This document shows positions 1 to 41,749 of a stretch of 41,749 nucleotides of DNA, piece after piece; positions within the stretch are counted from its first letter, which is position 1; the number at the start of each line of letters is the position of its first letter. Source of the DNA: a virus; the IMG/VR virus record IMGVR_UViG_3300038330_000020; one strand, 5' to 3'. The position numbers were made by a program, and so were the translations under genes. Below the pieces are notes generated by a model. That model searched no databases. It was given only the letters and a program-made list of their open reading frames with translations, and was not told where the DNA came from.

Positions 1-127
1 GAAACCGGGCCTATTGGGGATTGTAAATTTGAGATAAGGGCGCTGAGTAATGACATCCGCGAACTTCAAAAAACTCGGCAAAAGGTGAAGCAAGAGCTGA
101 GATCATTACAAGCGAAGAAAAAGAAGA
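1..127. repeat. Terminal direct repeat, left copy (identical to 41623..41749)
   Basis: Letter-for-letter identity of 1-127 with 41623-41749. A small ORF starting at 41599 continues in frame to a stop at 130-132. Confidence 0.95.
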
Positions 128-144
128 AATGAGCAAGCCCGCCG

Positions 145-312
145 ATGAAGGTTTTTAATGATGATAATTTCAAGAGTGGTCAGTTTTTATTTCGTGATTG
201 CGAGCATGTTCGATCGCTTTGGATATGCGAGCACTGCGTCAAGGTAGAGATTGAACGGCTTAAAAAAGAAATTGCCGACCTAAAGATTAAGCTAGGGTAC
301 GTGAACGCATAA
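145..312 (+). CDS. hypothetical small protein (55 aa), ends LGYVNA
   Basis: ATG at 145 and TAA at 310-312, below the ORF-track size cutoff. The last 20 nt duplicate the end of the ORF at 41432..41602. The stop overlaps the next ATG (TAATG). Confidence 0.4.
   Translation: MKVFNDDNFKSGQFLFRDCEHVRSLWICEHCVKVEIERLKKEIADLKIKLGYVNA
291..310. repeat. 20-bp boundary direct repeat GCTAGGGTACGTGAACGCAT (partner 41581..41600)
   Basis: Exact 20-mer found twice, each time covering the last codons of an ORF. Confidence 0.9.
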
Positions 313-443
313 TGACAGGCTTGGCACGCGTAGCGAAGTATTACGGTGGTATTGTCATCAACGGGCAGCGCTTTGTTTGGGACTACAAAAGAGGCAAGCC
401 CGTGCCGGTTCCTAAAAAGAAAGTTAAGAAGGCGAAGCGATGA
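312..443 (+). CDS. hypothetical small basic protein (43 aa)
   Basis: ATG at 312 overlaps the upstream stop. Its TGA at 441-443 overlaps the next ATG at 440 (ATGA coupling). The C-terminus is lysine-rich. Confidence 0.35.
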   Translation: MTGLARVAKYYGGIVINGQRFVWDYKRGKPVPVPKKKVKKAKR

Positions 444-469
444 CCCGACCCGCCGAAATAATCAAGTTT
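440..469. repeat. 30-bp boundary direct repeat ATGACCCGACCCGCCGAAATAATCAAGTTT (partner 676..705)
   Basis: Exact 30-mer at the start codons of two adjacent ORFs. Both proteins begin MTRPAEIIKF. Confidence 0.95.
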
Positions 470-679
470 GTTCGAGCTGAGTTAAAGAAACGCGGGTTTG
501 ACGTGCGCGTGACTTGCACCGCGGCGCAATGGCCCGGCGTGTATTTTGTAACGGTTTGGTTTATGTACGCTTGGGCCGGCGTTGTGTGGAGTGACGAAAC
601 TTTTCCTACTCAATCCATAAACTTGCTTGAAAATTCCTTGAACCGTTTTATTGCGCGAATATGGGATGATGCAGCATGA
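440..679 (+). CDS. hypothetical protein (79 aa), repeat-flanked cassette ORF
   Basis: ORF-track ORF whose first 10 codons are identical to the portal gene start. Its stop overlaps the portal ATG (ATGA). Confidence 0.55.
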   Translation: MTRPAEIIKFVRAELKKRGFDVRVTCTAAQWPGVYFVTVWFMYAWAGVVWSDETFPTQSINLLENSLNRFIARIWDDAA

Positions 680-705
680 CCCGACCCGCCGAAATAATCA
701 AGTTT
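676..705. repeat. 30-bp boundary direct repeat, second copy (partner 440..469)
   Basis: Exact identity to 440-469. Confidence 0.95.
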
Positions 706-2331
706 CATGCAACGCTGAAAGGCCGGCGCTACAACTTTGACAACACCGCGCAGGAAATTATCGATCATATCGATCCGCATCACCACGATGTGACCACGGA
801 ACGCAGCCCAGGCGAGCGCAAGAACGAAAGACAATTTGACGGGACCGCGCTGTATGCGTCACAGATATTCGCCGATTTCTACCAAGGGAGTGTTTTTAAT
901 CAGGGGACAAAATGGTTCTCTATCCGCCACCGGGACAACACCATAAACGAGAAGCCAGAGAACGCCACTTGGTTAAACGATACCCGCGACATCGTGTTAC
1001 AGCACATGCGCAACTTCTACGGCCCCGGTGGCCAAGCAATCAACTCGTGGGCGCTATTTGGCAACGGCCCGGTGCTTATCGAGGAAGTACCGGCGCGGAA
1101 GGAGTATCAGTCGCGGCTGAAATACACGTCAATTCCCTGGGGTCAATATGTAATGTGTGAGGGCGAGGACGGGAAGATCGATCAGTTTATCAGGGAATTG
1201 AAACTCCCGGCTAACCAACTCGTGAAGATGTTCGGGGAGAAATGCAGTGAGGATGTACGTAAGGCGAGTGAGAAAGACCCGCTCAAAGAATTTTGTATCC
1301 TGCATTCGATATTACCGCGCGATTTTCAGGCTTATAGCAAGAGCGCAATTAAGACGAGCAAAGAATATGATTGGGCTAGTTGCTGGGTTGAAGTAGAGAA
1401 AAAGAACTTACTCAAGGAGTCAGGCTACCGTAAATTCCCTGTAGCCGTGGCCCGATATAAACAAATCAGCGGCGAGGTGTATGCCCGAGGCTTAGGTGAA
1501 GTGGCGTTGAGCGATGCCAAGACATCGAACAAGATGCGCGAGCTAGAGTTATTGTGGGGCGGGCGCCAGTTAGACCCGCCTCAGCTCATACGCCGCGGCT
1601 CAATCATCAACGGCATTCTCAACATGCAGGCCAAGGGTAAAACCTTTGTGACCGACATCAACAACGCGGTGAAGCCGTTGATTGAACGGAGCGACCTGCC
1701 AAGCTTCGAGCATCTACACGAAGCGGTTCAACGCCAAGTGATGAGGGTCTTTCATGTCGATGAAATCCTAAACCTGCTCAGTCACGAATCACCGCAGCTC
1801 ACGGCCTTTGAAGTCAACGCGCGCTTAACATTATTACAACAAATTTTAGGGCCTATCTTCGGGCAAAATGATGTGGACTTTTTTGCGGTAACGATAGACG
1901 TGACGCTAGACAACCTCGCACACATGAATCTACTGGAACAGGCGCCGGACGACATAGCCATGTCAGGCGATGAGGACGCGCTTAATTTTGTCTATGAAGG
2001 GCCGTTAGCCAGGGCACAGCGCAATCAAGAGCTAGTCAACATTCAACAGAGCATAGCCGACGTGACAGGCATCCAGCCGTTCTATCCCGAAGTCGTCAAG
2101 CTGGTTGATTGGGAGAAGCTCACACGGCGTGCCTGGGAGATCCGCGGCACCAACGATCTACTTGTGAGTGAGGCGGATTACTTAAAGGCCGTGAACGAAT
2201 TGATTGCGCAGGCCAACGCGGAAAAAGCGGCGCAACTCATTGGCGGCGGCGCGCAGGCACTAGGGCAAGTGGCGCCGTTTATCAAGGCGACCCGCGAAGG
2301 CGCGACACCGGGCGGACAGTTGGCGGCATGA
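676..2331 (+). CDS. portal (head-to-tail connector) protein, podovirus/T7 gp8-like
   Basis: 551 aa and the first large gene after the terminase on the circular map, followed by scaffold and capsid genes. The N-terminal region (FDGTALYASQ...GTKWFSIRH) resembles head-tail connector family proteins. Confidence 0.75.
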   Translation: MTRPAEIIKFHATLKGRRYNFDNTAQEIIDHIDPHHHDVTTERSPGERKNERQFDGTALYASQIFADFYQGSVFNQGTKWFSIRHRDNTINEKPENATWLNDTRDIVLQHMRNFYGPGGQAINSWALFGNGPVLIEEVPARKEYQSRLKYTSIPWGQYVMCEGEDGKIDQFIRELKLPANQLVKMFGEKCSEDVRKASEKDPLKEFCILHSILPRDFQAYSKSAIKTSKEYDWASCWVEVEKKNLLKESGYRKFPVAVARYKQISGEVYARGLGEVALSDAKTSNKMRELELLWGGRQLDPPQLIRRGSIINGILNMQAKGKTFVTDINNAVKPLIERSDLPSFEHLHEAVQRQVMRVFHVDEILNLLSHESPQLTAFEVNARLTLLQQILGPIFGQNDVDFFAVTIDVTLDNLAHMNLLEQAPDDIAMSGDEDALNFVYEGPLARAQRNQELVNIQQSIADVTGIQPFYPEVVKLVDWEKLTRRAWEIRGTNDLLVSEADYLKAVNELIAQANAEKAAQLIGGGAQALGQVAPFIKATREGATPGGQLAA

Positions 2332-2540
2332 CATCAACAGAGATAATTGAAACAGTGAGAGCGTTAAGGGCCAAGTATGGCGAAACGCCGACACAGGTGA
2401 CGGTGAATAGTAAAGATTGGAATACGCTACGTGAGTCATGTCCTGCGCATTACGCCGCCGCGCCCTTTGAGAGCTTCAACGTGTTTTTGGGCTTGCGCGT
2501 GATTCTTGATGACAGCGTGACAACGCCACAATTTAAATAA
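2328..2540 (+). CDS. hypothetical protein
   Basis: 70-aa ORF with ATGA overlap to the portal stop, in the head module. Confidence 0.5.
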   Translation: MTSTEIIETVRALRAKYGETPTQVTVNSKDWNTLRESCPAHYAAAPFESFNVFLGLRVILDDSVTTPQFK

Positions 2541-2786
2541 ATGACCAAGCCTAAACACCCCCGACCGCGGTACGTACAGACCGATGAGAAATGGAACACG
2601 ATCGTTTCACATATTAGAGAGGCGATACCCGTTAACGGCGTTATTTGGAACTGGTTGACGATGGAACGATTAGAAAACAATTTGGGCAAGGATGAGCACG
2701 ACCGCGGCTTGATTGAAGGCGCAAGGCGCTTTGCTTGCACGCTTCAAGAAATGTCAGCCACTAAAGACGAACCGGAGACAGAGTAA
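2541..2786 (+). CDS. hypothetical protein
   Basis: 81-aa ORF abutting the upstream stop, in the head module. Confidence 0.5.
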   Translation: MTKPKHPRPRYVQTDEKWNTIVSHIREAIPVNGVIWNWLTMERLENNLGKDEHDRGLIEGARRFACTLQEMSATKDEPETE

Positions 2787-3665
2787 ATGCCACTACCTGA
2801 AGAACACGCGGCGCTTTTGCCGGAGGATATTCGCTCCGACCCGACGTTACAGAATTACAACGACTTCGGGAGCATGGCTAAAAGTTTTATTGAAACTAAG
2901 GCCATGGTAGGCCGATCGATTCAGTTACCGGCCAAGGACGGCAAGCCCGAAGACTTCGACAAATGGGCAGGCGAAACCGGCGCAAAGTTAAAGGACTACG
3001 GTTACACCGTTGCTAAACCTAACGAACCACCGCCGGAAAAGCCCGACGCCTATGATTTTAAGGTGGAAGGGTTTGACCCGCAGGCGATCAAATCTGACAT
3101 TGTCGCCAACTCGTTTAAAGAGTTTGCGCATGGGGAAAAGTTGAGCCAAGCCCAGGCAAACAGGTTTGTTGAGTGGTGGGCCAAGAAGGGCGCGCCGGCA
3201 GTCATGGCGAAGATGGACGAAGCGCAGGCGGCTCAACAAATTGAAATGATCGAGCAGCCCGAGCAGCGGGATAAAATCCTCGGCGAAGTATTCCAAGGCG
3301 CGCACAAGCAGGCATTGGAGCTGCGCGACAATACGATCACGACACTTAAGGCCGAGATACCTGAGCTTGAGGACTTCTTGACCGGCACCGCACCCTACGG
3401 CGCGCCATGGATGACGAACCGCGATCACCCGGCCATGGTGAAGCTATTAAACTTCGTTGGCGAAATGAAGCAGCAAGATTTCGGCGGGCACGTTACCGGC
3501 TTGACCGCGGCTGATACCATGGACAGCGTTGACGACGAGATCAGCAAGCTGCGCGCCGAATCGAACGCAACCAGCGACCAGCGTGAACGGAACCGTATTG
3601 GCGACAAGATCACGCAGCTTTATCTTAAAAAGACCGCGTTGATGAAGATGAAAAAGGCAAGCTGA
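2787..3665 (+). CDS. putative scaffolding (capsid assembly) protein
   Basis: 292 aa, lying between portal and capsid genes. It is charged and helical, and the N-terminal LPEDIRSDPTLQNY..SMAKSFIET motif is typical of phage scaffold proteins. Confidence 0.6.
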   Translation: MPLPEEHAALLPEDIRSDPTLQNYNDFGSMAKSFIETKAMVGRSIQLPAKDGKPEDFDKWAGETGAKLKDYGYTVAKPNEPPPEKPDAYDFKVEGFDPQAIKSDIVANSFKEFAHGEKLSQAQANRFVEWWAKKGAPAVMAKMDEAQAAQQIEMIEQPEQRDKILGEVFQGAHKQALELRDNTITTLKAEIPELEDFLTGTAPYGAPWMTNRDHPAMVKLLNFVGEMKQQDFGGHVTGLTAADTMDSVDDEISKLRAESNATSDQRERNRIGDKITQLYLKKTALMKMKKAS

Positions 3666-3698
3666 GTGCCGCTTCTATGGCACATTAAGGCAATAGGA

Positions 3699-3851
3699 AT
3701 GCCGATGGCAAAGAAAAAAGAAGTAATAGATTTGACCGACAAGGCCGTGGTTGAGCGATTTGAGAAAATAGAGTCACGACTAGACAGCTTAGAGCGCGGA
3801 CAATTACCAAATAAAAAGGAGAAAAATGACGAAGAAGAAAAAAAAGAATAA
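3699..3851 (+). CDS. hypothetical small charged coiled-coil protein
   Basis: In-frame ATG at 3699 inside track ORF 3666..3851. The sequence is K/E-rich. The start codon is uncertain. Confidence 0.3.
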   Translation: MPMAKKKEVIDLTDKAVVERFEKIESRLDSLERGQLPNKKEKNDEEEKKE

Positions 3852-4009
3852 GCCGAAATATTGAGCCTTACTGGAAGCGCATCACGGGCCAGCGGTGTGC
3901 TTCCTGAAACGCTTAAACGCGATTCACTCCCGACTATCCGGCACGTGGACCGGGAGTTAATCAAAGTGCCATCTAGCCGATGTAAAGGCTAGGTCGGACC
4001 CGCCTTAGC

Positions 4010-4072
4010 GGACTATCCACCGAAAGAGTGCGGCGCTCATCGCCGTTTATCAATCATTTCGGAGGATAGTCC
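4010..4072 (+). promoter_or_regulatory. Long hairpin sequestering the capsid-gene Shine-Dalgarno
   Basis: GGACTATCC-A-CCGAAA (4010-4025) is the reverse complement of TTTCGG-A-GGATAGTCC (4057-4072). The 3' arm contains the SD GGAGGA (4061-4066) and ends 1 nt before the GTG at 4074. Confidence 0.6.
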
Positions 4073-4073
4073 A

Positions 4074-4946
4074 GTGGCATTTACAATAGAACAACATCAC
4101 GTCATCAAGTACGCCGACGACGTACAGATGGCGTATCAGCAAGACGCATCGCGCATGCGTAATTGTGTTGAGCTGAAAACCGGCATCGTCGGTAAATCCT
4201 TTTCTACTAACGACATCGACATCGTTGAGGCCGTCACTAAAGACAGCCGTCACGAGCAGCATAGTCATCAAGACCCCGAGCACAAGGTGCGATGGGGCAA
4301 TCTCACCTATTATTACAACTCGATCATGATGGACCGCGACGACGACGCGAGAGTGTTGGCCGATCCAAAGAACAGCTATGTGATGACCAACGCCGCCAGT
4401 CTTGGCCGGCGCGCCGATCGCACCATCATTAGCGCGCTACTCGGCACCGCGGTTACTCTCGAAGATCGCACCGGAACGCAGGCGTTACCTACCGCGCAGA
4501 AAGTGACCGGCTCAACCTCGGCGCTAACCAAAGCGAAGATTCTAACGGCTAAACGCCTGTTGGATGCAGCTGAAGTGCCGGACGGTGACAGGTACTTCGC
4601 TATCAGCGCGCAGGGACTTGAGGACATGCTGGCAATTACGGAAGTCATCTCAAGCGATTACAACACCGTCAAGGCGCTCGTTGACGGGCAAATCAACACT
4701 TGGCTTGGTTTCAAGTGGGTGAGAACCGAACTGTTACCCATCGGCGTTGTGACCACATTAGTCCGTCAGGCTATCGCGTGGCACAAGTCGGCGCTGGTAT
4801 TTGGCGAAACCACGGCCAGCCAATATACCCGCATCAAGCAGAGAACAGACATGCACGATGCATGGGAGACTTACGCGGCGATCGACATCGGCGCGGTGCG
4901 CAAGCGGGACAAAGGTGTGGTTGAGGTTCATTACCTCGAAACTTAA
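4074..4946 (+). CDS. major capsid protein
   Basis: 290 aa, positioned after the scaffold gene, with a strong SD and a GTG start. Sequence pattern (SRMRN..ELKTG..GKSF; DPKNSYV..AASLGRRADRTIISALLG) resembles podovirus major capsid proteins. Confidence 0.7.
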   Translation: MAFTIEQHHVIKYADDVQMAYQQDASRMRNCVELKTGIVGKSFSTNDIDIVEAVTKDSRHEQHSHQDPEHKVRWGNLTYYYNSIMMDRDDDARVLADPKNSYVMTNAASLGRRADRTIISALLGTAVTLEDRTGTQALPTAQKVTGSTSALTKAKILTAKRLLDAAEVPDGDRYFAISAQGLEDMLAITEVISSDYNTVKALVDGQINTWLGFKWVRTELLPIGVVTTLVRQAIAWHKSALVFGETTASQYTRIKQRTDMHDAWETYAAIDIGAVRKRDKGVVEVHYLET

Positions 4947-4987
4947 TTAACGGGCTAGGATTTTAACCGAAACGGAGTAAACAAATC

Positions 4988-5470
4988 ATGGCAGTTGAAG
5001 CACTTAAAAGTAGACAAATCATAGCGCGCGACGCAGGCGTGCTTGTGCCTTCCTATCTTGGCAAGGGCCAGTGTTTTTTCCTTCGCTCTAGCCCGCCGGT
5101 TGCCGGCAGCTACGGCAGCGGCGACGCTAACAGCACGATCCATTTAGTGACCGTGCCGCCGGGGAAGTTCATGTTAATCGGTCCTCTTTCATTCGTGGCG
5201 CATTCCGCCTTCGGCACCGCGCGCACGATGGACATCGGATGGGCGGCTTACACCAACGAGGACGGGACGGCGGTGGGCGCCGACGAGGACGGCATCCATA
5301 GTGCCGCCGACGTGGCCGCGGCCGGCGCATTCGTGCCGCTCGATGAGCTGGGCGTTAGTCGGATGAAGCTATTCGACAGCAGAAACGGCGTTGACATTCT
5401 CGCCAAGATCGAAGCGGCAGCGCTATCGACAGGTGAGACCATCGACGCAATTTTCTGTTTTCAAGAATAA
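4988..5470 (+). CDS. hypothetical virion-associated protein (possible capsid decoration or accessory)
   Basis: 160-aa ORF directly after the capsid gene. No recognisable motif. Confidence 0.4.
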   Translation: MAVEALKSRQIIARDAGVLVPSYLGKGQCFFLRSSPPVAGSYGSGDANSTIHLVTVPPGKFMLIGPLSFVAHSAFGTARTMDIGWAAYTNEDGTAVGADEDGIHSAADVAAAGAFVPLDELGVSRMKLFDSRNGVDILAKIEAAALSTGETIDAIFCFQE

Positions 5471-6061
5471 ATGTGGGAATACCGAGGAATAAAGGGCGGG
5501 GGTGATTCCCCGTCCTACCTTGGCAAATTCAAGGGGAATCTCATCATCATCGGCGGCGCGCGTAATGTCTGGGTCGATTACATGACGCTTACGCACGGCT
5601 TAGGGTTCGACGGCTCAGTCATGGCGGTGAACGACGTTGGGTGCTTCTTTGACCGACCGCTCAACCATTGGGTGTCAATGCACGCTAATTTTCTAGCTCA
5701 TTGGGTGGCGCTCAGAAAAGGTCATTCGATGCTCGGGCATGAGTGCTTGACGCATACCCGCGAGTCTTACCCAGGGATTCGCGTGGCGTGGGAGATTAGT
5801 CCATACGGCTGGACTAGCGGCATGTTTGCGGCACAGGTGGGCGTCGCCCTCGGGTACGACAAGGTCGTTCTTTGCGGCTTGCCACAGGACGGAACGGGCC
5901 GGTTCTTTGACCCGCCATGGATGCCCGGCGGGGAGCATGACGACGGCAATTCCAAGAAGGCATTTAGGAACATCGTTGAGCAGACACCAGAAATGAAGGC
6001 GCGAGTCAGGTCCATGAGCGGGTGGACCAAGGAGTTATTTGGTGAGCCTGGAACAAGCTGA
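5471..6061 (+). CDS. Rossmann-like protein, possibly DUF115/MptE(Maf)-like transferase
   Basis: LIIIGGARNVW near the N-terminus and SGMFAAQVGVALGYDKVVLCGLP later resemble the MptE/DUF115 layout. The assignment is weak. Confidence 0.3.
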   Translation: MWEYRGIKGGGDSPSYLGKFKGNLIIIGGARNVWVDYMTLTHGLGFDGSVMAVNDVGCFFDRPLNHWVSMHANFLAHWVALRKGHSMLGHECLTHTRESYPGIRVAWEISPYGWTSGMFAAQVGVALGYDKVVLCGLPQDGTGRFFDPPWMPGGEHDDGNSKKAFRNIVEQTPEMKARVRSMSGWTKELFGEPGTS

Positions 6062-6590
6062 GCACGACAAATACGCGCGCATATGGCAGCACGCGGACTA
6101 CCGCAAGAACTCGCCTGGTGAGCGGCTTGTACCTTATTTTGTAAAGCATGTGCCAGCCGAGAAAGGCGACTCGATTATAGACATCGGTTGCGGCACCGGG
6201 AGAGCAGGGGCGGAACTGCAACGCCAGGGGTTTAAGGTTTGTCTTTACGATCACGTTCACGCGGTGGAGGTTGGGTTGCCGTTTATCTTGGGCAACCTGT
6301 GGCTAACACCGCCAATCTTCGGCCAGTTCGACTGGTTTTATTGCTGCGATGTGATGGAACACATACCGACCGAAAAGGTTGATTTAACCCTCGACAATCT
6401 TGCGCAGCTCGCAACCAAGGGCGGGTTTTTTCAAATCGCTTTGTTTCCCGATGAATGGTACGGCGAACAACTCCACATGACAGTCAAGAGTCAAGGCTGG
6501 TGGGTTGATAAGTTGCTTGCGCGTTGGCCGAAGGTAACAACCGACACACCGGAAAAGGGCCGCTTTGTGGCGACCGTGAGGCCGGCGTGA
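6039..6590 (+). CDS. class I SAM-dependent methyltransferase
   Basis: Motif I IIDIGCGTGRAG, then KVCLYD, then FYCCDVMEHIP. The start is uncertain because it overlaps the upstream gene by 23 nt. Confidence 0.8.
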   Translation: MVSLEQAEHDKYARIWQHADYRKNSPGERLVPYFVKHVPAEKGDSIIDIGCGTGRAGAELQRQGFKVCLYDHVHAVEVGLPFILGNLWLTPPIFGQFDWFYCCDVMEHIPTEKVDLTLDNLAQLATKGGFFQIALFPDEWYGEQLHMTVKSQGWWVDKLLARWPKVTTDTPEKGRFVATVRPA

Positions 6591-7138
6591 CAAAAGTTGT
6601 CTGTTTACTCACCGGCGACAAATACCCGCAGGATTATATCATCAAGCTTTACCGCGGCTTGCAGAAACACACTACGCAACCATTTGATTTCGAGGTAATC
6701 ACGGAAACCAAATACCCCGGCTGGTGGGGGAAAATGGAACAATTCCCGCCAAAAGAAAGAATCATCTTGCTCGACGTGGATTTAGTCATCACCGGCAATG
6801 TGGATTTTCTATTTGAGTATCAAGGGCAGTTTTGTTGCTGGCGCGATCCATGGGCGGATGGGCTCAACGGTTCGGTTCATTCGATCGCGCCGGGATTCGG
6901 TGAATCATTCCGCAAGGTGTTTGACTCCGACCCAGACGCATTTATGCGGCGCTATTACAGCGATCAGGAATTTTTGAGGGATTACACTCTGCCGGATTAT
7001 TGGCCTAGCGATTTAATCAAATCCTACAAGGCGGACAGCTTAGAGGATGGCCCGCGTGATTCTCGCATCGTCGTATTCCACGGCAAGCCTAAACCGCATG
7101 AGATCAAAACCGGATGGGTAGCGGAGGCGTGGCAGTAA
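6587..7138 (+). CDS. putative GT-A fold glycosyltransferase (GT8-like, DxD motif)
   Basis: The GTG at 6587 overlaps the upstream TGA (GTGA). VVCLLTGDKY... and ILLDVDLVITGNVDFLF (DxD) are typical of nucleotide-sugar transferases. Confidence 0.5.
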   Translation: MTKVVCLLTGDKYPQDYIIKLYRGLQKHTTQPFDFEVITETKYPGWWGKMEQFPPKERIILLDVDLVITGNVDFLFEYQGQFCCWRDPWADGLNGSVHSIAPGFGESFRKVFDSDPDAFMRRYYSDQEFLRDYTLPDYWPSDLIKSYKADSLEDGPRDSRIVVFHGKPKPHEIKTGWVAEAWQ

Positions 7139-7743
7139 TGGAAAACCAAAGCGACATAGACTTAGCCAACACCGCGCTTAACCTAGTGGGCTCCGATCGC
7201 ATCGTGTCGCTGGACAACACGGTCAACAGCAAGGTGGTTCAATCGGTCAATCAATTCTTATCACTGGCGAAACAGGAAACCTTGCGCGCGCGTGATTGGA
7301 ACCGCGCAAGAGGCCGGGCGACCCTGGCAGCACTGGACGCCAGCCTAAGCCTAGGCGAGTGGTCGCAAGCGTATCGCTTGCCGCCGGATTGTCTTTGTAT
7401 GCGCCGGTTTATCGGGACTTGTGACGCGGAGAGATTCGCCGCCTACAACGTGGAGATCGACGAGGACGACAAGCAGATCCTTTTCACCAACTGCGGCACG
7501 AACAAGATCGTTTACACGCGCAACATCGTCGACGTTAATCGATGGGACTCGCTGATGTTTCGCGCCGCGGTTCAACTACTGGCGTCTTATCTAGTCGGCC
7601 CGCTCATTCGTGACTTCAAAATGCAACAAATGAAAACCCTGGAATTTAAGGACGCCTTTGAAGAAGCGATAGGGACGAACGAGGGCGAGGGCGGGCCGGA
7701 TCAGGTTTACGACAGTACGCTAGTCAGTGTCAGGCATTGGTGA
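7138..7743 (+). CDS. putative tail tubular protein A / adaptor (T7 gp11 position)
   Basis: The ATG at 7138 overlaps the upstream TAA. It is about 200 aa and lies immediately upstream of the large gp12-like gene. N-terminal motif is DLANTALNLVGSDRIVSLD. Confidence 0.5.
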   Translation: MENQSDIDLANTALNLVGSDRIVSLDNTVNSKVVQSVNQFLSLAKQETLRARDWNRARGRATLAALDASLSLGEWSQAYRLPPDCLCMRRFIGTCDAERFAAYNVEIDEDDKQILFTNCGTNKIVYTRNIVDVNRWDSLMFRAAVQLLASYLVGPLIRDFKMQQMKTLEFKDAFEEAIGTNEGEGGPDQVYDSTLVSVRHW

Positions 7744-7904
7744 GTCAGGCGGCAAGGTGACGAAGCTAAGAGGCTCAAATTTATTATCGTCATTAAGCAC
7801 ATACACACGGCGTTCAGTAGCGAGATAAAGTCGCCCTTTGAATTCAACCATGGTGAGTATATTGAAATGTGCGTTTGCGTATTCCATGAGGCGTTTATAA
7901 CACA

Positions 7905-10670
7905 GTGAGCGGCAACGTAACAATCATTCATCACAGCCTCAACGCAGGCGAAGTCTCACCGCGCGTGGTGGGCCGCCAGGACCAAAACAAATATATGGCG
8001 GCGTGCGAGACGATGCTTAACTGGACGCCGCTCGTAGTCGGCGGCGCCGGCCTCAGACCCGGCTCGCTGTTCGTTACCACGACCAAGGACGTAGCTAATC
8101 ATCCTATCAAGAGGATGCGCCCGTTCGTGGCGCACCGGCACGCCGCCTATACGATGGAGATAGGCCACCAGTACATCAGGTTTTTTTTTAACGGATCGCC
8201 AGTTGAATCTAGTCCCGGCACCCCGCTTGAACTGTCTACACCGTACCAAGACACCGACTTAGCCGAACTCTTTCCAGTCCAATCCGTAGACGTTTGCTAT
8301 TTGCTGCACGGCCTTTACGCGCCGCGGAAGATCACCCGGCTTGCCGAGGACGATTTCACCATAACCACGGTCAATTTTAGTCCGCCGGCAACCATGGAGG
8401 ATGAGCCAACCGGCGCGGCTTTGCTGATGGGCACGTTGACACCCGGCGCAACCACAGGCAGCGGCATTGCCTTTGAAGCGGAGAACGGCGGATTCCTCGC
8501 CGCCGACCTGGGCCGGATAATCGTGGCCGGCGGTTCGCGAGCCCTTATCACCGGCGTGACCGATGCCGATACGGTGCAGGTCGATATTATCGATGACTTT
8601 CCCGACACCGACCCGATAGCCGAGGATGATTGGCGCTTAGTCCTATCGCCACAGACTACACTCGACATCACCAACGAGCGCACCGAGGTAGGCCAGCCGG
8701 TGACATTGACCGCGGCTATTCCCGCATTCCGCGCCACCGACGCGGGCAAATGGATTGCGATCTACGGCGGGTTGCTGCAAATCATTGTTGTTGAGGATTC
8801 ATCGAATGTGTCGGCGCTTATCCGCTCACGGCTAGACGACATTACCACCGACAACCCCGACCCGTCCCGGGCGTGGACTTTGGAGGTTGCGGCATGGTCT
8901 AGCGCGCTTGGATTCCCGACCTGTGGTTGTTTTTTCCAAGAACGATTTTGGCTATGCAAGGACTTGACGATAAATGGATCCGTCACCGGTGATTTCGAGA
9001 ACTTTGCCAAAGGCGGAGACGACGATTCAGCCATCGCGCGCACGATCAGCGACGACGACGTTGACGCTATCGTATGGATCAAAGGCGATCAGGATTTAAA
9101 GATCGGCACCTTCAGCGGCGTTTATCAGGCATCACCCACCACCCAGAGCGGCGCCCTCACTCCAACCTCGTTCAAGGTAGTTCCCATCGATGCTAACGGC
9201 GGGGCGCGCGTGCAGCCTTTGCGCGTCTCGCCCGTCCTCATTTACGTCGACGTCAACAAGCGCGAGCTGCGCCAACTCGCTTACGATTTCGCCAGCGACA
9301 AATTCAACTCACAACATTTATTCCGCATGGCGGAACATTTGATCGACGGCTATTTCATCAACGAAATGGCTTACGCGGCTAGTCCCGACTCAACCGTGTA
9401 TGTAGTACGCAATGACGGCGTGCTGTTGGCGCTAGTCTACGAGCAGAACGAAAGCGTGGTTGCTTGGTCCCGCATCGTAACTGACGGCTTAATAAAATCT
9501 TGCTGCGTTATCCCGCGTCCTGAAACCGGCAAAGACTGGGTGTGGTTTATCGTTGAGCGCACCGGAGGCACCTATGTCGAATATCTGGAACCGGATCACA
9601 TCGACACTGGCAGAGAATGGAACGAGCTACGCACAGATTCGGCTGTTGTTGCTGCCCCTGATACTGACGGCGTTGTTGGTGGGCTTGGGCATCTCGAAGG
9701 AAAAACAGTATGGGCCATCGCAGACGGCGCTCTCTACAACACAGGCCGAGACGAGAACAACCAAATAATCAGCACCGCAGTAGTCGAAGGCGGGGAGATA
9801 ACCCTAGAACAGCTTGACCCGCCAACCCCTATTTTCCGCGTTGAAGTGGGCTTGCCGATTGATGCGCGCTTAGTGCCGATCGAGCCGGCGTTACCTGCCG
9901 AGGCGGGCGGGCCGATGATTGCGCGAGGTTATGCCGAGATCGGTATCCGTATCCGGCGCACCCTCGGCCTTAGCATGCGCGCTTGGCGCGTGGGTTTCAG
10001 CGAGCCGGGCGATGACGATTTAGTCGGCGAGCAGCTTGTTTACCGAAAACCTTATCACGTCATGGACGCGCCGGTGCCCCTGCAACAGGGAAAAAAATGT
10101 ATCACAAATCTCGGCTATGATCCTTTTGCGCGTATCGAGATCCGCCAGCAGTTACCCTTTCCCGCCGAGGTGCTTAACGTCGTTGGCAAGTTGCATATTG
10201 GCGATCGTTGGGACTGTGAAACCTACAACGACCCGCAGGTGTTTGTCCGCATCGGATTTTCATCCAAGGAATGTGACGTGGCTTGCCCTCTCGGCGGGTT
10301 TATCGAAGTCACTTACAACGGCGCATTGATCGCAGGCGGGCCGGCGCTGCGCGTGTCGCTCGATAGCGGGCCGTTTGCTTATACCGGGCTTGTAGCCCTT
10401 TACGACCCAGCAACTCAGGTTATAGCATTGGTTCTTTACGACGGCGAAGCACTCTCACCACTCCCCGAACCGCTCACCACGATAGCGCAGATCTTAGTTC
10501 CCGGCGACGTGTTACGCCTTCAAGCCGATAGCCTCGACCCTGAAATATACAGAGTCTTTGTCAACGGCGCGCCGATTATCGAGGAGACCGTAACCGAGGA
10601 AGCGTTAGACCCGGACAATGAATGTCACGGCTTTGTGCAGGTGCCAGACGTGGAGGCGTTAGCGGCATGA
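7905..10670 (+). CDS. putative tail tubular protein B / nozzle (T7 gp12 position) with C-terminal extension
   Basis: 921 aa with a GTG start. The N-terminal pattern LNAGEVSPRVVGRQDQNKY...LRPGSLFV is seen in podovirus tail tube or nozzle proteins, and the synteny fits. Confidence 0.55.
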   Translation: MSGNVTIIHHSLNAGEVSPRVVGRQDQNKYMAACETMLNWTPLVVGGAGLRPGSLFVTTTKDVANHPIKRMRPFVAHRHAAYTMEIGHQYIRFFFNGSPVESSPGTPLELSTPYQDTDLAELFPVQSVDVCYLLHGLYAPRKITRLAEDDFTITTVNFSPPATMEDEPTGAALLMGTLTPGATTGSGIAFEAENGGFLAADLGRIIVAGGSRALITGVTDADTVQVDIIDDFPDTDPIAEDDWRLVLSPQTTLDITNERTEVGQPVTLTAAIPAFRATDAGKWIAIYGGLLQIIVVEDSSNVSALIRSRLDDITTDNPDPSRAWTLEVAAWSSALGFPTCGCFFQERFWLCKDLTINGSVTGDFENFAKGGDDDSAIARTISDDDVDAIVWIKGDQDLKIGTFSGVYQASPTTQSGALTPTSFKVVPIDANGGARVQPLRVSPVLIYVDVNKRELRQLAYDFASDKFNSQHLFRMAEHLIDGYFINEMAYAASPDSTVYVVRNDGVLLALVYEQNESVVAWSRIVTDGLIKSCCVIPRPETGKDWVWFIVERTGGTYVEYLEPDHIDTGREWNELRTDSAVVAAPDTDGVVGGLGHLEGKTVWAIADGALYNTGRDENNQIISTAVVEGGEITLEQLDPPTPIFRVEVGLPIDARLVPIEPALPAEAGGPMIARGYAEIGIRIRRTLGLSMRAWRVGFSEPGDDDLVGEQLVYRKPYHVMDAPVPLQQGKKCITNLGYDPFARIEIRQQLPFPAEVLNVVGKLHIGDRWDCETYNDPQVFVRIGFSSKECDVACPLGGFIEVTYNGALIAGGPALRVSLDSGPFAYTGLVALYDPATQVIALVLYDGEALSPLPEPLTTIAQILVPGDVLRLQADSLDPEIYRVFVNGAPIIEETVTEEALDPDNECHGFVQVPDVEALAA

Positions 10671-11965
10671 GCCCTGTAATTCTCCCTAGCGGCTGGACGG
10701 GTTTTAATTCAGGGTGCTGCGTCGACACAACCGAGCGCGGTCAACAACTCATCGCGCAGGAAGTGGCGTTTAGTCAATTCCCTACGATCAACGGCGGGCG
10801 GCGCACTTCATGGGCTTACGTATCGCCGACCGGCGACTGCATAACTTTAGTCGGTGATGGGAATTGCGCGCTCGGGAATATGGCGTACAAGCAAACCGCT
10901 TTGCCGCCAAACCCCGACTGTTGCCAGCTCAACAGATTTCTCGGCGGCAACCCGACTGTGTTTGACCATCCCGCATTGATAGACCCCGACCCTTTCGCGT
11001 CCGCCGTGAATACGTCCGTTGGCGCAGCGGATGAGCCTATGTATTCGTTTTCATCCGGCGGCGGCGTGGTTGAAATATCGGCCTACTACCCGAACAGCAA
11101 CACGCACGTAGTTTATAATCATGCGTTTAACGCCGTGCAGCCCGACGCAATCGCCAAAAAAGGCAACCGATTCTATGCCTATTTAGGAACCTCGGCGCAA
11201 AACGGCTTTGCACGACATATCGTAGTTTATGACGCGCAAGCCGGCGGTGATTTCTTAGAAGATTGGGACAGCCTAGAGAACTTTCGCGTTATCACCATGA
11301 ACGCGACGGAAAATTATCTTGTTTGTTTCTGCACCGACCTGACTCAGACCATTCTATCGATTAAAAAACTTTCCTTGGTTGACGGTTCTATAGCGGAATC
11401 AATCGACATCACTCACATTAACCTGCATCGATCCTTTGCCGTCAGTGATGACCTTGTTTATCTGCTCACAAACACCGCAATGTATTATCTATCCGGCACT
11501 GACCTGGTGTTTGTCGGACGAGCGCCGGGGCTCACGCTGAGTGCCTTTGGCGGCAATGCGTTTTTTTCCGGCGGGGTTTTTTACTGGGGGCAAGCAGGTT
11601 TCGGCGATGCCAACGCGGATATTTATAAAATCGCTATTCAATGCCCCGAGGGCGGGCCGCTCATCGCGTCCATCTCCACAGGCGCAACCGTGGCGGCGGG
11701 CTCGGCAATCAATGTCACTTGGTCCGGGATTTTAGACCCGACCGCGGGCGATCGAATAGAACTCCGACCGGCGCCGCCCGCCGGTGACTTGGGTTTCGTC
11801 GGCGCCGCGTTGGCGACTCTCAACACCGGCGGGCCGTTATCGGATGGGACCTTGCCGTTCACTATTCCGGCGCTCACCACACCGGGCAATTACATTTTCA
11901 ATTTAACGAGGACAGACGCGGGCGTGATTCTCATCGCCACGTCGAATGTGTTCACGGTGACATGA
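10667..11965 (+). CDS. hypothetical tail-associated protein (Cys-rich N-terminus, Ig-like C-terminus)
   Basis: The ATG at 10667 overlaps the upstream TGA (ATGA). 432 aa, in the tail module. Confidence 0.5.
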   Translation: MSPVILPSGWTGFNSGCCVDTTERGQQLIAQEVAFSQFPTINGGRRTSWAYVSPTGDCITLVGDGNCALGNMAYKQTALPPNPDCCQLNRFLGGNPTVFDHPALIDPDPFASAVNTSVGAADEPMYSFSSGGGVVEISAYYPNSNTHVVYNHAFNAVQPDAIAKKGNRFYAYLGTSAQNGFARHIVVYDAQAGGDFLEDWDSLENFRVITMNATENYLVCFCTDLTQTILSIKKLSLVDGSIAESIDITHINLHRSFAVSDDLVYLLTNTAMYYLSGTDLVFVGRAPGLTLSAFGGNAFFSGGVFYWGQAGFGDANADIYKIAIQCPEGGPLIASISTGATVAAGSAINVTWSGILDPTAGDRIELRPAPPAGDLGFVGAALATLNTGGPLSDGTLPFTIPALTTPGNYIFNLTRTDAGVILIATSNVFTVT

Positions 11966-12234
11966 GGCACGAAACCAAGGAAAAGTTTGAAGCCATGGCG
12001 GTGGACTTCGGCTTGCCGGTGCACTGGCTCAACTTCGCCGGCGGCTGGCTGATGGGTTGTAATGCCTGCACTACAGCGGGCCGCATCGTGCGGCTTTACG
12101 AGCAAGGCAAGATCAGCCGCGACGAGCACAAGAAACTATTTCTAGCCGTGGCGAATGCCAAGACTCAGAACGACAACACGGCGCTTTTTGAGCTTAGGGG
12201 GAAGTTGGAGGAATTACGCAAAGCATCTCTGTAA
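11962..12234 (+). CDS. hypothetical protein
   Basis: 90-aa ORF with ATGA coupling to the upstream gene. Confidence 0.5.
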   Translation: MRHETKEKFEAMAVDFGLPVHWLNFAGGWLMGCNACTTAGRIVRLYEQGKISRDEHKKLFLAVANAKTQNDNTALFELRGKLEELRKASL

Positions 12235-12290
12235 TCCCTTTTCGCGCGCGTCACTGTCCGCTCATCAAGCCAGACGTGAGTGAGGAATTC

Positions 12291-12647
12291 ATGGCTCGGG
12301 CAGTAGCCCACGAGCGCATCGCGTTTGCCCGTTCAGTTTGTTTGAACGGCGACCCGATCGGCGCGGGCGGGATTACCATGCACGACGACATCGGGGAAAC
12401 GTGGTCTTTGTTTTCCCCTACGGTGTTGCAATTTCCCAAAGCACTTTTCAAGGCGTGCAAGGCGGGCATCGCGGGCGCGGTGAAAGAGTTTAACCCGCAG
12501 GTGATTCTATCGTTCGTTCATAAGGACGATCTAGTCGCGCAGCGTTTTATTGAACGGCTCGGCTATAAGCAAAGCGAGCAACGTTTATACATTTACGGCG
12601 CAGACGGCGGCGATTGGTGGGCGTCGGCAGTAAAGAAGGAGAATTAA
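12291..12647 (+). CDS. hypothetical protein, possibly GNAT-fold (T7 gp13 position)
   Basis: The ATG at 12291 is preceded by GAGGA. The C-terminal ...AQRFIERLGYK resembles the GNAT C-terminal motif. The alternative start is the GTG at 12276. Confidence 0.35.
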   Translation: MARAVAHERIAFARSVCLNGDPIGAGGITMHDDIGETWSLFSPTVLQFPKALFKACKAGIAGAVKEFNPQVILSFVHKDDLVAQRFIERLGYKQSEQRLYIYGADGGDWWASAVKKEN

Positions 12648-12649
12648 GT

Positions 12650-13081
12650 ATGCCATGGGCACTTATAGCAATGGCGGCGATTAAGGCCGTCGGTTCGATC
12701 CTTCAAGGCGTAGGCGAAATGAAGGCGCACAAACAGAACGCGCTAAACGCCGAGGCCGAGGGCGAGCAGGCCGTGGCGACAAGCGGAGCAGAAGCAATGC
12801 GGATACGTCGCCAAGTAGCAGGCGAACAAGCCTCATTGATTGCGGGCGCAGGCGCGCAGGGCACGACCTTTGCCGGTTCGCCGATGGAAGTCTACACAGA
12901 GAACGCCTTGCAAGGTGAAACCATGGCGCAAGACCGAATCTACGGCGGGCGGCTAGTGAATCGCAGCAAGAGAATGGAGGCGCAAATGTCACGGCGTAAA
13001 GCATCCGGCGCGATGCTAGGCGGGATATTCGGCGCGCTTGGCGCCGGTGCGTCGGCATGGGCAGGAAGTAGCGGTAACTAA
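12650..13081 (+). CDS. putative internal virion protein (T7 gp14-like architecture)
   Basis: The ATG at 12650 follows AAGGAG. It has a hydrophobic N-terminus, an A/Q/G-rich helical core and a Gly/Ala-rich hydrophobic C-terminus. Confidence 0.45.
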   Translation: MPWALIAMAAIKAVGSILQGVGEMKAHKQNALNAEAEGEQAVATSGAEAMRIRRQVAGEQASLIAGAGAQGTTFAGSPMEVYTENALQGETMAQDRIYGGRLVNRSKRMEAQMSRRKASGAMLGGIFGALGAGASAWAGSSGN

Positions 13082-13082
13082 A

Positions 13083-13796
13083 ATGATTCAATCAATCTAC
13101 ACTCCCGACAACTACACCGGCAACGGCACGTTGGACACATTCGCGTTTACCTTTCGCATCCTTGTTAAGGGCGATCTTGTCGCCATGACCCGGGACACGA
13201 ACGACGTTGAAACGACGCTCGAACTCAACAGCGATTACACGATCAGTGACGCCGACGTGAACACCGCGGACGGCGGCGAGGTGGTGTTGACCGATCCTTT
13301 GCCGACAGGAACCAAAATCTTTTTAATCAGGCGCACGGCGCAGACGCAGCTTAACAACATTGAGGAAGGATCACCTTTCCCGGCGGCAGTAGTCACTAAG
13401 GAATTTGATCGACTGACAATGATGATTCAGGATTTGCAATACCAAATCCGCCAATCTTTGAAGTTTTCGCCGACGAGCGAGATCGAAGATTCAAACTTAC
13501 CTGAGCCCGAGGCCGGCGCGCTCTTACAGTGGAACAGCGACGAGGACGGATTGCAAAACGTCCTGGCTTCATCCCTCGGCCTCACTCACACGGTTATCAC
13601 GCAAGCGATCGCGGCGGGCGCATTTCAAGCCGTGGTTACTCACAACCTAGCCAGCGCAAGCGCGAAAGTAATCGGCTTTAGCGCGAATTGGGGCACTGGA
13701 TTCTCTATCAACTCACAGGATGCCGATACTATTACGCTTGACTTGACCGTGGAGGCGCCAACCGGCGCCGAGATCACGACAGAGGTAGCAATATAA
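13083..13796 (+). CDS. tail fibre adaptor protein with T7 gp17-type N-terminal (tail-attachment) domain
   Basis: N-terminal pattern YTGNGTLDTFAFTFRIL...DYTI...GGEVVLTDPLPTGTKIFLIRRT..Q...F.AAVVTKEFDRLTMMIQDLQ matches the conserved phage T7 tail-fibre N-terminal domain. At only 237 aa it is likely an adaptor rather than a full fibre. Confidence 0.7.
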   Translation: MIQSIYTPDNYTGNGTLDTFAFTFRILVKGDLVAMTRDTNDVETTLELNSDYTISDADVNTADGGEVVLTDPLPTGTKIFLIRRTAQTQLNNIEEGSPFPAAVVTKEFDRLTMMIQDLQYQIRQSLKFSPTSEIEDSNLPEPEAGALLQWNSDEDGLQNVLASSLGLTHTVITQAIAAGAFQAVVTHNLASASAKVIGFSANWGTGFSINSQDADTITLDLTVEAPTGAEITTEVAI

Positions 13797-16700
13797 TGAA
13801 AAAGCTTTTTCTATTATTTGCCTTTCTTTGGGGCTTTACCGGCCAAGCTTGGGGCGCCGCGGCTGAAACCACGGCATATTTAATCCGCACAGACTGCGCC
13901 ACGATCACGAACCCTAAAGACATGGCCGTTGCATGTCTGCAATCAACCACCGTGAGCGGACGCACAGCCGGCCATATTTACGTTTACCGCTCCGGCGTAT
14001 GGGTCGACGTGGACGGCGGGGGCGGGGGCTCAGGTACACCCGGCGGCTCCAATACGCAGGTTCAATACAACAATGCAGGCGTGTTTGGTGGTGACTCGGG
14101 ACTCACTTTCAACGCGACCAGCAACGTGCTAACCGCCACCGGCGGCTTTATCGGTCCCTTGACAGGGAATCTCGTTGGCAACGTGACGGGCACCGTTACA
14201 GGCAACGCAACCACCGCGACGGCATTATCGGCAAATCCCAATAACTGTTCACCGGGCCAAGCCCCACTTGGCATTACAGCAGCAGGCGCCGCTGAGTCAT
14301 GCTTTGACGTAGCGACACAAACCGAACTCGACGCGCACACGGCTGGCACCGGGACGACGGTGCACGGCGCGGCGTCAACGAACACGGCGAGTGCGATTGT
14401 TACCAGGGACGCAAGCGGCAACTTTTCGGCAGGCACTATCACCGCGGCGATCACCGGCGCCGTGACCGGGAACGTGGTGGGAAATGTAACGGGCAATGTT
14501 ACCGGCAACGTCAGCGGCACGGCTGGAAGTTTGGCGGCCAACGGAACCAACTGCGCAGCGGGCGAAGCAGCGGGCGGCGTGGATGCCAGCGGCAACGCCG
14601 AGGACTGTATCACCGTCGGCGGCGGCGGCGGCACTCCGGTTGTCTTGGATCTCGGCAACGACGCTTCCAGTGAATCAACCGACCTTGCCAAGATCACCAC
14701 GACGGGCGACACCAACTCTATTTTCAGCGAGCCAAACGCCAACGAGCTGCGCATAGCCGTAGGTAACAAATGGCCCGCAGCCAACACGGCAGACCTAGCG
14801 ACCGCGGCAACTGCGTTAAATGCCAACGGCGCGAACTGTAGCGCCGGACAATTCCCGCTTGGGGTAGACGCCAGCGGCGCGGCTGAGAGTTGCACGGCCT
14901 TGCCAACGACCATCGCAGGCACGGCCAACCAGATCACCGCTAGCGCGGCGACCGGCGCCGTTACACTGTCAATCCCGACTAGCCCGACTTTGCCAGGCAC
15001 TACCACCGGAACGTTCAGCGGCAACCTAACCGGCAATGTAACCGGCGACGTGACCGGCTCGGTAATCGGCAACGTAACCGGCACGGCTTCTTTTGCCGGG
15101 GCTCTCAGCGCCAACGGGACGAATTGTAGCGTAGGGCAGGCGGCGGCCGGTGTCGATGCTCAAGGCAACGCGGAGGACTGCAACACGGTCCTAGCAACCC
15201 CCGGCGGTTCAGACACCCACGTCCAGTTTAATGACGCTGGCACCCTCAACGGTGACGCAGGGCTTACTTACAACAAGACGACCGACGTATTGACCGCTAC
15301 TGGCGGCTTCGTTGGACCCTTGACGGGCACGGCATCACTCGCCACAGCCTTAGCGGCAAATCCGACCGATTGCGGCGCGAATGAATTTGCAATAGCGATT
15401 GCGGCCAACGGCAACCTTACCTGCACCACGCCAGCGGGCGGCGGCGACGTTACCGGGCCGGCATCGTCGGTTGACTCCGAAATCGCTTTGTTTAGTTCGA
15501 CCACCGGCAAGGTCATTAAGCGCGCTACGACTACCGGCGTATTGAAAGGCACCTCGGGTGTATTGAGCGCAGCGACAGCTGGCGTGGATTACGTCTTGCC
15601 GGCGGGCAATGTCGCCACGGCAACCGCTTTGGCGGCAAATCCCGACAACTGCGCGGCAGGGCAAGGGCCGCTCGGGATCAACGCCGCAGGGCAGGTTGAA
15701 GGTTGCACCGACTACGTAGAAGAACCGGCCAGCGCGGGCATCATAGCCAAGACCGCGGCCAACACCACGGCGGCGCGCAGTATCGCCAGCTCGGCGCCGA
15801 TCACGGTTACAAACGGCAACGGCGTGGCCGGGGATCCGGTTGTGGCTTGTACGACTTGCGGCGTGACGGGCAGTCCTCTTTCACAGTTTGCCGCGACGAC
15901 CTCGGCGCAATTAGCCGCCACGATCAGCAACGAAACCGGCTCGGGCGCGGTTGTGTTTGGCACCTCGCCAACCTTGACGACGCCGGTTATAGCCGACTAC
16001 ACCACCGCGCAGCACGCGCACACGGCGGCATCGAGCGGCGGCAAGCTATCGGCAAGCGCAGCATTGACCGCAACCGGCACGCCGTCGGCGTCGACCTTTT
16101 TACGCGGTGACAACGCCTGGGCGGCGCCTGTAGCCGGCGCGGGCGGCTCGACGACGCAAATGCAGTACAACAACGCCGGGGCGGTTGCCGGTGTGGCAGG
16201 TTGTACCAGTGACGGCACAAACCAGACATGCGGCACCGACACCCTAAGAGCCACTAACCCGCGCATCACGACCGGACTCCGCGACTCAAGCGGCAACCCT
16301 TGGGTTGCAGTCACGCCAACAGCCAGCGCCGTCAATGGAATCAATATCACCAACGCAGCTACGGGCGGCACGCCGCAAATATCGGCAGTAGGCAGTGATA
16401 CCAACGTCGGGCTTAACCTTTCCGGCCAGGGCACCGGGGCTATCTGTTTAGGTACGAGCTGCGCGACGAGCACGACGACAGTCGGTAGCGTCGAAGCCGG
16501 TTCGGCCAAGTTCAACGGCACGACCTCGGGAACCATCAGCATGTTACCGCAGGCCGCGGCGGGTACTTACAACTTCAATCTACCGACCACGGCAGGCAGC
16601 GCGGCGGACTGTCTCAAGTCAGGCGGCGGCGGCGCTTCGCCTATGACCTGGGGCGCATGCGGGGGTGGAGGCGGCGGCGGCGGTGACTTCGCTTCGATCA

Positions 16701-18292
16701 CCTCGGGCACCAATACCACCATGGCGGCGGTTATCGGCTCGGGCGCGACCCTCGATTACACCGGCTCGGGAACCATCAACGCGACCACAGTGAACGGCGG
16801 CGCGGTTGCGCCGATTGCGGTTAATAAGACGGTTGACCCGGCAACCAGCGATAACACGGCGGCGGGATACCCTAACGGCTCGGCTTGGATCAACACCACA
16901 GCCAGCCCTGACACGGTTTGGATAAAGACCGGCGAAACAACGGGAACCGCGGCATGGGCGCAGCACTCTTTAACCGGCCATGCTCACAGCGCGGCAGACG
17001 TGACTTCCGGCACCTTGCCATTGGCTCGAGGCGGCACAAATCAAACAAGCTGGACGGCTTCACGCTGCGTGCAAGTCAACGCGGGCGGGACGGCACTGGA
17101 AAGCGCCTCAGCGGCTTGCGGCACCGGCTCAGGCGGCGGCGGCACTTCCGGCCCAATGAACACAGCGACCTCGACCGGCACGGCGGGCGCTTCCGTTAGC
17201 AGCGCCGAAACGCAGGTTACGACTGTTTCGATTACACCCAACGCGACGACTTCCAAGGTGCTGATTCTTGCGCGCGTTGATTGGAGCAAAGATTCAGGGA
17301 CTACAGTCCGCACCGTAACGACCCGGGTCAGGCGCGGCACGACCAACGGCGACCCTCTTGTCAGTCAATCGAGCATTATCAATTCGATCAACGTGTCGAA
17401 CAGCCCGGCGTTAGGACCGGCGGTGATTTTGGCGATCGACTCGCCAAGCACGACCAGCGCGACCACGTACCGGCTATCCGGCCAGACCGGCGCGGGCAAT
17501 GAAACGGCGACAACCTTTGAGCTGCAAGCTGTCGAATTGACCGGCAGCGGCTTTGCGCCGGCAGACAAGACCTATTGGACCTCACAGGCGGAAACCGGAC
17601 TCAGCGCAGAAACGAACCTCGGCGCGCTTACCACCGGACTCCTAAAGCACACTGTTTCCGGCAGCGTCAGCACGCCAGCAACAGCCACAGCCGGAACTGA
17701 TTACAGCCATCCGTCGACAGCCGAAACCCGCACCAACATGACGATTGACGCCGAGGGCACCGGCAATGTCGTCACGATGCCGTTTACCCTGTTCTTACCC
17801 GCGGCAGGCGGCACAGCGGCGGCGCCGGCTTCTGTCTGGGATTTGCCGGCCGCCAACCCGGCGGTCGCAGTTGTCACGGCGGGCACAAATACACTTCAAG
17901 GTACTTTGGACTTCGCCGACGGCGCCGACACATTAAGCGCACAAACTAATTGGATGATTCCCTCGGATTGGGTGGGCACGGTTGACGCTAGAATCAAGTG
18001 GTTTACCTCGGCGACAACCGGCGACGTGGTCTGGCAACTGGCGACGATATGCGTAGCCGACGCCGAAACCAACGACCCGGCATTCAACACGGCAAGCACA
18101 GTGACCGACACCGCGAAGGGAACAACGAATCAACTTAACGACGCGGCCATCACGACCCTTACCGTTACCGGGTGCGCGGCGGGCGAGCTGATGCACTTGA
18201 AGGTGTCACGCGATCCGACCACCGGCGCGGATACCCTGGCGGCAACGGCGCGGCTAGTTGGAATCGAGCTGAAATACCGGAGAACCATGTAA
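13796..18292 (+). CDS. large tail fibre-like protein (1498 aa) with signal-peptide-like N-terminus
   Basis: Repeated VQYNNAG..G...LT.N modules, GNVTG runs, six Cys-pair repeats and poly-Gly hinges. TGLLK...AGTDY motifs are typical of podovirus fibres. N-terminus is MKKLFLLFAFLWGFTGQAWG/AAA. Confidence 0.8.
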   Translation: MKKLFLLFAFLWGFTGQAWGAAAETTAYLIRTDCATITNPKDMAVACLQSTTVSGRTAGHIYVYRSGVWVDVDGGGGGSGTPGGSNTQVQYNNAGVFGGDSGLTFNATSNVLTATGGFIGPLTGNLVGNVTGTVTGNATTATALSANPNNCSPGQAPLGITAAGAAESCFDVATQTELDAHTAGTGTTVHGAASTNTASAIVTRDASGNFSAGTITAAITGAVTGNVVGNVTGNVTGNVSGTAGSLAANGTNCAAGEAAGGVDASGNAEDCITVGGGGGTPVVLDLGNDASSESTDLAKITTTGDTNSIFSEPNANELRIAVGNKWPAANTADLATAATALNANGANCSAGQFPLGVDASGAAESCTALPTTIAGTANQITASAATGAVTLSIPTSPTLPGTTTGTFSGNLTGNVTGDVTGSVIGNVTGTASFAGALSANGTNCSVGQAAAGVDAQGNAEDCNTVLATPGGSDTHVQFNDAGTLNGDAGLTYNKTTDVLTATGGFVGPLTGTASLATALAANPTDCGANEFAIAIAANGNLTCTTPAGGGDVTGPASSVDSEIALFSSTTGKVIKRATTTGVLKGTSGVLSAATAGVDYVLPAGNVATATALAANPDNCAAGQGPLGINAAGQVEGCTDYVEEPASAGIIAKTAANTTAARSIASSAPITVTNGNGVAGDPVVACTTCGVTGSPLSQFAATTSAQLAATISNETGSGAVVFGTSPTLTTPVIADYTTAQHAHTAASSGGKLSASAALTATGTPSASTFLRGDNAWAAPVAGAGGSTTQMQYNNAGAVAGVAGCTSDGTNQTCGTDTLRATNPRITTGLRDSSGNPWVAVTPTASAVNGINITNAATGGTPQISAVGSDTNVGLNLSGQGTGAICLGTSCATSTTTVGSVEAGSAKFNGTTSGTISMLPQAAAGTYNFNLPTTAGSAADCLKSGGGGASPMTWGACGGGGGGGGDFASITSGTNTTMAAVIGSGATLDYTGSGTINATTVNGGAVAPIAVNKTVDPATSDNTAAGYPNGSAWINTTASPDTVWIKTGETTGTAAWAQHSLTGHAHSAADVTSGTLPLARGGTNQTSWTASRCVQVNAGGTALESASAACGTGSGGGGTSGPMNTATSTGTAGASVSSAETQVTTVSITPNATTSKVLILARVDWSKDSGTTVRTVTTRVRRGTTNGDPLVSQSSIINSINVSNSPALGPAVILAIDSPSTTSATTYRLSGQTGAGNETATTFELQAVELTGSGFAPADKTYWTSQAETGLSAETNLGALTTGLLKHTVSGSVSTPATATAGTDYSHPSTAETRTNMTIDAEGTGNVVTMPFTLFLPAAGGTAAAPASVWDLPAANPAVAVVTAGTNTLQGTLDFADGADTLSAQTNWMIPSDWVGTVDARIKWFTSATTGDVVWQLATICVADAETNDPAFNTASTVTDTAKGTTNQLNDAAITTLTVTGCAAGELMHLKVSRDPTTGADTLAATARLVGIELKYRRTM

Positions 18293-19548
18293 TGAGAAAA
18301 TTGCTACTCGCTTTATTCCTTGCCTTAGCATTCCCCGCGCAGGCATGGGCCGCGGCGATCGCGCACACCTTCGTAGAACAGAACTCAAGCCAGAGCACCA
18401 CAAGCGCGAGTTACGGTGACGTGACCGGCGCGACGATTACAAGCGGCAATTTCACCGCTGGCAAGAAGTACCTGATTTGGGTTACGGCGCATGTCAACCC
18501 GCCGGCCAACTCCTTAGTCGGTTATCAAGTAATTCACGGCTCGACGGCCTTTGCCGAATCGGAATTTCTAACCCGATCCGACGAGCAGAACGGGCGGGCC
18601 TATCTATGGTTCACCGTGTGGGAGGCGGTTTCCTCCGAGGGGATCACTTTCCAGATTAAGAGCGACGGCACGTTGACTAACGCCGTGGACCAAGTTGCTA
18701 TTTTCGCGATGAATCTGTCTGATGACTTGGTTGAAAACACCGACTGGTGCTTTAACGAGCGCTCCAATAATGACGCTCTTTCCACTTCGCCAGTCGGCGG
18801 CGGCGCCTGCACGATCACACCGGCGGGTGCATCAGATTGGCTTGTCGCTTCGTATGCACAGGTAGACCTAGCAAACGCCACAAACAACTTAATAACCGCG
18901 CTTGTCCGCTCCGGCGAGGCCAGCACTTCGCTACCGCAAGGCGTGTTTCTGGCGGCGACAGCAACCGACCAAGAATTGATGGCTTTGTCCCGCGTCTTTG
19001 CCTTGACCGGCGTATCAAACACATTCACCGAGCAATCATCCGCGGCGGCATCGGCTCATACCCGATTACACTCGGGGTTGTTCATGTTGAACTTGGATAA
19101 ATTTGCCGGGCATTCAAGCGCGTACACGGAAGCCGATGCAAATCTCGGCACGAGCGCATTCGGTAATCAACTGCAAACAATCGGAATAACCCCCGCGGCC
19201 ATTGGCGATGTTTGGGTGGGCGCCTATTGGGGCTTTGACCAAAACAACGCCAACCGCAACGCGCGCTTTCGCGTGCAGATTGACGGTGCTGACGTGCCGA
19301 CCGGACAAACGACGGACCTTCTTCTTTTCCGCACCTTTTCCGACCAGGGTGAAACACCTATGCACCTTAGTACCATGGTGACGAACATGACCGCGGCGGC
19401 GCACACGATAGACCTTGACGCAGCGGCGGACGCGACCACCGGCACGCCAGCGGCGCAGCAGGCAACTCTATGGGCGGTGACAATGGAGTTACCCGGCGGC
19501 GCGCCGCCACCACCCGCGGGCGGCGTCTTTCATAGGAGAATTCAATAA
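18292..19548 (+). CDS. hypothetical secreted or fibre-associated protein (two tandem beta-sandwich-like halves)
   Basis: The ATG at 18292 overlaps the upstream TAA by 1 nt. N-terminus is MRKLLLALFLALAFPAQAWA/AAI. 418 aa. Confidence 0.6.
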   Translation: MRKLLLALFLALAFPAQAWAAAIAHTFVEQNSSQSTTSASYGDVTGATITSGNFTAGKKYLIWVTAHVNPPANSLVGYQVIHGSTAFAESEFLTRSDEQNGRAYLWFTVWEAVSSEGITFQIKSDGTLTNAVDQVAIFAMNLSDDLVENTDWCFNERSNNDALSTSPVGGGACTITPAGASDWLVASYAQVDLANATNNLITALVRSGEASTSLPQGVFLAATATDQELMALSRVFALTGVSNTFTEQSSAAASAHTRLHSGLFMLNLDKFAGHSSAYTEADANLGTSAFGNQLQTIGITPAAIGDVWVGAYWGFDQNNANRNARFRVQIDGADVPTGQTTDLLLFRTFSDQGETPMHLSTMVTNMTAAAHTIDLDAAADATTGTPAAQQATLWAVTMELPGGAPPPPAGGVFHRRIQ

Positions 19549-21542
19549 TGCGACGGTTATTTTTTGTCCTTATCGCGTGGCTGTGTTTGGCAGGCTCGGC
19601 TTGGGCTTCGACGCTTTCAACAACCATTGCCGCGATGCCCGCCGATTCATGGGCGGTTATCTCGCCGTCCAATACCGGAGTAATCGGCGGCGGACTAACA
19701 ACCAGCTTCGGAGACTCCGGCGCCTGGGATCCGATCAATAGAAAGTTTCTATTTACCGGCGCAGATCACGGTGTCGGTTACGACTTCGTTATCTGGGACG
19801 ACGCCACAAACGCTTGGACGAGCGGCGCGGCTTTGCCGGGAGTACCTAAGAGTACGATCTTTGTCGGCCATGCCTTTGACGGCAACACGACCGACTATAA
19901 CGGCAATTACTTTTATAGATGCAGGCGCGGCACATGCGGGAACGATATTTATAAATACAATGTCACAACGGGCGCATGGACGACCCTGCCTAACAACACC
20001 GCAGAGACTAACGAGAACAACGATTGTTGCACCGGCATTGCCTACTTTCCCGAATTGGGCGGGCTTGTATGGATCACCAACACCGGACAGATTTGGCTTT
20101 GGAACGCGACGAGTAACACATGGTCACTTCTTACCACGGCGTCAGGATATAGCGCGGGAACGTGGGCGTTTGCCGAATACAATCCGATTCGCAAGGTAGT
20201 TTTATTCGGCAGCGGCGTTAGTAGTCAACTTTTCAGCCTCAGCGCAACGGGCGTGGTCACAGCCAAGGGCGCTATCCCGCATACCATTTATTCCGGCGAC
20301 GGCTTCAACGGCCATGTTACGCACGACCCGGTAACAGGACTCTTTATTGTACTCACCTCGGGTACGCATCAGTGCAAGACCTACGAAGTATCAACCGATA
20401 CATGGGGAACCTGCACCAATCCGCCGGCAGGCATGCAAAATATGTCCGTGGCTTCCGCCAGCGTCACGAATTACGGCGCAACGGTGTACTTCAACTGCGG
20501 CCAATTCACCGGCTCATGTACCGGCAATATGTATATCTACAAGCGCGCGTCTTTAACGGCGGACTCCGATTTCGCTACGCGCTGCGCAACGGCTGGGGTG
20601 ACGGCGTGTTGGGGATTCAATAACACCACCACCGATATTGTTACAACCGGAGCAAACCCAAATCTTTACGCAGGCGACACGACTACAGCTAGTCTCGACA
20701 CCGTCACTAAAGTATCGGGCGCCGGTTCTCTGCGGTTTAACCTACCCGCAGGAGCAAGCGGCGCGAACATAGCCGGGCAATGGACAAAATTAAACTCGCC
20801 TTACAACCTGCTCGGCGCATCTTTCGGCGGCGGGCAAACTTTCTATCTGCAATTCCAACAGCGATTCAATCCGGCGATGATGACCAACACGAGTTTTTGG
20901 AATTCGTCATGGAAGCAAGTGGCATTTTATCAAAACAACGTCGCGTGCGCAGCGATGGAATTGACCACGGTTCACAAGAATTTTAGCTCATTCCCGAACA
21001 ACTTTCCGGTTATGTACACGGATTGCGGCGACCCCGGCCAATTCAATCCGACCAACGGCGGGTTTATCTATCTGCAACAGGGCGCCGATCCGTTCCCAAC
21101 CGGCGCGGGCTACAACTGCCGGTTTGGTTTCATCAATGGGACAGAGTGTTTTATCTACCCAACCGACAAGTGGATCACGTTTTATTACAAGATCACCATC
21201 GGCACCTATAGCGCCGGGCCGAACGATTTTGTTGGCACGCAGGTCGACGCATGGGTTGCAATAGACGGCGGGCCTTATAAACAATGGCAAAACATCACCA
21301 TGAATCTTTCAGCCGGCGGCAACGGCGCGTCGGCAGTAATCAACAACATTACGTTTTTACCCTACATGACCTCGCTTTCGACCTCGGCGCCGCTCGACGC
21401 CTTCACGTGGATCGATGAGCTAATCGTTTCGACCTTGCCAATCTCGGCGCCGCAGGGAGCAGGCAGCGGCGGCGTAGACCCGCCAATACCCCCGGCACCG
21501 ACTAACCCGGTTAGTTTTAGAATTTCGCAGTTATCAAAATGA
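19548..21542 (+). CDS. Kelch-like beta-propeller protein with C-terminal ConA-like (polysaccharide-lyase/glucanase-like) jelly roll
   Basis: N-terminus is MRRLFFVLIAWLCLAGSAWA/STL. Blade motifs recur (NAWTSGAALPG, GAWTTLPN, NTWSLLTTASG, DTWGTCTNPP). The C-terminal pattern is SLRFNL...W..V.F...WITFYYKI...VDAWVAIDG...WIDELIV. Confidence 0.55.
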   Translation: MRRLFFVLIAWLCLAGSAWASTLSTTIAAMPADSWAVISPSNTGVIGGGLTTSFGDSGAWDPINRKFLFTGADHGVGYDFVIWDDATNAWTSGAALPGVPKSTIFVGHAFDGNTTDYNGNYFYRCRRGTCGNDIYKYNVTTGAWTTLPNNTAETNENNDCCTGIAYFPELGGLVWITNTGQIWLWNATSNTWSLLTTASGYSAGTWAFAEYNPIRKVVLFGSGVSSQLFSLSATGVVTAKGAIPHTIYSGDGFNGHVTHDPVTGLFIVLTSGTHQCKTYEVSTDTWGTCTNPPAGMQNMSVASASVTNYGATVYFNCGQFTGSCTGNMYIYKRASLTADSDFATRCATAGVTACWGFNNTTTDIVTTGANPNLYAGDTTTASLDTVTKVSGAGSLRFNLPAGASGANIAGQWTKLNSPYNLLGASFGGGQTFYLQFQQRFNPAMMTNTSFWNSSWKQVAFYQNNVACAAMELTTVHKNFSSFPNNFPVMYTDCGDPGQFNPTNGGFIYLQQGADPFPTGAGYNCRFGFINGTECFIYPTDKWITFYYKITIGTYSAGPNDFVGTQVDAWVAIDGGPYKQWQNITMNLSAGGNGASAVINNITFLPYMTSLSTSAPLDAFTWIDELIVSTLPISAPQGAGSGGVDPPIPPAPTNPVSFRISQLSK

Positions 21543-23467
21543 AAAATTTATTATTTTTGCTCGCGTTGCTCTTAGTCCCGGCTTGGGCCGAGGCAACGAC
21601 CTATTGGGCCTCAACCACAGGCAGCGGCGCGACCTGCGGCACCACCGGCACAAGTGACCCAGGCTCAGGATATACGACGCTCGTGAAAGGACTGACTTGT
21701 GTAAGCGCGGGCGACACGCTCCGACTAAAGGGCGGTATTTATTCCGACAACAACGGCGTGATGACCAACTCGGGCACCGACTTGGGCGCCGGCGCGATCA
21801 CGATCCGCAACGCGACGGGGGAAACCGTTAGATTTAGCGGCAATCATCCCATTGAATTTTATTCAGCAGCCACGCATCACGTCATTGTCGACGGCTCAGA
21901 TGGTAATAGCACGCCGTGCAGTATTGGCGACTGCACGACGCGCATCATTTACGACGGCACGCTCGGCGCAGGCGGCGTGGTAACTAACCTAGCGAGTTAC
22001 ATTCGCTGGAAAGGGGTGGAGATCAGAAACACCAGCGAGAACGGCTGGCAGCCTGGCACGGCTTTCCCGGCTACCACCGCGGCAACGGGGATGGAGTTAA
22101 TCAATAGCCGCGTGCATCACAACGGGACGGACTTAGGCGGCACGCCGCAACACCACGGAATATATAACAATGGCCGCGACGCGATTATCGACGGTAACGA
22201 TATTTATTCTAATTGCGGCGCGGGGGTGCACGCCTACACAGCAACCGCCGGTTATGAAACCATCAATCAGAACCTGATAGTCCGAAATAATCGGGTGCGT
22301 CTAAACGGCGTATGCAATTCATCGATCGGAATCCTTTTCACGGCAGGCAGCAATATAAGGGTTTATAACAACATCGTCCACGACAACAACGGCGACGGCA
22401 TCAGACCCTACAACACCTTCCCGCCTGACGGCGCGGTTATCTACAGTAATACGGTCTACCAGAACACCGGCACCGGCTTGTATTTGTTCCCAGGCCCGGC
22501 AGCAACGGGTACCGTTTGGCGAAATAACATCACTTTAAACAATACGCCGAACATAGATTTTTCAGCCGGCACTGTGACGCAGAGCAACAATCTATCCACC
22601 GGCGCGCCCACAAATATATTCACCGACCCGTTTGGATCGAACTTCACCTTAAAAACAGGCTCGGCGGCGATTGATGCGGGGTTTACTATCGGCACGCCTT
22701 ACAACGTGTCGATCGACGGCAGCGCGCGGCCTCAATCCCTCGGCGGTATTTACGACATAGGCGCATACGAAACCAGCACGAGCGCGCCGTCTTGCCCGGC
22801 AACCTCGCCCGCGCTTGTGGCTTCCTACACGTTTGCGACTAACGGCGCAGACGGAACAGGCAACGGGCATACCGCCGTCCCTGGTAGCGGGTGGACCTTT
22901 GCCGGCGGGGGCATAACGTCCAACGGTACGAGCGGCATCACAGTTCCAGACCATGACGCGCTCGACCCTTGCGGCAGTTTTACCTACATGGTGTCGGCCA
23001 GCCTACCGGATACTACCGGCCCTTATGTCCTTATCGTTAAAAATCCCGACTCTACAGCATTTCTGTTTGCATCGATTGATGGATACTGCGGCACCGGGCG
23101 ACCGATGGGAGGTTACAGCACGACCACGACAGCCGCGGTTGCCTGTTACGCGACATCGTTGACAACGGGGTCATTCCAACACCTTGCGGTGACTTACGAT
23201 TCGACTCTGATGAGCGCCAACGTCAAGTTGTACCTCAACGGCGCGTTAGTCGCGTCGACTACCGGCACGGCGCTTCTTAGCCCTACCACAGGCACGTTGC
23301 AGTTTTGTGAGTCAGGCTTTGGTGAGATTTGCCCAAGCGGTACGGTATTAAAGAACGTGAAAATTTACAACTACGCGCGCACAGCGGCGGAGATCGTGAC
23401 TGACATGGGCATGGGCCGCACCGTCAAGATCGCCGCAGGGCAAACGCTCAAGATTGGCTTGCAATGA
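21539..23467 (+). CDS. right-handed parallel beta-helix protein (pectate-lyase-fold, depolymerase-like) with C-terminal LamG domain
   Basis: N-terminus is MKNLLFLLALLLVPAWA/EAT. PbH1-type repeats are present (IDGNDIYSN, VRNNRVRLNG, VYNNIVHDNNGDGI, IYSNTVYQNTGTGL, WRNNITLNN). The C-terminal pattern HLAVTYDS...VKLYLNGALV...VKIYNYARTAAEI is LamG-like. Confidence 0.7.
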   Translation: MKNLLFLLALLLVPAWAEATTYWASTTGSGATCGTTGTSDPGSGYTTLVKGLTCVSAGDTLRLKGGIYSDNNGVMTNSGTDLGAGAITIRNATGETVRFSGNHPIEFYSAATHHVIVDGSDGNSTPCSIGDCTTRIIYDGTLGAGGVVTNLASYIRWKGVEIRNTSENGWQPGTAFPATTAATGMELINSRVHHNGTDLGGTPQHHGIYNNGRDAIIDGNDIYSNCGAGVHAYTATAGYETINQNLIVRNNRVRLNGVCNSSIGILFTAGSNIRVYNNIVHDNNGDGIRPYNTFPPDGAVIYSNTVYQNTGTGLYLFPGPAATGTVWRNNITLNNTPNIDFSAGTVTQSNNLSTGAPTNIFTDPFGSNFTLKTGSAAIDAGFTIGTPYNVSIDGSARPQSLGGIYDIGAYETSTSAPSCPATSPALVASYTFATNGADGTGNGHTAVPGSGWTFAGGGITSNGTSGITVPDHDALDPCGSFTYMVSASLPDTTGPYVLIVKNPDSTAFLFASIDGYCGTGRPMGGYSTTTTAAVACYATSLTTGSFQHLAVTYDSTLMSANVKLYLNGALVASTTGTALLSPTTGTLQFCESGFGEICPSGTVLKNVKIYNYARTAAEIVTDMGMGRTVKIAAGQTLKIGLQ

Positions 23468-23760
23468 CGACGCTGATTTTATTGATCGCCTTGACGTTCA
23501 CCTGGGTCGACACGTCCGACAACGAGGAAGGATTCGTTATCGAGAAATCAATCGGCAACTGCAACGGGTTTGAACCCTACAGCTTTCACGGTGCCGGCAT
23601 ACAGAAAGTTGTGGACACCGCCGTCGGCGTGCCGGGCGACTGTTACCGGGTGGGCGCGTTCAACGATAGCGGCATAGCGTACAGCAACACGGCGCAGATA
23701 GCGCAACCCCCGCCACCACCGCCATGCGTTATCAAGGGAAAGAGTAAAAAGTGTCACTAA
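23464..23760 (+). CDS. small fibronectin-type-III-like protein with poly-Pro / Cys C-terminal tail
   Basis: LTFTWVDTSDNEEGFVIEKS...CYRVGAFNDSGIAYSN is the bacterial FN3 signature. ATGA coupling to the upstream gene. Confidence 0.55.
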   Translation: MTTLILLIALTFTWVDTSDNEEGFVIEKSIGNCNGFEPYSFHGAGIQKVVDTAVGVPGDCYRVGAFNDSGIAYSNTAQIAQPPPPPPCVIKGKSKKCH

Positions 23761-23773
23761 GGAAAGAATCACG

Positions 23774-24061
23774 GTGAGGGTCGACTATGCACCGATGAAC
23801 GAGGCCACGTCTATTTTTGTCGCCAGCGTTATCATAGCGCTGATAGCCTGGGCGATTAAGTTGTTGCTGAAAGTAAGCGAGAAATTGACTGAAATTGTTC
23901 AATGGAGAGTGGGACACGAATCACAGCACGAGGCAGAAAAAGAAGTCAACACCGAGCGGCACAACTCGAATTATAGGGCGCTTATCGAAATTCGCCGAGA
24001 GATACATAACGCGGTTTTCAGATGGAAAGGCCCGCGGCGCGAAGATGACGAAGGAGATTAA
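23774..24061 (+). CDS. small membrane protein (one N-terminal TM helix, charged C-terminus), lysis-cassette candidate
   Basis: The TM segment SIFVASVIIALIAWAIKLLL is followed by a charged helical tail. Confidence 0.45.
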   Translation: MRVDYAPMNEATSIFVASVIIALIAWAIKLLLKVSEKLTEIVQWRVGHESQHEAEKEVNTERHNSNYRALIEIRREIHNAVFRWKGPRREDDEGD

Positions 24062-24073
24062 GGAGGTAAGTAA

Positions 24074-24220
24074 ATGCTAACCGTATTTTTAATCCTGGCT
24101 TTGACCGCTTTTATCGTGACGATTGCGAGCGCGGTCAGTCCGCCGCGGGTGCCGCTCTGGGTGGCGGTACTGATTCTAACCGTGATCGAATTGCTGCGGG
24201 CCTTGCCGTTGGGACGATGA
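24074..24220 (+). CDS. small membrane protein (48 aa, two TM helices), holin-like candidate
   Basis: AGGAGG sits 7 nt upstream of the ATG at 24074. The stop overlaps the next ATG (ATGA). Below the ORF-track cutoff. Confidence 0.45.
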   Translation: MLTVFLILALTAFIVTIASAVSPPRVPLWVAVLILTVIELLRALPLGR

Positions 24221-24411
24221 GCCACAATGATTTTTTACAGGCCTTTCTTAAATTTATCGCGTCCTCGATTGCGGCATTCGGAAGCGGGTGGGCAACCGCA
24301 GTGTTAAGCGACGTGACACACGAGAAAGCGATCGCAAGCGGCGTAGTTGCCTTTTGCGCCTATGTACTCGGGAATCAACAGTCGCCGCTTAGAAAGCCAC
24401 CCAATGATTGA
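24217..24411 (+). CDS. small membrane protein (64 aa, two TM helices), holin-like candidate
   Basis: Hydrophobic segments FIASSIAAFGSGWATAVL and GVVAFCAYVLG. Translationally coupled. Confidence 0.45.
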   Translation: MSHNDFLQAFLKFIASSIAAFGSGWATAVLSDVTHEKAIASGVVAFCAYVLGNQQSPLRKPPND

Positions 24412-24490
24412 CATACTTTTATTTTGCTTGCTCGTCGTCTTTATCGCGGCGCTGATTATTATCATCTTGCGTTTCGACAAGGACGGTTAA
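24404..24490 (+). CDS. possible 28-aa single-TM peptide
   Basis: The ATG at 24404 overlaps the end of the upstream ORF. Product is MIDILLFCLLVVFIAALIIIILRFDKDG. Confidence 0.25.
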   Translation: MIDILLFCLLVVFIAALIIIILRFDKDG

Positions 24491-24620
24491 AGGGGGTGAT
24501 CCGTTCAATGATGTGCGTGCTGTCGATAATTGCGGCGTTACTATGTCATGCCCCGGAATATTTCACTAGCCGGGGTGACGCATCCGGCAAAAACACGTTG
24601 AGGATTTAATTTAAAACTTT

Positions 24621-26096
24621 ATGCCCGACCTTCCGAGAATACTTGCACGACCCGACCTGCCAACCGTCAACTTGCCGCGCACCAATGCCGACGCTTACGG
24701 GGCTCAGGCGTTCGGCGCATTACAGAAGGCCGCGGGCCAGTGGGAAGTTGCGCTGCGCGAGAAGCAGGCGCCCGTTGACGCCGCTTTGCAATCAAGTAAC
24801 TACGACGTGGCGATGGAGGATTTGAAAAATGAGATTCAAGCCGACCCCGACCCGACGAACTGGCGGACAAATTTTCTTGCCAGGGAACAGGAGAAGCGCG
24901 CTGAAATCTCGGGAGGCTTAACCGATCCGCGTATCAAACGCGCTCTTGACCTGCACGCCAACAGAGCTTTAAGCCGCAACATCATCGAGCTGAGCGACAA
25001 AGCGCGAGTGGCAAGCAAAGCCAAGATGCTCACAGACATCGATATTGTCGGCGACACCTTAGCGGCACAGGCGGCGAATACTCCCGACGAGAACATACAA
25101 CGCCAAGCGCGGAACACTTTCAACGCACTAATAACTAGCGCGGAACAGCCGGTTAAAATTGGTGACAAGACCGTGCCGGGCCTTGACCCCAAGAGCGCGG
25201 AGCAGTTACGCCAGAACTTTGAGAAAAAATATATTACCAACGTCGCGCAAGGCGAAATCCACCGCGATCCTTCCAAGTTTTTGCGCGACCTAAACGGCTC
25301 GACCAAATACGACACCTTAGACAAGATGGCGCTTACCCGTACGGCTAATGCCGCCATATCAACGGCAATGACAATTCAAGGCAAGGAACAGAAGCAGAAA
25401 GAGGAAGCCGCCGACAGAGAGATCCAAGACTTGTTCGACATACGCGCAACCCCCGACATTATCCAGAAACGTCTAGTGGAAATGAGCGCCGCGGGTGTCA
25501 TGGACCGCACGCAACGGAACTTCTGGGATACTAAATTAATACGCGGCGAGAAGGGCGACGACGGGCCGCAGGTTGCCAACACTGAAAAACTCGTTGCTGA
25601 TTTCTTAGCTATACCACCGACCGGCGCTCGTATCAGGGACTTTCGAGCGCAGACTAATCATATGAGAAACACCGGCGCCATCGGCGACAAGGGCTCGTCA
25701 AAGATGAACGCAATGTTAATTCAAGCGGAGAAGCAACTACGGGCAGAAGGGCGAGCAGAAGAATCGGCAGCGCGAGCGAGAGCAGGCGGCAGCGGCAAAG
25801 AAAAGGACATTTCAACGGCAGAAGGCTTGCGCGCCATTGCCTCTAATTTTTCAGTAGGGAGCCCCACCCAACCTATATTACCCGGCCACAAGGAGGACGT
25901 GGCGACCTTTGCGCGACGTATTCTTGACGGCACCAGGAAGGCTGACACAGTGAAAGAACTTGTTACTAACCGAGAAAAGAAAAACAAAGAAGCGCAACAA
26001 CTACAACAGGCACGAGACGCCGCAGCGAAAGCCGATCCTAAAATCGCGGCAATAATTGAGACCGTTAAGGCACTCGAAAAAGCCGGAAAGAAATAA
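24621..26096 (+). CDS. putative internal virion (core/ejection) protein
   Basis: 491 aa, helical and charged, directly upstream of and coupled (TAATG) to the 1390-aa protein. This is the gp15/gp16-like pairing. Confidence 0.45.
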   Translation: MPDLPRILARPDLPTVNLPRTNADAYGAQAFGALQKAAGQWEVALREKQAPVDAALQSSNYDVAMEDLKNEIQADPDPTNWRTNFLAREQEKRAEISGGLTDPRIKRALDLHANRALSRNIIELSDKARVASKAKMLTDIDIVGDTLAAQAANTPDENIQRQARNTFNALITSAEQPVKIGDKTVPGLDPKSAEQLRQNFEKKYITNVAQGEIHRDPSKFLRDLNGSTKYDTLDKMALTRTANAAISTAMTIQGKEQKQKEEAADREIQDLFDIRATPDIIQKRLVEMSAAGVMDRTQRNFWDTKLIRGEKGDDGPQVANTEKLVADFLAIPPTGARIRDFRAQTNHMRNTGAIGDKGSSKMNAMLIQAEKQLRAEGRAEESAARARAGGSGKEKDISTAEGLRAIASNFSVGSPTQPILPGHKEDVATFARRILDGTRKADTVKELVTNREKKNKEAQQLQQARDAAAKADPKIAAIIETVKALEKAGKK

Positions 26097-29000
26097 TGCC
26101 AGATTTCACAGTCGCAGACGTTGACGACCTAGCCAATAAGGGCCTTATCACCGGCAAACAGCGGAGCCTATTACGGCAGCACCTTTACCAGCAAGCCAAC
26201 CAGGAAGAAGGCACATTAAGGAAAACAGTTTCGCACCTTAGCCGCGAAGTAACCGAGGGCTGGAAGAAGATCGCCCAGGGCACGCAGGCCACAGCGCAAG
26301 GGGGAAAGGACGCGAAGCTAGCCGATACACTCGGCGCCAATATCGAAGTAGTGGCCGGCGCCCTGCAAATCCTGAGCGCCATACCAGCGACGGGCGGCAA
26401 AGTGGCAGGCGAGGCCGTACAGGATTTCTTGATCAAGCGCGGCGCTAACCAATGGGTTGCCGCGTTTGCCGCTACAATCGCCGACGTAGCCGGTAACGTG
26501 GTTGTGGGTGGGCTTGCCGGTAAAGCAGCTAAGAAGATGAGCAAGGCGGCGACCACGGCAGCGGGCACGGCAACCGCAGCAGCAGCCAAGGAAGCCCCGA
26601 AGGTCACCAGCGAGCAGGTACAAAAAGCAATCGGTAAATGGATTGAGGAAAAACAAAACCCGGCGAACTTGGTTGACGTGATCCGCCCAGGCGGGCAAGA
26701 CATACGGCTACCTGGAAAAGGTGTCATGCAGGGCAAGCGGCCAGCCTTGCCGCCACCGATGAAACAGCTACCCCCGCCGGCAATCAAGCTAGGCCCACCA
26801 CCGGACGTGAAAAAGGCGGGCGAACTGATAGACGAAGCGCTAGAGAGCGGCGAGGCCATCGATTTGATGGCGCTGCAACAGGCCGTACAATCGCCCAACC
26901 CGGTTCAGGCGATAATCAAAGGACTGCACAACAGCGAGCAGGCCAACGGCGCGGTGAAGCAGTTAGATAAAATGAACCCGCAGTTTTTAAGACCGGGAAG
27001 TAAGCCAACCGACCGGGCAGCAGCGTTTGATGCCTTGCCGCCAGATGCCGAAATTACCGTATTTCATGCAACTGATGAAAAATCAGCGGCGGCATTTTTA
27101 GGCGAAGGTATAACAGCGGCAAAGAAGCCGGCACGCCAAGCCGCCGAAGGATTTGGACCAGGGCAAGGACTCGACGCGGGTGTATACGTTGGAACCGATC
27201 CGGTTAGCGTCAGCGGCTACGGTAAAAATATCATCGAAATCAAGGTTAAGAAATCAGACATCACCGTACCGACAGAGGGCGCAAAATTAAATCCGAACCG
27301 CACGCCAGGGCAGGCGTTAGTTGATGGTGACGCAGTAATTAAATCAGACATACCGCAGACAGCAATAAACAAAGTTACCGGCGAAAAGAACCGCACCGCA
27401 CTGGAAGCCGCCACCCCCAAAGTTTTAAAGCTAACCCCAGCCGACACGCTCGATATGAAAAAAGCGATGGAGAAGGAAACCGACCCTTACACGCTTTTCT
27501 CTATGGCGATGGAACAGACCACGCCGCGCGATATTCGGCAGGTTGCCGCCAACCGGCTCAACGATCTTAAAAAGAATGACGTATTTGATTTCCTAAGGAA
27601 TGAGGCGGACCAGGATTTTCTTGAACGTGTCGGGCGATCCGGCATGTTCGACTCCACAACAAAGCAATTCGCCAAGGACGTGAAAGCCAACATGGTCCGC
27701 GGCGGGTTGGATAGCGCGTCAAACGTGGACGCCATGTCACGCGCGCGCATGGCGTTTGCCGAGGGGCAATCGAAGTACGAAGCCAACCGAATCAACATGA
27801 AGGAGCTTCAGGCCGAGGCGGAAAAATCCAAGGCGACGATCAACACAGTGCTCAACCTCAAAGTGGGCGAGCCCAAAACCCCGCTCGAAGTGGCGCAGAT
27901 TTCCAAGCCAGTGCGCGACATGGGCGAGGCGTTTATAAAGAACATCGATGAGGCCGAGGCCGGGTTAGCCCGCGGCGATTATTCAAAGTTTTGGGAGTCG
28001 ATGGCGGATTTCAATCTATTAGTTGAAGCGCATTGGCCCTACATGTCGCCGCGCCAAGTGGCCGGGCAAACGCTCAAGACCTACGACGAGCCGGTGCTGT
28101 CCGCCACGCGATTCTTGCAGCAGATACCGGGCTTTTCATCATGGCTCGGTAAACTAAAACTGAACACCGTCGAAGAAGTCGAAGCCGCGGCGCCGTTGAT
28201 TCTAAGGGAAATGCAGAAGGTGAGAGCGCCTGGCGAAATCAGCCAGTTTGCCAAGCGCATAGCCGAGGAGACCGCAGAGAAGGGCGAGGAAGTTTTAAAA
28301 GACCCGACTTGGCGCGACAAGGCGAGTTTCTATTTTATCAATTCACTGATGAGCGGCACGGACACCATAGGCCGAAACATCGCCGGCAACACCCTTGCCG
28401 TGCCATGGCACTACTTAGAGAAGCAGACTTCTGTGGCCGCTTCCAAGGTTATAAACCCGTTCTTGACCGCGGAGCACAAGCTAGACGCGGGCAATTTCAG
28501 CGACGCCAACGCAGCGATGGGGATTTGGTTCCGCACAATGTGGGACGCGACCCGGTACACCTTGACGCGGAACTTCGACGCCAGGAAAGGGCTAATCCCG
28601 AATGAAAGCGTGATGGGCGAATTGATGGGAAACCGCTTTGACCTTGCCAAATATTCAACCACCGGCACGACCAATCCAATAGGAGGCATAGCAGGGCAAA
28701 TCATAGGGACGCCAGTGTCTATCTCACAAATGGCGGACGAAGTTTCACGCATGTCTGCTTATAAGATGGCCGTCGGCGAACGGTTGCGTCAGGACTGGGT
28801 TGGCACCGGCTCAAAGATGCCATGGCGCCAGTACGTTGACGAAGGATTCGAGAACACCCCGCCGTCCATGCACGAGTACGGCATCAGGATGGCAAACGAA
28901 CTAACTTTTAGCGATCCGATGAGCAAGCTAGGTTCTGCCGTGATGGGGTTTAGGCGCGGCTTGCCGGGAATGGAATTCCTATTGCCTTTCGTCAAGACAG

Positions 29001-30268
29001 TGGACCGCTTGACCGCGTATCAATTTAATCGCACGCCAGGGCTAAACCTGTTGTCAAAACGGTTATTGGACGAATTGAGATCCGATGACCAAGTAATTAA
29101 GGCCGAGGCGATCGGCAGGTTGACCTTATCGGCAGTCATGGGCGCCGGCCTATTTGCCGCAGCCCGCACCAATGCGCCGGACGGCTTGCCGCTCATCACA
29201 GGCGGCGGGCCTACCGATCGCGGATTGATGATGAAGTTACGCGACGCCGACGTATTGAAACCGTACACGATATGGACACCGGCAGGCAGGGTGAATTACG
29301 GTTATTTAGCGCCAATGCGCGGGCCGCTTGGCATGATCGCCGACACTTCGGAAATATTTGACGAGATCAGAAACCCGACGGAAGCCAGCTCAATATGGGA
29401 CGGGATAATCTTGGCGGGCACGCGGAACTTTTTTGACATGACCTACACGAAGCAGTTTGCCGACATGATGGATATTTGGGACAAGCCGAGCGGCTCAAGC
29501 GGCGCGCTTGCCCGCATGGGTGCGAACCTCGTTAAAGGATTTGTTGAGCCGTCTATAGTGCGTCAGATTTACAGAACCCTTGACCCGGCAACCAGGGAAA
29601 CCCACGGCTTTTTAGATTTAATGAAAAAGGATATTTACGGCTGGGGCTTGCCGGCGCGGACCAATCCTTTGACCGGCGAGCCAGTAATGAACCCGCCGCG
29701 CATGTTAGCCGACGTGCCGGGACTCAACTGGTTTTTGCCCACGTCGCCAGTGCAACCGGCTACCGACGACTTTGCGAATGCAGTCAGAGAGCTGGGTTAT
29801 AGACCGCCGGAATTCCCTAAATCGTTTGCCGGCGCTAGGCCGTCGGAGTCGCCCTTTGCTTATTCTGGGCAGTTAGGGGAAGCGAGAGAGGCGCAGTCAG
29901 GGATACCACTCCCCCCAGAGCTTCAAGAGAAGGGCAAGAAGTATGCCTTTGGCGGTGAAGGATTCGGACGCACGCTCAACGACGAGGCGCAGGCGCTTGT
30001 TAGAGATCCAGGCTTTTTGCAGCTTCAACCCATAGACAGGAAAGAGGCGTTCGACGCACTCTATCATGCGCGGTACGGTGCGGCGGTCGATCGGTTGAAA
30101 GCTGAGCATCCAGAACTATTAGAAGCATACGAAGTTAAGATGTTCCAGAGGGGGCAAATTCATTTGCCACCCGAGGACCGCGAAGCTTTTGAAGCCACCG
30201 AGACGGCACAGCCTGACATTGAACCGGAAGTAACCAGCCTATTACCGCAGGAAGAAGCGGCGCCCTAG
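26096..30268 (+). CDS. large internal virion / polyvalent-type protein with ADP-ribosyltransferase-like segment
   Basis: 1390 aa. N-terminal Gly/Ala-rich hydrophobic stretch, a Pro-rich linker, an H-Y-E-like segment (VFHAT...GVYVGT...IIEIKV) and a long helical C-terminal body. Confidence 0.5.
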   Translation: MPDFTVADVDDLANKGLITGKQRSLLRQHLYQQANQEEGTLRKTVSHLSREVTEGWKKIAQGTQATAQGGKDAKLADTLGANIEVVAGALQILSAIPATGGKVAGEAVQDFLIKRGANQWVAAFAATIADVAGNVVVGGLAGKAAKKMSKAATTAAGTATAAAAKEAPKVTSEQVQKAIGKWIEEKQNPANLVDVIRPGGQDIRLPGKGVMQGKRPALPPPMKQLPPPAIKLGPPPDVKKAGELIDEALESGEAIDLMALQQAVQSPNPVQAIIKGLHNSEQANGAVKQLDKMNPQFLRPGSKPTDRAAAFDALPPDAEITVFHATDEKSAAAFLGEGITAAKKPARQAAEGFGPGQGLDAGVYVGTDPVSVSGYGKNIIEIKVKKSDITVPTEGAKLNPNRTPGQALVDGDAVIKSDIPQTAINKVTGEKNRTALEAATPKVLKLTPADTLDMKKAMEKETDPYTLFSMAMEQTTPRDIRQVAANRLNDLKKNDVFDFLRNEADQDFLERVGRSGMFDSTTKQFAKDVKANMVRGGLDSASNVDAMSRARMAFAEGQSKYEANRINMKELQAEAEKSKATINTVLNLKVGEPKTPLEVAQISKPVRDMGEAFIKNIDEAEAGLARGDYSKFWESMADFNLLVEAHWPYMSPRQVAGQTLKTYDEPVLSATRFLQQIPGFSSWLGKLKLNTVEEVEAAAPLILREMQKVRAPGEISQFAKRIAEETAEKGEEVLKDPTWRDKASFYFINSLMSGTDTIGRNIAGNTLAVPWHYLEKQTSVAASKVINPFLTAEHKLDAGNFSDANAAMGIWFRTMWDATRYTLTRNFDARKGLIPNESVMGELMGNRFDLAKYSTTGTTNPIGGIAGQIIGTPVSISQMADEVSRMSAYKMAVGERLRQDWVGTGSKMPWRQYVDEGFENTPPSMHEYGIRMANELTFSDPMSKLGSAVMGFRRGLPGMEFLLPFVKTVDRLTAYQFNRTPGLNLLSKRLLDELRSDDQVIKAEAIGRLTLSAVMGAGLFAAARTNAPDGLPLITGGGPTDRGLMMKLRDADVLKPYTIWTPAGRVNYGYLAPMRGPLGMIADTSEIFDEIRNPTEASSIWDGIILAGTRNFFDMTYTKQFADMMDIWDKPSGSSGALARMGANLVKGFVEPSIVRQIYRTLDPATRETHGFLDLMKKDIYGWGLPARTNPLTGEPVMNPPRMLADVPGLNWFLPTSPVQPATDDFANAVRELGYRPPEFPKSFAGARPSESPFAYSGQLGEAREAQSGIPLPPELQEKGKKYAFGGEGFGRTLNDEAQALVRDPGFLQLQPIDRKEAFDALYHARYGAAVDRLKAEHPELLEAYEVKMFQRGQIHLPPEDREAFEATETAQPDIEPEVTSLLPQEEAAP

Positions 30269-30504
30269 TCAATCCGCCCAGGATATTCCAAACTACCTTT
30301 TAACCGGGATATACGCCGCCTTACTTGGTCAAATGTTTCCTGTTTACCCTCCATGGCCGCGGTGAGCATCTTTACTTCGCTTTGGATTTCCGACTCTAGC
30401 CGACGCAAGCGATCTTTCAAAGAAGAATTTTGCGCTTTCAGGCTTGCGACACCGGCTTGTAGCCCTTGCACAATATCGTCCGGTGTCGGCTTGGTCGTGA
30501 ACAC
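30265..30504 (-). CDS. hypothetical coiled-coil protein
   Basis: 79-aa ORF, last gene of the minus-strand arm. Heptad-like LKAQNSSLKDRLRRLESEIQ. Confidence 0.45.
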   Translation of the reverse strand: MFTTKPTPDDIVQGLQAGVASLKAQNSSLKDRLRRLESEIQSEVKMLTAAMEGKQETFDQVRRRISRLKGSLEYPGRID

Positions 30505-30712
30505 AGGCCGGTCATACGTCTTAATTATGGCGACACGATTACGTCTGATAATGTTTGCCCCGCGGTCAGCAAGTAAATCTTACAGGGGAATAGATAACGT
30601 CTGATAAGATATAGGTCGTTAGTAAAATCAAGTAGTTAGATGTATACACTTCAACTAAAATCTACAACACTCTACAAACTATTTCTTAATGCGCCGATTT
30701 ATGTGAACTTTC

Positions 30713-30991
30713 CTAAATCCACCAAAACGCCATCATAAATTTAGCCACGCACTTCGAGCACAAAAGCCAGCCGGCGACATCACGCAATCTCTGCTTCTTC
30801 AACCGGGCCTTGGTGCGTAACCATTTAGCCGATTCAAATAGATCCGACTTTTCAGCCTCGGCCTCGATAATGATCCGATTAATCTCGCTTCTCACTTCAT
30901 TTAGCCTTGCTGGCGGGACGCGGTTTAATAGGGCTGTCAGGCACCGGCGGAACATCCTCCACGTTTGCTTTTCTTGCTGCATAGTTCCCAT
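30713..30991 (-). CDS. hypothetical protein (start uncertain; a GTG at 30895 would remove the overlap with the repressor gene)
   Basis: Track ORF overlaps 30897..31382 by 95 nt. The in-frame GTG at 30895 lies 1 nt after the repressor stop and would give 60 aa. Confidence 0.35.
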   Translation of the reverse strand: MGTMQQEKQTWRMFRRCLTALLNRVPPARLNEVRSEINRIIIEAEAEKSDLFESAKWLRTKARLKKQRLRDVAGWLLCSKCVAKFMMAFWWI

Positions 30992-31382
30992 ACCTCCTCA
31001 CCGCATCAAAGATTGCTTGTTTAGGACGGGGTTTCTCCTCTTCTAATAATCGCTCTAAACCGGCCACTGTTTCCTCTACAATCTCCGCCACTGTCACAGT
31101 GGGCGGCTCGGTAATGTCCTTGAGATTCTTACGGCCTTTGCCGAAAAGTAGCCACGTCGGGGACAGACGTGCATACCAACAAACCCGCATGATGCTTGTC
31201 GCGCTAGGCCAATTGATCTGCTTTTCATTGCGCCATTGGGAGAGCTGGCGCAGGGAAACCCCCGTTAGTTTGGCGAAATTTTCGAGATTTTTATTATTTT
31301 TTTCATCGCCTATAAGTGCGCTAATTCGTTGAGCAAAGTCCTTTCTCAGCAAGTCTAAATCAAGTTTTTCTTCGGGCGTCAC
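30897..31382 (-). CDS. XRE/cI-type helix-turn-helix transcriptional regulator (repressor candidate)
   Basis: The HTH segment FAKLTGVSLRQLSQWRNEKQ lies in the N-terminal half (about aa 36-55 of 161). The gene is divergent from a Ner/Cro-like gene. No S24 peptidase domain is visible. Confidence 0.7.
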   Translation of the reverse strand: MTPEEKLDLDLLRKDFAQRISALIGDEKNNKNLENFAKLTGVSLRQLSQWRNEKQINWPSATSIMRVCWYARLSPTWLLFGKGRKNLKDITEPPTVTVAEIVEETVAGLERLLEEEKPRPKQAIFDAVRRYGNYAARKANVEDVPPVPDSPIKPRPASKAK

Positions 31383-31393
31383 AAAAATTCCCC

Positions 31394-31458
31394 TTGACTT
31401 TTATTTTACTAAAGCGTAAAACGTAAAACATAAAAGGTAATTTACTAAGTTTAGTAAA
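31394..31458. promoter_or_regulatory. Divergent switch region: candidate rightward promoter plus palindromic operator
   Basis: TTGACT (31394-31399), 17 nt, then TAAAAC (31417-31422). Perfect inverted repeat TTTACTAA-GT-TTAGTAAA at 31441-31458 and an extra half-site TTTACTAAA at 31405-31413. Confidence 0.5.
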
Positions 31459-31472
31459 GAGGACTAAATCAC

Positions 31473-31682
31473 ATGACCAGCCGACAAATCAAGCGAAAAC
31501 TCAAGGACAAGGGGCTAATGCAAAAGGACCTCGTTGGGCTGTTCGATAGTCATCCGACGACAATACATTTTCTCGTCAACAAAAAGCTCCGTAGCGCGAA
31601 GTTGGAAAAGAAGCTCGCTCGGCTTCTCGGCGTTACGCTCCAAGAACTCCGCGGCGAAATTCCCCAGCAGAAAGCGAGCTAA
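31473..31682 (+). CDS. Ner/Cro-like small DNA-binding protein
   Basis: 69 aa. The pattern IKRKLKDKGLMQKDL......T......KLRSAKLEKKLARLLGVTLQEL parallels Mu Ner-family proteins. It is the first gene of the rightward operon. Confidence 0.6.
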   Translation: MTSRQIKRKLKDKGLMQKDLVGLFDSHPTTIHFLVNKKLRSAKLEKKLARLLGVTLQELRGEIPQQKAS

Positions 31683-31687
31683 CCATG

Positions 31688-31849
31688 TCACGGCTTCCAC
31701 TCAAAACACGCGCCGGTGTTATCCAGAATTGCCCGCGTGTATTCGCAGGTGGATTTAGTGGGGAAGGGGCCGAACAGTTTGGGCTCACTCGCTTTACTCC
31801 CCATAAAAAGGAAGTACCAGAAAAAACTTGTGACAATGATTTTTTTCAT
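31688..31849 (-). CDS. possible small secreted protein (53 aa) on the opposite strand
   Basis: Product is MKKIIVTSFFWYFLFMGSKA... with two Cys. It lies in the 198-bp gap between 31682 and 31881. No clear SD. Confidence 0.25.
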   Translation of the reverse strand: MKKIIVTSFFWYFLFMGSKASEPKLFGPFPTKSTCEYTRAILDNTGACFEWKP

Positions 31850-31880
31850 GCGCGCGAACTTAACACCGGGAGAAACTGAA

Positions 31881-32255
31881 ATGAGATACGCCGCGAGAAG
31901 TTTAAAAACACCTGCGAGCACACCGCCAACTACACCGACTGCGCACCCCCTCGCACACCCTGACGGTGTGCAGCCGGCCAGCCTGCTCTCGCATATCGCA
32001 AAGCAGGTAGGCGGGCGGAAGCAGCTTTGTTACTTGCTACGAATCTCGAAAAGCCTACTCGACCAACAAATTGCCGGCGTGAAAGACGATCCGATGATGA
32101 GGTGCAAAAAGATGATGCGCGCCTTGGTTGTCTCGGGCCGGCCTGACTTTGCCTTAGCAGTAGCCGAGGACGTAGCGAGCGAGATAGGCGCGGTGGTGTT
32201 TACCAAAGAGGATTTTTTGAAACTCCGACAGTTAGCAAAGGCGGTGCAGGAATGA
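31881..32255 (+). CDS. hypothetical protein, possible HTH regulator
   Basis: The ATG at 31881 is preceded by GGGAG. The segment GGRKQLCYLLRISKSLLDQQIAG is HTH-like. The track ORF extends upstream to 31716. Confidence 0.4.
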   Translation: MRYAARSLKTPASTPPTTPTAHPLAHPDGVQPASLLSHIAKQVGGRKQLCYLLRISKSLLDQQIAGVKDDPMMRCKKMMRALVVSGRPDFALAVAEDVASEIGAVVFTKEDFLKLRQLAKAVQE

Positions 32256-32413
32256 TGGATAGCCTACTTCTTCGACAACTAATCGAAACGCTCGAAAAGC
32301 TGGTGGATCGAAATCTTACTTTTACCGAGGGCTTGGTAATCAGCGGACTTACTTACAAGGACATTCAACAAGCGCGTGAAGTGCTTGCTCGTGCCAAAGG
32401 GGAAATTAAATGA
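32252..32413 (+). CDS. hypothetical small protein (53 aa)
   Basis: ATGA overlap with the upstream stop, and its own stop overlaps the next ATG. Below the track cutoff. Confidence 0.35.
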   Translation: MMDSLLLRQLIETLEKLVDRNLTFTEGLVISGLTYKDIQQAREVLARAKGEIK

Positions 32414-32514
32414 AATCCCTCGTCACCAAACTACTCAGCAAACTATTCCCGCCGCGCAAACTCTTAACTGCGCATCAGATGGCGATCCTCGACGCCACAA
32501 TAAGGGTGAACTGA
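32410..32514 (+). CDS. hypothetical small protein (34 aa)
   Basis: ATGA-coupled at both ends. Confidence 0.25.
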   Translation: MKSLVTKLLSKLFPPRKLLTAHQMAILDATIRVN

Positions 32515-32837
32515 TGGATCAGCGGGATTTATTCAAAGACAGGCTTGACCGATCCAAGCCGGAATTTAACGGCCCGGCCTATTCATCGCAGCACGACAAG
32601 CAAAGATTGACCGGCCAAATATTGCGGGTTGCCAATCTGATGTTTGACGGACGTTGGCGCACCTTGGCCGAGATCAGCGCAGTCACTGGCGATCCGCAGG
32701 CAAGCATATCGGCGCAACTGCGCCACCTGAGAAAAAAGAAGTTCGGCGAGTACAACGTTGAGAAGCGGGCGCGCGGCGCGAGGGATGCGGGTTTGTGGGA
32801 ATACCGGGTATCCAAACAAGGGAGGGTCGACCAATGA
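32514..32837 (+). CDS. winged-helix DNA-binding protein
   Basis: In-frame ATG at 32514. RWRTLAEISAVTGDPQASISAQLRHLRK...LWEYRV is a typical wHTH layout. Confidence 0.5.
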   Translation: MDQRDLFKDRLDRSKPEFNGPAYSSQHDKQRLTGQILRVANLMFDGRWRTLAEISAVTGDPQASISAQLRHLRKKKFGEYNVEKRARGARDAGLWEYRVSKQGRVDQ

Positions 32838-32995
32838 AATCGTCTCAACATCATGCTCAATGGATTATCGCCGCCGGGCTCGTGTCCGGTTTTATGTGGT
32901 GGCTTGGCTACAACATTGTGACGGCGTTTCACGCGGGCAACGCCGGGTTTATCGACGTGGCGGCGCGCATCGCCAACGCGGTGAGCGGACAATGA
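32834..32995 (+). CDS. small membrane protein (53 aa), ends AVSGQ
   Basis: ATGA-coupled ATG at 32834. TM segment WIIAAGLVSGFMWWLGYNIV. Confidence 0.4.
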   Translation: MKSSQHHAQWIIAAGLVSGFMWWLGYNIVTAFHAGNAGFIDVAARIANAVSGQ

Positions 32996-33012
32996 GCGCG
33001 CAAGGATAAAAA

Positions 33013-33204
33013 ATGAAAATCACCATCGCCGAATTTCTAAGCGCCCTAAACGCGCACAAATTGCTGGATCACGCCTTGCCGTCGCTGAGTTTGGAGAAAA
33101 TCTACTACGAGCAATGGTGTTTCGATGACACCGGCGCGCACTACATCAAGCCGGGCCTCAGAAACGACATGCGAGCGTTGAGCGTCAACAACTGGGGCCG
33201 ATGA
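33013..33204 (+). CDS. hypothetical protein
   Basis: 63-aa track ORF. Confidence 0.4.
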   Translation: MKITIAEFLSALNAHKLLDHALPSLSLEKIYYEQWCFDDTGAHYIKPGLRNDMRALSVNNWGR

Positions 33205-33244
33205 TGGACAAGCAGGTGTAGGCGGTGAGCGGGAGGATGTGAAA

Positions 33245-33583
33245 ATGGAATACGCAAAAACACCGTGGAGCATTGACAAAGAAAGCGGCGAGATTCTCGC
33301 CGCTGATGGGAGGATCGCGGTGTATTTATCCGTAAAGGAGATGGACAATGATTTTGCACTGGCCCAGCTTATCGTTCGCGCCGTCAATCACCAGGACGAT
33401 CTAGTCGCTACACTAAAGAAGGCAGAGCTTACGTACGCCGCATTGGAGCGCAATGCTGATTTAATTGTAGGAGCGCTGCAATCGAAGGGCTATCCGTCGT
33501 CGTGGTTCCTAGTCGAACTGAATAAAGCAAAAGCGGTACGCCTAACAATATCCAAAGTGGTGTCGGCGGTGAGCGGGCAATGA
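33245..33583 (+). CDS. hypothetical protein, ends AVSGQ
   Basis: The ATG at 33245 lies 7 nt after GGGAGGA. The C-terminal codons repeat those of 32834..32995. Confidence 0.45.
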   Translation: MEYAKTPWSIDKESGEILAADGRIAVYLSVKEMDNDFALAQLIVRAVNHQDDLVATLKKAELTYAALERNADLIVGALQSKGYPSSWFLVELNKAKAVRLTISKVVSAVSGQ

Positions 33584-33753
33584 AAGCTTACGATAATCCA
33601 AGCCGGCCACGATACAGGTCGGGCGAGCATATACACCTATGCCCAAAATGCGGCAAGGAAAAATACTGCCCACAGATTAAGCGCTGCAAGCGAGCAGATA
33701 AATCTATCTGTTGGGATTGTCAGGCCGAAGAACAGCAACGAAGATTTTCCTGA
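33580..33753 (+). CDS. small zinc-ribbon protein (57 aa)
   Basis: CPKC...CWDC pairs. ATGA-coupled. Below the track cutoff. Confidence 0.4.
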   Translation: MKAYDNPSRPRYRSGEHIHLCPKCGKEKYCPQIKRCKRADKSICWDCQAEEQQRRFS

Positions 33754-33763
33754 GGTACATACC

Positions 33764-33961
33764 ATGAAAGAAAATAAGTGGGGCACGAAGGCCGATTGCG
33801 AGCAAGAGTTAGACGGCAATGCCGAACGTCAGGCGCATGAGGATGGAACTTGTGGAGGGATGCTGTTTTGCGATTGGTGTCTGGATGATTGGGAGGAAGC
33901 CAACCGGAAAGAATTAGACAAGAGGGGTTACTACGACAGCAAAGGGCGCTGGACGACATGA
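33764..33961 (+). CDS. hypothetical Cys-containing protein
   Basis: 65-aa track ORF. Confidence 0.4.
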   Translation: MKENKWGTKADCEQELDGNAERQAHEDGTCGGMLFCDWCLDDWEEANRKELDKRGYYDSKGRWTT

Positions 33962-34299
33962 AATTCCAAGCCCCGGCAATCCTGACTCGCATCGCGTACT
34001 TGAAAGACGGCGGCTTGTCGCTCGGGTTTTCTACTCAGGAACTAAGCCACGAGGATAAGCTAACCGCATCAAAGTTTTATCAGTCCTTTGGTTACGTTCT
34101 CTTTAAAGAAAATGAATTTAAGGGAGATGAGATTCCCGACGCCGACGCGACCGACGAAAGCAAGTCACCATCACAACGGCTAAGATCTACGCTTTTTGTT
34201 TTCTGGAAATCCAAGCCGGCGCCGAAACCGGATTTCGATACTTTTTATAAAAGGCAAATGGAGAAAATAATTGACCGAGTAAAGGCGTGCTTAGACTGA
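33958..34299 (+). CDS. hypothetical protein
   Basis: ATGA-coupled ATG at 33958, 113 aa, upstream of the SSB-like and nuclease genes. Confidence 0.45.
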   Translation: MKFQAPAILTRIAYLKDGGLSLGFSTQELSHEDKLTASKFYQSFGYVLFKENEFKGDEIPDADATDESKSPSQRLRSTLFVFWKSKPAPKPDFDTFYKRQMEKIIDRVKACLD

Positions 34300-34309
34300 G
34301 GGGGAAATA

Positions 34310-34759
34310 ATGCAAGTAACAATTCAACAAGTCAGTGATGTGAAGGTGGGCCAATACGGACCATCATGCAAGATTCACACAACCAGCGGCGACTATTTTG
34401 TCAATGAGGACGCGACGCCGCTTCTTGGGAAAACGGTGGAGGCCGAGGTTACAGAGAAAACCAGCAAGAGCGGCAATAAGTACAAGGTTGCTAAAATCAT
34501 CAAGGTAATCGAAGCCGCCGCGGCGCAGCAAAACGGCAACGGCAAGATCACTTGGGATTCTTACCGCGCCATGGCGGAAGCGGCGCATGAGTTGGCGGCT
34601 AAGTTAGAGCCGGATAGACATACCGGCCTTAATGATACAGAGCCGACCTTAATAGTGGACCGCTCACAGGCGCGCGCATCGATCCTTAACACGGTTATGA
34701 TTGCCTACTCCAACGGAAAGATATTCGTGCCCGAGATTGACGACGACATGCCCTTTTAG
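34310..34759 (+). CDS. ssDNA-binding-like protein with SSB-type acidic C-terminal tip
   Basis: OB-like N-terminus. The C-terminus ...PEIDDDMPF mimics the bacterial SSB tip (DDDIPF). It lies next to a recombination nuclease. Confidence 0.5.
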   Translation: MQVTIQQVSDVKVGQYGPSCKIHTTSGDYFVNEDATPLLGKTVEAEVTEKTSKSGNKYKVAKIIKVIEAAAAQQNGNGKITWDSYRAMAEAAHELAAKLEPDRHTGLNDTEPTLIVDRSQARASILNTVMIAYSNGKIFVPEIDDDMPF

Positions 34760-34767
34760 GTGCAACC

Positions 34768-35667
34768 ATGAGATATACCAACAAACACAACCTACCTGAG
34801 GCAATGGTCAAGGCGCTCACCTTTGACGATTACGACTATGAAAAGGCCGGCGATATTTCAGCAACTGGATTGATTCAGCCGCCGCGGATTCGTCAACTCA
34901 CCAAACGACACGACGCCGAGATCACGATAGACGTGTCTGACCTCATGTGGCGCATGATCGGTTCTATCGGTCACGCTATCATTCAGCGCATCAATCACCC
35001 GAACACATTTCAAGAGGAGCGGCTAAAAATACGACTTCACGGTTGGGACATTACCGGGAAAGTCGATTTGATCCGACAGGATGATGCCGGCCTAAATTAT
35101 GGCATTGATGATTTTAAATTTCGCTCGGTTTGGGCGGCTAAGGATTTAAAGCCGGAAGATGAGAAGCAGTTAAACCTCTATTCCATCATTGCCGCTCACA
35201 ACGGGTTTAATATCACGCAACTCAGAATCCTTAACGTGCTCCGCGATTGGTCAAAGCTACGCGCCAGCCGTGAACCGAGTTACCCGCAGGTGGGCGAAGC
35301 GGTGCGCGAGATTCCGCTTTGGTCGCCAGAAGAACAGGAAGCGTTTCTAGGCTTGCGCGTGCGCGCGCATCAACAGGCCGAGGAATTGGCGGACGACGAC
35401 TTGCCGATGTGTACCGAGGAAGAACGCTGGCACAAGCCGGATATTTGGGCGGTGAAGAAGCCTGGCGGCAAGCGGGCCGTACCGGGAGGATTACATAAGA
35501 GTATTGAATCAGCGCGAGCATTTGCGGCGACAATTCCCGCTCACGGTCCTATTGAATACCGCCCCGGCGAGGATACCCGGTGCCTTCATTATTGCGCGGT
35601 TAAAAATTTCTGTAGTTACGGCAAGACACTTGGGCAACCCCTAAACGGGGAGGAAGCAGCGGCATGA
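34768..35667 (+). CDS. PD-(D/E)XK nuclease, RecB/Cas4-like exonuclease
   Basis: GKVDLI...IDDFKF (D...D/ExK), QLNLY (QhxxY) and a C-terminal Cys cluster CLHYCAVKNFC. Confidence 0.7.
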   Translation: MRYTNKHNLPEAMVKALTFDDYDYEKAGDISATGLIQPPRIRQLTKRHDAEITIDVSDLMWRMIGSIGHAIIQRINHPNTFQEERLKIRLHGWDITGKVDLIRQDDAGLNYGIDDFKFRSVWAAKDLKPEDEKQLNLYSIIAAHNGFNITQLRILNVLRDWSKLRASREPSYPQVGEAVREIPLWSPEEQEAFLGLRVRAHQQAEELADDDLPMCTEEERWHKPDIWAVKKPGGKRAVPGGLHKSIESARAFAATIPAHGPIEYRPGEDTRCLHYCAVKNFCSYGKTLGQPLNGEEAAA

Positions 35668-35917
35668 AATCGATTTCTCCCACCGCACTTTTAGCCGTAA
35701 GGCCGCGGAACCCAGCAATGGGCTGGCTGAATTGTGGGATGCAGCGCAACGTGCGGGGAGCAAGCTGCCTCAAACCCTAAGATGTAAATGCGGCATCGCT
35801 GCTGCCGACGAGACCTATAGAGGGGATAAATATCGGCGGGTCAAATTATGAAATCCTGGCTCCGCACCATATACCGCCGCTGGCGGATTCGTCGGCTGGC
35901 GAGAAAAGGGAAATAGA

Positions 35918-36160
35918 GTGAAGCCCGAACTAATAATGCTCACGCTGAGAGATATCAATGGTGATCCCTATGAAACCCAAGGCCGCATCGTTGGCACACG
36001 GATTAAGGGATTCGACCTGCCTAGCGGTGCTTGGTCAGCATACGGCAGCAGCGAGGGCTGTAAGCCAGCTAAGTTTATTCTGTGGGTACCGAAGTGGAAG
36101 CGCAAGGCGAGAGCGATCAGAGTGAGAGATGTTTTGAAGGGTCTACCTGATAATTTATGA
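35918..36160 (+). CDS. hypothetical protein
   Basis: 80-aa track ORF with a GTG start. Confidence 0.4.
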   Translation: MKPELIMLTLRDINGDPYETQGRIVGTRIKGFDLPSGAWSAYGSSEGCKPAKFILWVPKWKRKARAIRVRDVLKGLPDNL

Positions 36161-36260
36161 ACTTACTCAACAACTTGTGGAGGCGGCAGAGCATGAAGAT
36201 GACACCAAGGGAAAAAAGGATGTACGACGCGCTGGCGCGCTTGGCCGGGTAGTAGCAAAA

Positions 36261-36284
36261 GTTATGCACAGGGTTATGCACAGG
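36261..36284. promoter_or_regulatory. Two tandem DnaA-box matches (GTTATGCACAGG x2)
   Basis: Perfect 12-bp tandem duplication. Each unit contains TTATGCACA, which fits the DnaA-box consensus TTATNCACA. It lies 48 bp upstream of the initiator gene. Confidence 0.6.
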
Positions 36285-36331
36285 CGAAATGTAATGATTT
36301 CAGCAGACTGATTTTTGGAGTGTAAGTTAGA

Positions 36332-37027
36332 ATGCCACCAATCAAACGTTGGTTTCCTGTATCTCACGACATAAACAGCGATCCTGAGGTTGTGGCTTTG
36401 ACTGATGCTTATGGATTGACCGGCCTTAAAGTTTGGCTGGAATTGTTAAGCATCGGGGATCGTAACGAAGGGGTAATAGGAAGCGACTTAGACTCGATTG
36501 TCAGGTCACTCTCGATCAAGTGTAACTCGACTCAGAGTCGAGTCAGACTCGTGTGTGACTGGATCGTGACTCGACTGTGGGTCGATTGTGACTCGACTGT
36601 CAGACTACATAACTATGCAAAATATCACAGGACTAGGGAACCAATTAGTAACCCTCCTGACCTTCCGAACCTTCCTAACCATACCAGACCTATTAAACCC
36701 CCTAAATCCCCCAAGGGGGGACGACCGATCGAAGACCTAGTCTTTAGAAAATTTTGGGCTATCTACCCGAAGAAAGTCGGGAGGGATTCTGCTTACCGCG
36801 CATGGTGTAAAGAGGCACGACACTGTAGCGACGTGCAAGATGAGATATTCGCGTCGCTCGGGTGGCAGGTAGAACAGCGGCAATGGCGCGCCGATGGGGG
36901 GCGCTATATTCCACACCCGGCGACGTGGCTTAACCGCGGCGGGTGGAAAGACGAGCCGCAGCCCGCCGGGCCGGAACGGAACGAAGCCGACGAACAAATT
37001 CAGAGAATTTTAAAGAGGGGATTATGA
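36332..37027 (+). CDS. replication initiator / replisome organizer protein
   Basis: N-terminal W...D...DPEV..L....GL.GLKVWLELL pattern, C-terminal FRKFWAIYPKKVG...YIPHPATWLNRGGWKDE motif, and iterons inside the gene as in lambda O. Confidence 0.6.
   Translation: MPPIKRWFPVSHDINSDPEVVALTDAYGLTGLKVWLELLSIGDRNEGVIGSDLDSIVRSLSIKCNSTQSRVRLVCDWIVTRLWVDCDSTVRLHNYAKYHRTREPISNPPDLPNLPNHTRPIKPPKSPKGGRPIEDLVFRKFWAIYPKKVGRDSAYRAWCKEARHCSDVQDEIFASLGWQVEQRQWRADGGRYIPHPATWLNRGGWKDEPQPAGPERNEADEQIQRILKRGL
36488..36603. repeat. Iteron cluster (candidate origin of replication) inside the initiator gene
   Basis: GTGACTCGACTGT is exact at 36566-36578 and 36588-36600, 22 bp apart. The related GACTCGATTGTCAG is at 36491-36504. 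A perfect 9-bp-arm palindrome ACTCGACTC-A-GAGTCGAGT is at 36525-36543. Confidence 0.65.
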
Positions 37028-37362
37028 CGCGGGAATTTTTCAATAAGCAATATGCCGCGCTCGTGGCAGCGTACAGCATAGCGCGAAAAATGTCAGACGT
37101 ATCCCAGGAAATTTATTGGGAAATGCTCCAAGATATTTCAGACGATGATTTCGCCGATGGTGTTAAGGATTGTCTTGCGTCCTGTAAATTCTTCCCAACT
37201 ATTGCAGAATTGGGCGCGGCTTCATTGCCTGACATACCTGATAAGTTGGCGCCGCTTCCGGCATTAGATCACGAACGCCCGCGGCTTAACTGGCAGGAAC
37301 AGCTTAAACGCCAAAAGGAAAAAGCGCAGATCAGCCAGCGCAATCAAAAGCAGCTCAGATGA
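37024..37362 (+). CDS. possible helicase-loader-like protein (G39P-like)
   Basis: ATGA-coupled to the initiator. The pattern YWEMLQDISDDDFADGVKDCLASCKFFPTIAEL resembles G39P-type loaders. Confidence 0.35.
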   Translation: MTREFFNKQYAALVAAYSIARKMSDVSQEIYWEMLQDISDDDFADGVKDCLASCKFFPTIAELGAASLPDIPDKLAPLPALDHERPRLNWQEQLKRQKEKAQISQRNQKQLR

Positions 37363-37658
37363 CCGGCAATCCCAGAAAGGCAAAAGCGATGTTTGAGCCG
37401 ACAGAGGAACAGCGGAAAGCTTATAAGTGGACGAGAGCGCGTACCGACTTTCATCCGGTTTGCGTAAAGCTCGCCGATCTTGCCCTGCACGCCACGGCGG
37501 CGGCGCTGGAGGCTCAATATTGTTTAGATAGGCAGTCTTCATTTGAGACAATGGCAAAAGCAACCAAAGCCGACTGGATCCGCCTTGCCGACGAGAAACT
37601 ACGCGAGGCAAGGCAAGGTAAAAACATGAGAGGGAAAAACATCAACTCGGGAACCTGA
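37359..37658 (+). CDS. hypothetical protein
   Basis: 99-aa ORF, ATGA-coupled. Confidence 0.45.
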   Translation: MTGNPRKAKAMFEPTEEQRKAYKWTRARTDFHPVCVKLADLALHATAAALEAQYCLDRQSSFETMAKATKADWIRLADEKLREARQGKNMRGKNINSGT

Positions 37659-37669
37659 GAGGGGAAACC

Positions 37670-38536
37670 ATGAGAAAACTAACCGCAATCACAGGGTTTT
37701 TATTATTGATTTGGTCCAGTTGTCTAATCGCCGCGGAATACGAATTCACCACAATCCAGATGCCGGAGTCGCACAGCACCATGGCTTACGGCATCAACGA
37801 CATGGGTGATGTGGTAGGCAGCTTTACCGATTGCACATTTTGCCAAGCACAGGCGTTTTTATTCAGTGACGGCGAGTATTACGAGATAGGAGTGCAGGAC
37901 CAAGGCATGTCTAGGCTCACTCCATGGGGGATAAATAAACACGGTGTTATTGCTGGGACCCTCCTGAAGGATGGACAATTCTCAGCGTTTGTCATGGGCG
38001 ACACCGACACCACTGTCCTAGACGGCGCCGCGCGCGCCGATGGGCTCAACAACAACCCTGACACCGTGGTTGTAGGCTATCGGGCAACTGCAAAGTTTAA
38101 TCAAGCCGCATACTTATGGAGGGCGGGTAATTATGTTGCGCTGATCAATCCAGACTTGCCCGGCGTAATCGCCAGTGAGGCAACCAGCATCAACGACAGG
38201 GGGGATATTGTTGGGTTTTGGGCTACGGATGCAGGGGACGGGATAAACGTCAAGATTCAAGGCTTTATCATAAAATCAGGACAGTTGAGTTATCTAGATA
38301 TAATCCCCCTCGGGATCAATGCGAGCGGTCAAATCGTCGGGCAAAGCGGAGCTGGCTACGATGGGGCGATTCTCGAAAACGGCGTGACGACGGTCATCAA
38401 GGTGCCGGGAGCGGATTACACTCAGGTGCTCGGCCTTAATAATCGCGGCCATCTTGTAGGCTATTACACTAAAGCTGGTGTTACTTATGGGTTTATTGGC
38501 AAGGTGAAGCGGGCGGCAATGGTGGCGAAGCGATGA
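37670..38536 (+). CDS. secreted HAF-family extracellular repeat protein
   Basis: Signal peptide MRKLTAITGFLLLIWSSCLIA/AE. Six repeats of the G(I/L)N..G.(I/V)VG type (GINDMGDVVGSF, GINKHGVIAGT, SINDRGDIVGFW, GINASGQIVGQS, GLNNRGHLVGYY). Confidence 0.65.
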   Translation: MRKLTAITGFLLLIWSSCLIAAEYEFTTIQMPESHSTMAYGINDMGDVVGSFTDCTFCQAQAFLFSDGEYYEIGVQDQGMSRLTPWGINKHGVIAGTLLKDGQFSAFVMGDTDTTVLDGAARADGLNNNPDTVVVGYRATAKFNQAAYLWRAGNYVALINPDLPGVIASEATSINDRGDIVGFWATDAGDGINVKIQGFIIKSGQLSYLDIIPLGINASGQIVGQSGAGYDGAILENGVTTVIKVPGADYTQVLGLNNRGHLVGYYTKAGVTYGFIGKVKRAAMVAKR

Positions 38537-38787
38537 GCGAAACGCCGCGAACGAAGGACGAGGCGGAAGAAAAGGCGCTAGAGCTTTTGCCGTGCGAGAA
38601 GGTGACGCGGCTTTGTGACCCTGAGTTAGAGGAACTTTGCTATGGGTGTCAGCTTCGTCCAGCCGTAGCCGCGGCGCTCAGGGAAGCGCAGCAAGACGGA
38701 TACAAGCATGGCTGGACCGCAGGGAATGAGCACGAGGACGCGCTAGACGCCGAGATTGCTAAACTCAAGGCCAAGGCGGGCAAGTGA
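38533..38787 (+). CDS. hypothetical protein (84 aa), repeat-flanked cassette ORF
   Basis: Its first 7 residues (MSETPRT) duplicate those of the downstream VRR-NUC gene. The stop overlaps the VRR-NUC GTG (GTGA). Confidence 0.5.
   Translation: MSETPRTKDEAEEKALELLPCEKVTRLCDPELEELCYGCQLRPAVAAALREAQQDGYKHGWTAGNEHEDALDAEIAKLKAKAGK
38534..38555. repeat. 22-bp boundary direct repeat TGAGCGAAACGCCGCGAACGAA (partner 38785..38806)
   Basis: Exact 22-mer beginning at position 2 of two successive start codons (ATG at 38533, GTG at 38784). Confidence 0.9.
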
Positions 38788-39125
38788 GCGAAACGCCGCG
38801 AACGAACCTTTACGCCCAAATATCCGAAAAGGACTTCACCGCGCAGGTGATAGCGCTTGCCCGGTGGTACAAGTGGCGGGTGACTCATTTTCGGGCAGCG
38901 ATAAATCAACGCGGCAGGTGGCTTACACCGATCCAGGGTGATTCAGGCTTTCCAGACATATTCGCGTTACGCCACAATCGCGCCATAATCGCCGAACTCA
39001 AGGCGGCTAAGGGTAGAGTGACACCCGAGCAGGTAACGTGGCTCTCGATGGCAAAGGACGCGAACTTGGAAGTTTATATCTGGCGCCCGGCGGATATTGA
39101 CGAGATCGAGGGAATACTAAAGTAA
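38784..39125 (+). CDS. VRR-NUC domain nuclease
   Basis: GFPDIFALRHNRAIIAELKAAKGRVTPEQVTWL is the PD...ELK core of VRR-NUC. Confidence 0.8.
   Translation: MSETPRTNLYAQISEKDFTAQVIALARWYKWRVTHFRAAINQRGRWLTPIQGDSGFPDIFALRHNRAIIAELKAAKGRVTPEQVTWLSMAKDANLEVYIWRPADIDEIEGILK
38785..38806. repeat. 22-bp boundary direct repeat, second copy
   Basis: Exact identity to 38534-38555. Confidence 0.9.
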
Positions 39126-39394
39126 TGACCATCACCGTAGCCGGCCAAATCTTCAAGGCGTATTCATGCCACCGTTGCGCAGGGTTTCGGGACACGGATG
39201 CGGCAAGGCTGGAACAACATCAAGGCTGGCACGACGACCAGGACGCGAAATGTAAAGGGCTGGAAATCTACAGCAAGGATTACGAGGCCGTGCTTTGCAA
39301 AGTAAAGGGGTGCGATCGTTGGGCCGCGGCGCGGGCAATGTGCCAAATGCACTATCAGCGGGAGTATACACTACTTAGGAGAAATCGTAGTTGA
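39125..39394 (+). CDS. small Cys/His zinc-binding protein
   Basis: CHRC and the CKVKGCDRWAAARAMCQMHYQR motif, which is the C.V.GC.R.A.A...C..HY type. Confidence 0.45.
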   Translation: MTITVAGQIFKAYSCHRCAGFRDTDAARLEQHQGWHDDQDAKCKGLEIYSKDYEAVLCKVKGCDRWAAARAMCQMHYQREYTLLRRNRS

Positions 39395-39463
39395 CATAAA
39401 AAATTCCATCCCCTACTAATAGTGTTCGTGTCAGGTGTTGCTGTTTTCCCACTCTCAGGCAGG

Positions 39464-39500
39464 AACCCTCGTCAAAGCAATTTGGCGGGGGTTTTTGTTT
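39464..39500 (+). terminator. candidate rho-independent terminator after the early operon
   Basis: AACCCTCG (39464-39471) pairs with CGGGGGTT (39486-39493), including one G-U pair, and is followed by TTTTTGTTT. The loop is fairly large at 14 nt. Confidence 0.4.
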
Positions 39501-39665
39501 ATCTAGCCCATGGAAATAGTTGAGGTTATTACCTTTGAGTATACCCACGGTTTCGACTATTGGCGTTATTTGAGCAGGATTTTGATCTACTTGAAGCGAG
39601 ATCAGATTGATTTCGAGCTATGTGACGGAGAAGGCAACGCATAAGAACTACGAGAAACAACGAAC

Positions 39666-40022
39666 GTGCCGCAGTTTCAACCAGGAAATAAAGAACAGAC
39701 CAAGCGCAGATTATTCAAGGGCGGCAGACCTACCAAAGATATTGCATTCAGTGTTGAGCTTGAGCGGACCGCCTTTGTTGCCGCAGCATTAAGTAATGGC
39801 GAGGAAATCGGCAAGCAGTACCGCAAGCGAATATTTGAGAATGACGCGGTTTTAGTCGATGCCCGCAAATGGTTGACCGATAAGGACGATGGCCAAACGC
39901 AAAGACCCGTTGCTATCCAAGTTGTTGTCGAAGCCCCGAGCCAAAACGGAAATGGCAACGGGCAGGACGCTCCAGCTCCGGGCTCGTGGAACGGTGGGCC
40001 AATTCTTATTGGCGGTGACTAA
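39666..40022 (+). CDS. putative terminase small subunit
   Basis: 118 aa, directly upstream of the large terminase. Basic N-terminus FQPGNKEQTKRRLFKGGRPTKD. GTG start. Confidence 0.45.
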   Translation: MPQFQPGNKEQTKRRLFKGGRPTKDIAFSVELERTAFVAAALSNGEEIGKQYRKRIFENDAVLVDARKWLTDKDDGQTQRPVAIQVVVEAPSQNGNGNGQDAPAPGSWNGGPILIGGD

Positions 40023-41343
40023 TGGCAAGGCTAGAGAGATTTGCTGTTTCGGTGCGCGCGGCGATGGAAAAACCATCGGGGCTCTCATGGCGATGGTGGC
40101 TCACGCGCAGCAACACGCAGCGGCAGGCTATCCGCTCCCGGTGCCTTGGATTGGAGTCAGCGACACGTTCCAATCGCACAAGCTCAAGACTATCCGATCG
40201 ATTAATAACCCACTCTGGCAAGGATTGTGGAGAACATCAGAGCAAGGCCACATTGCGGAATTTTGTCTTGACGGCCAGACCCTTGTTAAGCTCGACTTGT
40301 TCGGAATCGAAGATCAAGGCGCCATGGATAGAGTCAGATTGGAAACATGCGGAGTCTGGTTTGAAGAAGCCGCACCGTCCGCGGTTATGGTTCAAAGTGC
40401 GGGCATATCTGAGTCAGCATGGGATTTGGCTTTAACATCTCAACGCGTGCCGACACATTGTAAGCCGGCGATGATAACCGAGAATTATCCTGAGGACGAT
40501 CATTGGACGTGGCGACGGTTTGTTACCAAGCCAGGGCCAGGCACAATGTATTTTAGAGTGCCGCCAGGAGAGCGGGCCAGCGCCGAGGATAGAGCAGAGT
40601 GGGAGAGGGCTCTAGCCCACGACCCGGCATTACTGGCGCGCTTGGTCCATGGTGAGCCGGCAGTCTTATCCCTCGGCGATCATGTCGCCACCGGATTCTC
40701 GACGCTTTACCACATCGCCAAGACCCCTATTAAGCCCGAGCCGGGTGTTGAGATCGGCATCGGCTTCGACGGCGGACACACGCCGACTGCGGTTATTGGC
40801 CAACAGGTGCGCAATGGAGTAAGGGTCTATGCGGCACTCACCCAAGATAACTCGGGGATGCGGCAACTACTGGAAGATCAGGTTTTACCTTGGCTTGCTC
40901 GTAATAGCCCTTGGGTTTTACGCAATCCTAGTGACTTGCTTGTCGGGTATGACCCTAGCCTTGACGTTGGCGAGCAAGCGGATATTGACAATAGCGCATT
41001 AAACGCCATCAACGAGGCGCTAGGCTATCCAAGCTGTGAACCGGGGCCGGTACGTTGGCCGAATCGCAAGGACGCGCTAATCCAGGCGCTCAGCCGCAAG
41101 GATGGGCTATTGATCGACCCGTCATGCGACCTGCTCATCAAGGCGCTGAATGGCCGCTGGTATTATCCTAAGTCGCACATTGGCGAGCTGCGCAGCGATA
41201 ACCCAAAGAAGCCTAATCATCCATGGGAGGACCTCGGCGACTCGCTGATTTACTTACTGTGCCGGTTCGGGATAGTGGGAGCGGCTATGTGGAGTGATAA
41301 CACGTTCGATGACGTTAAGATCTTAGCCAATTACAATCATTGA
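39889..41343 (+). CDS. terminase large subunit
   Basis: Walker A CCFGARGDGKT. The size and the position before the portal on the circular map fit. The start is uncertain (39889 or 39952) and overlaps the upstream ORF. Confidence 0.8.
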   Translation: MAKRKDPLLSKLLSKPRAKTEMATGRTLQLRARGTVGQFLLAVTNGKAREICCFGARGDGKTIGALMAMVAHAQQHAAAGYPLPVPWIGVSDTFQSHKLKTIRSINNPLWQGLWRTSEQGHIAEFCLDGQTLVKLDLFGIEDQGAMDRVRLETCGVWFEEAAPSAVMVQSAGISESAWDLALTSQRVPTHCKPAMITENYPEDDHWTWRRFVTKPGPGTMYFRVPPGERASAEDRAEWERALAHDPALLARLVHGEPAVLSLGDHVATGFSTLYHIAKTPIKPEPGVEIGIGFDGGHTPTAVIGQQVRNGVRVYAALTQDNSGMRQLLEDQVLPWLARNSPWVLRNPSDLLVGYDPSLDVGEQADIDNSALNAINEALGYPSCEPGPVRWPNRKDALIQALSRKDGLLIDPSCDLLIKALNGRWYYPKSHIGELRSDNPKKPNHPWEDLGDSLIYLLCRFGIVGAAMWSDNTFDDVKILANYNH

Positions 41344-41429
41344 TGGAAATTCTAGACGTTCTCAGAATTATCTTCTGGTGTTTGGTTGCGTTGTTGGCTC
41401 TAATTAAGACAATAGACGTTTTGAGGTAG
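41343..41429 (+). CDS. possible 28-aa single-TM peptide
   Basis: The ATG overlaps the terminase TGA. Product is MEILDVLRIIFWCLVALLALIKTIDVLR. Confidence 0.25.
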   Translation: MEILDVLRIIFWCLVALLALIKTIDVLR

Positions 41430-41431
41430 CA

Positions 41432-41602
41432 ATGGGCGCATTTTTCTCATCACCTAAAAAACCAAAGGTCATTCCGCCCCCGACAACGACGGATCAGGCG
41501 ATCACCGACGAGGCGGCGAACAAGCGCAGAGCCGCGGCTCTGCGCAAGGGCACCGCGGCAAACAGTGTTGCTAGTCGTGGGCTAGGGTACGTGAACGCAT
41601 GA
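41432..41602 (+). CDS. hypothetical small protein (56 aa), ends LGYVNA
   Basis: The pattern MGAFFSSPKKPKVIPPP...RRAAALRKG is common in small podovirus proteins. Below the track cutoff. Confidence 0.4.
   Translation: MGAFFSSPKKPKVIPPPTTTDQAITDEAANKRRAAALRKGTAANSVASRGLGYVNA
41581..41600. repeat. 20-bp boundary direct repeat, second copy (partner 291..310)
   Basis: Exact identity to 291-310. Confidence 0.9.
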
Positions 41603-41749
41603 GAACGTACCGGCTCAAGGGTGAAACCGGGCCTATTGGGGATTGTAAATTTGAGATAAGGGCGCTGAGTAATGACATCCGCGAACTTCAAAAAACTCGG
41701 CAAAAGGTGAAGCAAGAGCTGAGATCATTACAAGCGAAGAAAAAGAAGA
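41599..41749 (+). CDS. hypothetical coiled-coil protein (51 aa) spanning the contig junction; completed by bases 128-132 of the left repeat copy
   Basis: The ATG at 41599 overlaps the upstream TGA. The reading frame runs off the window and ends at the TGA at 130-132 in the identical left copy. Confidence 0.4.
   Translation, partial: MRTYRLKGETGPIGDCKFEIRALSNDIRELQKTRQKVKQELRSLQAKKKK
41623..41749. repeat. Terminal direct repeat, right copy (identical to 1..127)
   Basis: Exact 127-bp identity with the first 127 bases. Confidence 0.95.

Follow-up and report, generated by a model that had tools for sequence, protein, structure and literature searches.

A 30-bp direct repeat (R30) in front of the portal gene of this phage genome is probably the scar of an unequal crossover, illegitimate or guided by microhomology, between collinear close relatives that carried different accessory genes before the portal gene. 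The window, i.e. the whole stretch of DNA analyzed here, comprises 41,749 nt (IMG/VR record IMGVR_UViG_3300038330_000020) and is a circular assembly with a terminal overlap of 127 nt (positions 1-127 equal 41623-41749), which is taken to reflect the k-mer size of the assembler; the repeats, the slot genes, ORF56, the portal gene, ORF84, and the VRR-NUC gene described below lie on its plus strand. The repeat, ATGACCCGACCCGCCGAAATAATCAAGTTT, occurs in two exact copies (30/30), at 440..469 and 676..705, and no further match was found with up to three mismatches allowed. No match to the 30-mer appeared in 100 dinucleotide shuffles, the chance expectation being 0. Copy 1 is flanked by GCG and GTT and copy 2 by AGC and CAT, and the identity ends exactly at both edges. 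The start of a 79-aa ORF (ORF79, 440..679) consists of copy 1 and that of a 551-aa ORF (676..2331) of copy 2, and the two proteins have the N-terminus MTRPAEIIKF in common. The TGA stop of ORF79 (677-679) overlaps the ATG of the portal gene (676-678), and removal of one repeat unit (236 bp) puts the stop of the preceding gene, ORF43, back on the portal ATG (GCGATGACCC).

Both R30 junctions are found with 100% identity in the JGI assemblies 3300038471 and 3300038413 and in the Logan assemblies SRR12951175, SRR12951184, SRR12951188, and SRR12951189, that is, in at least six assemblies from two pipelines. A sequence-only reading of this DNA had described the repeat as real and non-random, as anchored on two start codons, and as placed such that recombination between the copies would excise exactly one ORF and restore the ORF43-to-portal junction. 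The exact copies, the shuffles, and the agreement of independent assemblies bear out the first statement, the ATGs of ORF79 and of the portal gene the second, and the 236-bp geometry the third. The same reading had proposed a search for variants lacking 470-705; none occurs among the assembled contigs, which cannot reveal rare ones, and exact look-ups with the portal, ORF43, and ORF56 proteins gave the same gene content before the portal in every assembled contig, where rare variants would be invisible. Note that it follows from the geometry that each cassette is open to precise loss through repeat-mediated deletion.

The downstream gene is a T7-type portal (head-to-tail connector) gene. Its product matches PF12236 (Head-tail_con) over the full length of the profile and above the gathering score (262 bits against a cut-off of 27, E 9e-78; residues 6-492 correspond to profile positions 3-484 of 489), and it also matches phrog_332 (E 1e-74). 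The portal N-terminus of nine relatives has the form M[TSN][RK][PA].EI. The portal 5' end is a single copy in every relative examined, and its first 30 nt in the relatives are identical to those of the window at 16-26 of 30 positions, the variation falling at synonymous sites. Since the Pfam match begins at residue 6 and the relatives have the same start motif in one copy each, the 30-mer belongs natively to the portal gene, as its 5' end. Copy 2 (676..705) is the native one, and copy 1 (440..469) is a copy of the first 10 portal codons that supplies the start codon and N-terminus of ORF79. Copy 1 would then be a recombination joint, with the crossover point at its right edge, 469/470.

ORF79, like ORF84 (see below), is a chimera, whose first 10 codons are those of the portal gene and whose body is that of a small, conserved protein of phages. 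An exhaustive HMMER search found a sole homolog, ORF82 of the relative L015 (P0062; 43% identity, E 4.8e-11), and a word-indexed search returned ORF79 itself only. The BLOSUM local score of the pair is 161 vs 24.7+-4.5 for shuffles. The homology extends from residue 6 of ORF79 to its end, and the codons under the conserved residues comprise 12 with synonymous-only changes vs 11 identical ones. In L015, the ORF56 homolog is followed by ORF82 and then by the portal gene, so that ORF82 occupies the same slot as ORF79, and the two genes also end alike at the portal gene (..WD[DE]AA and the stop, with a GCATGA overlap). Because the same junction is present in a homolog of 43% identity, the ORF79-to-portal junction is old. 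The native N-terminus of ORF82, MRDLMDKKEIKEW, is unlike that of ORF79. AlphaFold2 predicts an alpha-beta3-alpha fold for ORF79 (pLDDT 87, pTM 0.77); Foldseek searches of the model against PDB and BFVD gave no match at E<0.01 and weak resemblances to dsRBD/HPF-like alpha-beta3-alpha structures, and Pfam and PHROGs gave no match for any ORF of the slot. As judged from these comparisons, ORF79 is a real conserved gene and not a decayed portal copy, and its new part is the first ten codons only, replaced by the portal copy. The sequence-only reading had taken the repeats as the bounds of a single ORF79 unit, a description that is not supported, with the right junction being old and shared with L015 and only the first ten codons being new. 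It had also held that an ancient fixed gene with unrelated flanks would speak against its proposal, and this applies by half: ORF79 is old in the slot and new at its left flank.

The slot between ORF56 and the portal gene is a hotspot. ORF56 (41432..41602), its left border, is a small conserved gene that lies in the interval between the terminase large subunit and portal genes in all relatives, with homologs in L001-L004, L010-L013, L015, L028, and L029. We compared the slot among 12 genomes, consisting of the window and 11 relatives. In seven of the 12 (L001, L002, L003, L012, L013, L028, and L029), the slot is empty and the ORF56 homolog lies directly on the portal gene; elsewhere, it holds one unrelated ORF (L004), one unrelated ORF flanked by ATGAC (L011), two unrelated ORFs (L010), the ORF79 homolog (L015), or, in the window, four ORFs. 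Different ORFs do occupy the same position before the portal gene in different relatives, a possibility that had been raised from the sequence of the window. The first ORF of the window slot, geneX (51 aa), starts at 41599 with an ATGA overlap with the ORF56 stop and crosses the circular junction, its 3' part lying at 1..132. ORF55 (145..312; 39% GC) ends in six codons that are a copy of the ORF56 C-terminus. ORF43 (312..443) starts with the same 5 nt as the portal gene, ATGAC, and its stop overlaps the ORF79 start (ATGA). The slot genes are joined by such ATGA overlaps, and their GC content is 39-50% vs 54.5% for the genome. No homolog of ORF43 was found among 5.8 billion proteins, and a concatenated query of geneX, ORF55, ORF43, and ORF84 gave homologs for ORF84 only, the other three being ORFans. 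At the nucleotide level, blastn of window positions 1-2400 against 50,697 GenBank phages gave no match. A search of IMG/VR by the portal protein and by the 20-mer ATGACCCGACCCGCCGAAAT gave one relative contig only, and a scan of JGI metagenomes added three short relatives.

In the whole genome, there are only three exact short-range direct repeats of at least 20 nt, all of which lie on gene termini and bracket small ORFs. At the second of these (site 2), the exact 22-mer TGAGCGAAACGCCGCGAACGAA occurs at 38534 and 38785. Copy 1 (38533..38555; ATG plus 20 nt) reads MSETPRT and is the start of ORF84 (38533..38787), and copy 2 (38784..38806; GTG plus 20 nt) is the start of a VRR-NUC nuclease gene (38784..39125; PF08774, E 5.7e-5; phrog_93, E 9.5e-11; homologs in L011 and L013), for which this GTG is the sole usable start codon. 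ORF84 is a member of a '..ELLPC..C..RPAVAAALRE' family that carries the captured VRR-NUC 5' end. Its homolog P0066 in L016 (63% identity, E 8e-16) starts with M directly followed by KDEAEEK (ATG, then AAGGAC) and lacks 18 nt, AGCGAAACGCCGCGAACG, which in the window stand between ATG and AAG and are identical to the VRR-NUC 5' end; the microhomology at this joint is GAA only. ORF84 also resembles the N-terminal part of a 237-aa protein of L013. A 13-mer, GGCGAAGCGATGA, is present at the left junctions of both site 1, i.e. R30 (431-443), and site 2 (38524-38536).

The third repeat (site 3) is an exact 20-mer at 41581 and 291, in the C-termini of ORF56 and ORF55. Its copy 1 (41581..41600) is the native ORF56 3' end, ..GLGYVNA and the stop; this C-terminus is regarded as native because the ORF56 homologs of L010 and L015 have the same end. 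Copy 2 belongs to a segment at 291..316 that consists of the ORF56 3' end (now the ORF55 C-terminus), TAATG, and AC. In comparison with the insert-less junction of L001 (GGCTAATGACCCG), this segment (GCTAGGGTACGTGAACGCATAATGAC) appears to be a fossil "empty-slot" junction, with the ORF56 stop and the portal start arranged as in insert-less relatives. A further relic of the portal 5' end, ATGAGCAAGCCCGCCGA (129..145), directly follows geneX with an ATGA overlap, reads MSKPADEGF and a stop, and contains the ORF55 start (145). It is identical at 13 of 17 positions to the portal starts of the window, L001, L004, L011, and L012, a value not attained at any of the 168 other ATGA sites of the genome. 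The 19-24 nt repeats of L010 were considered as the same phenomenon and rejected, being repeated intergenic RBS/promoter-like units and not copies of gene termini.

The crossover that we propose for site 1 would have involved two parents. In parent 1, ORF43 would have abutted the portal gene, the junction consisting of the ORF43 3' end fused to the portal start and then CATGCAACG; in parent 2, an ORF79-family gene with its own N-terminus would have abutted the portal gene. The exchange would leave parent 1 at 30 nt into the portal gene and enter the ORF79 gene of parent 2 about ten codons in, in frame. The product would retain the slot genes of parent 1 and gain ORF79, for which the portal gene would supply the ribosome-binding context, the start codon, and ten initial codons; an intact portal gene would follow, its translation relying on the old ATGA stop/start overlap. 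On its outer edge, the repeat would then end at a gene boundary, at which the upstream contexts of the parents differ, and its inner edge would be the crossover point. Selection would retain products that have the whole essential downstream gene and an in-frame incoming gene, and the scars would lie on start and stop codons because of this filter. The same process could have given rise to the 22-nt ORF84/VRR-NUC repeat, the 20-nt ORF56/ORF55 repeat, the ATGAC start of ORF43, and the 17-nt relic, the four slot ORFs being added singly, one after another.

The data directly show the repeat, the native status of copy 2, the chimeric make-up of ORF79 and ORF84, and the variability of the slot; we infer the mechanism, the existence of the parents, and the order of events. 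Since no parental genome was found, i.e. neither an ORF43 directly on a portal gene nor an ORF79 of >90% identity with a native N-terminus, the event is reconstructed and not observed. The 100% exactness of the three repeats requires very close parents, recent events, or later homogenization. The 13-mer shared by sites 1 and 2 is left unexplained by the crossover model. The replaced N-terminus of ORF79 has nearly the native length and keeps the same E-I..[FW] register, a match that homology-guided exchange or gene conversion fits better than a blind illegitimate joint.

An intragenomic short-patch gene conversion, in which the portal 5' end overwrote about 30 nt of the native ORF79 start 236 bp upstream, deserves consideration here, although we regard it as unlikely. 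It presupposes an ancestor that already had ORF43, an ORF79 with its native start, and the portal gene, with GAAATAA (the E-I codons) as the seed. The native N-terminus in L015, ..KKEIKEW.., keeps the E-I..W/F register, GAAATAA is shared by the ORF82 DNA and the portal 5' end, and the length of the replaced segment differs by about one codon only; moreover, conversion would explain the exact identity without two near-identical parents. However, the sequences left of the ATG lack any homology that could bound the tract (GCG vs AGC, with different upstream genes), and site 2, at which 18 nt were added and not replaced, is unexplained. Conversion also fails to explain the fossil empty junction and the relic of the portal start, both of which show pieces of junctions travelling together with the genes that were added.

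Selection might instead keep the 30-mer identical as a shared translation-initiation or regulatory module, such as an unstructured start or a regulator site. The 30-mer alone is indeed predicted to be unstructured (MFE 0 kcal/mol), ORF79 and the portal gene are each translationally coupled to their upstream neighbor via ATGA overlaps, and start capture is recurrent (ORF43, ORF84, and ORF79). We nevertheless consider such a module improbable: RNA folding gave z -0.03 and +1.0 at the two copies, neither above the shuffled controls, and neither the R30 copies nor site 2 differed from shuffles; each relative has one copy, varying at synonymous sites (16-26/30); the third repeat lies at gene 3' ends and not at starts; and the data need no more than a recent scar. 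In a test for cis-regulatory RNA by folding, Rfam, and relatives, no conserved structure or sequence beyond coding constraint was detected, and Rfam gave no match and no intron in the whole window. An operator or translation element, as suggested from the sequence, is not supported: the folding z is about 0, Rfam gives no match, and none of the relatives has a second copy.

It is very improbable that ORF79 with one repeat is a mobile cassette, which would excise as a 236-bp circle and re-integrate at the 30-mer in a Campbell-type manner, or that the repeat is a long target-site duplication. Direct repeats around one ORF are the exact geometry of an integrated circle, and slot contents differ among relatives; but the insert contains no integrase, transposase, homing nuclease, or inverted repeats, the ORF79 homolog of L015 is in the slot without a repeat, and the repeats are 5, 17, 20, 22, and 30 nt long. 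Such variable lengths suggest that there is no fixed recognition site. A 30-bp target duplication would be longer than those that transposases are known to make. An IS or MITE with a target-site duplication was also rejected (no inverted repeats near 440-705, no Pfam or PHROG match and a small alpha-beta3-alpha fold for ORF79, and varying repeat lengths), as was a homing endonuclease gene, intron, or intein (no family match for ORF79, ORF43, ORF55, or ORF84, and no Rfam intron).

The sequence-only reading had also entertained the possibility that the portal 5' end was partly duplicated and then diverged. A partial tandem duplication whose upstream copy diverged into ORF79 would account for the ten common codons and for a faint likeness beyond them (AELKKRGFD / ATLKGRRYN), yet it is scarcely credible. 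Past the repeat, the DNA gives z values of -1.1, -0.5, and +0.7 vs shuffles, and 84 of 1000 shuffles of the protein score equally well, as do 897 of 1000 when the whole body is compared; the similarity is thus at shuffle level, and nothing outside the exact repeat marks a duplicate. In addition, the L015 homolog and portal N-termini are not significantly similar, the decay of duplicates would not give a one-base drop from 100% identity to random, and ORF79, for which an alpha-beta3-alpha fold is predicted, belongs with its homolog to a family separate from the portal. An assembly artefact, either a chimeric join or collapsed strain variants, which the earlier reading had named as a possible refutation, can be practically dismissed: the data are metagenomic and, in low-coverage samples, some contigs break off close to the slot (at 413 and 41604), but both junctions are identical in the at least six independent assemblies from two pipelines, and a 30-nt repeat is much shorter than the 127-nt assembly overlap.

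The locus reveals no new kind of element or mechanism. The accumulation of small accessory genes at one phage hotspot can be read here with unusual clarity, from three exact repeats, a decayed relic, and a fossil empty junction, and homologs tell native from borrowed termini. The locus exemplifies a way for an incoming gene to be expressed immediately, from a borrowed start, and for an essential gene to survive insertion. For annotation, it is a warning that identical N- or C-terminal peptides on adjacent phage ORFs mark recombination joints and not paralogy. A wider reading, which we hold to be decidedly doubtful, is that a lineage-wide "start-codon capture" installs accessory genes and that the retained 20-30 bp repeats serve as a precise excision switch, a bet-hedging akin to phase variation without a dedicated recombinase. 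If start-codon capture occurred, a new gene would come to lie immediately within the 5' end of a resident gene, in many cases an essential one, and take over the RBS context and first 2-10 codons of that gene, and the resident gene would be pushed downstream and translated by stop/start coupling; the 13-mer GGCGAAGCGATGA would then be part of a preferred entry site. If the excision switch existed, populations would constantly mix cassette-plus and cassette-minus genomes.

Several known systems can be compared with this locus. In 1991, Pierce, Kong and Masker reportedly observed that the deletion frequency in T7-type phages climbs steeply with the length of direct repeats. The window resembles the T7 deletion substrates in its exact 20-30 bp direct repeats, 200-330 bp apart, between which a deletion would remove one cassette, but differs in that no deletion variant is present among the assembled contigs examined. 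In homology-facilitated illegitimate recombination (HFIR), a one-sided homology anchor is combined with joining at little or no homology on the other side. Phage recombinases are capable of relaxed, short-homology recombination (De Paepe et al. 2014, PMC3945230). As in both of these, one side of the joints in the window is anchored in a conserved gene (portal, VRR-NUC, and ORF56), and the other side has little or no homology (GAA at site 2 and, at site 1, possibly GAAATAA). A single-strand annealing recombinase was not recognized in the window, including beside the PD-(D/E)XK exonuclease gene (34768..35667); this exonuclease and VRR-NUC are the only nucleases found.

The illegitimate-recombination model of mosaicism and morons, due to Hendrix, Juhala and colleagues, assumes novel joints at gene boundaries and selection that removes non-functional joints, and the window agrees with it in that accessory genes are added between conserved genes with joints at gene boundaries. 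Classical morons have their own promoter and terminator. In contrast, the added genes of the window would, judging from their arrangement, be expressed via start-codon capture and ATGA coupling. A scan of positions 1-1200 found no sigma-70-like promoter on the plus strand and no terminator-like site, and a moron was rejected because its own promoter and terminator are lacking and the genes are linked by ATGA overlaps.

The illegitimate-recombination model of phage mosaicism is summarized in PMC3029335, which also describes the closest counterparts in mycobacteriophages (Pope et al. 2011, PMC3029335). Gene 68 of Island3 (gp68) is an ORFan whose C-terminal 18 residues repeat those of the upstream gene, and the insertion of genes 43-46 in LRRHood is flanked by 29-bp direct repeats; both are read there as recombination with an unknown partner or as a deletion substrate. 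As in the window, a small ORFan or gene block absent from close relatives is bracketed by direct repeats of 29-50 bp, which are single-copy in relatives and represent the extreme end of a neighboring gene, and in the Island3 type the inserted ORF and its neighbor share terminal residues. The features of a mosaic joint are found in the window as well: the bracketed genes are absent at the same position in the seven empty-slot genomes, relatives carry the repeat only once, as the native terminus of a conserved neighboring gene (portal 5' end, ORF56 C-terminus), and a borrowed terminus is joined to a body unrelated to the neighbor (ORF79, ORF84). The locus belongs to a kind of scar already known in phages (Pope et al. 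2011, PMC3029335). Unlike Island3 and LRRHood, the window has two repeats, out of three, in which the upstream gene has captured a 5' end (a start codon plus 7-10 codons), homologs reveal the native termini of the captured genes for two of the repeats, and several nested scars and fossil junctions lie together in one 1-kb slot of a podovirus-like metagenomic genome.

The 30-mer ATGACCCGACCCGCCGAAATAATCAAGTTT (site 1) occurs on the + strand in two exact copies, at 440-469, where it starts ORF79 (79 aa, 440..679), and at 676-705, where it starts a 551-aa ORF (676..2331) whose ATG overlaps the TGA stop of ORF79. Identity breaks off abruptly at either edge of both copies, the window contains no third match with up to three mismatches allowed, and no match occurs in dinucleotide-preserving shuffles (0/100). 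The first and last 127 nt of the window (1-127 and 41623-41749) are identical, which makes the window a closed circular assembly of 41,622 bp in true length. Since the arrangement is 100% identical in contigs of two JGI and at least four Logan assemblies, an assembly artefact is ruled out, and the exact 30-bp direct repeat on two start codons described in the sequence-only reading is confirmed.

The 551-aa ORF, a T7-type portal, matches the PF12236 profile (E 9e-78) from residue 6 on, a position inside the peptide that the repeat encodes. In nine start-aligned relatives, the portals (65-81% protein identity) share the N-terminus M[TSN][RK][PA].EI.., the first 30 nt of the gene match the window at 16-26 positions, and the portal 5' end is single-copy in each genome. 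The extent of the profile match, the common start and the single copy in relatives together show that the 30-mer is native to the portal and that ORF79 has the copy. The resemblance of the two proteins beyond the repeat had been taken as a possible sign that ORF79 is a diverged partial duplication of the portal 5' end; past the repeat, however, the similarity is no better than that of shuffled sequences, in DNA and in protein, and a decayed portal duplication is rejected.

A word-indexed search with ORF79 returns only itself, and HMMER, run exhaustively on 1.84 billion representatives, gives one true homolog, P0062 (E 4.8e-11; ORF82 below), on contig L015, a close relative of L010. The gene order in L015 is the terminase end, a 142-aa gene, a homolog of the small conserved gene ORF56 ending in GLGYVNA*, ORF82, and GCATGAGCCGC, which is the portal start. 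The alignment of the two proteins spans ORF79 residue 6 to the C-terminus (local score 161, against 24.7+-4.5 for shuffled sequences); both end in ..WD[DE]AA*, and in both the stop overlaps the portal ATG. Because this homolog has the same portal junction but a distinct N-terminus of its own (MRDLMDKKEIKEW), ORF79 is a genuine small phage gene with an old portal junction, and in the window the replacement is limited to its first ten codons. Among the 44 best-conserved codons, 11 are unchanged, 12 have synonymous differences only and 21 change the amino acid, a split that indicates an old divergence with the protein sequence preserved. The AlphaFold2 model of ORF79 has a confident alpha-beta3-alpha fold (pLDDT 87), whose predicted helix 1 (residues 3-17) takes in the borrowed residues; a Foldseek search with it gives no significant match. 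The central strands (512-610, residues 25-57; TAAQWPGVYFVTVWF...SDETF) are similar to the repeat unit TPTEAQGPGVYPVTVRVTD...DEETF of P0063 and P0064, giant proteins with many tandem repeats, with E-values (2e-8 and 1.5e-4) that are sums over 10 and 4 repeats. This likeness may be due to chance, since the true homolog lacks most of the central TAAQWPGVYFVTVWF-type motif.

Inverted repeats, a transposase, an integrase and a homing nuclease are all absent from the insert, as regards a mobile element. As regards an operator, which had also been proposed, neither copy of the 30-mer shows RNA structure above shuffled controls, no part of the window matches an Rfam family, and no promoter or terminator signal is found in 1-1200. 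The 30-mer itself is unstructured, and a start region that is free of structure and already proven may well favour the expression of ORF79; such help would explain the survival of the site 1 joint, not the origin of the repeat.

In the whole genome, there are only three exact direct repeats of at least 20 nt with a spacing below 1.5 kb, all of them on gene termini and bracketing small ORFs. The site 2 repeat, 22 nt plus an A/G start ([A/G]TGAGCGAAACGCCGCGAACGAA; 38533-38555 and 38784-38806), begins ORF84 and the VRR-NUC gene, both products of which have the N-terminus MSETPRT. ORF84 homologs (P0066, 63% identical, contig L016) start with ATG directly followed by AAG GAC GAA GCG (MKDEAEEK); in the window, 18 additional nt with exactly the sequence of the VRR-NUC 5' end separate the ATG of ORF84 from the AAG, and the homology at the joint is GAA microhomology only. 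The sole usable VRR-NUC start codon (GTG) comes from copy 2. In L016 (1143-1180), the ORF84 homolog is followed, with an ATGA overlap, by ATGAATCTC, which agrees with the L013 VRR-NUC gene in that gene's first 9 nt and gives way to unrelated sequence; this may be a further 5'-end relic, too short to judge. Upstream of site 2 lies ORF288 (37670-38536), with a signal-peptide-like N-terminus, repeated G-rich motifs and no family match. Three relatives (L011, L012 and L013) have unrelated genes at its position, so there is a second variable slot upstream of VRR-NUC.

The site 3 repeat (R20; 20 nt, GCTAGGGTACGTGAACGCAT) lies at the C-termini of ORF56 (41581-41600) and ORF55 (291-310), and the pair encloses geneX and ORF55, 332 bp on the circle. 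It is the native ORF56 C-terminus (GLGYVNA, with the same ending in L010 and L015), copied to the C-terminus of the ORFan ORF55. AATGAC follows copy 2, and the resulting GCATAATGAC is an intact empty-slot junction of the type in relative L001, which makes the ORF43 start a former portal start codon. Directly 3' of geneX, ATGAGCAAGCCCGCCGA (129-145), inside which the ATG of ORF55 (145) falls, agrees at 13/17 positions with portal starts, those of the window and of relatives, a level reached by none of the other 168 ATGA sites in the genome (ATGAGCAAGCCCGCCGA is unique among 169); it resembles a decayed 5' end of the portal gene (MSKPAD..). The exact 19-24 nt repeats among the minus-strand early genes of L010, the closest relative (152-359, 1709-1731, 1883-1901, 2146-2187; e.g., CTCGGGAACATAGGGGGAAAAATG and CTAAACATTAACCCGGGCGCAAC), are placed ahead of several small early genes and were rejected as the same phenomenon, being intergenic RBS or promoter-like units, not gene-terminus copies.

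The neighbourhood between ORF56 and the portal is an insertion hotspot. The ORF56 homolog (window 41432..41602) comes after the large terminase in all relatives and adjoins the portal in seven of them (L001, L002, L003, L012, L013, L028 and L029), with junctions of the types TAATGAC, TAAATGA and TAGTGA. Elsewhere the slot holds one Cys-rich ORF (L004), one 81-aa ORF with ATGAC at its flanks (L011), two small ORFs (L010), the ORF79 homolog (L015) or, in the window, geneX (41599..132, across the circle junction), ORF55, ORF43 and ORF79. The sequence-only interpretation is partly supported: different ORFs do occupy the same slot, and the portal duplication is rejected. A homolog search with geneX, ORF55 and ORF43 found none, and the four window ORFs are AT-richer (GC 39-50%) than the genome (54.5%). 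With o the 3' end of ORF56 and p the 5' end of the portal, the window slot reads ORF56[o] - geneX - [p',17 nt] ORF55 body - [o,20 nt + TAATG + AC] ORF43 body - [p,30 nt] ORF79 body - [p] portal. Contigs of low-coverage samples from different assemblies (L008, L019, L007) begin at exactly 413 (one JGI, one Logan) and 41604, the latter 4 nt past R20 copy 1; such ends may reflect gaps in coverage or unseen strain variation at the borders of the slot. A 27-aa hydrophobic mini-ORF (MEILDVLRIIFWCLVALLALIKTIDVLR, 41346-41429) lies between terminase and ORF56, which is not so in several relatives, and L010 has a different one of 30 aa within the slot. Directly 3' of the portal, one relative (L013 7650-8186 and L014 4387-4923) has an Endonuclease_7 (PF02945) gene and the window a 70-aa ORF instead, so this border is variable too.

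We consider the site 1 repeat to be quite probably a recombination scar with start-codon capture. Each scar would be the product of a single unequal crossover between two collinear relatives, in which the exchange exits parent 1 a few to 30 nt within a conserved border gene and enters parent 2 upstream of its own copy of that gene, inside or beside an accessory gene, so that the interval between the two points becomes duplicated. The outer edge of the repeat would then be the gene boundary, where the parental contexts part, and the inner edge the crossover point. To survive, a product would need an undamaged essential border gene and an in-frame incoming gene, and this selection would explain why the scars are tightly tied to start and stop codons and ATGA/GTGA overlaps. 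The joints share very little homology: just GAA at site 2 and, by comparison with L015, perhaps GAAATAA at site 1. The same process could be described as template switching between genomes that replicate together or as homology-facilitated illegitimate recombination. The genome has genes for a PD-(D/E)XK exonuclease and the VRR-NUC nuclease, and no annealing recombinase was identified in it. By their geometry, the repeats are substrates for the precise loss of each cassette; no loss variant is seen among assembled contigs, and assemblies hide rare variants. At both site 1 (431-443) and site 2 (38524-38536), where the upstream proteins both end in AKR*, the 13-mer GGCGAAGCGATGA lies before copy 1 or overlaps it, and the window has no other occurrence. 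A 13-mer pair is expected somewhere in 42 kb, but not in the same position at two scars, and the crossover model does not account for this placement.

The locus belongs to a kind already described, since Pope et al. (2011; PMC3029335) report two mycobacteriophage cases of the same repeat-bracketed insertion. Island3 gene 68, an 85-residue ORFan missing from Brujita, ends in 18 residues (~50 bp) that repeat the C-terminus of the upstream gene. In LRRHood, genes 43-46 lie between 29-bp direct repeats, which are single-copy in relatives and sit at the extreme 3' end of a gene; the authors explain both cases by recombination in which the partner is unknown, or by deletion (PMC3029335). More generally, such joints are seen as products of illegitimate recombination at the boundaries of genes, filtered by selection and possibly aided by phage recombinases (PMC3029335; De Paepe et al. 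2014, PMC3945230). The present locus differs from these cases in the capture of a 5' end with its start codon, shown at two sites via native homologs, and in the presence of several nested scars within one slot.

Follow-up and report, generated by a model that had tools for sequence, protein, structure and literature searches.

What do three enzyme genes do between the head and tail genes of a podovirus? We addressed this question in the window, the whole 41,749-nucleotide stretch of DNA analyzed here (IMG/VR record IMGVR_UViG_3300038330_000020), which is the genome of a complete, uncultured HTVC010P-like podovirus. Positions 5471–7138 encode ORF-A, a class I SAM methyltransferase and a GT8-like glycosyltransferase. 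All three genes are real and conserved. They are translationally coupled, also to the head and tail genes on either side, and they lie after the genes for the major capsid protein and a 160-residue protein (p160) and before that for tail tubular protein A. An earlier note on this DNA had described them as a cassette interrupting a T7-like gene order, and the comparison with HTVC010P bears this out: there, the order is capsid, a 165-residue gene, a 74-residue gene, tail A and tail B, and the cassette enzymes are absent. No DNA similarity to isolated phages was found with blastn, and relatives are recognizable at the protein level only. With slightly better than even confidence, we favor the view that the cassette encodes a cytoplasmic glycosylation module, expressed late, whose target during assembly is a protein of the head (the major capsid protein or p160). 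The sugar placed on the phage head would possibly be methylated.

The genes of this region are tightly packed on the forward strand. The upstream edge of the head block is the major capsid gene (4074–4946), whose product is a Phage_capsid_2 protein of the HTVC010P type (Pfam PF19821, E 1e-69; PHROG 3437 ‘major head protein’) with 33–38% identity to pelagiphage capsid proteins of that type. It is followed by the p160 gene (4988–5470), and the p160 stop codon (TAA, 5468–5470) is followed immediately by the ATG of ORF-A at 5471. ORF-A (5471–6061) encodes a predicted soluble, single-domain enzyme of 196 residues. Its stop codon (6059–6061) lies within the methyltransferase gene (6039–6590, ∼182 residues), which starts at TTG 6039 or GTG 6042; the resulting overlap of ∼20 nt is also found in the relative L006. 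The four letters GTGA at 6587–6590 contain both the start codon of the glycosyltransferase gene and the stop codon of the methyltransferase gene, and the glycosyltransferase gene (6587–7138, 183 residues from a GTG start) shares a TAATG with tail tubular protein A at 7136–7140. Reading of the sequence places the final base of the glycosyltransferase stop codon at 7138, so that the limits given for the cassette in the earlier note were exact. The database call of this glycosyltransferase (P0047) is 183 residues long, which shows a 204-residue TTG ORF beginning at 6524 to be overlong. Tail tubular protein A (7138–7743, 201 residues; PHROG 394 ‘tail protein’, E 3e-26) begins at ATG 7138 rather than at 7114; the tail A protein of L006 aligns with it from residue 1 onward at 67% identity, which confirms this start.

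All three cassette genes are under purifying selection. In the comparison with L006, dN/dS is ∼0.10 for ORF-A and 0.08 for the capsid gene, with synonymous sites near saturation. We found 46 clusters of ORF-A homologs (best E 3e-110) and 38 clusters of glycosyltransferase homologs. None of the cassette proteins contains a membrane-like hydrophobic segment, and all three are soluble. A scan for promoters and terminators inside the cassette returned nothing convincing, with results at or below shuffle expectation, and is therefore uninformative.

On sequence grounds, the second cassette protein is a class I SAM methyltransferase of the small-molecule type. It scores 37.1 bits with the Pfam entry PF13489 (Methyltransf_23), for which the cut-off is 27, is above threshold for PF08242, PF13649 and PF08241 as well, and matches PHROG 24759 ‘methyltransferase’ with an E-value of 8e-13. 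Motif I, the glycine-rich SAM loop (D/E-x-G-x-G-x-G), occupies residues 45–56 (IIDIGCGTGRAG), and the string IIDIGCGTG is present, which includes the DIGCGTG quoted in the earlier note for the same class assignment. A regular-expression search of the protein found no DNA-methyltransferase motif (D/N/S)PP(Y/F/W/H), and there is no match to a DNA-methylase Pfam entry.

These features bear on the suggestion that the cassette hypermodifies phage DNA, producing glycosylated or methylated modified bases as a defense against restriction. Phage sets of glycosyltransferases and methyltransferases of such a kind are known, according to two sources (bioRxiv 10.1101/2023.12.21.572611; PMC13326640), and, since most ORFs in the window are without annotation, a base-modifying pathway could be hidden among them. 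We nevertheless regard this explanation as very improbable. The methyltransferase is of the Methyltransf_23 type and lacks the DNA-methyltransferase motifs, the cassette lies in a head operon rather than in a replication module, and a Pfam scan of the window detected no family of TET/JBP proteins, hydroxymethylases or DNA glycosyltransferases; the DNA glucosyltransferases that are known come from other families.

The third cassette protein is, as judged from profile matches, a GT8/glycogenin-like DxD glycosyltransferase, which agrees with its earlier recognition as a DxD enzyme. The profile of its family matches the Skp1 alpha-galactosyltransferase (6mw5) with an E-value of 9.4e-9, glycogenin-1/2 with E-values of 6e-4 to 1e-3 and the GT8 entry 5gvv with an E-value of 0.009, and the protein itself matches PHROG 1962 ‘glycosyltransferase’ (E 5e-18). 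In the DxD motif, which reads LLDVDLV as previously quoted, D65 is invariant and D63 near-invariant across 28 homologs. The canonical GT8 C-terminal His/Lys motif is HxxGxxKPW. Here, the C-terminal motif is FHGKPKPHE, in which H165, G166 and P168 are invariant; its spacing is unlike that of canonical GT8 enzymes, and the alignment with glycogenin covers the region. The protein has no match to PF01501 (Glyco_transf_8), and its sole Pfam match is to Mannosyl_trans3 (E 0.17). The DxD and C-terminal H-G-x-P-K-P elements are conserved among the homologs. Glycogenin and the Skp1 alpha-galactosyltransferase Gat1, its best matches of solved structure, are ∼260–350 residues long, compared with 183 here.

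ORF-A misses the thresholds of every curated family in Pfam, PHROG and NCBIfam; its own family contains at least 2,156 cluster representatives. Sequence profiles and structure prediction suggest that it is a founding member of an unnamed family within the MptE-like/DUF115 (Maf)/GT42 sialyltransferase fold group, a placement that applies at the superfamily level only. The AlphaFold2 model is a single domain with a pLDDT of 91.8. A Foldseek search with this model gave as its best PDB match the pterin pyrophosphokinase MptE (HPPK) of M. jannaschii (8sd5, E 3e-4), with CstII ranked second (TM 0.53) and the GT29 sialyltransferases ST8SiaIII and ST6GalNAc2 matched too, all TM-scores being modest (0.47–0.53). 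Among viral proteins, it matches MptE-like/DUF115 proteins with E-values of 8e-6 to 3e-3, and sialyltransferase-type proteins also. The fold is thus that of the CMP-sugar transferases (the Maf central domain, GT42 and GT29) and of MptE, although the TM-score to MptE and the Maf central domain is only ∼0.5. The central PF01973 domain of Maf has itself been reported to have the CstII fold (PMC11339370).

PF01973, with a gathering threshold of 34.6 bits, has no match in the ORF-A of the window. It gives sub-threshold matches in three of 32 ORF-A family members, with E-values of 0.007 or weaker, and scores 27–31 bits, again short of that threshold, in the two-domain relatives P0108 and P0112; PF06002 also matches some family members below threshold. 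The resemblance to DUF115/Maf proteins put forward in the earlier note therefore stands at the superfamily level, where both profiles and Foldseek support it, and does not extend to membership of a curated family.

A link at the sequence level is found with the sialyltransferases CstI and CstII (GT42) of Campylobacter jejuni, which the ORF-A family profile matches with an E-value of 3.5e-4 (hmmsearch). Using hhalign, the family aligns with the verified CstII sequence at 90% probability and 38% identity over 37 columns (CstII residues 129–167). Among solved structures, this is the sole significant match of ORF-A at the sequence level, with its motif RITSGVYMCAVAIALGYKEIYLSG lying opposite GWTSGMFAAQVGVALGYDKVVLCG in CstI/CstII. 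ORF-A keeps the nucleotide-phosphate-binding helix motif of GT42 (R-I-T-S-G...ALGY..I.L.G), in which S116, L127, G128 and G136 are invariant in the family. The likeness is confined to these ∼37 columns: ORF-A is ∼70 residues shorter than CstII, an enzyme whose substrate is lipooligosaccharide, and is without the lid and membrane-association regions. The catalytic residues Tyr156 and Tyr162 of CstII are not conserved in the hhalign alignment, the first falling in a gap and the second lying opposite Arg/His, and the alignment ends before the general base, His188.

Because the best PDB fold match is a pterin pyrophosphokinase, chemistry other than glycosyl transfer is possible for ORF-A. It might transfer a phosphoryl or pyrophosphoryl group in a nucleotide-dependent, MptE-like manner, or act on small molecules in some other way, and the cassette would then consist of three independent accessory genes in a common insertion hot spot. 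The missing GT42 tyrosines are in line with this explanation, as are the independent presence and absence of the methyltransferase and the GT8 in other phages and the variability of the gap between capsid and tail A genes, which also holds unrelated ORFs. We consider it quite unlikely, however, in view of the protein P0211, in which ORF-A is fused to GT2 and TOD1/MUCI70 glycosyltransferase-like domains, and of the sugar-related genes found recurrently beside ORF-A in many lineages. Furthermore, PF01973 members are mostly Maf-type transferases, and, of the four families matched by structure, three use CMP-sugars.

The case for a head protein as the target of glycosylation is supported by the genomic context. 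In ∼45 loci examined, ORF-A is located in head or packaging modules belonging to at least four unrelated capsid lineages. It follows the capsid and cement genes in ∼20 podovirus loci, comes after an HK97-type capsid gene, a p141 gene and an Ad1 adaptor gene in siphovirus-like loci, and in L031, L037 and L045 lies just upstream of the genes for scaffold and capsid. The cultured Paracoccus phage vB_PkoS_Pkon1 has an ORF-A homolog, p38, immediately 3′ of its capsid gene, p37; p38 has no PHROG match across the ORF-A domain. Bacterial genomes yielded a single ORF-A match, in a Brevundimonas MAG, where the surroundings are prophage-like (portal, collagen-like and adaptor genes), which suggests that the family is in essence a viral one.

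The genes that accompany ORF-A in the same slot vary in the manner of a small glycosylation island. They include a GT8 in ∼11 loci and methyltransferases in ∼10, with homologs of the methyltransferase described here following ORF-A in L002, L006, L007, L016, L017, L021 and L022. Elsewhere, the slot contains a GT2-like gene (L014), a hexapeptide acyltransferase (L012, E 1e-26), a protein with the NDP-hexose C-methyltransferase architecture PF08421 + PF13489 + PF08484 (L018), or a sulfotransferase-like protein together with GT2-like genes (L003). A 203-residue gene downstream of the methyltransferase in L007 was considered as a further GT8 and rejected. The earlier note had treated the trio as a unit, and co-occurrence did not uphold this: the closest long relative, with 79% identity in ORF-A, is without the GT8, and many phages have ORF-A with neither partner. 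ORF-A is the anchor gene, beside which the methyltransferase and the GT8 are present or absent independently, and the trio is not fixed.

A different target is conceivable for the same enzymes, which could build glycans on tail or fiber proteins or on a polymer of the host envelope (LPS or capsule), perhaps as a barrier to superinfection or as a help in release. The cassette is directly upstream of tail tubular protein A, and ORF-A adjoins the terminase gene rather than the capsid gene in ∼1/4 of loci. The phage also has a beta-helix and lectin-like tailspike, which indicates that polysaccharide biology matters to it, and GT8 enzymes often act on LPS cores (LgtC and RfaI/J families). We judge such a target to be unlikely, since all three cassette proteins are small, soluble and free of membrane anchors, since no flippase accompanies them, and since the locus is a late structural operon and not a lysogenic-conversion locus. 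The recurrence of ORF-A in the head or packaging modules of unrelated capsid lineages also points away from it.

Within the head, the capsid protein and p160 are the candidate acceptors. p160 has no match in Pfam or PHROG, and its AlphaFold model has a pLDDT of 90.3. The model matches capsid chain H of cyanophage Pam1 in Foldseek (7eel_H, TM 0.56/0.63, probability 1.00), and also the cement protein of the Helicobacter pylori phages KHP30/KHP40 and capsid chain J of Ralstonia phage GP4 (8h89_J), from which p160 is predicted to be a beta-sandwich cement or decoration protein of the capsid. In HTVC010P and in almost every locus of related podoviruses, an ORF of 140–170 residues comes after the capsid gene, and the small protein at this position is core to the phage group. 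These post-capsid proteins form several unrelated-looking subfamilies, and no shared acceptor motif was found across the cement-protein subfamilies. The invariant motifs GDANST and ADEDG are confined to the p160 subfamily and were rejected as evidence for an acceptor site. The earlier proposal that virion proteins are glycosylated thus gains from the context (head modules, sugar-tailoring neighbors, the glycosyltransferase fusion and the predicted cement protein), while the pterin pyrophosphokinase fold match of ORF-A weighs against it.

If the cassette does decorate the head, ORF-A would recognize a virion protein, or would cap a glycan already present on one. Its presence alone in many phages suggests that the donor would be an activated sugar made by the host, and a CMP-nonulosonic or ulosonic acid is one possibility. 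A UDP-sugar would supply the hexose that the GT8 adds, with its configuration retained, and the methyltransferase would O-methylate the sugar. The likely outcome would be a surface glycan coat that alters the adhesion, stability or recognition of the virion. Pfam scans detected no genes for nucleotide-sugar or nonulosonic-acid synthesis in 19 of the remaining larger ORFs of the window, nor in 10 unexplained ORFs from the extended cassettes of L016, L017, L023, L028 and L034.

A more specific proposal is that the ORF-A family consists of Maf-like protein O-glycosyltransferases that ‘sialylate’ capsid surface proteins using host CMP-nonulosonic or ulosonic acids (pseudaminic, legionaminic or Kdo-like), which we hold to be rather doubtful. 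Maf flagellin glycosyltransferases, with their central PF01973 domain, belong to the same fold group as ORF-A. Both are soluble and cytoplasmic, both are encoded beside the gene for a putative polymerizing surface-protein target, and both are accompanied by variable sugar-tailoring islands. Maf proteins, however, are built of three domains and run to several hundred residues (PMC11339370), whereas ORF-A is a single domain of 196 residues in a phage head operon. Likewise, the acceptor of Maf is flagellin and its donor a CMP-nonulosonic acid, while no nonulosonic-acid synthesis genes accompany ORF-A in the scanned ORFs. If the proposal is true, ‘sialylation’ by ORF-A would be the viral counterpart of flagellin glycosylation, and glycan-coated capsids would be a common feature of the phages that infect Gram-negative bacteria in the environment.

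To our knowledge, glycosylation of phage particles has been demonstrated in only a few groups, mainly the mycobacteriophages, where it alters antibody recognition. In a summary of Freeman et al. (2023), the glycosyltransferases of mycobacteriophages such as Che8 and Rita are thought or shown to glycosylate major capsid proteins and so to provide a surface glycan shield (PMC11256854). As described there, that system differs from the cassette in its enzyme families, in its hosts (Actinobacteria) and in its place in the genome, which is near the 3′ end in the Che8 type; its glycans have been demonstrated experimentally, whereas those of the cassette are predicted. The locus analyzed here suggests a different and perhaps far more widespread set of enzymes, anchored by a family with thousands of members and no Pfam or PHROG model. 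Our literature search found no paper linking DUF115/MptE-like proteins to phage capsids. Glycosylated capsids would change the view of the surface chemistry of aquatic and soil phages, including stickiness, stability, grazing and immune recognition in therapy, and the enzymes, being compact and soluble, could serve in the glyco-engineering of protein cages.

A partial precedent for the gene set is in phage P1. The P1 protein PmgQ (HdmD in P7) is a clear homolog of the GT8 of the window (hhalign 99.8%; tblastn), and PmgO and PmgP, of ∼210–220 residues, have sub-threshold MptE-like matches. The alignment of PmgO with the ORF-A family is weak (E 0.002), although its register is correct; at an hhalign probability of 13%, PmgO and PmgP are superfamily-level relatives only. 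P1 thus has the same pairing of enzyme types, controlled by a late promoter, and the earlier statement that virion glycosylation is not described for this gene set is to be qualified accordingly. Unlike the cassette, the operon of P1 lacks a methyltransferase, and the capsid gene is not adjacent to it. We know of no glycosylation of P1 virions. The pmg analogs are non-essential, dispensable for plaque formation and without known function, so that P1 offers no mechanism; conversely, if our favored reading of the cassette is true, it would give a function to the long-unexplained pmgO, pmgP and pmgQ. Phage P1, with PmgO/P/Q, and Paracoccus phage Pkon1, with p38, are both cultured and would provide tractable models.

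The three-gene cassette at 5471-7138 lies between p160, a 160-aa gene (4988-5470), and the gene for tail tubular A (7138-7743). Upstream are the portal (676-2331), a scaffold-like gene (2787-3665) and the major capsid protein gene of the Phage_capsid_2 type (4074-4946), and tail tubular B follows at 7905-10670. Bases 1-127 of the window exactly repeat bases 41623-41749, which makes the window a complete genome of ~41.6 kb, either circularly assembled or terminally redundant, and the phage is an HTVC010P-like podovirus. In the pelagiphage HTVC010P itself the order is capsid, 165 aa, 74 aa, tail A, tail B, and the cassette enzymes are absent; they therefore represent an insertion into a conserved gene order.

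Reading of the gene junctions showed the cassette coordinates in the earlier note to be exact. The genes from p160 to tail A are packed without gaps. The ATG of the first cassette gene, ORF-A (5471-6061, 196 aa), directly follows the TAA stop of p160, and ORF-A overlaps the start of the methyltransferase gene (6039-6590, from TTG 6039 or GTG 6042) by ~20 nt, as it does in one relative (L006). The methyltransferase and glycosyltransferase (6587-7138) genes overlap as GTGA at 6587, and the glycosyltransferase stop and tail A start overlap as TAATG, the latter start, at 7138, being borne out by alignment with a relative's protein. The GTGA overlap gives a glycosyltransferase of 183 aa, as in the database protein P0047; a 204-aa ORF starting at TTG was ruled out. 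A scan inside the cassette revealed no credible promoter or terminator, and we take the cassette to be part of the late head-tail operon.

Searches of Pfam, PHROG and NCBIfam gave no family for ORF-A. The sole PDB matches of a profile built from 32 homologues were the GT42 sialyltransferases CstI and CstII (E 3.5e-4), and comparison with the CstII sequence, checked beforehand against the PDB, gave 90% probability over CstII residues 129-167, the nucleotide-phosphate-binding helix. A few family members also have sub-threshold matches to PF01973 (MptE-like/DUF115) and PF06002 (CST-I). The AlphaFold model has high confidence (pLDDT 91.8). Its top PDB fold match in Foldseek is MptE, an archaeal pyrophosphokinase (E 3e-4); CstII (E 1.5e-3, TM 0.53) and GT29 sialyltransferases were matched as well. 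Against viral models, Foldseek first returned two homologues that are uncharacterised; MptE-like and DUF115 proteins came next, along with a herpesvirus sialyltransferase. A PF01973 domain with a CstII-like fold is present in the Maf flagellin glycosyltransferases (PMC11339370). From these profile and fold matches, together with the Maf domain, we conclude that ORF-A is a new minimal family (~190 aa, single domain) within the MptE/DUF115/GT42 fold group, and a member of none of the MptE, DUF115 or GT42 families themselves. Our literature search found no paper linking this fold group to phage capsids.

An exhaustive HMM search recovered 2,156 cluster representatives of the family at E <=1e-3 and 1,698 at <=1e-10, nearly all of them stand-alone proteins of 170-235 aa. 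The main value of the locus lies in this large, unnamed family, whose genes lie in head or packaging modules. The dN/dS ratio is ~0.10 for ORF-A vs 0.08 for the capsid gene, with synonymous sites near saturation, which places ORF-A under purifying selection similar to that on the capsid gene. Among 185,579 species genomes of bacteria and archaea, a single one has a match, a Brevundimonas sp. MAG (L047, NZ_DASPMM010000001.1, 3536-6735), where a portal, a 251-aa collagen-like repeat protein and an Ad1-like adaptor precede, in this order, a 247-aa homologue with a C-terminal extension, in what looks like a prophage.

We compared the context of ORF-A over ~45 loci. About 20 HTVC010P-like podovirus contigs run from capsid through a small post-capsid protein, ORF-A and variable genes to tail A. 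HK97-type siphovirus-like contigs have, in order, the capsid (PHROG 10), a p141 gene (PHROG 5707), the head-tail adaptor Ad1 and ORF-A, usually without another enzyme close by. ORF-A stands immediately upstream of scaffold and capsid genes in three loci (L031, L037 and L045), and the cultured Paracoccus phage vB_PkoS_Pkon1 has the homologue, p38, right after its capsid gene. In a further group it adjoins the large terminase, with GT2-like genes, methyltransferases and GT8. Carbohydrate enzymes recur as neighbours in the variable slot: GT8 (~11 of the ~45 loci), Methyltransf_23-type methyltransferases (~10), an FkbM-type methyltransferase and a GT2-like protein (L014). In related phages the slot, between capsid and tail A, also holds a hexapeptide acyltransferase (L012, 7774-8283, E 1e-26), a 532-aa protein with the three-domain NDP-hexose C-methyltransferase architecture (L018, 5421-7019; PF08421 + PF13489 + PF08484, E down to 1e-39) and a sulfotransferase-like protein (L003, 6575-7162), and so behaves as a miniature variable glycan-tailoring island. 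The trio is not conserved as a unit: ORF-A and the methyltransferase occur without GT8 in the closest long relative (79% ORF-A identity), and L005 has ORF-A alone. ORF-A is the anchor gene, with the methyltransferase and GT8 as exchangeable accessories.

The methyltransferase, of an ordinary class I SAM type, scores above the Pfam threshold for PF13489 and has DIGCGTG as motif I; its closest solved structures, at weak E-values, are small-molecule methyltransferases. A motif search found no DPPY-type DNA-methyltransferase motif in it, and we consider hypermodification of DNA by the cassette very improbable. The glycosyltransferase falls below the GT8 threshold in the Pfam scan, and its family profile matches GT8 enzymes, namely Skp1 alpha-galactosyltransferase (E 9.4e-9), glycogenin and a bacterial GT8. 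Within the family, D65 of the DxD motif never varies and D63 hardly does, a C-terminal H-G-x-P-K-P motif is conserved, and relatives in isolated phages include P1 PmgQ, P7 HdmD and the pelagiphage Mosig glycosyltransferase.

The earlier note had read the genes as a modification cassette, plausibly for virion glycosylation; the three genes stand as described, and this interpretation is partly supported. On balance we lean towards a glycosylation module that works in the cytoplasm on a head protein of the virion, given the late co-expression of soluble cytoplasmic enzymes with head proteins, the presence of ORF-A in head/packaging modules across unrelated capsid lineages, the variable sugar-tailoring neighbours and a glycosyltransferase-domain fusion (P0211, 678 aa: ORF-A, GT2 and TOD1/MUCI70 glycosyltransferase-like domains). 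The same chemistry directed at tail proteins, or at a polymer of the host envelope, we think unlikely with ORF-A so placed. A reading of ORF-A as something other than a glycosyltransferase, with the three as independent accessory genes, accords with the loose association of the trio; set beside the fusion, it seems to us quite unlikely.

Under head-protein glycosylation, ORF-A would be a protein-directed or capping transferase using a host-supplied activated sugar, GT8 would add a hexose, and the methyltransferase would methylate the sugar. CMP-activated nine-carbon acidic sugars are the donors of all glycosyltransferases among ORF-A's fold relatives, which makes such a donor attractive, and by this analogy we infer that ORF-A might use one. 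Against it, the alignment with CstII shows no conservation of the GT42 catalytic residues Tyr156 and Tyr162 and ends before His188, and the best fold match in the PDB is a kinase. Pfam scans covering 19 of the larger ORFs left in the window and 10 unexplained ORFs from extended cassettes of relatives (L016, L017, L023, L028 and L034) found no synthesis genes for these sugars.

The p160 protein or the capsid protein is a plausible acceptor, and we found no sequence features pointing to one. The AlphaFold model of p160 is a beta-sandwich (pLDDT 90.3) matching cryo-EM capsid cement/decoration proteins of cyanophage Pam1 (TM 0.56/0.63), Helicobacter phages KHP30 and KHP40 and Ralstonia phage GP4. 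HTVC010P and nearly all of the related loci carry a small post-capsid protein in this position, though it falls into several divergent subfamilies. Residues 44-50 and 97-102 of p160 (5117-5137 and 5276-5293) contain G-D-A-N-S-T and A-D-E-D-G, invariant or nearly so in 22 homologues and absent from the other subfamilies. D-A-N-S-T fits the bacterial D/E-x-N-x-S/T N-glycosylation sequon; it is probably a structural motif and the fit coincidental.

Phage-encoded virion glycosylation is known in mycobacteriophages such as Che8, according to a summary (PMC11256854) of Freeman et al. 2023. As summarised there, the kind of system is alike, but enzymes, hosts and layout differ. The nearest named proteins are in the late operon pmgL-pmgQ of phage P1, where PmgQ is a clear homologue of the GT8 and PmgO and PmgP (~210-220 aa) have sub-threshold MptE-like (PF01973) matches. 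PmgO, labelled alpha-2,3-sialyltransferase in RefSeq, shows a weak alignment to the ORF-A family, in correct register. PmgO, PmgP and PmgQ are dispensable for laboratory plaque formation and have no assigned function (PMC10695390). The region (NC_005856, 3078-5636) also holds a Ser/Thr phosphatase gene, ppp, between them. The hypothesis is testable in the cultured phages P1 and Pkon1, which adds to the main value of the locus.

Elsewhere in the window, an exact 31-bp direct repeat (439-470 and 675-706) gives a 79-aa ORF (440-679) and the portal gene (start 676) the same first ten codons (MTRPAEIIKF), as if a small gene had been inserted by recombination with duplication of the portal 5' end. 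Two giant ORFs without Pfam match, at 13796-18292 (1498 aa; in a markedly GC-rich stretch, 0.61-0.64 vs 0.48-0.58 in the rest of the window) and 26096-30268 (1390 aa; in a stretch of strong AT skew, 0.27-0.39), may encode internal or ejection proteins and a polymerase-like protein. A 642-aa protein (21539-23467) combines a right-handed beta-helix with a concanavalin-A-like lectin/glucanase domain and is probably a tailspike that binds or degrades polysaccharide, suggesting capsule or O-antigen as the host receptor.

What the first reader, a model, noticed from the sequence alone, without database searches (positions are those of the whole stretch)
13796..23760. Four consecutive tail-fibre-locus proteins carry canonical Sec signal peptides ending in a shared A-W-A/G motif
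A short adaptor with a T7 gp17-type N-terminal domain (13083..13796) is followed by five genes chained by overlapping stop and start codons (TAATG, TAATG, TAATG, ATGA, ATGA). Four of them begin with a textbook n-h-c signal: MKKLFLLFAFLWGFTGQAWG/AAA (1498-aa fibre), MRKLLLALFLALAFPAQAWA/AAI (418 aa), MRRLFFVLIAWLCLAGSAWA/STL (Kelch propeller plus ConA-like jelly roll) and MKNLLFLLALLLVPAWA/EAT (beta-helix plus LamG). Tails of tailed phages assemble in the cytoplasm, so genuine export signals on receptor-binding proteins would be unexpected. I see three possible explanations. (a) The conserved hydrophobic N-terminus is a docking peptide for the adaptor or nozzle that only mimics a signal peptide, giving a multi-RBP branching system. 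(b) The proteins really are exported, forming a phage-encoded set of secreted glycan-binding or depolymerase proteins at the fibre locus. (c) They are membrane-tethered assembly intermediates. Any of these would be unusual.
Basis: partly seen in the sequence, partly recalled or inferred. Interest (0 to 1): 0.85.

Follow-up and report, generated by a model that had tools for sequence, protein, structure and literature searches.

The report
Phage tail-fibre proteins with export signals
An uncultivated T7-like phage, and several related phage lineages, put classic secretion signals and paired cysteines on the proteins of the tail-fibre gene cluster, so these proteins are probably exported and folded outside the cytoplasm where the rest of the virus is built, which is not how tailed phages are thought to make their fibres.

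Summary
Genes B (13796-18292), C (18292-19548), D (19548-21542) and E (21539-23467) follow a 237-aa gp17-type adaptor. They are chained by TAATG/ATGA overlaps, and each starts with an n-h-c leader ending A-W-A/G.

The leaders behave as real, cleaved Sec signals, not docking peptides:
- In the B family, 103 of the top 120 homologues have such a leader. It varies in sequence and length, and conservation starts just after the predicted cut.
- In the aligned C-family set, 38 members start 'M-AAIAH' and 34 carry a 17-25 aa leader ending AXA directly before the same 'AAIAH'.
- Mature cysteine counts are even in 22 of 22 leader-bearing proteins from eight phages (p = 2e-7). In the C family they are even in 32/34 with a leader against 18/38 without (p = 2e-5).
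- B has 13 sequential cysteine pairs.
- D and E are relatives of bacterial secreted proteins.

The same pattern (leaderless adaptor and cysteine-free internal proteins, leader-bearing cysteine-rich distal proteins) recurs in at least three phage lineages. I found no cultured relative and no report of this in the literature searched.

My best reading is that the proteins are exported and folded oxidatively, and that fibre B joins the adaptor after membrane disruption. Whether B-E are in the virion is unproven. Free secreted glycan-binding proteins are the main rival.

The parts
13083..13796 (+). Short tail-fibre adaptor (237 aa, 0 Cys, no leader). It has a gp17-type tail-attachment domain (residues ~10-130) plus a ~105-aa C-terminal part.
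   Evidence: PHROG 1640 and 15 other tail-fibre PHROGs match, but only over residues 10-127. A profile of the adaptor matches the N-terminal domain of the solved tailspike Dpo31/Dpo36 (E 5e-11). The protein in the same position in L025 hits Pfam Phage_T7_tail. Orthologues at 49-65% identity occur in L011, L013 and L015.
13796..13855 (+). Leader of B (20 codons, MKKLFLLFAFLWGFTGQAWG). The predicted SPase I cut lies after G20, give or take 3 residues.
   Evidence: B-family leaders vary in sequence and in length (18-42 aa before the conserved domain), and conservation starts after the cut.
13796..18292 (+). B: a 1498-aa fibre. It consists of the leader, a conserved ~45-aa N-domain (Y-L-I-R-x-D-C...V-C-L-Q-x-T-T, one Cys pair), Gly-rich linkers, repeated modules each closed by a Cys pair 17-18 residues apart, and a conserved C-terminal jelly roll (17633-18289).
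   Evidence: It has 26 Cys in 13 sequential pairs. There are 273 homologues; of the top 120, 103 carry a leader, and 94 of those have an even Cys count. Modules are shared with leaderless tail fibres of Limnohabitans phage YIMV22061 and Synechococcus phage S-LBS1. The C-terminal domain model (pLDDT 82.8) is a CBM-like beta sandwich, but the fold matches are weak.
18292..19548 (+). C: a 418-aa protein. Leader (codons 1-20), then a single-chain pseudo-trimer of three C1q/TNF-like jelly rolls.
   Evidence: AF2 model with pLDDT 94.8. Best Foldseek matches are single-chain C1q head 5hzf, Cbln1 C1q trimer, single-chain adiponectin and single-chain APRIL-BAFF (TM 0.54-0.61), and uncultured Caudovirales proteins (TM 0.71). 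The family occurs both with and without a leader, joined at the same residue.
19548..21542 (+). D: a 664-aa protein. Leader (codons 1-20), a Kelch-type propeller, and a conserved C-terminal domain of unknown fold. The mature part has 14 Cys.
   Evidence: Homologues are mostly bacterial proteins that have their own leaders and the same mature start S-[TV]-L-S. Two homologues sit in other phages (L002, L057), and both have leaders.
21539..23467 (+). E: a 642-aa protein. Leader (codons 1-17), a right-handed beta helix with a choice-of-anchor-Q segment, and a LamG domain. It has 12 Cys.
   Evidence: Pfam Beta_helix and Laminin_G_3; NCBIfam choice_anch_Q. There are 2132 homologues, and 123 of the top 149 carry a leader. 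A few leaderless ones start M-A-T-Y-Y at the mature N-terminus. Leader-bearing orthologues sit in L009, L013, L024 and L056.
23464..23760 (+). F: a 98-aa FN3-like protein with 4 Cys and a Pro-rich tail, translationally coupled to E. It is not a signal-peptide protein.
   Evidence: Sequence read directly: no basic n-region and no AXA site, and the FN3 strand-B motif LTFTWVDTSDNEEGFVIEKS is present. No family hit. Its role is unknown.
23774..24411 (+). Three small membrane-protein ORFs (95, 48 and 64 aa) directly after the cluster. They are candidate holin or lysis proteins. Their place in the proposed mechanism is inference only.
   Evidence: Hydrophobic segments read directly from the sequence. 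No family hits. No endolysin or lipobox spanin was recognised in the window.

Best explanation
The four leaders are genuine, cleavable Sec (signal peptidase I) signal peptides. The phage splits its tail fibre into two parts.

The tail-proximal adaptor (13083-13796) has no leader and no cysteine, and is mounted on the tail in the cytoplasm. The distal proteins are fibre B, the C1q-like pseudo-trimer C, the Kelch protein D and the beta-helix/LamG protein E. These are translocated unfolded into the periplasm of a host that probably has two membranes. There the leader is cut off and many local disulfide bonds form.

Fibre B carries a conserved 45-residue domain at its mature N-terminus. I propose that it docks onto the adaptor only once the inner membrane is breached at lysis, or afterwards in the lysate. 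C, D and E either ride on B or act beside it as soluble proteins that bind or cut glycans.

Shown by comparison: the leaders are modular export signals, and the mature parts carry the signature of disulfide-bonded extracytoplasmic proteins. Inferred: the periplasmic location, attachment of B to the adaptor, and the timing of joining.
For: 1. All four have the textbook n-h-c form, with short h-regions (10-13 residues) and small residues at -3/-1. No other real gene of the window has this.

2. C family. The aligned set (A5, 72 sequences) has 38 members that begin M|AAIAH and 34 with a 17-25 aa leader ending AXA directly before the same AAIAH. Mature Cys counts are even in 32/34 with a leader against 18/38 without (Fisher p = 2e-5).

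3. In eight phages (window, L002, L009, L011, L013, L015, L024, L025), 22 of 22 leader-bearing proteins have an even mature Cys count (binomial p = 2.4e-7), with Cys at 1.94%. The other proteins of seven of these phages have 0.73% Cys and 27/49 even. The large internal virion proteins have no Cys at all.

4. B has 13 sequential Cys pairs, mostly 17-18 residues apart. Of the top 120 B homologues, 103 have a leader and 94 of those have an even Cys count (p = 3e-19). Full-length leaderless fibres in the same list have almost no Cys.

5. B-family leaders differ in sequence and length, and the conserved N-domain begins 0-8 residues after the predicted cut.

6. D and E are homologous over their whole length to bacterial secreted proteins that have their own leaders.

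7. For B as a virion fibre:
- It shares modules with annotated tail fibres. One is an Autographiviridae fibre in which the gp17 N-domain and the shared module are in one leaderless chain.
- A B-type gene is present in every relative with this adaptor. It lies either right after the adaptor (window, L011, L013, L025) or after the gp15/gp16-like genes, which is the T7 gp17 position (L015).
- Its N-domain is conserved while the number of internal modules varies.

8. The same split (leaderless short adaptor-like protein, leader-bearing distal cluster) recurs in SU10-adaptor-type phages L009, L024 and L063.
Against: - There is no direct evidence that any of B-E is in the virion.
- C, D and E have no recognisable phage anchor domain. 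Their mature N-termini are those of the bacterial or leaderless homologues.
- Leader-bearing and leaderless members sit side by side in single phages (L054, L057). That fits free proteins as well as it fits late joining.
- B's C-terminal domain, not only its N-domain, is conserved. This is unusual for a receptor-binding tip.
- No holin, endolysin or spanin could be assigned by homology.
- The host is unknown.
- Even cysteine counts could also arise from disulfides that form after release.
- Signal-peptide predictors could not be run.
- Joining fibres to particles only at lysis would have to be efficient despite dilution.
Confidence: 0.5

Rival explanations
1. The proteins are exported as above but never become part of the virion. 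They would be phage-encoded secreted glycan-binding or glycan-cutting proteins made late in infection. Possible roles are stripping or masking the host's surface polysaccharide receptor to help release, stopping progeny from sticking to debris, or excluding other phages. The short adaptor alone, or another tail protein such as the 447-aa product of 10622-11965, would be the real receptor binder.
For: - C, D and E lack any phage anchor domain and look like bacterial secreted proteins.
- Leader-bearing and leaderless family members coexist in one phage.
- Leader-bearing members also occur away from any gp17-type adaptor, for example in the siphovirus-like L002 and L055.
- Phages of Porphyromonas gingivalis are reported to carry genes of unknown function with host-type signal peptides (PMC10367356).
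- From general knowledge: lambda Lom/Bor, T5 Llp and phi80 Cor are exported proteins encoded next to receptor-binding genes.
Against: - B has the modular build of a tail fibre and shares modules with true fibres.
- B is a core gene that travels with the adaptor and is translationally coupled to it.
- Its N-terminal 45 residues are conserved across divergent bodies, as expected for a docking domain.
- Without B, several of these phages (L011, for example) would have no distal fibre at all.
- A 1498-aa fibre is a costly decoy.
Confidence: 0.3
2. The leaders are not cleaved. They would hold the proteins in the inner membrane as signal-anchored intermediates facing the periplasm, to be released or picked up at lysis.
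For: Hydrophobic N-termini can act as anchors if signal peptidase does not cut them. Tethering would keep the proteins concentrated near the site of lysis.
Against: - The h-regions are 10-13 residues, too short for a stable membrane span.
- All are followed by strong AXA sites.
- Leaderless C orthologues start exactly at the +1 residue, which argues that the mature protein begins there.
- The AF2 model shows the leader as a detached, lower-confidence helix.
Confidence: 0.07
3. The hydrophobic N-termini are not export signals. They would be cytoplasmic docking peptides for the adaptor or nozzle that merely resemble signal peptides. Alternatively they are artefacts of wrongly chosen start codons.
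For: Known multi-spike podoviruses attach their spikes through short conserved N-terminal segments (general knowledge). All four proteins share A-W-A/G.
Against: - The leaders are not conserved in sequence or length among orthologues, and half of the aligned C-family set lacks them altogether.
- Even cysteine counts track the presence of a leader.
- Bacterial, non-phage homologues of D and E carry the same kind of leader.
- The starts are fixed by stop-start overlaps and Shine-Dalgarno-like sequences. No downstream start preserves the conserved mature N-terminus.
Confidence: 0.04

Closest known systems
T7 gp17 fibre and the adaptor-plus-tailspike systems of SP6/K1-5-like and Klebsiella KP32-like podoviruses
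   Same: There is a tail-attachment domain of the gp17 type. It sits on a short separate adaptor, which is followed by several receptor-binding or depolymerase-like genes. The gene order is T7-like: portal, capsid, tail tubular A and B, internal proteins.
   Different: In the known systems all fibre and spike proteins lack signal peptides and are assembled in the cytoplasm (general knowledge; Benler 2018, PMC6199706, treats absence of signal peptides as a mark of phage tail-fibre proteins). Here every distal protein has a Sec-type leader and paired cysteines, and C-E have no anchor domain.
g3p of filamentous phages (Ff/M13)
   Same: It is a phage receptor-binding protein made as a preprotein with a cleavable Sec-dependent signal sequence, and it is disulfide-bonded in the periplasm (PMC8310372, listed; otherwise general knowledge).
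   Different: Ff virions are assembled at and extruded through the envelope without lysis, and g3p has a C-terminal membrane anchor. Here the virus is a tailed, capsid-packaging podovirus, and B-E have no C-terminal hydrophobic segment.
Exported accessory proteins encoded beside receptor-binding genes (lambda Lom and Bor, T5 Llp, phi80/N15 Cor), and the Q-rule signal-peptide genes of Porphyromonas gingivalis phages
   Same: These are phage genes with host-type signal peptides that lie in or next to the tail-fibre region. They show that phages use the host's Sec pathway (PMC10367356; the named examples are from general knowledge).
   Different: Those are small outer-membrane proteins or lipoproteins, often expressed from the prophage. 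Here the proteins are 418-1498 aa, have a fibre, lectin or enzyme build, have no lipobox, and are translationally coupled inside the late structural operon.
Bacterial secreted beta-helix/LamG ('choice-of-anchor') and Kelch-propeller proteins
   Same: D and E are full-length homologues, leader included.
   Different: The bacterial versions often carry extra FN3/Big domains and sit in chromosomes. Here they are in a phage tail-fibre cluster. No C-terminal sorting domain (T9SS, PEP-CTERM) was found.

Membership tests
Sec-type (signal peptidase I) signal peptide | Basic n-region, uncharged hydrophobic h-region of about 7-15 residues, and a c-region with small residues at -3 and -1 | tested here: met
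   All four pass a rule-based test. The h-regions are 13, 11, 13 and 10 residues, and the sites are AWG|A, AWA|A, AWA|S and AWA|E.
Sec-type (signal peptidase I) signal peptide | Not a lipoprotein (SPase II) signal and not a Tat signal | tested here: met
   None has a Cys at +1 or a lipobox, and a lipobox scan of the window found nothing. D has RR-L-F-F, but its n-region is 3 residues, its h-region is strongly hydrophobic, and its mature part has many cysteines. That fits Sec, not Tat. This is inference from sequence only.
Sec-type (signal peptidase I) signal peptide | The leader is dispensable for the mature fold and is removed at the predicted site | tested here: met
   This is indirect, comparative evidence. 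38 leaderless C orthologues start M|AAIAH at exactly the +1 residue of 34 leader-bearing ones. Leaderless E relatives start M-A-T-Y-Y.
Sec-type (signal peptidase I) signal peptide | Actual translocation and cleavage in the host; a score from a trained predictor | not testable with these tools
   No SignalP or DeepTMHMM was available, there is no host, and no experiments were possible.
T7 gp17-type tail fibre (tail-attachment N-domain) | An N-terminal domain of about 130-150 residues that binds the tail, homologous to gp17 residues 1-149 | tested here: met
   Met for the adaptor 13083-13796 only: PHROG 1640 (E 2e-29) and others over residues 10-127, and the solved Dpo31 anchor domain (E 5e-11). 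Pfam PF03906 itself did not hit the window's adaptor at E < 0.01, but it hits the protein in the same position in L025.
T7 gp17-type tail fibre (tail-attachment N-domain) | Attachment domain and distal fibre in one polypeptide made in the cytoplasm | tested here: not met
   The adaptor stops at 237 aa. B-E have no such domain and carry leaders.
Branched multi-RBP podovirus systems (SP6/K1-5, KP32-like) | Each spike carries a conserved N-terminal docking segment for the adaptor or for another spike | tested here: inconclusive
   B has a conserved mature N-domain. It is also present in L024 and L063, which lack a gp17-type adaptor. C, D and E show no shared N-terminal segment after the leader.
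Exported moron or superinfection-exclusion proteins at the fibre locus (Lom, Bor, Llp, Cor) | A small outer-membrane protein or lipoprotein with its own expression signals | tested here: not met
   The sizes are 418-1498 aa, there is no lipobox, and the genes are joined by stop-start overlaps within the structural operon. Promoters were not examined.
Type IX secretion cargo or other C-terminally sorted surface proteins | A recognisable C-terminal sorting domain (T9SS CTD, PEP-CTERM and similar) | tested here: not met
   No NCBIfam sorting-domain hit for B-F. B's conserved C-terminal domain models as a CBM-like beta sandwich containing a Cys pair.
C1q/TNF-like jelly-roll receptor-binding heads | A trimeric arrangement of ten-stranded jelly rolls | tested here: met
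   For C: the model has pLDDT 94.8. The best PDB matches are engineered single-chain C1q, adiponectin and APRIL-BAFF trimers and the Cbln1 trimer (E 2e-13 to 5e-9, TM 0.54-0.61). This is fold-level only, at 7-8% identity.

The most novel reading that the evidence does not exclude
Virion assembly of a tailed phage is split between two compartments. Capsid, tail and a short adaptor are built in the cytoplasm. The distal fibre and accessory receptor-binding proteins are exported by Sec, disulfide-bonded in the periplasm, and joined to the adaptor only when the inner membrane is breached at lysis. This route would be used by several lineages of uncultivated phages (many with Bacteroidota-like A-X-A|Q cleavage sites). 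It would explain why their fibres are split into a leaderless anchor and leader-bearing distal parts.
Probability: 0.45. Interest if true: 0.9.

Novelty: new variant of a known kind. Interest (0 to 1): 0.8.

Why it matters
Tail fibres and spikes of tailed phages are taken to be cytoplasmic proteins. The absence of signal peptides has even been used as an argument that a protein belongs to a phage (PMC6199706).

Suppose a whole group of environmental phages exports its receptor-binding proteins. Then:
- The last step of virion assembly can take place outside the cytoplasm.
- Such fibres may need the host's Sec and disulfide-forming machinery, which gives new host factors and new routes to resistance.
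- Expressing these proteins for host-range engineering or as depolymerase enzymes would need periplasmic or oxidising conditions.
- Annotation pipelines that use a signal peptide to call a gene 'bacterial' or 'moron' would misfile phage receptor-binding genes.

The pairing of a leader with an even cysteine count gives a simple rule that can be tested across viromes.

Tried and rejected
- Close relatives in IMG/VR, searched with single proteins: the adaptor gave one distant prophage with a full-length spike (L001). D gave nothing.
- Host identification: a genome-contig scan with the adaptor alignment found nothing. A nine-sequence B alignment was too divergent to search. A three-sequence B alignment only picked up the generic fibre motif 'GGSDTxVQFN' in MAGs of many phyla: CPR, Planctomycetota, Acidobacteria and Proteobacteria. 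Cluster look-up gave no organism names of use. Sample accession numbers are not in the paper library.
- Cultured relatives: tblastn of B, its N-domain and E against 50,697 phage records gave only short module hits or none.
- Sorting or defence roles: no T9SS or PEP-CTERM domain, and no PADLOC hit.
- D and E have no sequence relative in the PDB.
- Gene conversion among the four leaders is rejected.
- A pilin-type leader or a lipobox in the window: none.
- Eight literature searches found no report of Sec signal peptides on fibres of tailed phages. The eCIS papers that mention 'N-terminal signal peptide' refer to cargo-loading tags.
- The idea that presence of a leader is all-or-none per genome is rejected by L054 and L057.

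Full report
**What is in the window**

The 41.7-kb window is a complete-looking podovirus genome with a T7-like structural module:
- portal (676-2331), major capsid protein (4074-4946), a methyltransferase and a glycosyltransferase
- tail tubular A (7114-7743) and B (7905-10670)
- an internal virion protein (12614-13081)
- two large cysteine-free proteins after the cluster (24621-26096 and 26096-30268)
- a repressor-like gene on the minus strand, an exonuclease and a replication initiator

The tail tubular B protein is at most 31% identical to that of any phage in GenBank. The same phage was assembled from several samples.

**The observation**

The finding is as described.
- The product of 13083-13796 (237 aa) matches sixteen tail-fibre or tailspike PHROGs, but only over its residues 10-127. 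It also matches the N-terminal anchor domain of a solved tailspike (E 5e-11).
- It is followed by B (1498 aa), C (418), D (664), E (642) and F (98). These are joined by TAATG, TAATG, TAATG, ATGA and ATGA overlaps, with Shine-Dalgarno-like sequences before B, C and D.
- B-E each begin with one or two basic residues, then 10-13 uncharged hydrophobic residues, then A-W-A or A-W-G.
- By a rule-based test these are the only real genes of the window with such an N-terminus.
- F has neither a basic n-region nor a cleavage site, and it looks like an FN3 domain.
- No downstream in-frame start would keep the conserved mature N-termini.
- The four leader DNAs are not recent copies of one another.

**Are the leaders real export signals?**

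Three independent comparisons say yes.

*First, the B family.* There are 273 homologues, mostly on contigs of phage size.
- 103 of the top 120 have a leader of the same physical type. The leaders have unrelated sequences and lengths.
- A conserved 45-residue domain (Y-L-V-R-x-D-C ... V-C-L-Q-x-T-T-x-x-G-R-T-A-G-H) begins 0-8 residues after the predicted cut.
- That is how cleaved signals evolve. It is not how docking peptides evolve.

*Second, the C family offers a natural experiment* (133 homologues).
- In an alignment of 72 members, 38 start M-A-A-I-A-H.
- The other 34 have a 17-25 residue leader ending in an A-X-A site directly before the same A-A-I-A-H.
- So the leader is a detachable add-on whose predicted cut recreates the N-terminus of the leaderless form.

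*Third, cysteines.*
- In eight phages, all 22 leader-bearing proteins have an even number of cysteines in the mature part (p = 2.4e-7), at 1.94% Cys.
- The other proteins of seven of those phages have 0.73% Cys and no parity bias (27 of 49 even). The big internal proteins have none.
- B's 26 cysteines form 13 sequential pairs, mostly 17-18 residues apart.
- Among B homologues, 94 of 103 with a leader are even. The nine exceptions each have a cysteine inside the leader. Full-length leaderless fibres in the same list have almost no cysteine.
- Within the C family, 32 of 34 leader-bearing members are even, against 18 of 38 leaderless ones (p = 2e-5).
- Paired cysteines that appear together with a leader are the signature of proteins that form disulfide bonds outside the cytoplasm.

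*D and E.* Both are full-length relatives of bacterial secreted proteins that carry their own leaders and the same mature start. One apparently leaderless D homologue was a mis-called start that hides the leader MILLAILFWVFSVSMADA|STLS.

**How general is it?**

The same layout recurs.
- In relatives with the same adaptor (49-65% identity; L011/L016, L013, L014/15/17), and in L025 with a more divergent adaptor in the same position, a B-type fibre with a leader follows the adaptor. In L015 it follows the gp15/gp16-like genes instead, which is the T7 gp17 position. It is usually accompanied by further leader-bearing proteins: LamG, Kelch and chondroitinase-B-like.
- Phages of another type (SU10-adaptor family; L009, L024, L063) show it too. 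A small leaderless fibre-like protein and cysteine-free internal proteins come first, then three or four leader-bearing, cysteine-rich proteins, then lysis genes.
- A more distant phage has a 221-aa adaptor followed by a 605-aa protein with a lipoprotein signal (L022).
- Presence of a leader is not all-or-none per genome. In L054 and L057 a leader-bearing beta-helix or Kelch protein sits next to a leaderless C homologue.

**What the proteins are**

- **B** shares modules with annotated, leaderless tail fibres. One is an Autographiviridae fibre in which the gp17 N-domain and the shared module lie in one chain. Another is a Synechococcus phage tail fibre. Its conserved C-terminal 200 residues model as a carbohydrate-binding-module-like beta sandwich, but the fold matches are weak.
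- **C** models with high confidence (pLDDT 94.8) as three C1q/TNF-like jelly rolls in one chain. Its best matches are engineered single-chain C1q, adiponectin and APRIL-BAFF trimers.
- **D** is a Kelch-type propeller plus a conserved domain of unknown fold.
- **E** is a right-handed beta helix plus LamG.
- None of them has a recognised C-terminal sorting domain or a defence-system match.

**How it most likely works**

I take export and leader removal as well supported (about 0.85-0.9).

For B, four things point to a virion fibre whose proximal anchor has been split off as a separate, leaderless, cysteine-free protein: its fibre build, its status as a core gene that travels with the adaptor, its translational coupling to the adaptor, and its conserved mature N-domain.

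The simplest way to reconcile an exported fibre with a cytoplasmic particle is that the two meet when the inner membrane is breached at lysis, or in the lysate. It is established knowledge that fibreless T4 and T7 particles can be completed in vitro, and that holin lesions are large enough to pass capsids. Whether that happens here is inference.

C, D and E have no anchor domain. They may bind to B or act as free proteins.

The main rival is that none of B-E is virion-bound and that they are late secreted glycan-binding or glycan-cutting proteins. The tools here could not separate these two readings. Membrane tethering and a docking-peptide mimic are unlikely, for the reasons given above.

**Comparison with what is known**

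The nearest systems are:
- the adaptor-plus-spike podoviruses, which have the same anchor domain and locus logic but no leaders
- g3p of filamentous phages, a receptor-binding protein with a Sec signal but an entirely different assembly route
- small exported proteins encoded beside receptor-binding genes
- the signal-peptide genes of unknown function reported in Porphyromonas gingivalis phages

One study explicitly treats the lack of signal peptides as typical of phage tail-fibre targets. Eight full-text searches found no report of Sec signals on fibres of tailed phages. The library lacks most subscription journals, so prior mention cannot be excluded.

**Limits**

- No trained signal-peptide predictor was available, the host is unknown, and there are no proteomic data.
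- Cleavage sites were set by eye or by a simple rule.
- Cysteine parity is indirect evidence.
- Metagenomic gene starts can be wrong, as the P0002 case shows.
- The homologue sets are related sequences, so the counts are not fully independent.

**Verdict**

The feature is real and conserved, and it is almost certainly functional as an export signal. It is unexpected for tailed-phage receptor-binding proteins. The assembly consequence is open and directly testable.

Noticed in passing
window 23464-23760 (F); C-termini of C, D and E; L054 715-972; L002 9667-9957: F looks like an FN3 domain that starts at strand B (LTFTWVDTSDNEEGFVIEKS). C, D, E and the bacterial D homologues end in a Pro-rich stretch followed by a short strand (PPxP..L.[IV]Q) that resembles FN3 strand A. 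Small fn3-like ORFs also accompany the cluster in two other phages. Strand donation between them is conceivable.
   Followed up: no
L011 14677-15141 (the related phage of IMGVR_UViG_3300037424_000710): A 154-aa protein with a prepilin-type N-methylation motif (GFTLIELMVV; Pfam N_methyl) lies a few genes after the leader-bearing fibre. No such motif occurs in the window.
   Followed up: partly
L022 9971-12496: In a distant phage, a 221-aa gp17-type adaptor is followed by a 605-aa protein with a lipoprotein signal (…FTLVGC|GS). This suggests that lipid-anchored variants of the same theme exist.
   Followed up: no
window 6039-7138; L011 2382-2930; L025 3662-4240: A methyltransferase sits between the capsid and tail genes and is conserved at that place in relatives. 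The window also has a glycosyltransferase there. A methyltransferase also sits next to the D homologue in L002.
   Followed up: no
window 23774-24411: Three small membrane-protein ORFs (95, 48 and 64 aa) follow the cluster directly and look like a holin-type cassette. No endolysin or lipobox spanin could be recognised anywhere in the window.
   Followed up: partly
window 10622-11965: The 447-aa protein after the nozzle is cysteine-rich (10 Cys, including CC doublets) but has no leader. It is an exception to the rule that cysteine-rich means leader-bearing. A 324-aa counterpart sits in L011.
   Followed up: no
B-family homologues P0020-P0139: 68 of 103 leader-bearing B homologues have an A-X-A site followed by Gln, as in the Bacteroidota 'Q-rule'. 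The window's four proteins do not (+1 = A, A, S, E). The trait may therefore span several host phyla.
   Followed up: partly
L057 1-130 (contig SRR6056504_1251426): The database protein P0002 starts at an internal Met. The ORF extends upstream to a start that overlaps the previous stop and adds a hydrophobic leader. Gene callers can hide these leaders.
   Followed up: yes
window 30897-31382 (minus strand): A repressor-like gene (PHROG 8, 4 and 3037) lies opposite the replication genes, which hints at a temperate lifestyle. No integrase was recognised.
   Followed up: no
L055 4138-5810 (siphovirus-like contig, JGI 3300011439): Two leader-bearing proteins (303 and 254 aa) lie directly after the Dit gene, where a tail-tip protein is expected. 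Exported proteins inside tail modules are therefore not confined to podoviruses.
   Followed up: no

Follow-up and report, generated by a model that had tools for sequence, protein, structure and literature searches.

Exact duplications of gene ends bracket small open reading frames at gene boundaries of a podovirus genome

The window analysed here, the whole stretch of 41,749 nucleotides, is a circular podovirus genome of 41,622 bp. On its plus strand, which carries all the repeats and cassette genes described below, the gene of a 288-residue HAF-repeat secreted protein (up288, 37670–38536) lies directly upstream of ORF84 (38533–38787), which encodes a member of a Cys4 plus coiled-coil small-protein family with an extra MSETPRT prefix. 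ORF84 is followed by a VRR-NUC nuclease gene (38784–39125; PF08774, E = 5.7e-5; phrog_93, E = 9.5e-11), and adjacent to this is an ORF for an HNH-like zinc-ribbon protein (39125–39394; phrog_5351, E = 1.5e-4). ORF84 has no match in Pfam, PHROG or NCBIfam, a search of IMG/VR with it returned none, and its AlphaFold2 model, with a pLDDT of 52, is too low in confidence for use.

The original prediction for this locus was that an exact 22-bp repeat brackets ORF84, and the sequence bears this out. The 22-mer TGAGCGAAACGCCGCGAACGAA is found exactly twice, each time right behind a start codon: copy 1 of this repeat, R2, follows the ATG of ORF84 at 38533 (38534–38555), and copy 2 follows the G of the VRR-NUC GTG at 38784 (38785–38806). 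No further match exists in the genome at up to three mismatches, and 0 of 100 shuffles yielded a single match. The N-termini of the two proteins correspond, ORF84 beginning MSETPRT and VRR-NUC VSETPRT, and the ORF84 stop codon TGA, contained in copy 2, overlaps the VRR-NUC start in the tetranucleotide GTGA.

In comparison with homologues the prefix proves foreign to the family of ORF84. All 19 of 19 family representatives lack MSETPRT and align from query residue 8–9 to their own residue 2–5 or later, and the closest homologues start MKDEAE; R2 copy 1 is absent from the family. The VRR-NUC relatives start VN(L/Q)YAQISE, as the window protein would if SETPRT were taken out; specifically, the VRR-NUC genes of P0018 (VNLYAQISE) and L007 (VNQYAQISE) are without the 18 nt. 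When the window is aligned to contig L007, the same 18-nt gap appears at both starts. What is new in the window may be an 18-nt in-frame unit behind both start codons, GCGAAACGCCGCGAACGA, which encodes SETPRT and occupies 38537–38554 inside R2 copy 1.

These relatives also qualify the idea that ORF84 as a whole was inserted before VRR-NUC. The foreign prefix and the bracketing repeat stand, but the order of an ORF84-family gene followed by VRR-NUC already exists elsewhere: in L007 the VRR-NUC gene directly follows an ORF84 homologue of 86% identity, overlapping it in GTGA but without the repeat, and in L012 a long family member takes that place. ORF84 and its L007 homologue differ by 17 synonymous and 6 non-synonymous codons. 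Nucleotide identity to L007 is mosaic, being 86% for ORF84 and 85% for the tail of ORF99 but only 69% for VRR-NUC, and up288 is missing between the ORF99 and ORF84 homologues of that contig. No relative was found in which up288 and VRR-NUC meet at an empty junction. The up288 gene is possibly flanked by the 8-nt GGCAAGGT (37612 and 38498). A duplication of the ORF99 tail as the origin of the up288 insert is weak, as its 8-mer is found four times in the genome. Contig L008 has 22 nt of the ORF99 tail before its own ORF84-family gene, amid an unrelated membrane-protein context; a cargo can, as this sequence suggests, bring neighbouring junction sequence with it to a new site.

The same architecture is found, as predicted, at the portal gene, where the exact repeat R1 is 30 nt long (440–469 and 676–705). 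Copy 1 begins at the ATG of ORF79 (440–679), and copy 2 is the native 5′ end of the gene for the T7-type portal, or head-tail connector (676–2331), which in contig L001 begins MTRPAEICKL. The first 10 codons of ORF79 are those of the portal gene, so that both proteins begin MTRPAEIIKF, and its stop codon lies inside ATGA. ORF79 is an ORFan, with only itself as a match among 5.8 billion proteins. Upstream of it, ORF43 (312–443), absent from L001, ends in GGCGAAGCG followed by ATGA, and its start reuses an ancestral TAATGAC junction.

A third gene-boundary cassette, not part of the original prediction, lies next to this one. Copy 1 of the 20-nt exact repeat R3 (41581–41600) is the native 3′ end of ORF56 (41432–41602; ..GLGYVNA*), and copy 2 (291–310), the 3′ end of ORF55 (..KLGYVNA*), leads into the ancestral TAATG junction; the two copies are 332 bp apart on the circle. 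The intervening insert A (41601 to 290) carries ORF51 (41599–41749 and on across the circular junction to 132) and then ORF55 (145–312), the C-terminal six residues of which are copied from ORF56. Its GC content is foreign, 42.9% compared with 54.5% for the genome. Contig L001, whose portal is 78% identical, lacks all four ORFs that separate ORF56 from the portal here. Instead, the homologue of ORF56, a small conserved gene (43% identity, E = 2e-6), stands directly before the portal gene and is joined to it by TAATG. In the window, both halves of this ancestral junction (TAATGAC and ATGACCCGACC) can still be recognised.

The nine nucleotides immediately upstream of the first start codon are identical at the R2 and portal cassettes, which had been taken as a hint of a common insertion, recombination or regulatory site. 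The sequence GGCGAAGCGATGA does occur in the genome solely at 431–443 and 38524–38536. However, GGCGAAGCG at 38524–38532, the same as at 431–439, consists of the last codons of the upstream gene (..AKR*) and is the probable Shine-Dalgarno sequence plus spacer for ORF84, and a related GGTGAAGCGATGA precedes the ORF84 homologues in L007, L008 and L009. In 492 kb of this phage group, AGCGATGA is found 38 times on the plus and 12 times on the minus strand, where approximately 7.5 are expected per strand. Because it is thus a common junction idiom, ...KR* overlapping ATGA, the identity is less surprising than it seemed, and this idiom fits better than a dedicated insertion site.

To gauge the repeats we scanned the whole genome for exact repeats. 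The three longest, 30, 22 and 20 nt, are R1, R2 and R3, so that the two repeats originally predicted rank first and second, and all three bracket small ORFs at gene boundaries. The next longest are 17 and 16 nt, with no crowd of equally long repeats elsewhere. Among 200 genomes simulated with a Markov model, exact direct repeats never exceeded 19 nt at any distance, or 16 nt within 400 bp. Only their shortness would suit an explanation of the observed repeats by chance or by an assembly artefact, and both are refuted: chance by the shuffles and simulations, and an artefact because the genome sequence is 100% identical across independent JGI and Logan assemblies from several samples and sequencing runs, and because the repeats are shorter than the assembly k-mers. 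We give this explanation practically no weight. The gene-boundary repeat architecture is real and non-random, seen three times in this genome and, as described below, in three related contigs.

On the surface, the direct repeats at the flanks look like target-site duplications, and a nuclease gene and an HNH-like zinc-ribbon ORF are adjacent. A dedicated mobile element, whether transposon, MITE, integron or homing-endonuclease cassette, could thus have inserted ORF84. Like transposons and integron cassettes, the cargos are promoter-less, flanked by direct repeats, in part single ORFs, and would be expressed from upstream signals. However, the duplication length differs at every event (30, 22, 20, 8 and 5 nt in the window; 20, 23 and 24 nt in relatives), and every joint falls at a start-stop overlap and not at a target defined by its sequence. 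An inverted-repeat scan of the whole window found no arms at 38556/38784, 470/675 or 41601/290, so that neither terminal inverted repeats nor attC-like hairpins are present. When the four repeat regions were folded as RNA, none gave a signal relative to shuffles (z-scores of 0.20 and 0.71). The cargo ORFs of 43–84 residues have no transposase, integrase or nuclease domain. Specifically, no transposase domain was found in the cargo or neighbouring ORFs scanned, no recombinase among the selected ORFs scanned, and ORF84, ORF79, ORF55 and ORF43 have no domain matches, whether to HNH, GIY-YIG, LAGLIDADG, VSR-like or other domains. The variable duplication length, the missing termini and the lack of enzyme domains in the cargos largely refute such an element, which we regard as very improbable. 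No Rfam family is present anywhere in the window, nothing pointed to a dedicated recombinase site, and a promoter and terminator scan of 36000–41749 found nothing at the repeats, with counts at the level of shuffles.

The original prediction also implied that relatives should differ by presence or absence at these slots, and they do. Besides the empty portal slot of L001, a ...GEL*/GTGA junction in another clade is empty in L044 and L085 and filled with three different cargos in L082, L066 and L068, each joined again by [A/G]TGA. The architecture recurs in L025, with a 20-nt repeat and both ORFs starting MILSKPGQKL, in L082, with a 23-nt repeat spanning ..ETGEL*/GTGATTAT, and in L026, with a 24-nt repeat. 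In this phage as in its relatives, no intergenic space separates the early and packaging genes, which follow one another through [A/G]TGA or TAATG overlaps. For the 251-bp unit bracketed by R2 itself, no deletion or empty-site variant was found among the contigs of this phage from other samples, which are all 100% identical with the cassettes present. GenBank phages have no DNA match to 37670–39400, and the best portal matches there reach only about 28% identity, from which it follows that the phage has no cultured relatives.

With moderate confidence, we favour an explanation in which the 22-bp repeat is the scar of microhomology-guided illegitimate recombination: a duplicated junction at a stop-start overlap where translation would be coupled. 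Small accessory genes would be gained, lost and swapped exactly at stop-start overlaps by such recombination between related phages, through template switching or break-and-join, and selection would then retain those products in which every gene is still translated. Where the joints are offset by 5–30 nt, the first codons of the resident gene, or the last codons of the upstream gene, would come to flank the transferred piece at either end. At the R2 locus this would have left the same 18-nt in-frame SETPRT unit behind the starts of both the ORF84-family gene and VRR-NUC. Microhomology is seen at the left joint (GCGAaCGAA versus GCGAtGAA) and at the right one (TGA). The explanation also draws on the excess length of the three gene-boundary repeats, the foreign prefix, the alignment and mosaic identity to L007, the portal slot of L001 together with the GC content of insert A, the recurrence in L025, L026 and L082, the empty and filled junctions of the other clade, the L008 sequence, and the lack of inverted repeats, promoters, terminators and RNA structure at the repeats. 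The unit may have been copied from start to start via TGA...GAA microhomology within an ancestral ORF84–VRR-NUC pair, or the body of ORF84 may have come from an L007-like phage and been joined into the 5′ end of a VRR-NUC gene that already carried SETPRT. We slightly favour the former, because the ORF84–VRR-NUC order exists in L007 and L012. ORF84 would be translated from a ribosome-binding region within the last codons of the upstream gene, and VRR-NUC by re-initiation at GTGA. Because perfect 22-bp homology flanks it, the 251-bp unit should be deletable or transferable by short-homology recombination.

FoSTeS/MMBIR template switching, known mainly from eukaryotic and bacterial chromosomes, yields templated insertions with flanking duplication. 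The cassettes resemble its products in the foreign insert, the variable length of the flanking duplication and the 2–5-nt microhomology at the joints; the difference is that here we infer the mechanism from the joint sequences only. Twin 18-nt insertions at equivalent spots in adjacent genes would be unusual for random illegitimate recombination, which counts against a scar. Also counting against it, no single-strand annealing protein was recognised, including beside the exonuclease, which has a conserved 149-residue neighbour, a PD-(D/E)XK exonuclease and VRR-NUC being all that was found, and neither a relative with an empty up288-to-VRR-NUC junction nor a variant with the 251-bp unit deleted came to light.

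The core of R2 is not confined to this genome. At up to three mismatches it occurs about 10 times in approximately 0.5 Mb of related loci, where about 0.35 are expected, in independent contexts, always on the coding strand, in two reading frames as well as in non-coding sequence, and never more than about 30 nt from a start or stop codon. Between phages the unit is identical at 17–18 of 18 positions while the flanking genes are just 65–70% identical, and L021 and L020 differ by it as a clean indel of 21 non-coding nt just ahead of an ATG. This dispersal counts against a junction scar, as passive scars would explain it only if junction fragments hitch-hike with cargo. It points to another explanation, in which the 18–21-nt unit is a functional start-associated element, a candidate site for a phage or host factor in translation initiation or transcription; the two copies would then put ORF84 and VRR-NUC under common control, and the bracketing of ORF84 would be incidental.

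A precedent is provided by the start-associated sequences (SAS and ESAS) of cluster K mycobacteriophages, which lie at the starts of non-structural genes, are shared across related phages and have no known function (Pope et al., 2011; PMC3203893). The R2 unit resembles them as an asymmetric short motif in one orientation, tied to starts and associated with unrelated gene families in related phages. However, SAS are 13 bp long with a Shine-Dalgarno core, lie 3–7 bp upstream of the start and are present in many copies per genome (PMC3203893), whereas the R2 unit contains no AGGAG or other Shine-Dalgarno content, often lies inside coding sequence past the start, and has only two copies in the complete window genome, both downstream of a start. 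Neither a palindrome nor an RNA structure signal (z-scores 0.2 and 0.7) was detected in it. Its position relative to the start codon ranges from about –45 to +5 nt, some copies follow stops or lie at gene 3′ ends, and several occurrences are the orthologous 5′ end of the ORF54 family (L018, L020, L026 and L131), while the portal and ORF56 repeats are native gene ends and not dispersed motifs. On balance a dedicated start element seems unlikely. Copy number, length and the lack of symmetry or hairpin also led us to reject the unit as an iteron, a nut/boxB-like site, a phage RNA-polymerase promoter or a Chi-like site; no phage RNA polymerase was found among the large ORFs scanned. In IMG/VR the exact 18-mer had no match and degenerate patterns of it matched few loci only. 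Fifteen matches to a 20-mer in genome collections all fell on GC-rich bacterial or archaeal contigs, off real gene starts, and were judged to be chance. No remnant of an ORF54-family body was found in the window.

Alternatively, the 20–30-bp repeats, including the R2 unit, may be portable handles of an integrase-free system. Much as with the mini-circles of T4-type PeSLs, phage enzymes acting by short-homology recombination would excise the bracketed ORF as a circle with one repeat, and such circles would re-enter related phages at the 5′ (or 3′) end of the same conserved gene, regenerating the bracket. Each entry would preserve [A/G]TGA coupling, and handles travelling with the cargo would explain the strand-specific, start-associated dispersal of the unit across the soil podovirus clade. 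In keeping with this, repeat lengths in four different phages cluster at 20–30 nt, and the copies of each repeat in the window match perfectly. The phage has genes for a PD-(D/E)XK exonuclease and for the resolvase-like VRR-NUC, and the gene order of L026 is a circular permutation of that of L020, as expected from circle excision and re-entry or from tandem duplication. In two assemblies, contigs from other samples end at 38800, within R2 copy 2, or start at 41604, 3 nt past R3 copy 1, which hints at assembly-graph branches there. However, the contigs compared include no circles, deletion variants or alternative junctions, the failure to recognise an annealing protein weighs here too, and ORF79, an ORFan, has never been seen elsewhere. 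Moreover, cassettes in the same slots (L066, L068, ORF43 and up288) have duplications of just 3–8 nt, so long handles are not required. We consider active handles unlikely.

Hendrix and colleagues have reportedly described mosaic joints at gene boundaries, formed by illegitimate recombination and selection, as well as morons and the boundary sequences of lambdoid phages. Classic morons occupy intergenic positions and have a promoter and terminator of their own. As with morons, the joints studied here lie exactly at gene boundaries, the extra genes are missing from a close relative, in which the genes flanking the portal slot are adjacent, and insert A deviates in GC content. The window cargos differ in having no promoter or terminator, in being spliced into [A/G]TGA overlaps and in owing to the resident gene their start, the 7–10 codons at their beginning or the 6 at their end. 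We know of no description, as a class, of long exact junction duplications occurring three times in one genome.

The PeSLs of T4-type phages (Arbiol et al., 2010, PMC2839356; Comeau et al., 2014, PMC4122927) are likewise short repeats 5′ of small non-essential ORFs. Close relatives differ by insertion, deletion or replacement between PeSL copies, and recombination between nearby copies can release mini-circles (PMC2839356; PMC4122927). Related genomes here also vary by gain, loss or replacement of ORFs between copies (L001 versus the window; L044 and L085 versus L082, L066 and L068). However, a PeSL combines a sigma-70 promoter with a terminator stem-loop and lies in intergenic DNA (PMC2839356; PMC4122927), whereas the scan of 36000–41749 and the folding found no strong early sigma-70 promoter with a terminator stem-loop at the window repeats. 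These are, rather, coding pieces that include a start or stop codon, without promoter, terminator or hairpin, and each pair is unique to one junction. The cassettes are most probably not transposons, integrons, PeSLs or classic morons.

Phage genomes are mosaic, but time usually wipes out the joints themselves. Fresh ones are kept in this genome and a few of its relatives, in the form of perfect 20–30-bp duplications and matching empty and filled sites, and they show a route by which genes may enter an operon that has no intergenic space without breaking translation: the newcomer would borrow from the resident either the ribosome-binding region with the first codons or the last codons with the stop, while a regenerated [A/G]TGA would couple the resident again. 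The cargos are predicted to be unstable, because they would be deletable between the repeats. The dispersed 18-nt unit could be a regulatory or a recombination signal. For annotation, the lesson is one of caution, since identical N-termini on adjacent phage genes can be scars of recombination rather than signs of paralogy.

R2, the 22-nt exact repeat, is present twice in the window, at 38534-38555 after the ATG at 38533 and at 38785-38806 after the GTG at 38784. ORF84 (38533-38787) begins MSETPRT and the VRR-NUC gene behind it (38784-39125) VSETPRT, and the stop codon of ORF84 is the TGA of the GTGA overlap. The portal cassette, in which the 30-nt repeat R1 (440-469 and 676-705) brackets ORF79 in front of the portal gene (676-2331), was found where the original prediction had placed it, as were all its other features, including the identical left junctions, a 13-mer (GGCGAAGCGATGA) found only at 431 and 38524. 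A genome-wide exact-repeat scan, proposed earlier as a check, gave repeats of 30 nt (440/676), 22 nt (38534/38785) and 20 nt (41581/291) as the longest, followed by 17, 16, 16 and 16 nt. In 200 Markov-simulated genomes the longest direct repeat was at most 19 nt, and at most 16 nt within 400 bp. Repeats of comparable length are thus not scattered at random through the window, and the non-randomness of the brackets stands. The 20-nt pair, R3 (41581-41600 and 291-310), had been missed; it forms a third cassette, anchored at stop codons, with ORF56 ending in ..GLGYVNA and ORF55 in ..KLGYVNA. Positions 1-127 are identical to 41623-41749, so that the assembly closes into a circle of 41,622 bp, and the 332-bp unit of low GC between the 20-nt copies (ORF51 and ORF55) spans the circular junction. 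A perfect 22-nt palindrome (GCGCAGAGCCGCGGCTCTGCGC), the longest inverted repeat of the genome, lies within ORF56 at 41524-41545, between the terminase and portal genes.

The portal slot can be compared with the IMG/VR contig L001, whose portal is 78% identical to that of the window and which has a 58-aa homologue of ORF56 (43% identity, E 2e-6). There the ORF56 homologue joins the portal directly via ..GGCTAATGACCCGACCCGCC.., and the window holds 1,075 bases more: insert A (ORF51 and ORF55; 42.9% GC vs 54.5% for the genome), ORF43 (312-443) and ORF79. The slot is thus empty in L001 and filled in the window, the presence/absence polymorphism on which the original prediction depended. Both halves of the ancestral junction are kept, TAATGAC leading into ORF43 (310-316) and ATGACCCGACC into ORF79 and the portal; therefore R1 is the native 5′ end of the portal gene and R3 the native 3′ end of ORF56, and the newcomers are fused onto these two ends.

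At the VRR-NUC slot, ORF84 is a real gene; compared with its homologue in the related contig L007 (86% identical) it has 17 synonymous and 6 non-synonymous codon changes. Its family, with 19 representatives among 1.84 billion, has in common an N-terminal module (LLPC..TRLC...EE.C.GC..RPAVAAALRE), behind which come coiled coils that vary between members; the AlphaFold2 model of ORF84 is of low confidence. For nearly all homologues the alignment begins with query residue 8-9 at the homologue's own residue 2-5, and every one lacks SETPRT, so the prefix is foreign to ORF84. The VRR-NUC homologues P0018 (VNLYAQISE) and that of L007 (VNQYAQISE) likewise correspond to the window protein without SETPRT, the sole candidate for a diverged version being the start VSKAAARTNHY in L012. 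Compared with L007, both window genes gain an identical 18 nt (GCGAAACGCCGCGAACGA) immediately 3′ of [A/G]TGA.

The order in L007 is ORF99 homologue, ATGA, ORF84 homologue, GTGA and VRR-NUC, without the repeat, and L012 likewise has a long ORF84-family member upstream of VRR-NUC. The description of ORF84 as an inserted ORF therefore holds only in part: the bracket is real and the prefix foreign, but in L007 and L012 ORF84 already precedes VRR-NUC. Nucleotide identity between window and L007 is 85% in the ORF99 tail, 86% in ORF84 and 69% in VRR-NUC, a drop that places a mosaic breakpoint at or near the GTGA/R2 junction. We slightly favour a history in which an ancestral ORF84-VRR-NUC pair would have had the 18-nt unit copied from one of its neighbouring starts to the other, rather than one in which the body of ORF84 was inserted, creating a 22-nt target duplication. 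Insertion with duplication also operates, as the window's other cassettes and those of the loci L025 and L082 show. A 288-aa HAF-repeat gene of the early region (37670-38536; TIGR02913, E 9e-13), which has its own ribosome-binding site and encodes a bacterial-type secreted repeat protein with a signal peptide, separates ORF99 from ORF84 in the window and is missing at the equivalent position in L007; none of the relatives examined has this gene followed directly by VRR-NUC. Immediately 3′ of VRR-NUC, with a TAATG overlap, lies an 89-aa Cys-rich ORF (39125-39394) with a weak match (phrog_5351, E 1.5e-4) to the zinc ribbon found N-terminally in HNH endonucleases; in the relatives L112 and L029 this place is taken by a full HNH-like ORF of 141 aa.

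The nine nucleotides shared upstream of both cassettes, GGCGAAGCG before ATGA, are real at both left junctions. They do not look like the dedicated site at which they had seemed to hint, since AGCGATGA, which encodes ..(K)R and a stop codon overlapped by ATG, is an idiom that junctions in this phage group often use (38 times on the plus strand vs about 7.5 expected). ORF84 homologues elsewhere have GGTGAAGCGATGA just upstream. We read the shared stretch as a dialect of junctions that these phages have in common, perhaps passed down together with the ORF84 module.

The R2 unit amounts to more than a duplication at one locus. Across about 0.5 Mb (window and related loci), its 18-nt core at up to 3 mismatches occurs in about 10 independent contexts where about 0.35 would be expected, and every one of them is on the coding strand. 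It lies at the 5′ end of mutually orthologous ORF54-family genes (L018, L020, L026/L095, L131) and of an unrelated 117-aa gene (L093/L094), 3′ of a stop codon in L019, and twice at gene 3′ ends in another reading frame in L112/L029 (RNAANE, RNDANE); in L021, compared with L020, it forms a clean 21-nt indel directly before an ATG. In L012 the ORF84-family gene carries two tandem copies at its 3′ end (468-510; NETPRTNETPRT), 13 nt 5′ of the VRR-NUC GTG, and the VRR-NUC N-terminus VSKAAARTN resembles a third, degenerate copy. Matches in bacterial genome contigs look like chance. In L008 and L009 the ORF84-family gene brings 22 nt of the ORF99 tail (..LREVKR and stop) into an unrelated membrane-protein context, showing that neighbouring junction sequence can travel with cargo, and such hitch-hiking, seen directly in L008, can explain the dispersal of R2. 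The unit may also have an independent function; it showed no inverted symmetry, Shine-Dalgarno core, RNA structure signal or Rfam match. The ORF84-family gene of L008 (P0002; region 1212-2439) has an ATGA overlap with each neighbour, on one side a 185-aa ORF that weakly matches PMT_2 (glycosyltransferase) and on the other a membrane ORF of 133 aa; it may have entered as a cassette and so divided a gene for a membrane protein.

The same architecture recurs in three loci among the eighty metagenome loci that were collected by VRR-NUC homology and scanned for exact repeats of 16 nt or longer. In L025 a 20-nt repeat follows two ATGA starts, giving ORF98 and ORF110 the common N-terminus MILSKPGQKL, which is native to the downstream family. 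In L026 the repeat has 24 nt, lies at two C-termini (..AALALAEGK[R/K]), surrounds ORF54, VRR-NUC and a coiled-coil ORF, and marks the joints of a circular permutation: the coiled-coil gene precedes ORF54 and VRR-NUC in the related phage L020 (290-1730) and follows both in L026 (100-1400). A complete comparative series concerns the junction in L082, where a 54-aa ORF lies between copies of a 23-nt repeat spanning ..ETGEL-stop/GTGATTAT. This junction is empty in L044 (..GGCGAACT/GTGATCGTC) and L085, filled in L082 itself, where the 23-nt duplication accompanies the cargo, and occupied by cargos of 80 aa in L066 (ACT/ATGA ... ATC/GTGA) and 166 aa in L068 (ACT/ATGA ... CGC/GTGA). In this group of phages, then, cassettes have repeatedly used [A/G]TGA overlaps as slots, and a subset of these events came with long duplications. 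One of two cargo ORFs in L025 (488-718) weakly matches the Lar restriction-alleviation protein (PF14354, E 0.007, below cut-off), a hint that cassette cargos are perhaps anti-defence genes. A distant VRR-NUC locus, L056, has a 36-nt exact repeat of promoter-like content (TTTTGCAAATGTGTATAATTGCAAATATGAACACAA; 225-260 and 558-593, 333 bp apart), probably a duplicated regulatory region.

The window encodes a T7-type portal (PF12236, E 9e-78), a podovirus tail protein (phrog_376), a PD-(D/E)XK exonuclease, a DnaD-like replication initiator, a repressor-like HTH protein and the VRR-NUC nuclease. The phage is without a cultured relative: GenBank phages gave no DNA match, and the best portal identity was only about 28%. 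Several runs, assembled independently by JGI and in Logan, contain the sequence at 100% identity, and contigs L127, L128 and L124 are the same phage from other samples. Same-phage contigs stop exactly at 38800, inside the second R2 copy, in one JGI and one Logan assembly, and another starts at 41604, 3 nt past the first R3 copy; variants at the cassettes may have made the assembly graph branch at these points.

The cassettes showed neither terminal inverted repeats nor an attC-like hairpin, a promoter or a terminator, no cargo ORF has a recombinase domain, and duplication lengths vary from 5 to 30 nt. Together these features rule out membership in the known families: transposons, integron cassettes, PeSLs and classic morons. 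Where donor-like sequence is available, the joints show 3-9-nt microhomology (GCGAaCGAA vs GCGAtGAA; TGA). Judged from sequence, the best-supported mechanism is that related phages infecting the same cell exchange DNA at stop-start overlaps, by illegitimate recombination guided by microhomology or by template switching, with selection retaining only products in which all genes would still be translationally coupled, and with duplications arising from offset joints. The perfect identity of the repeat copies indicates that the events are recent, and predicts deletion or transfer by short-homology recombination. The R2 bracket is real and non-random, and follows a pattern that recurs within one clade of uncultivated podoviruses, apparently from soil. 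It is a form of the mosaicism already known in phages and does not represent a mobile element of a new kind.
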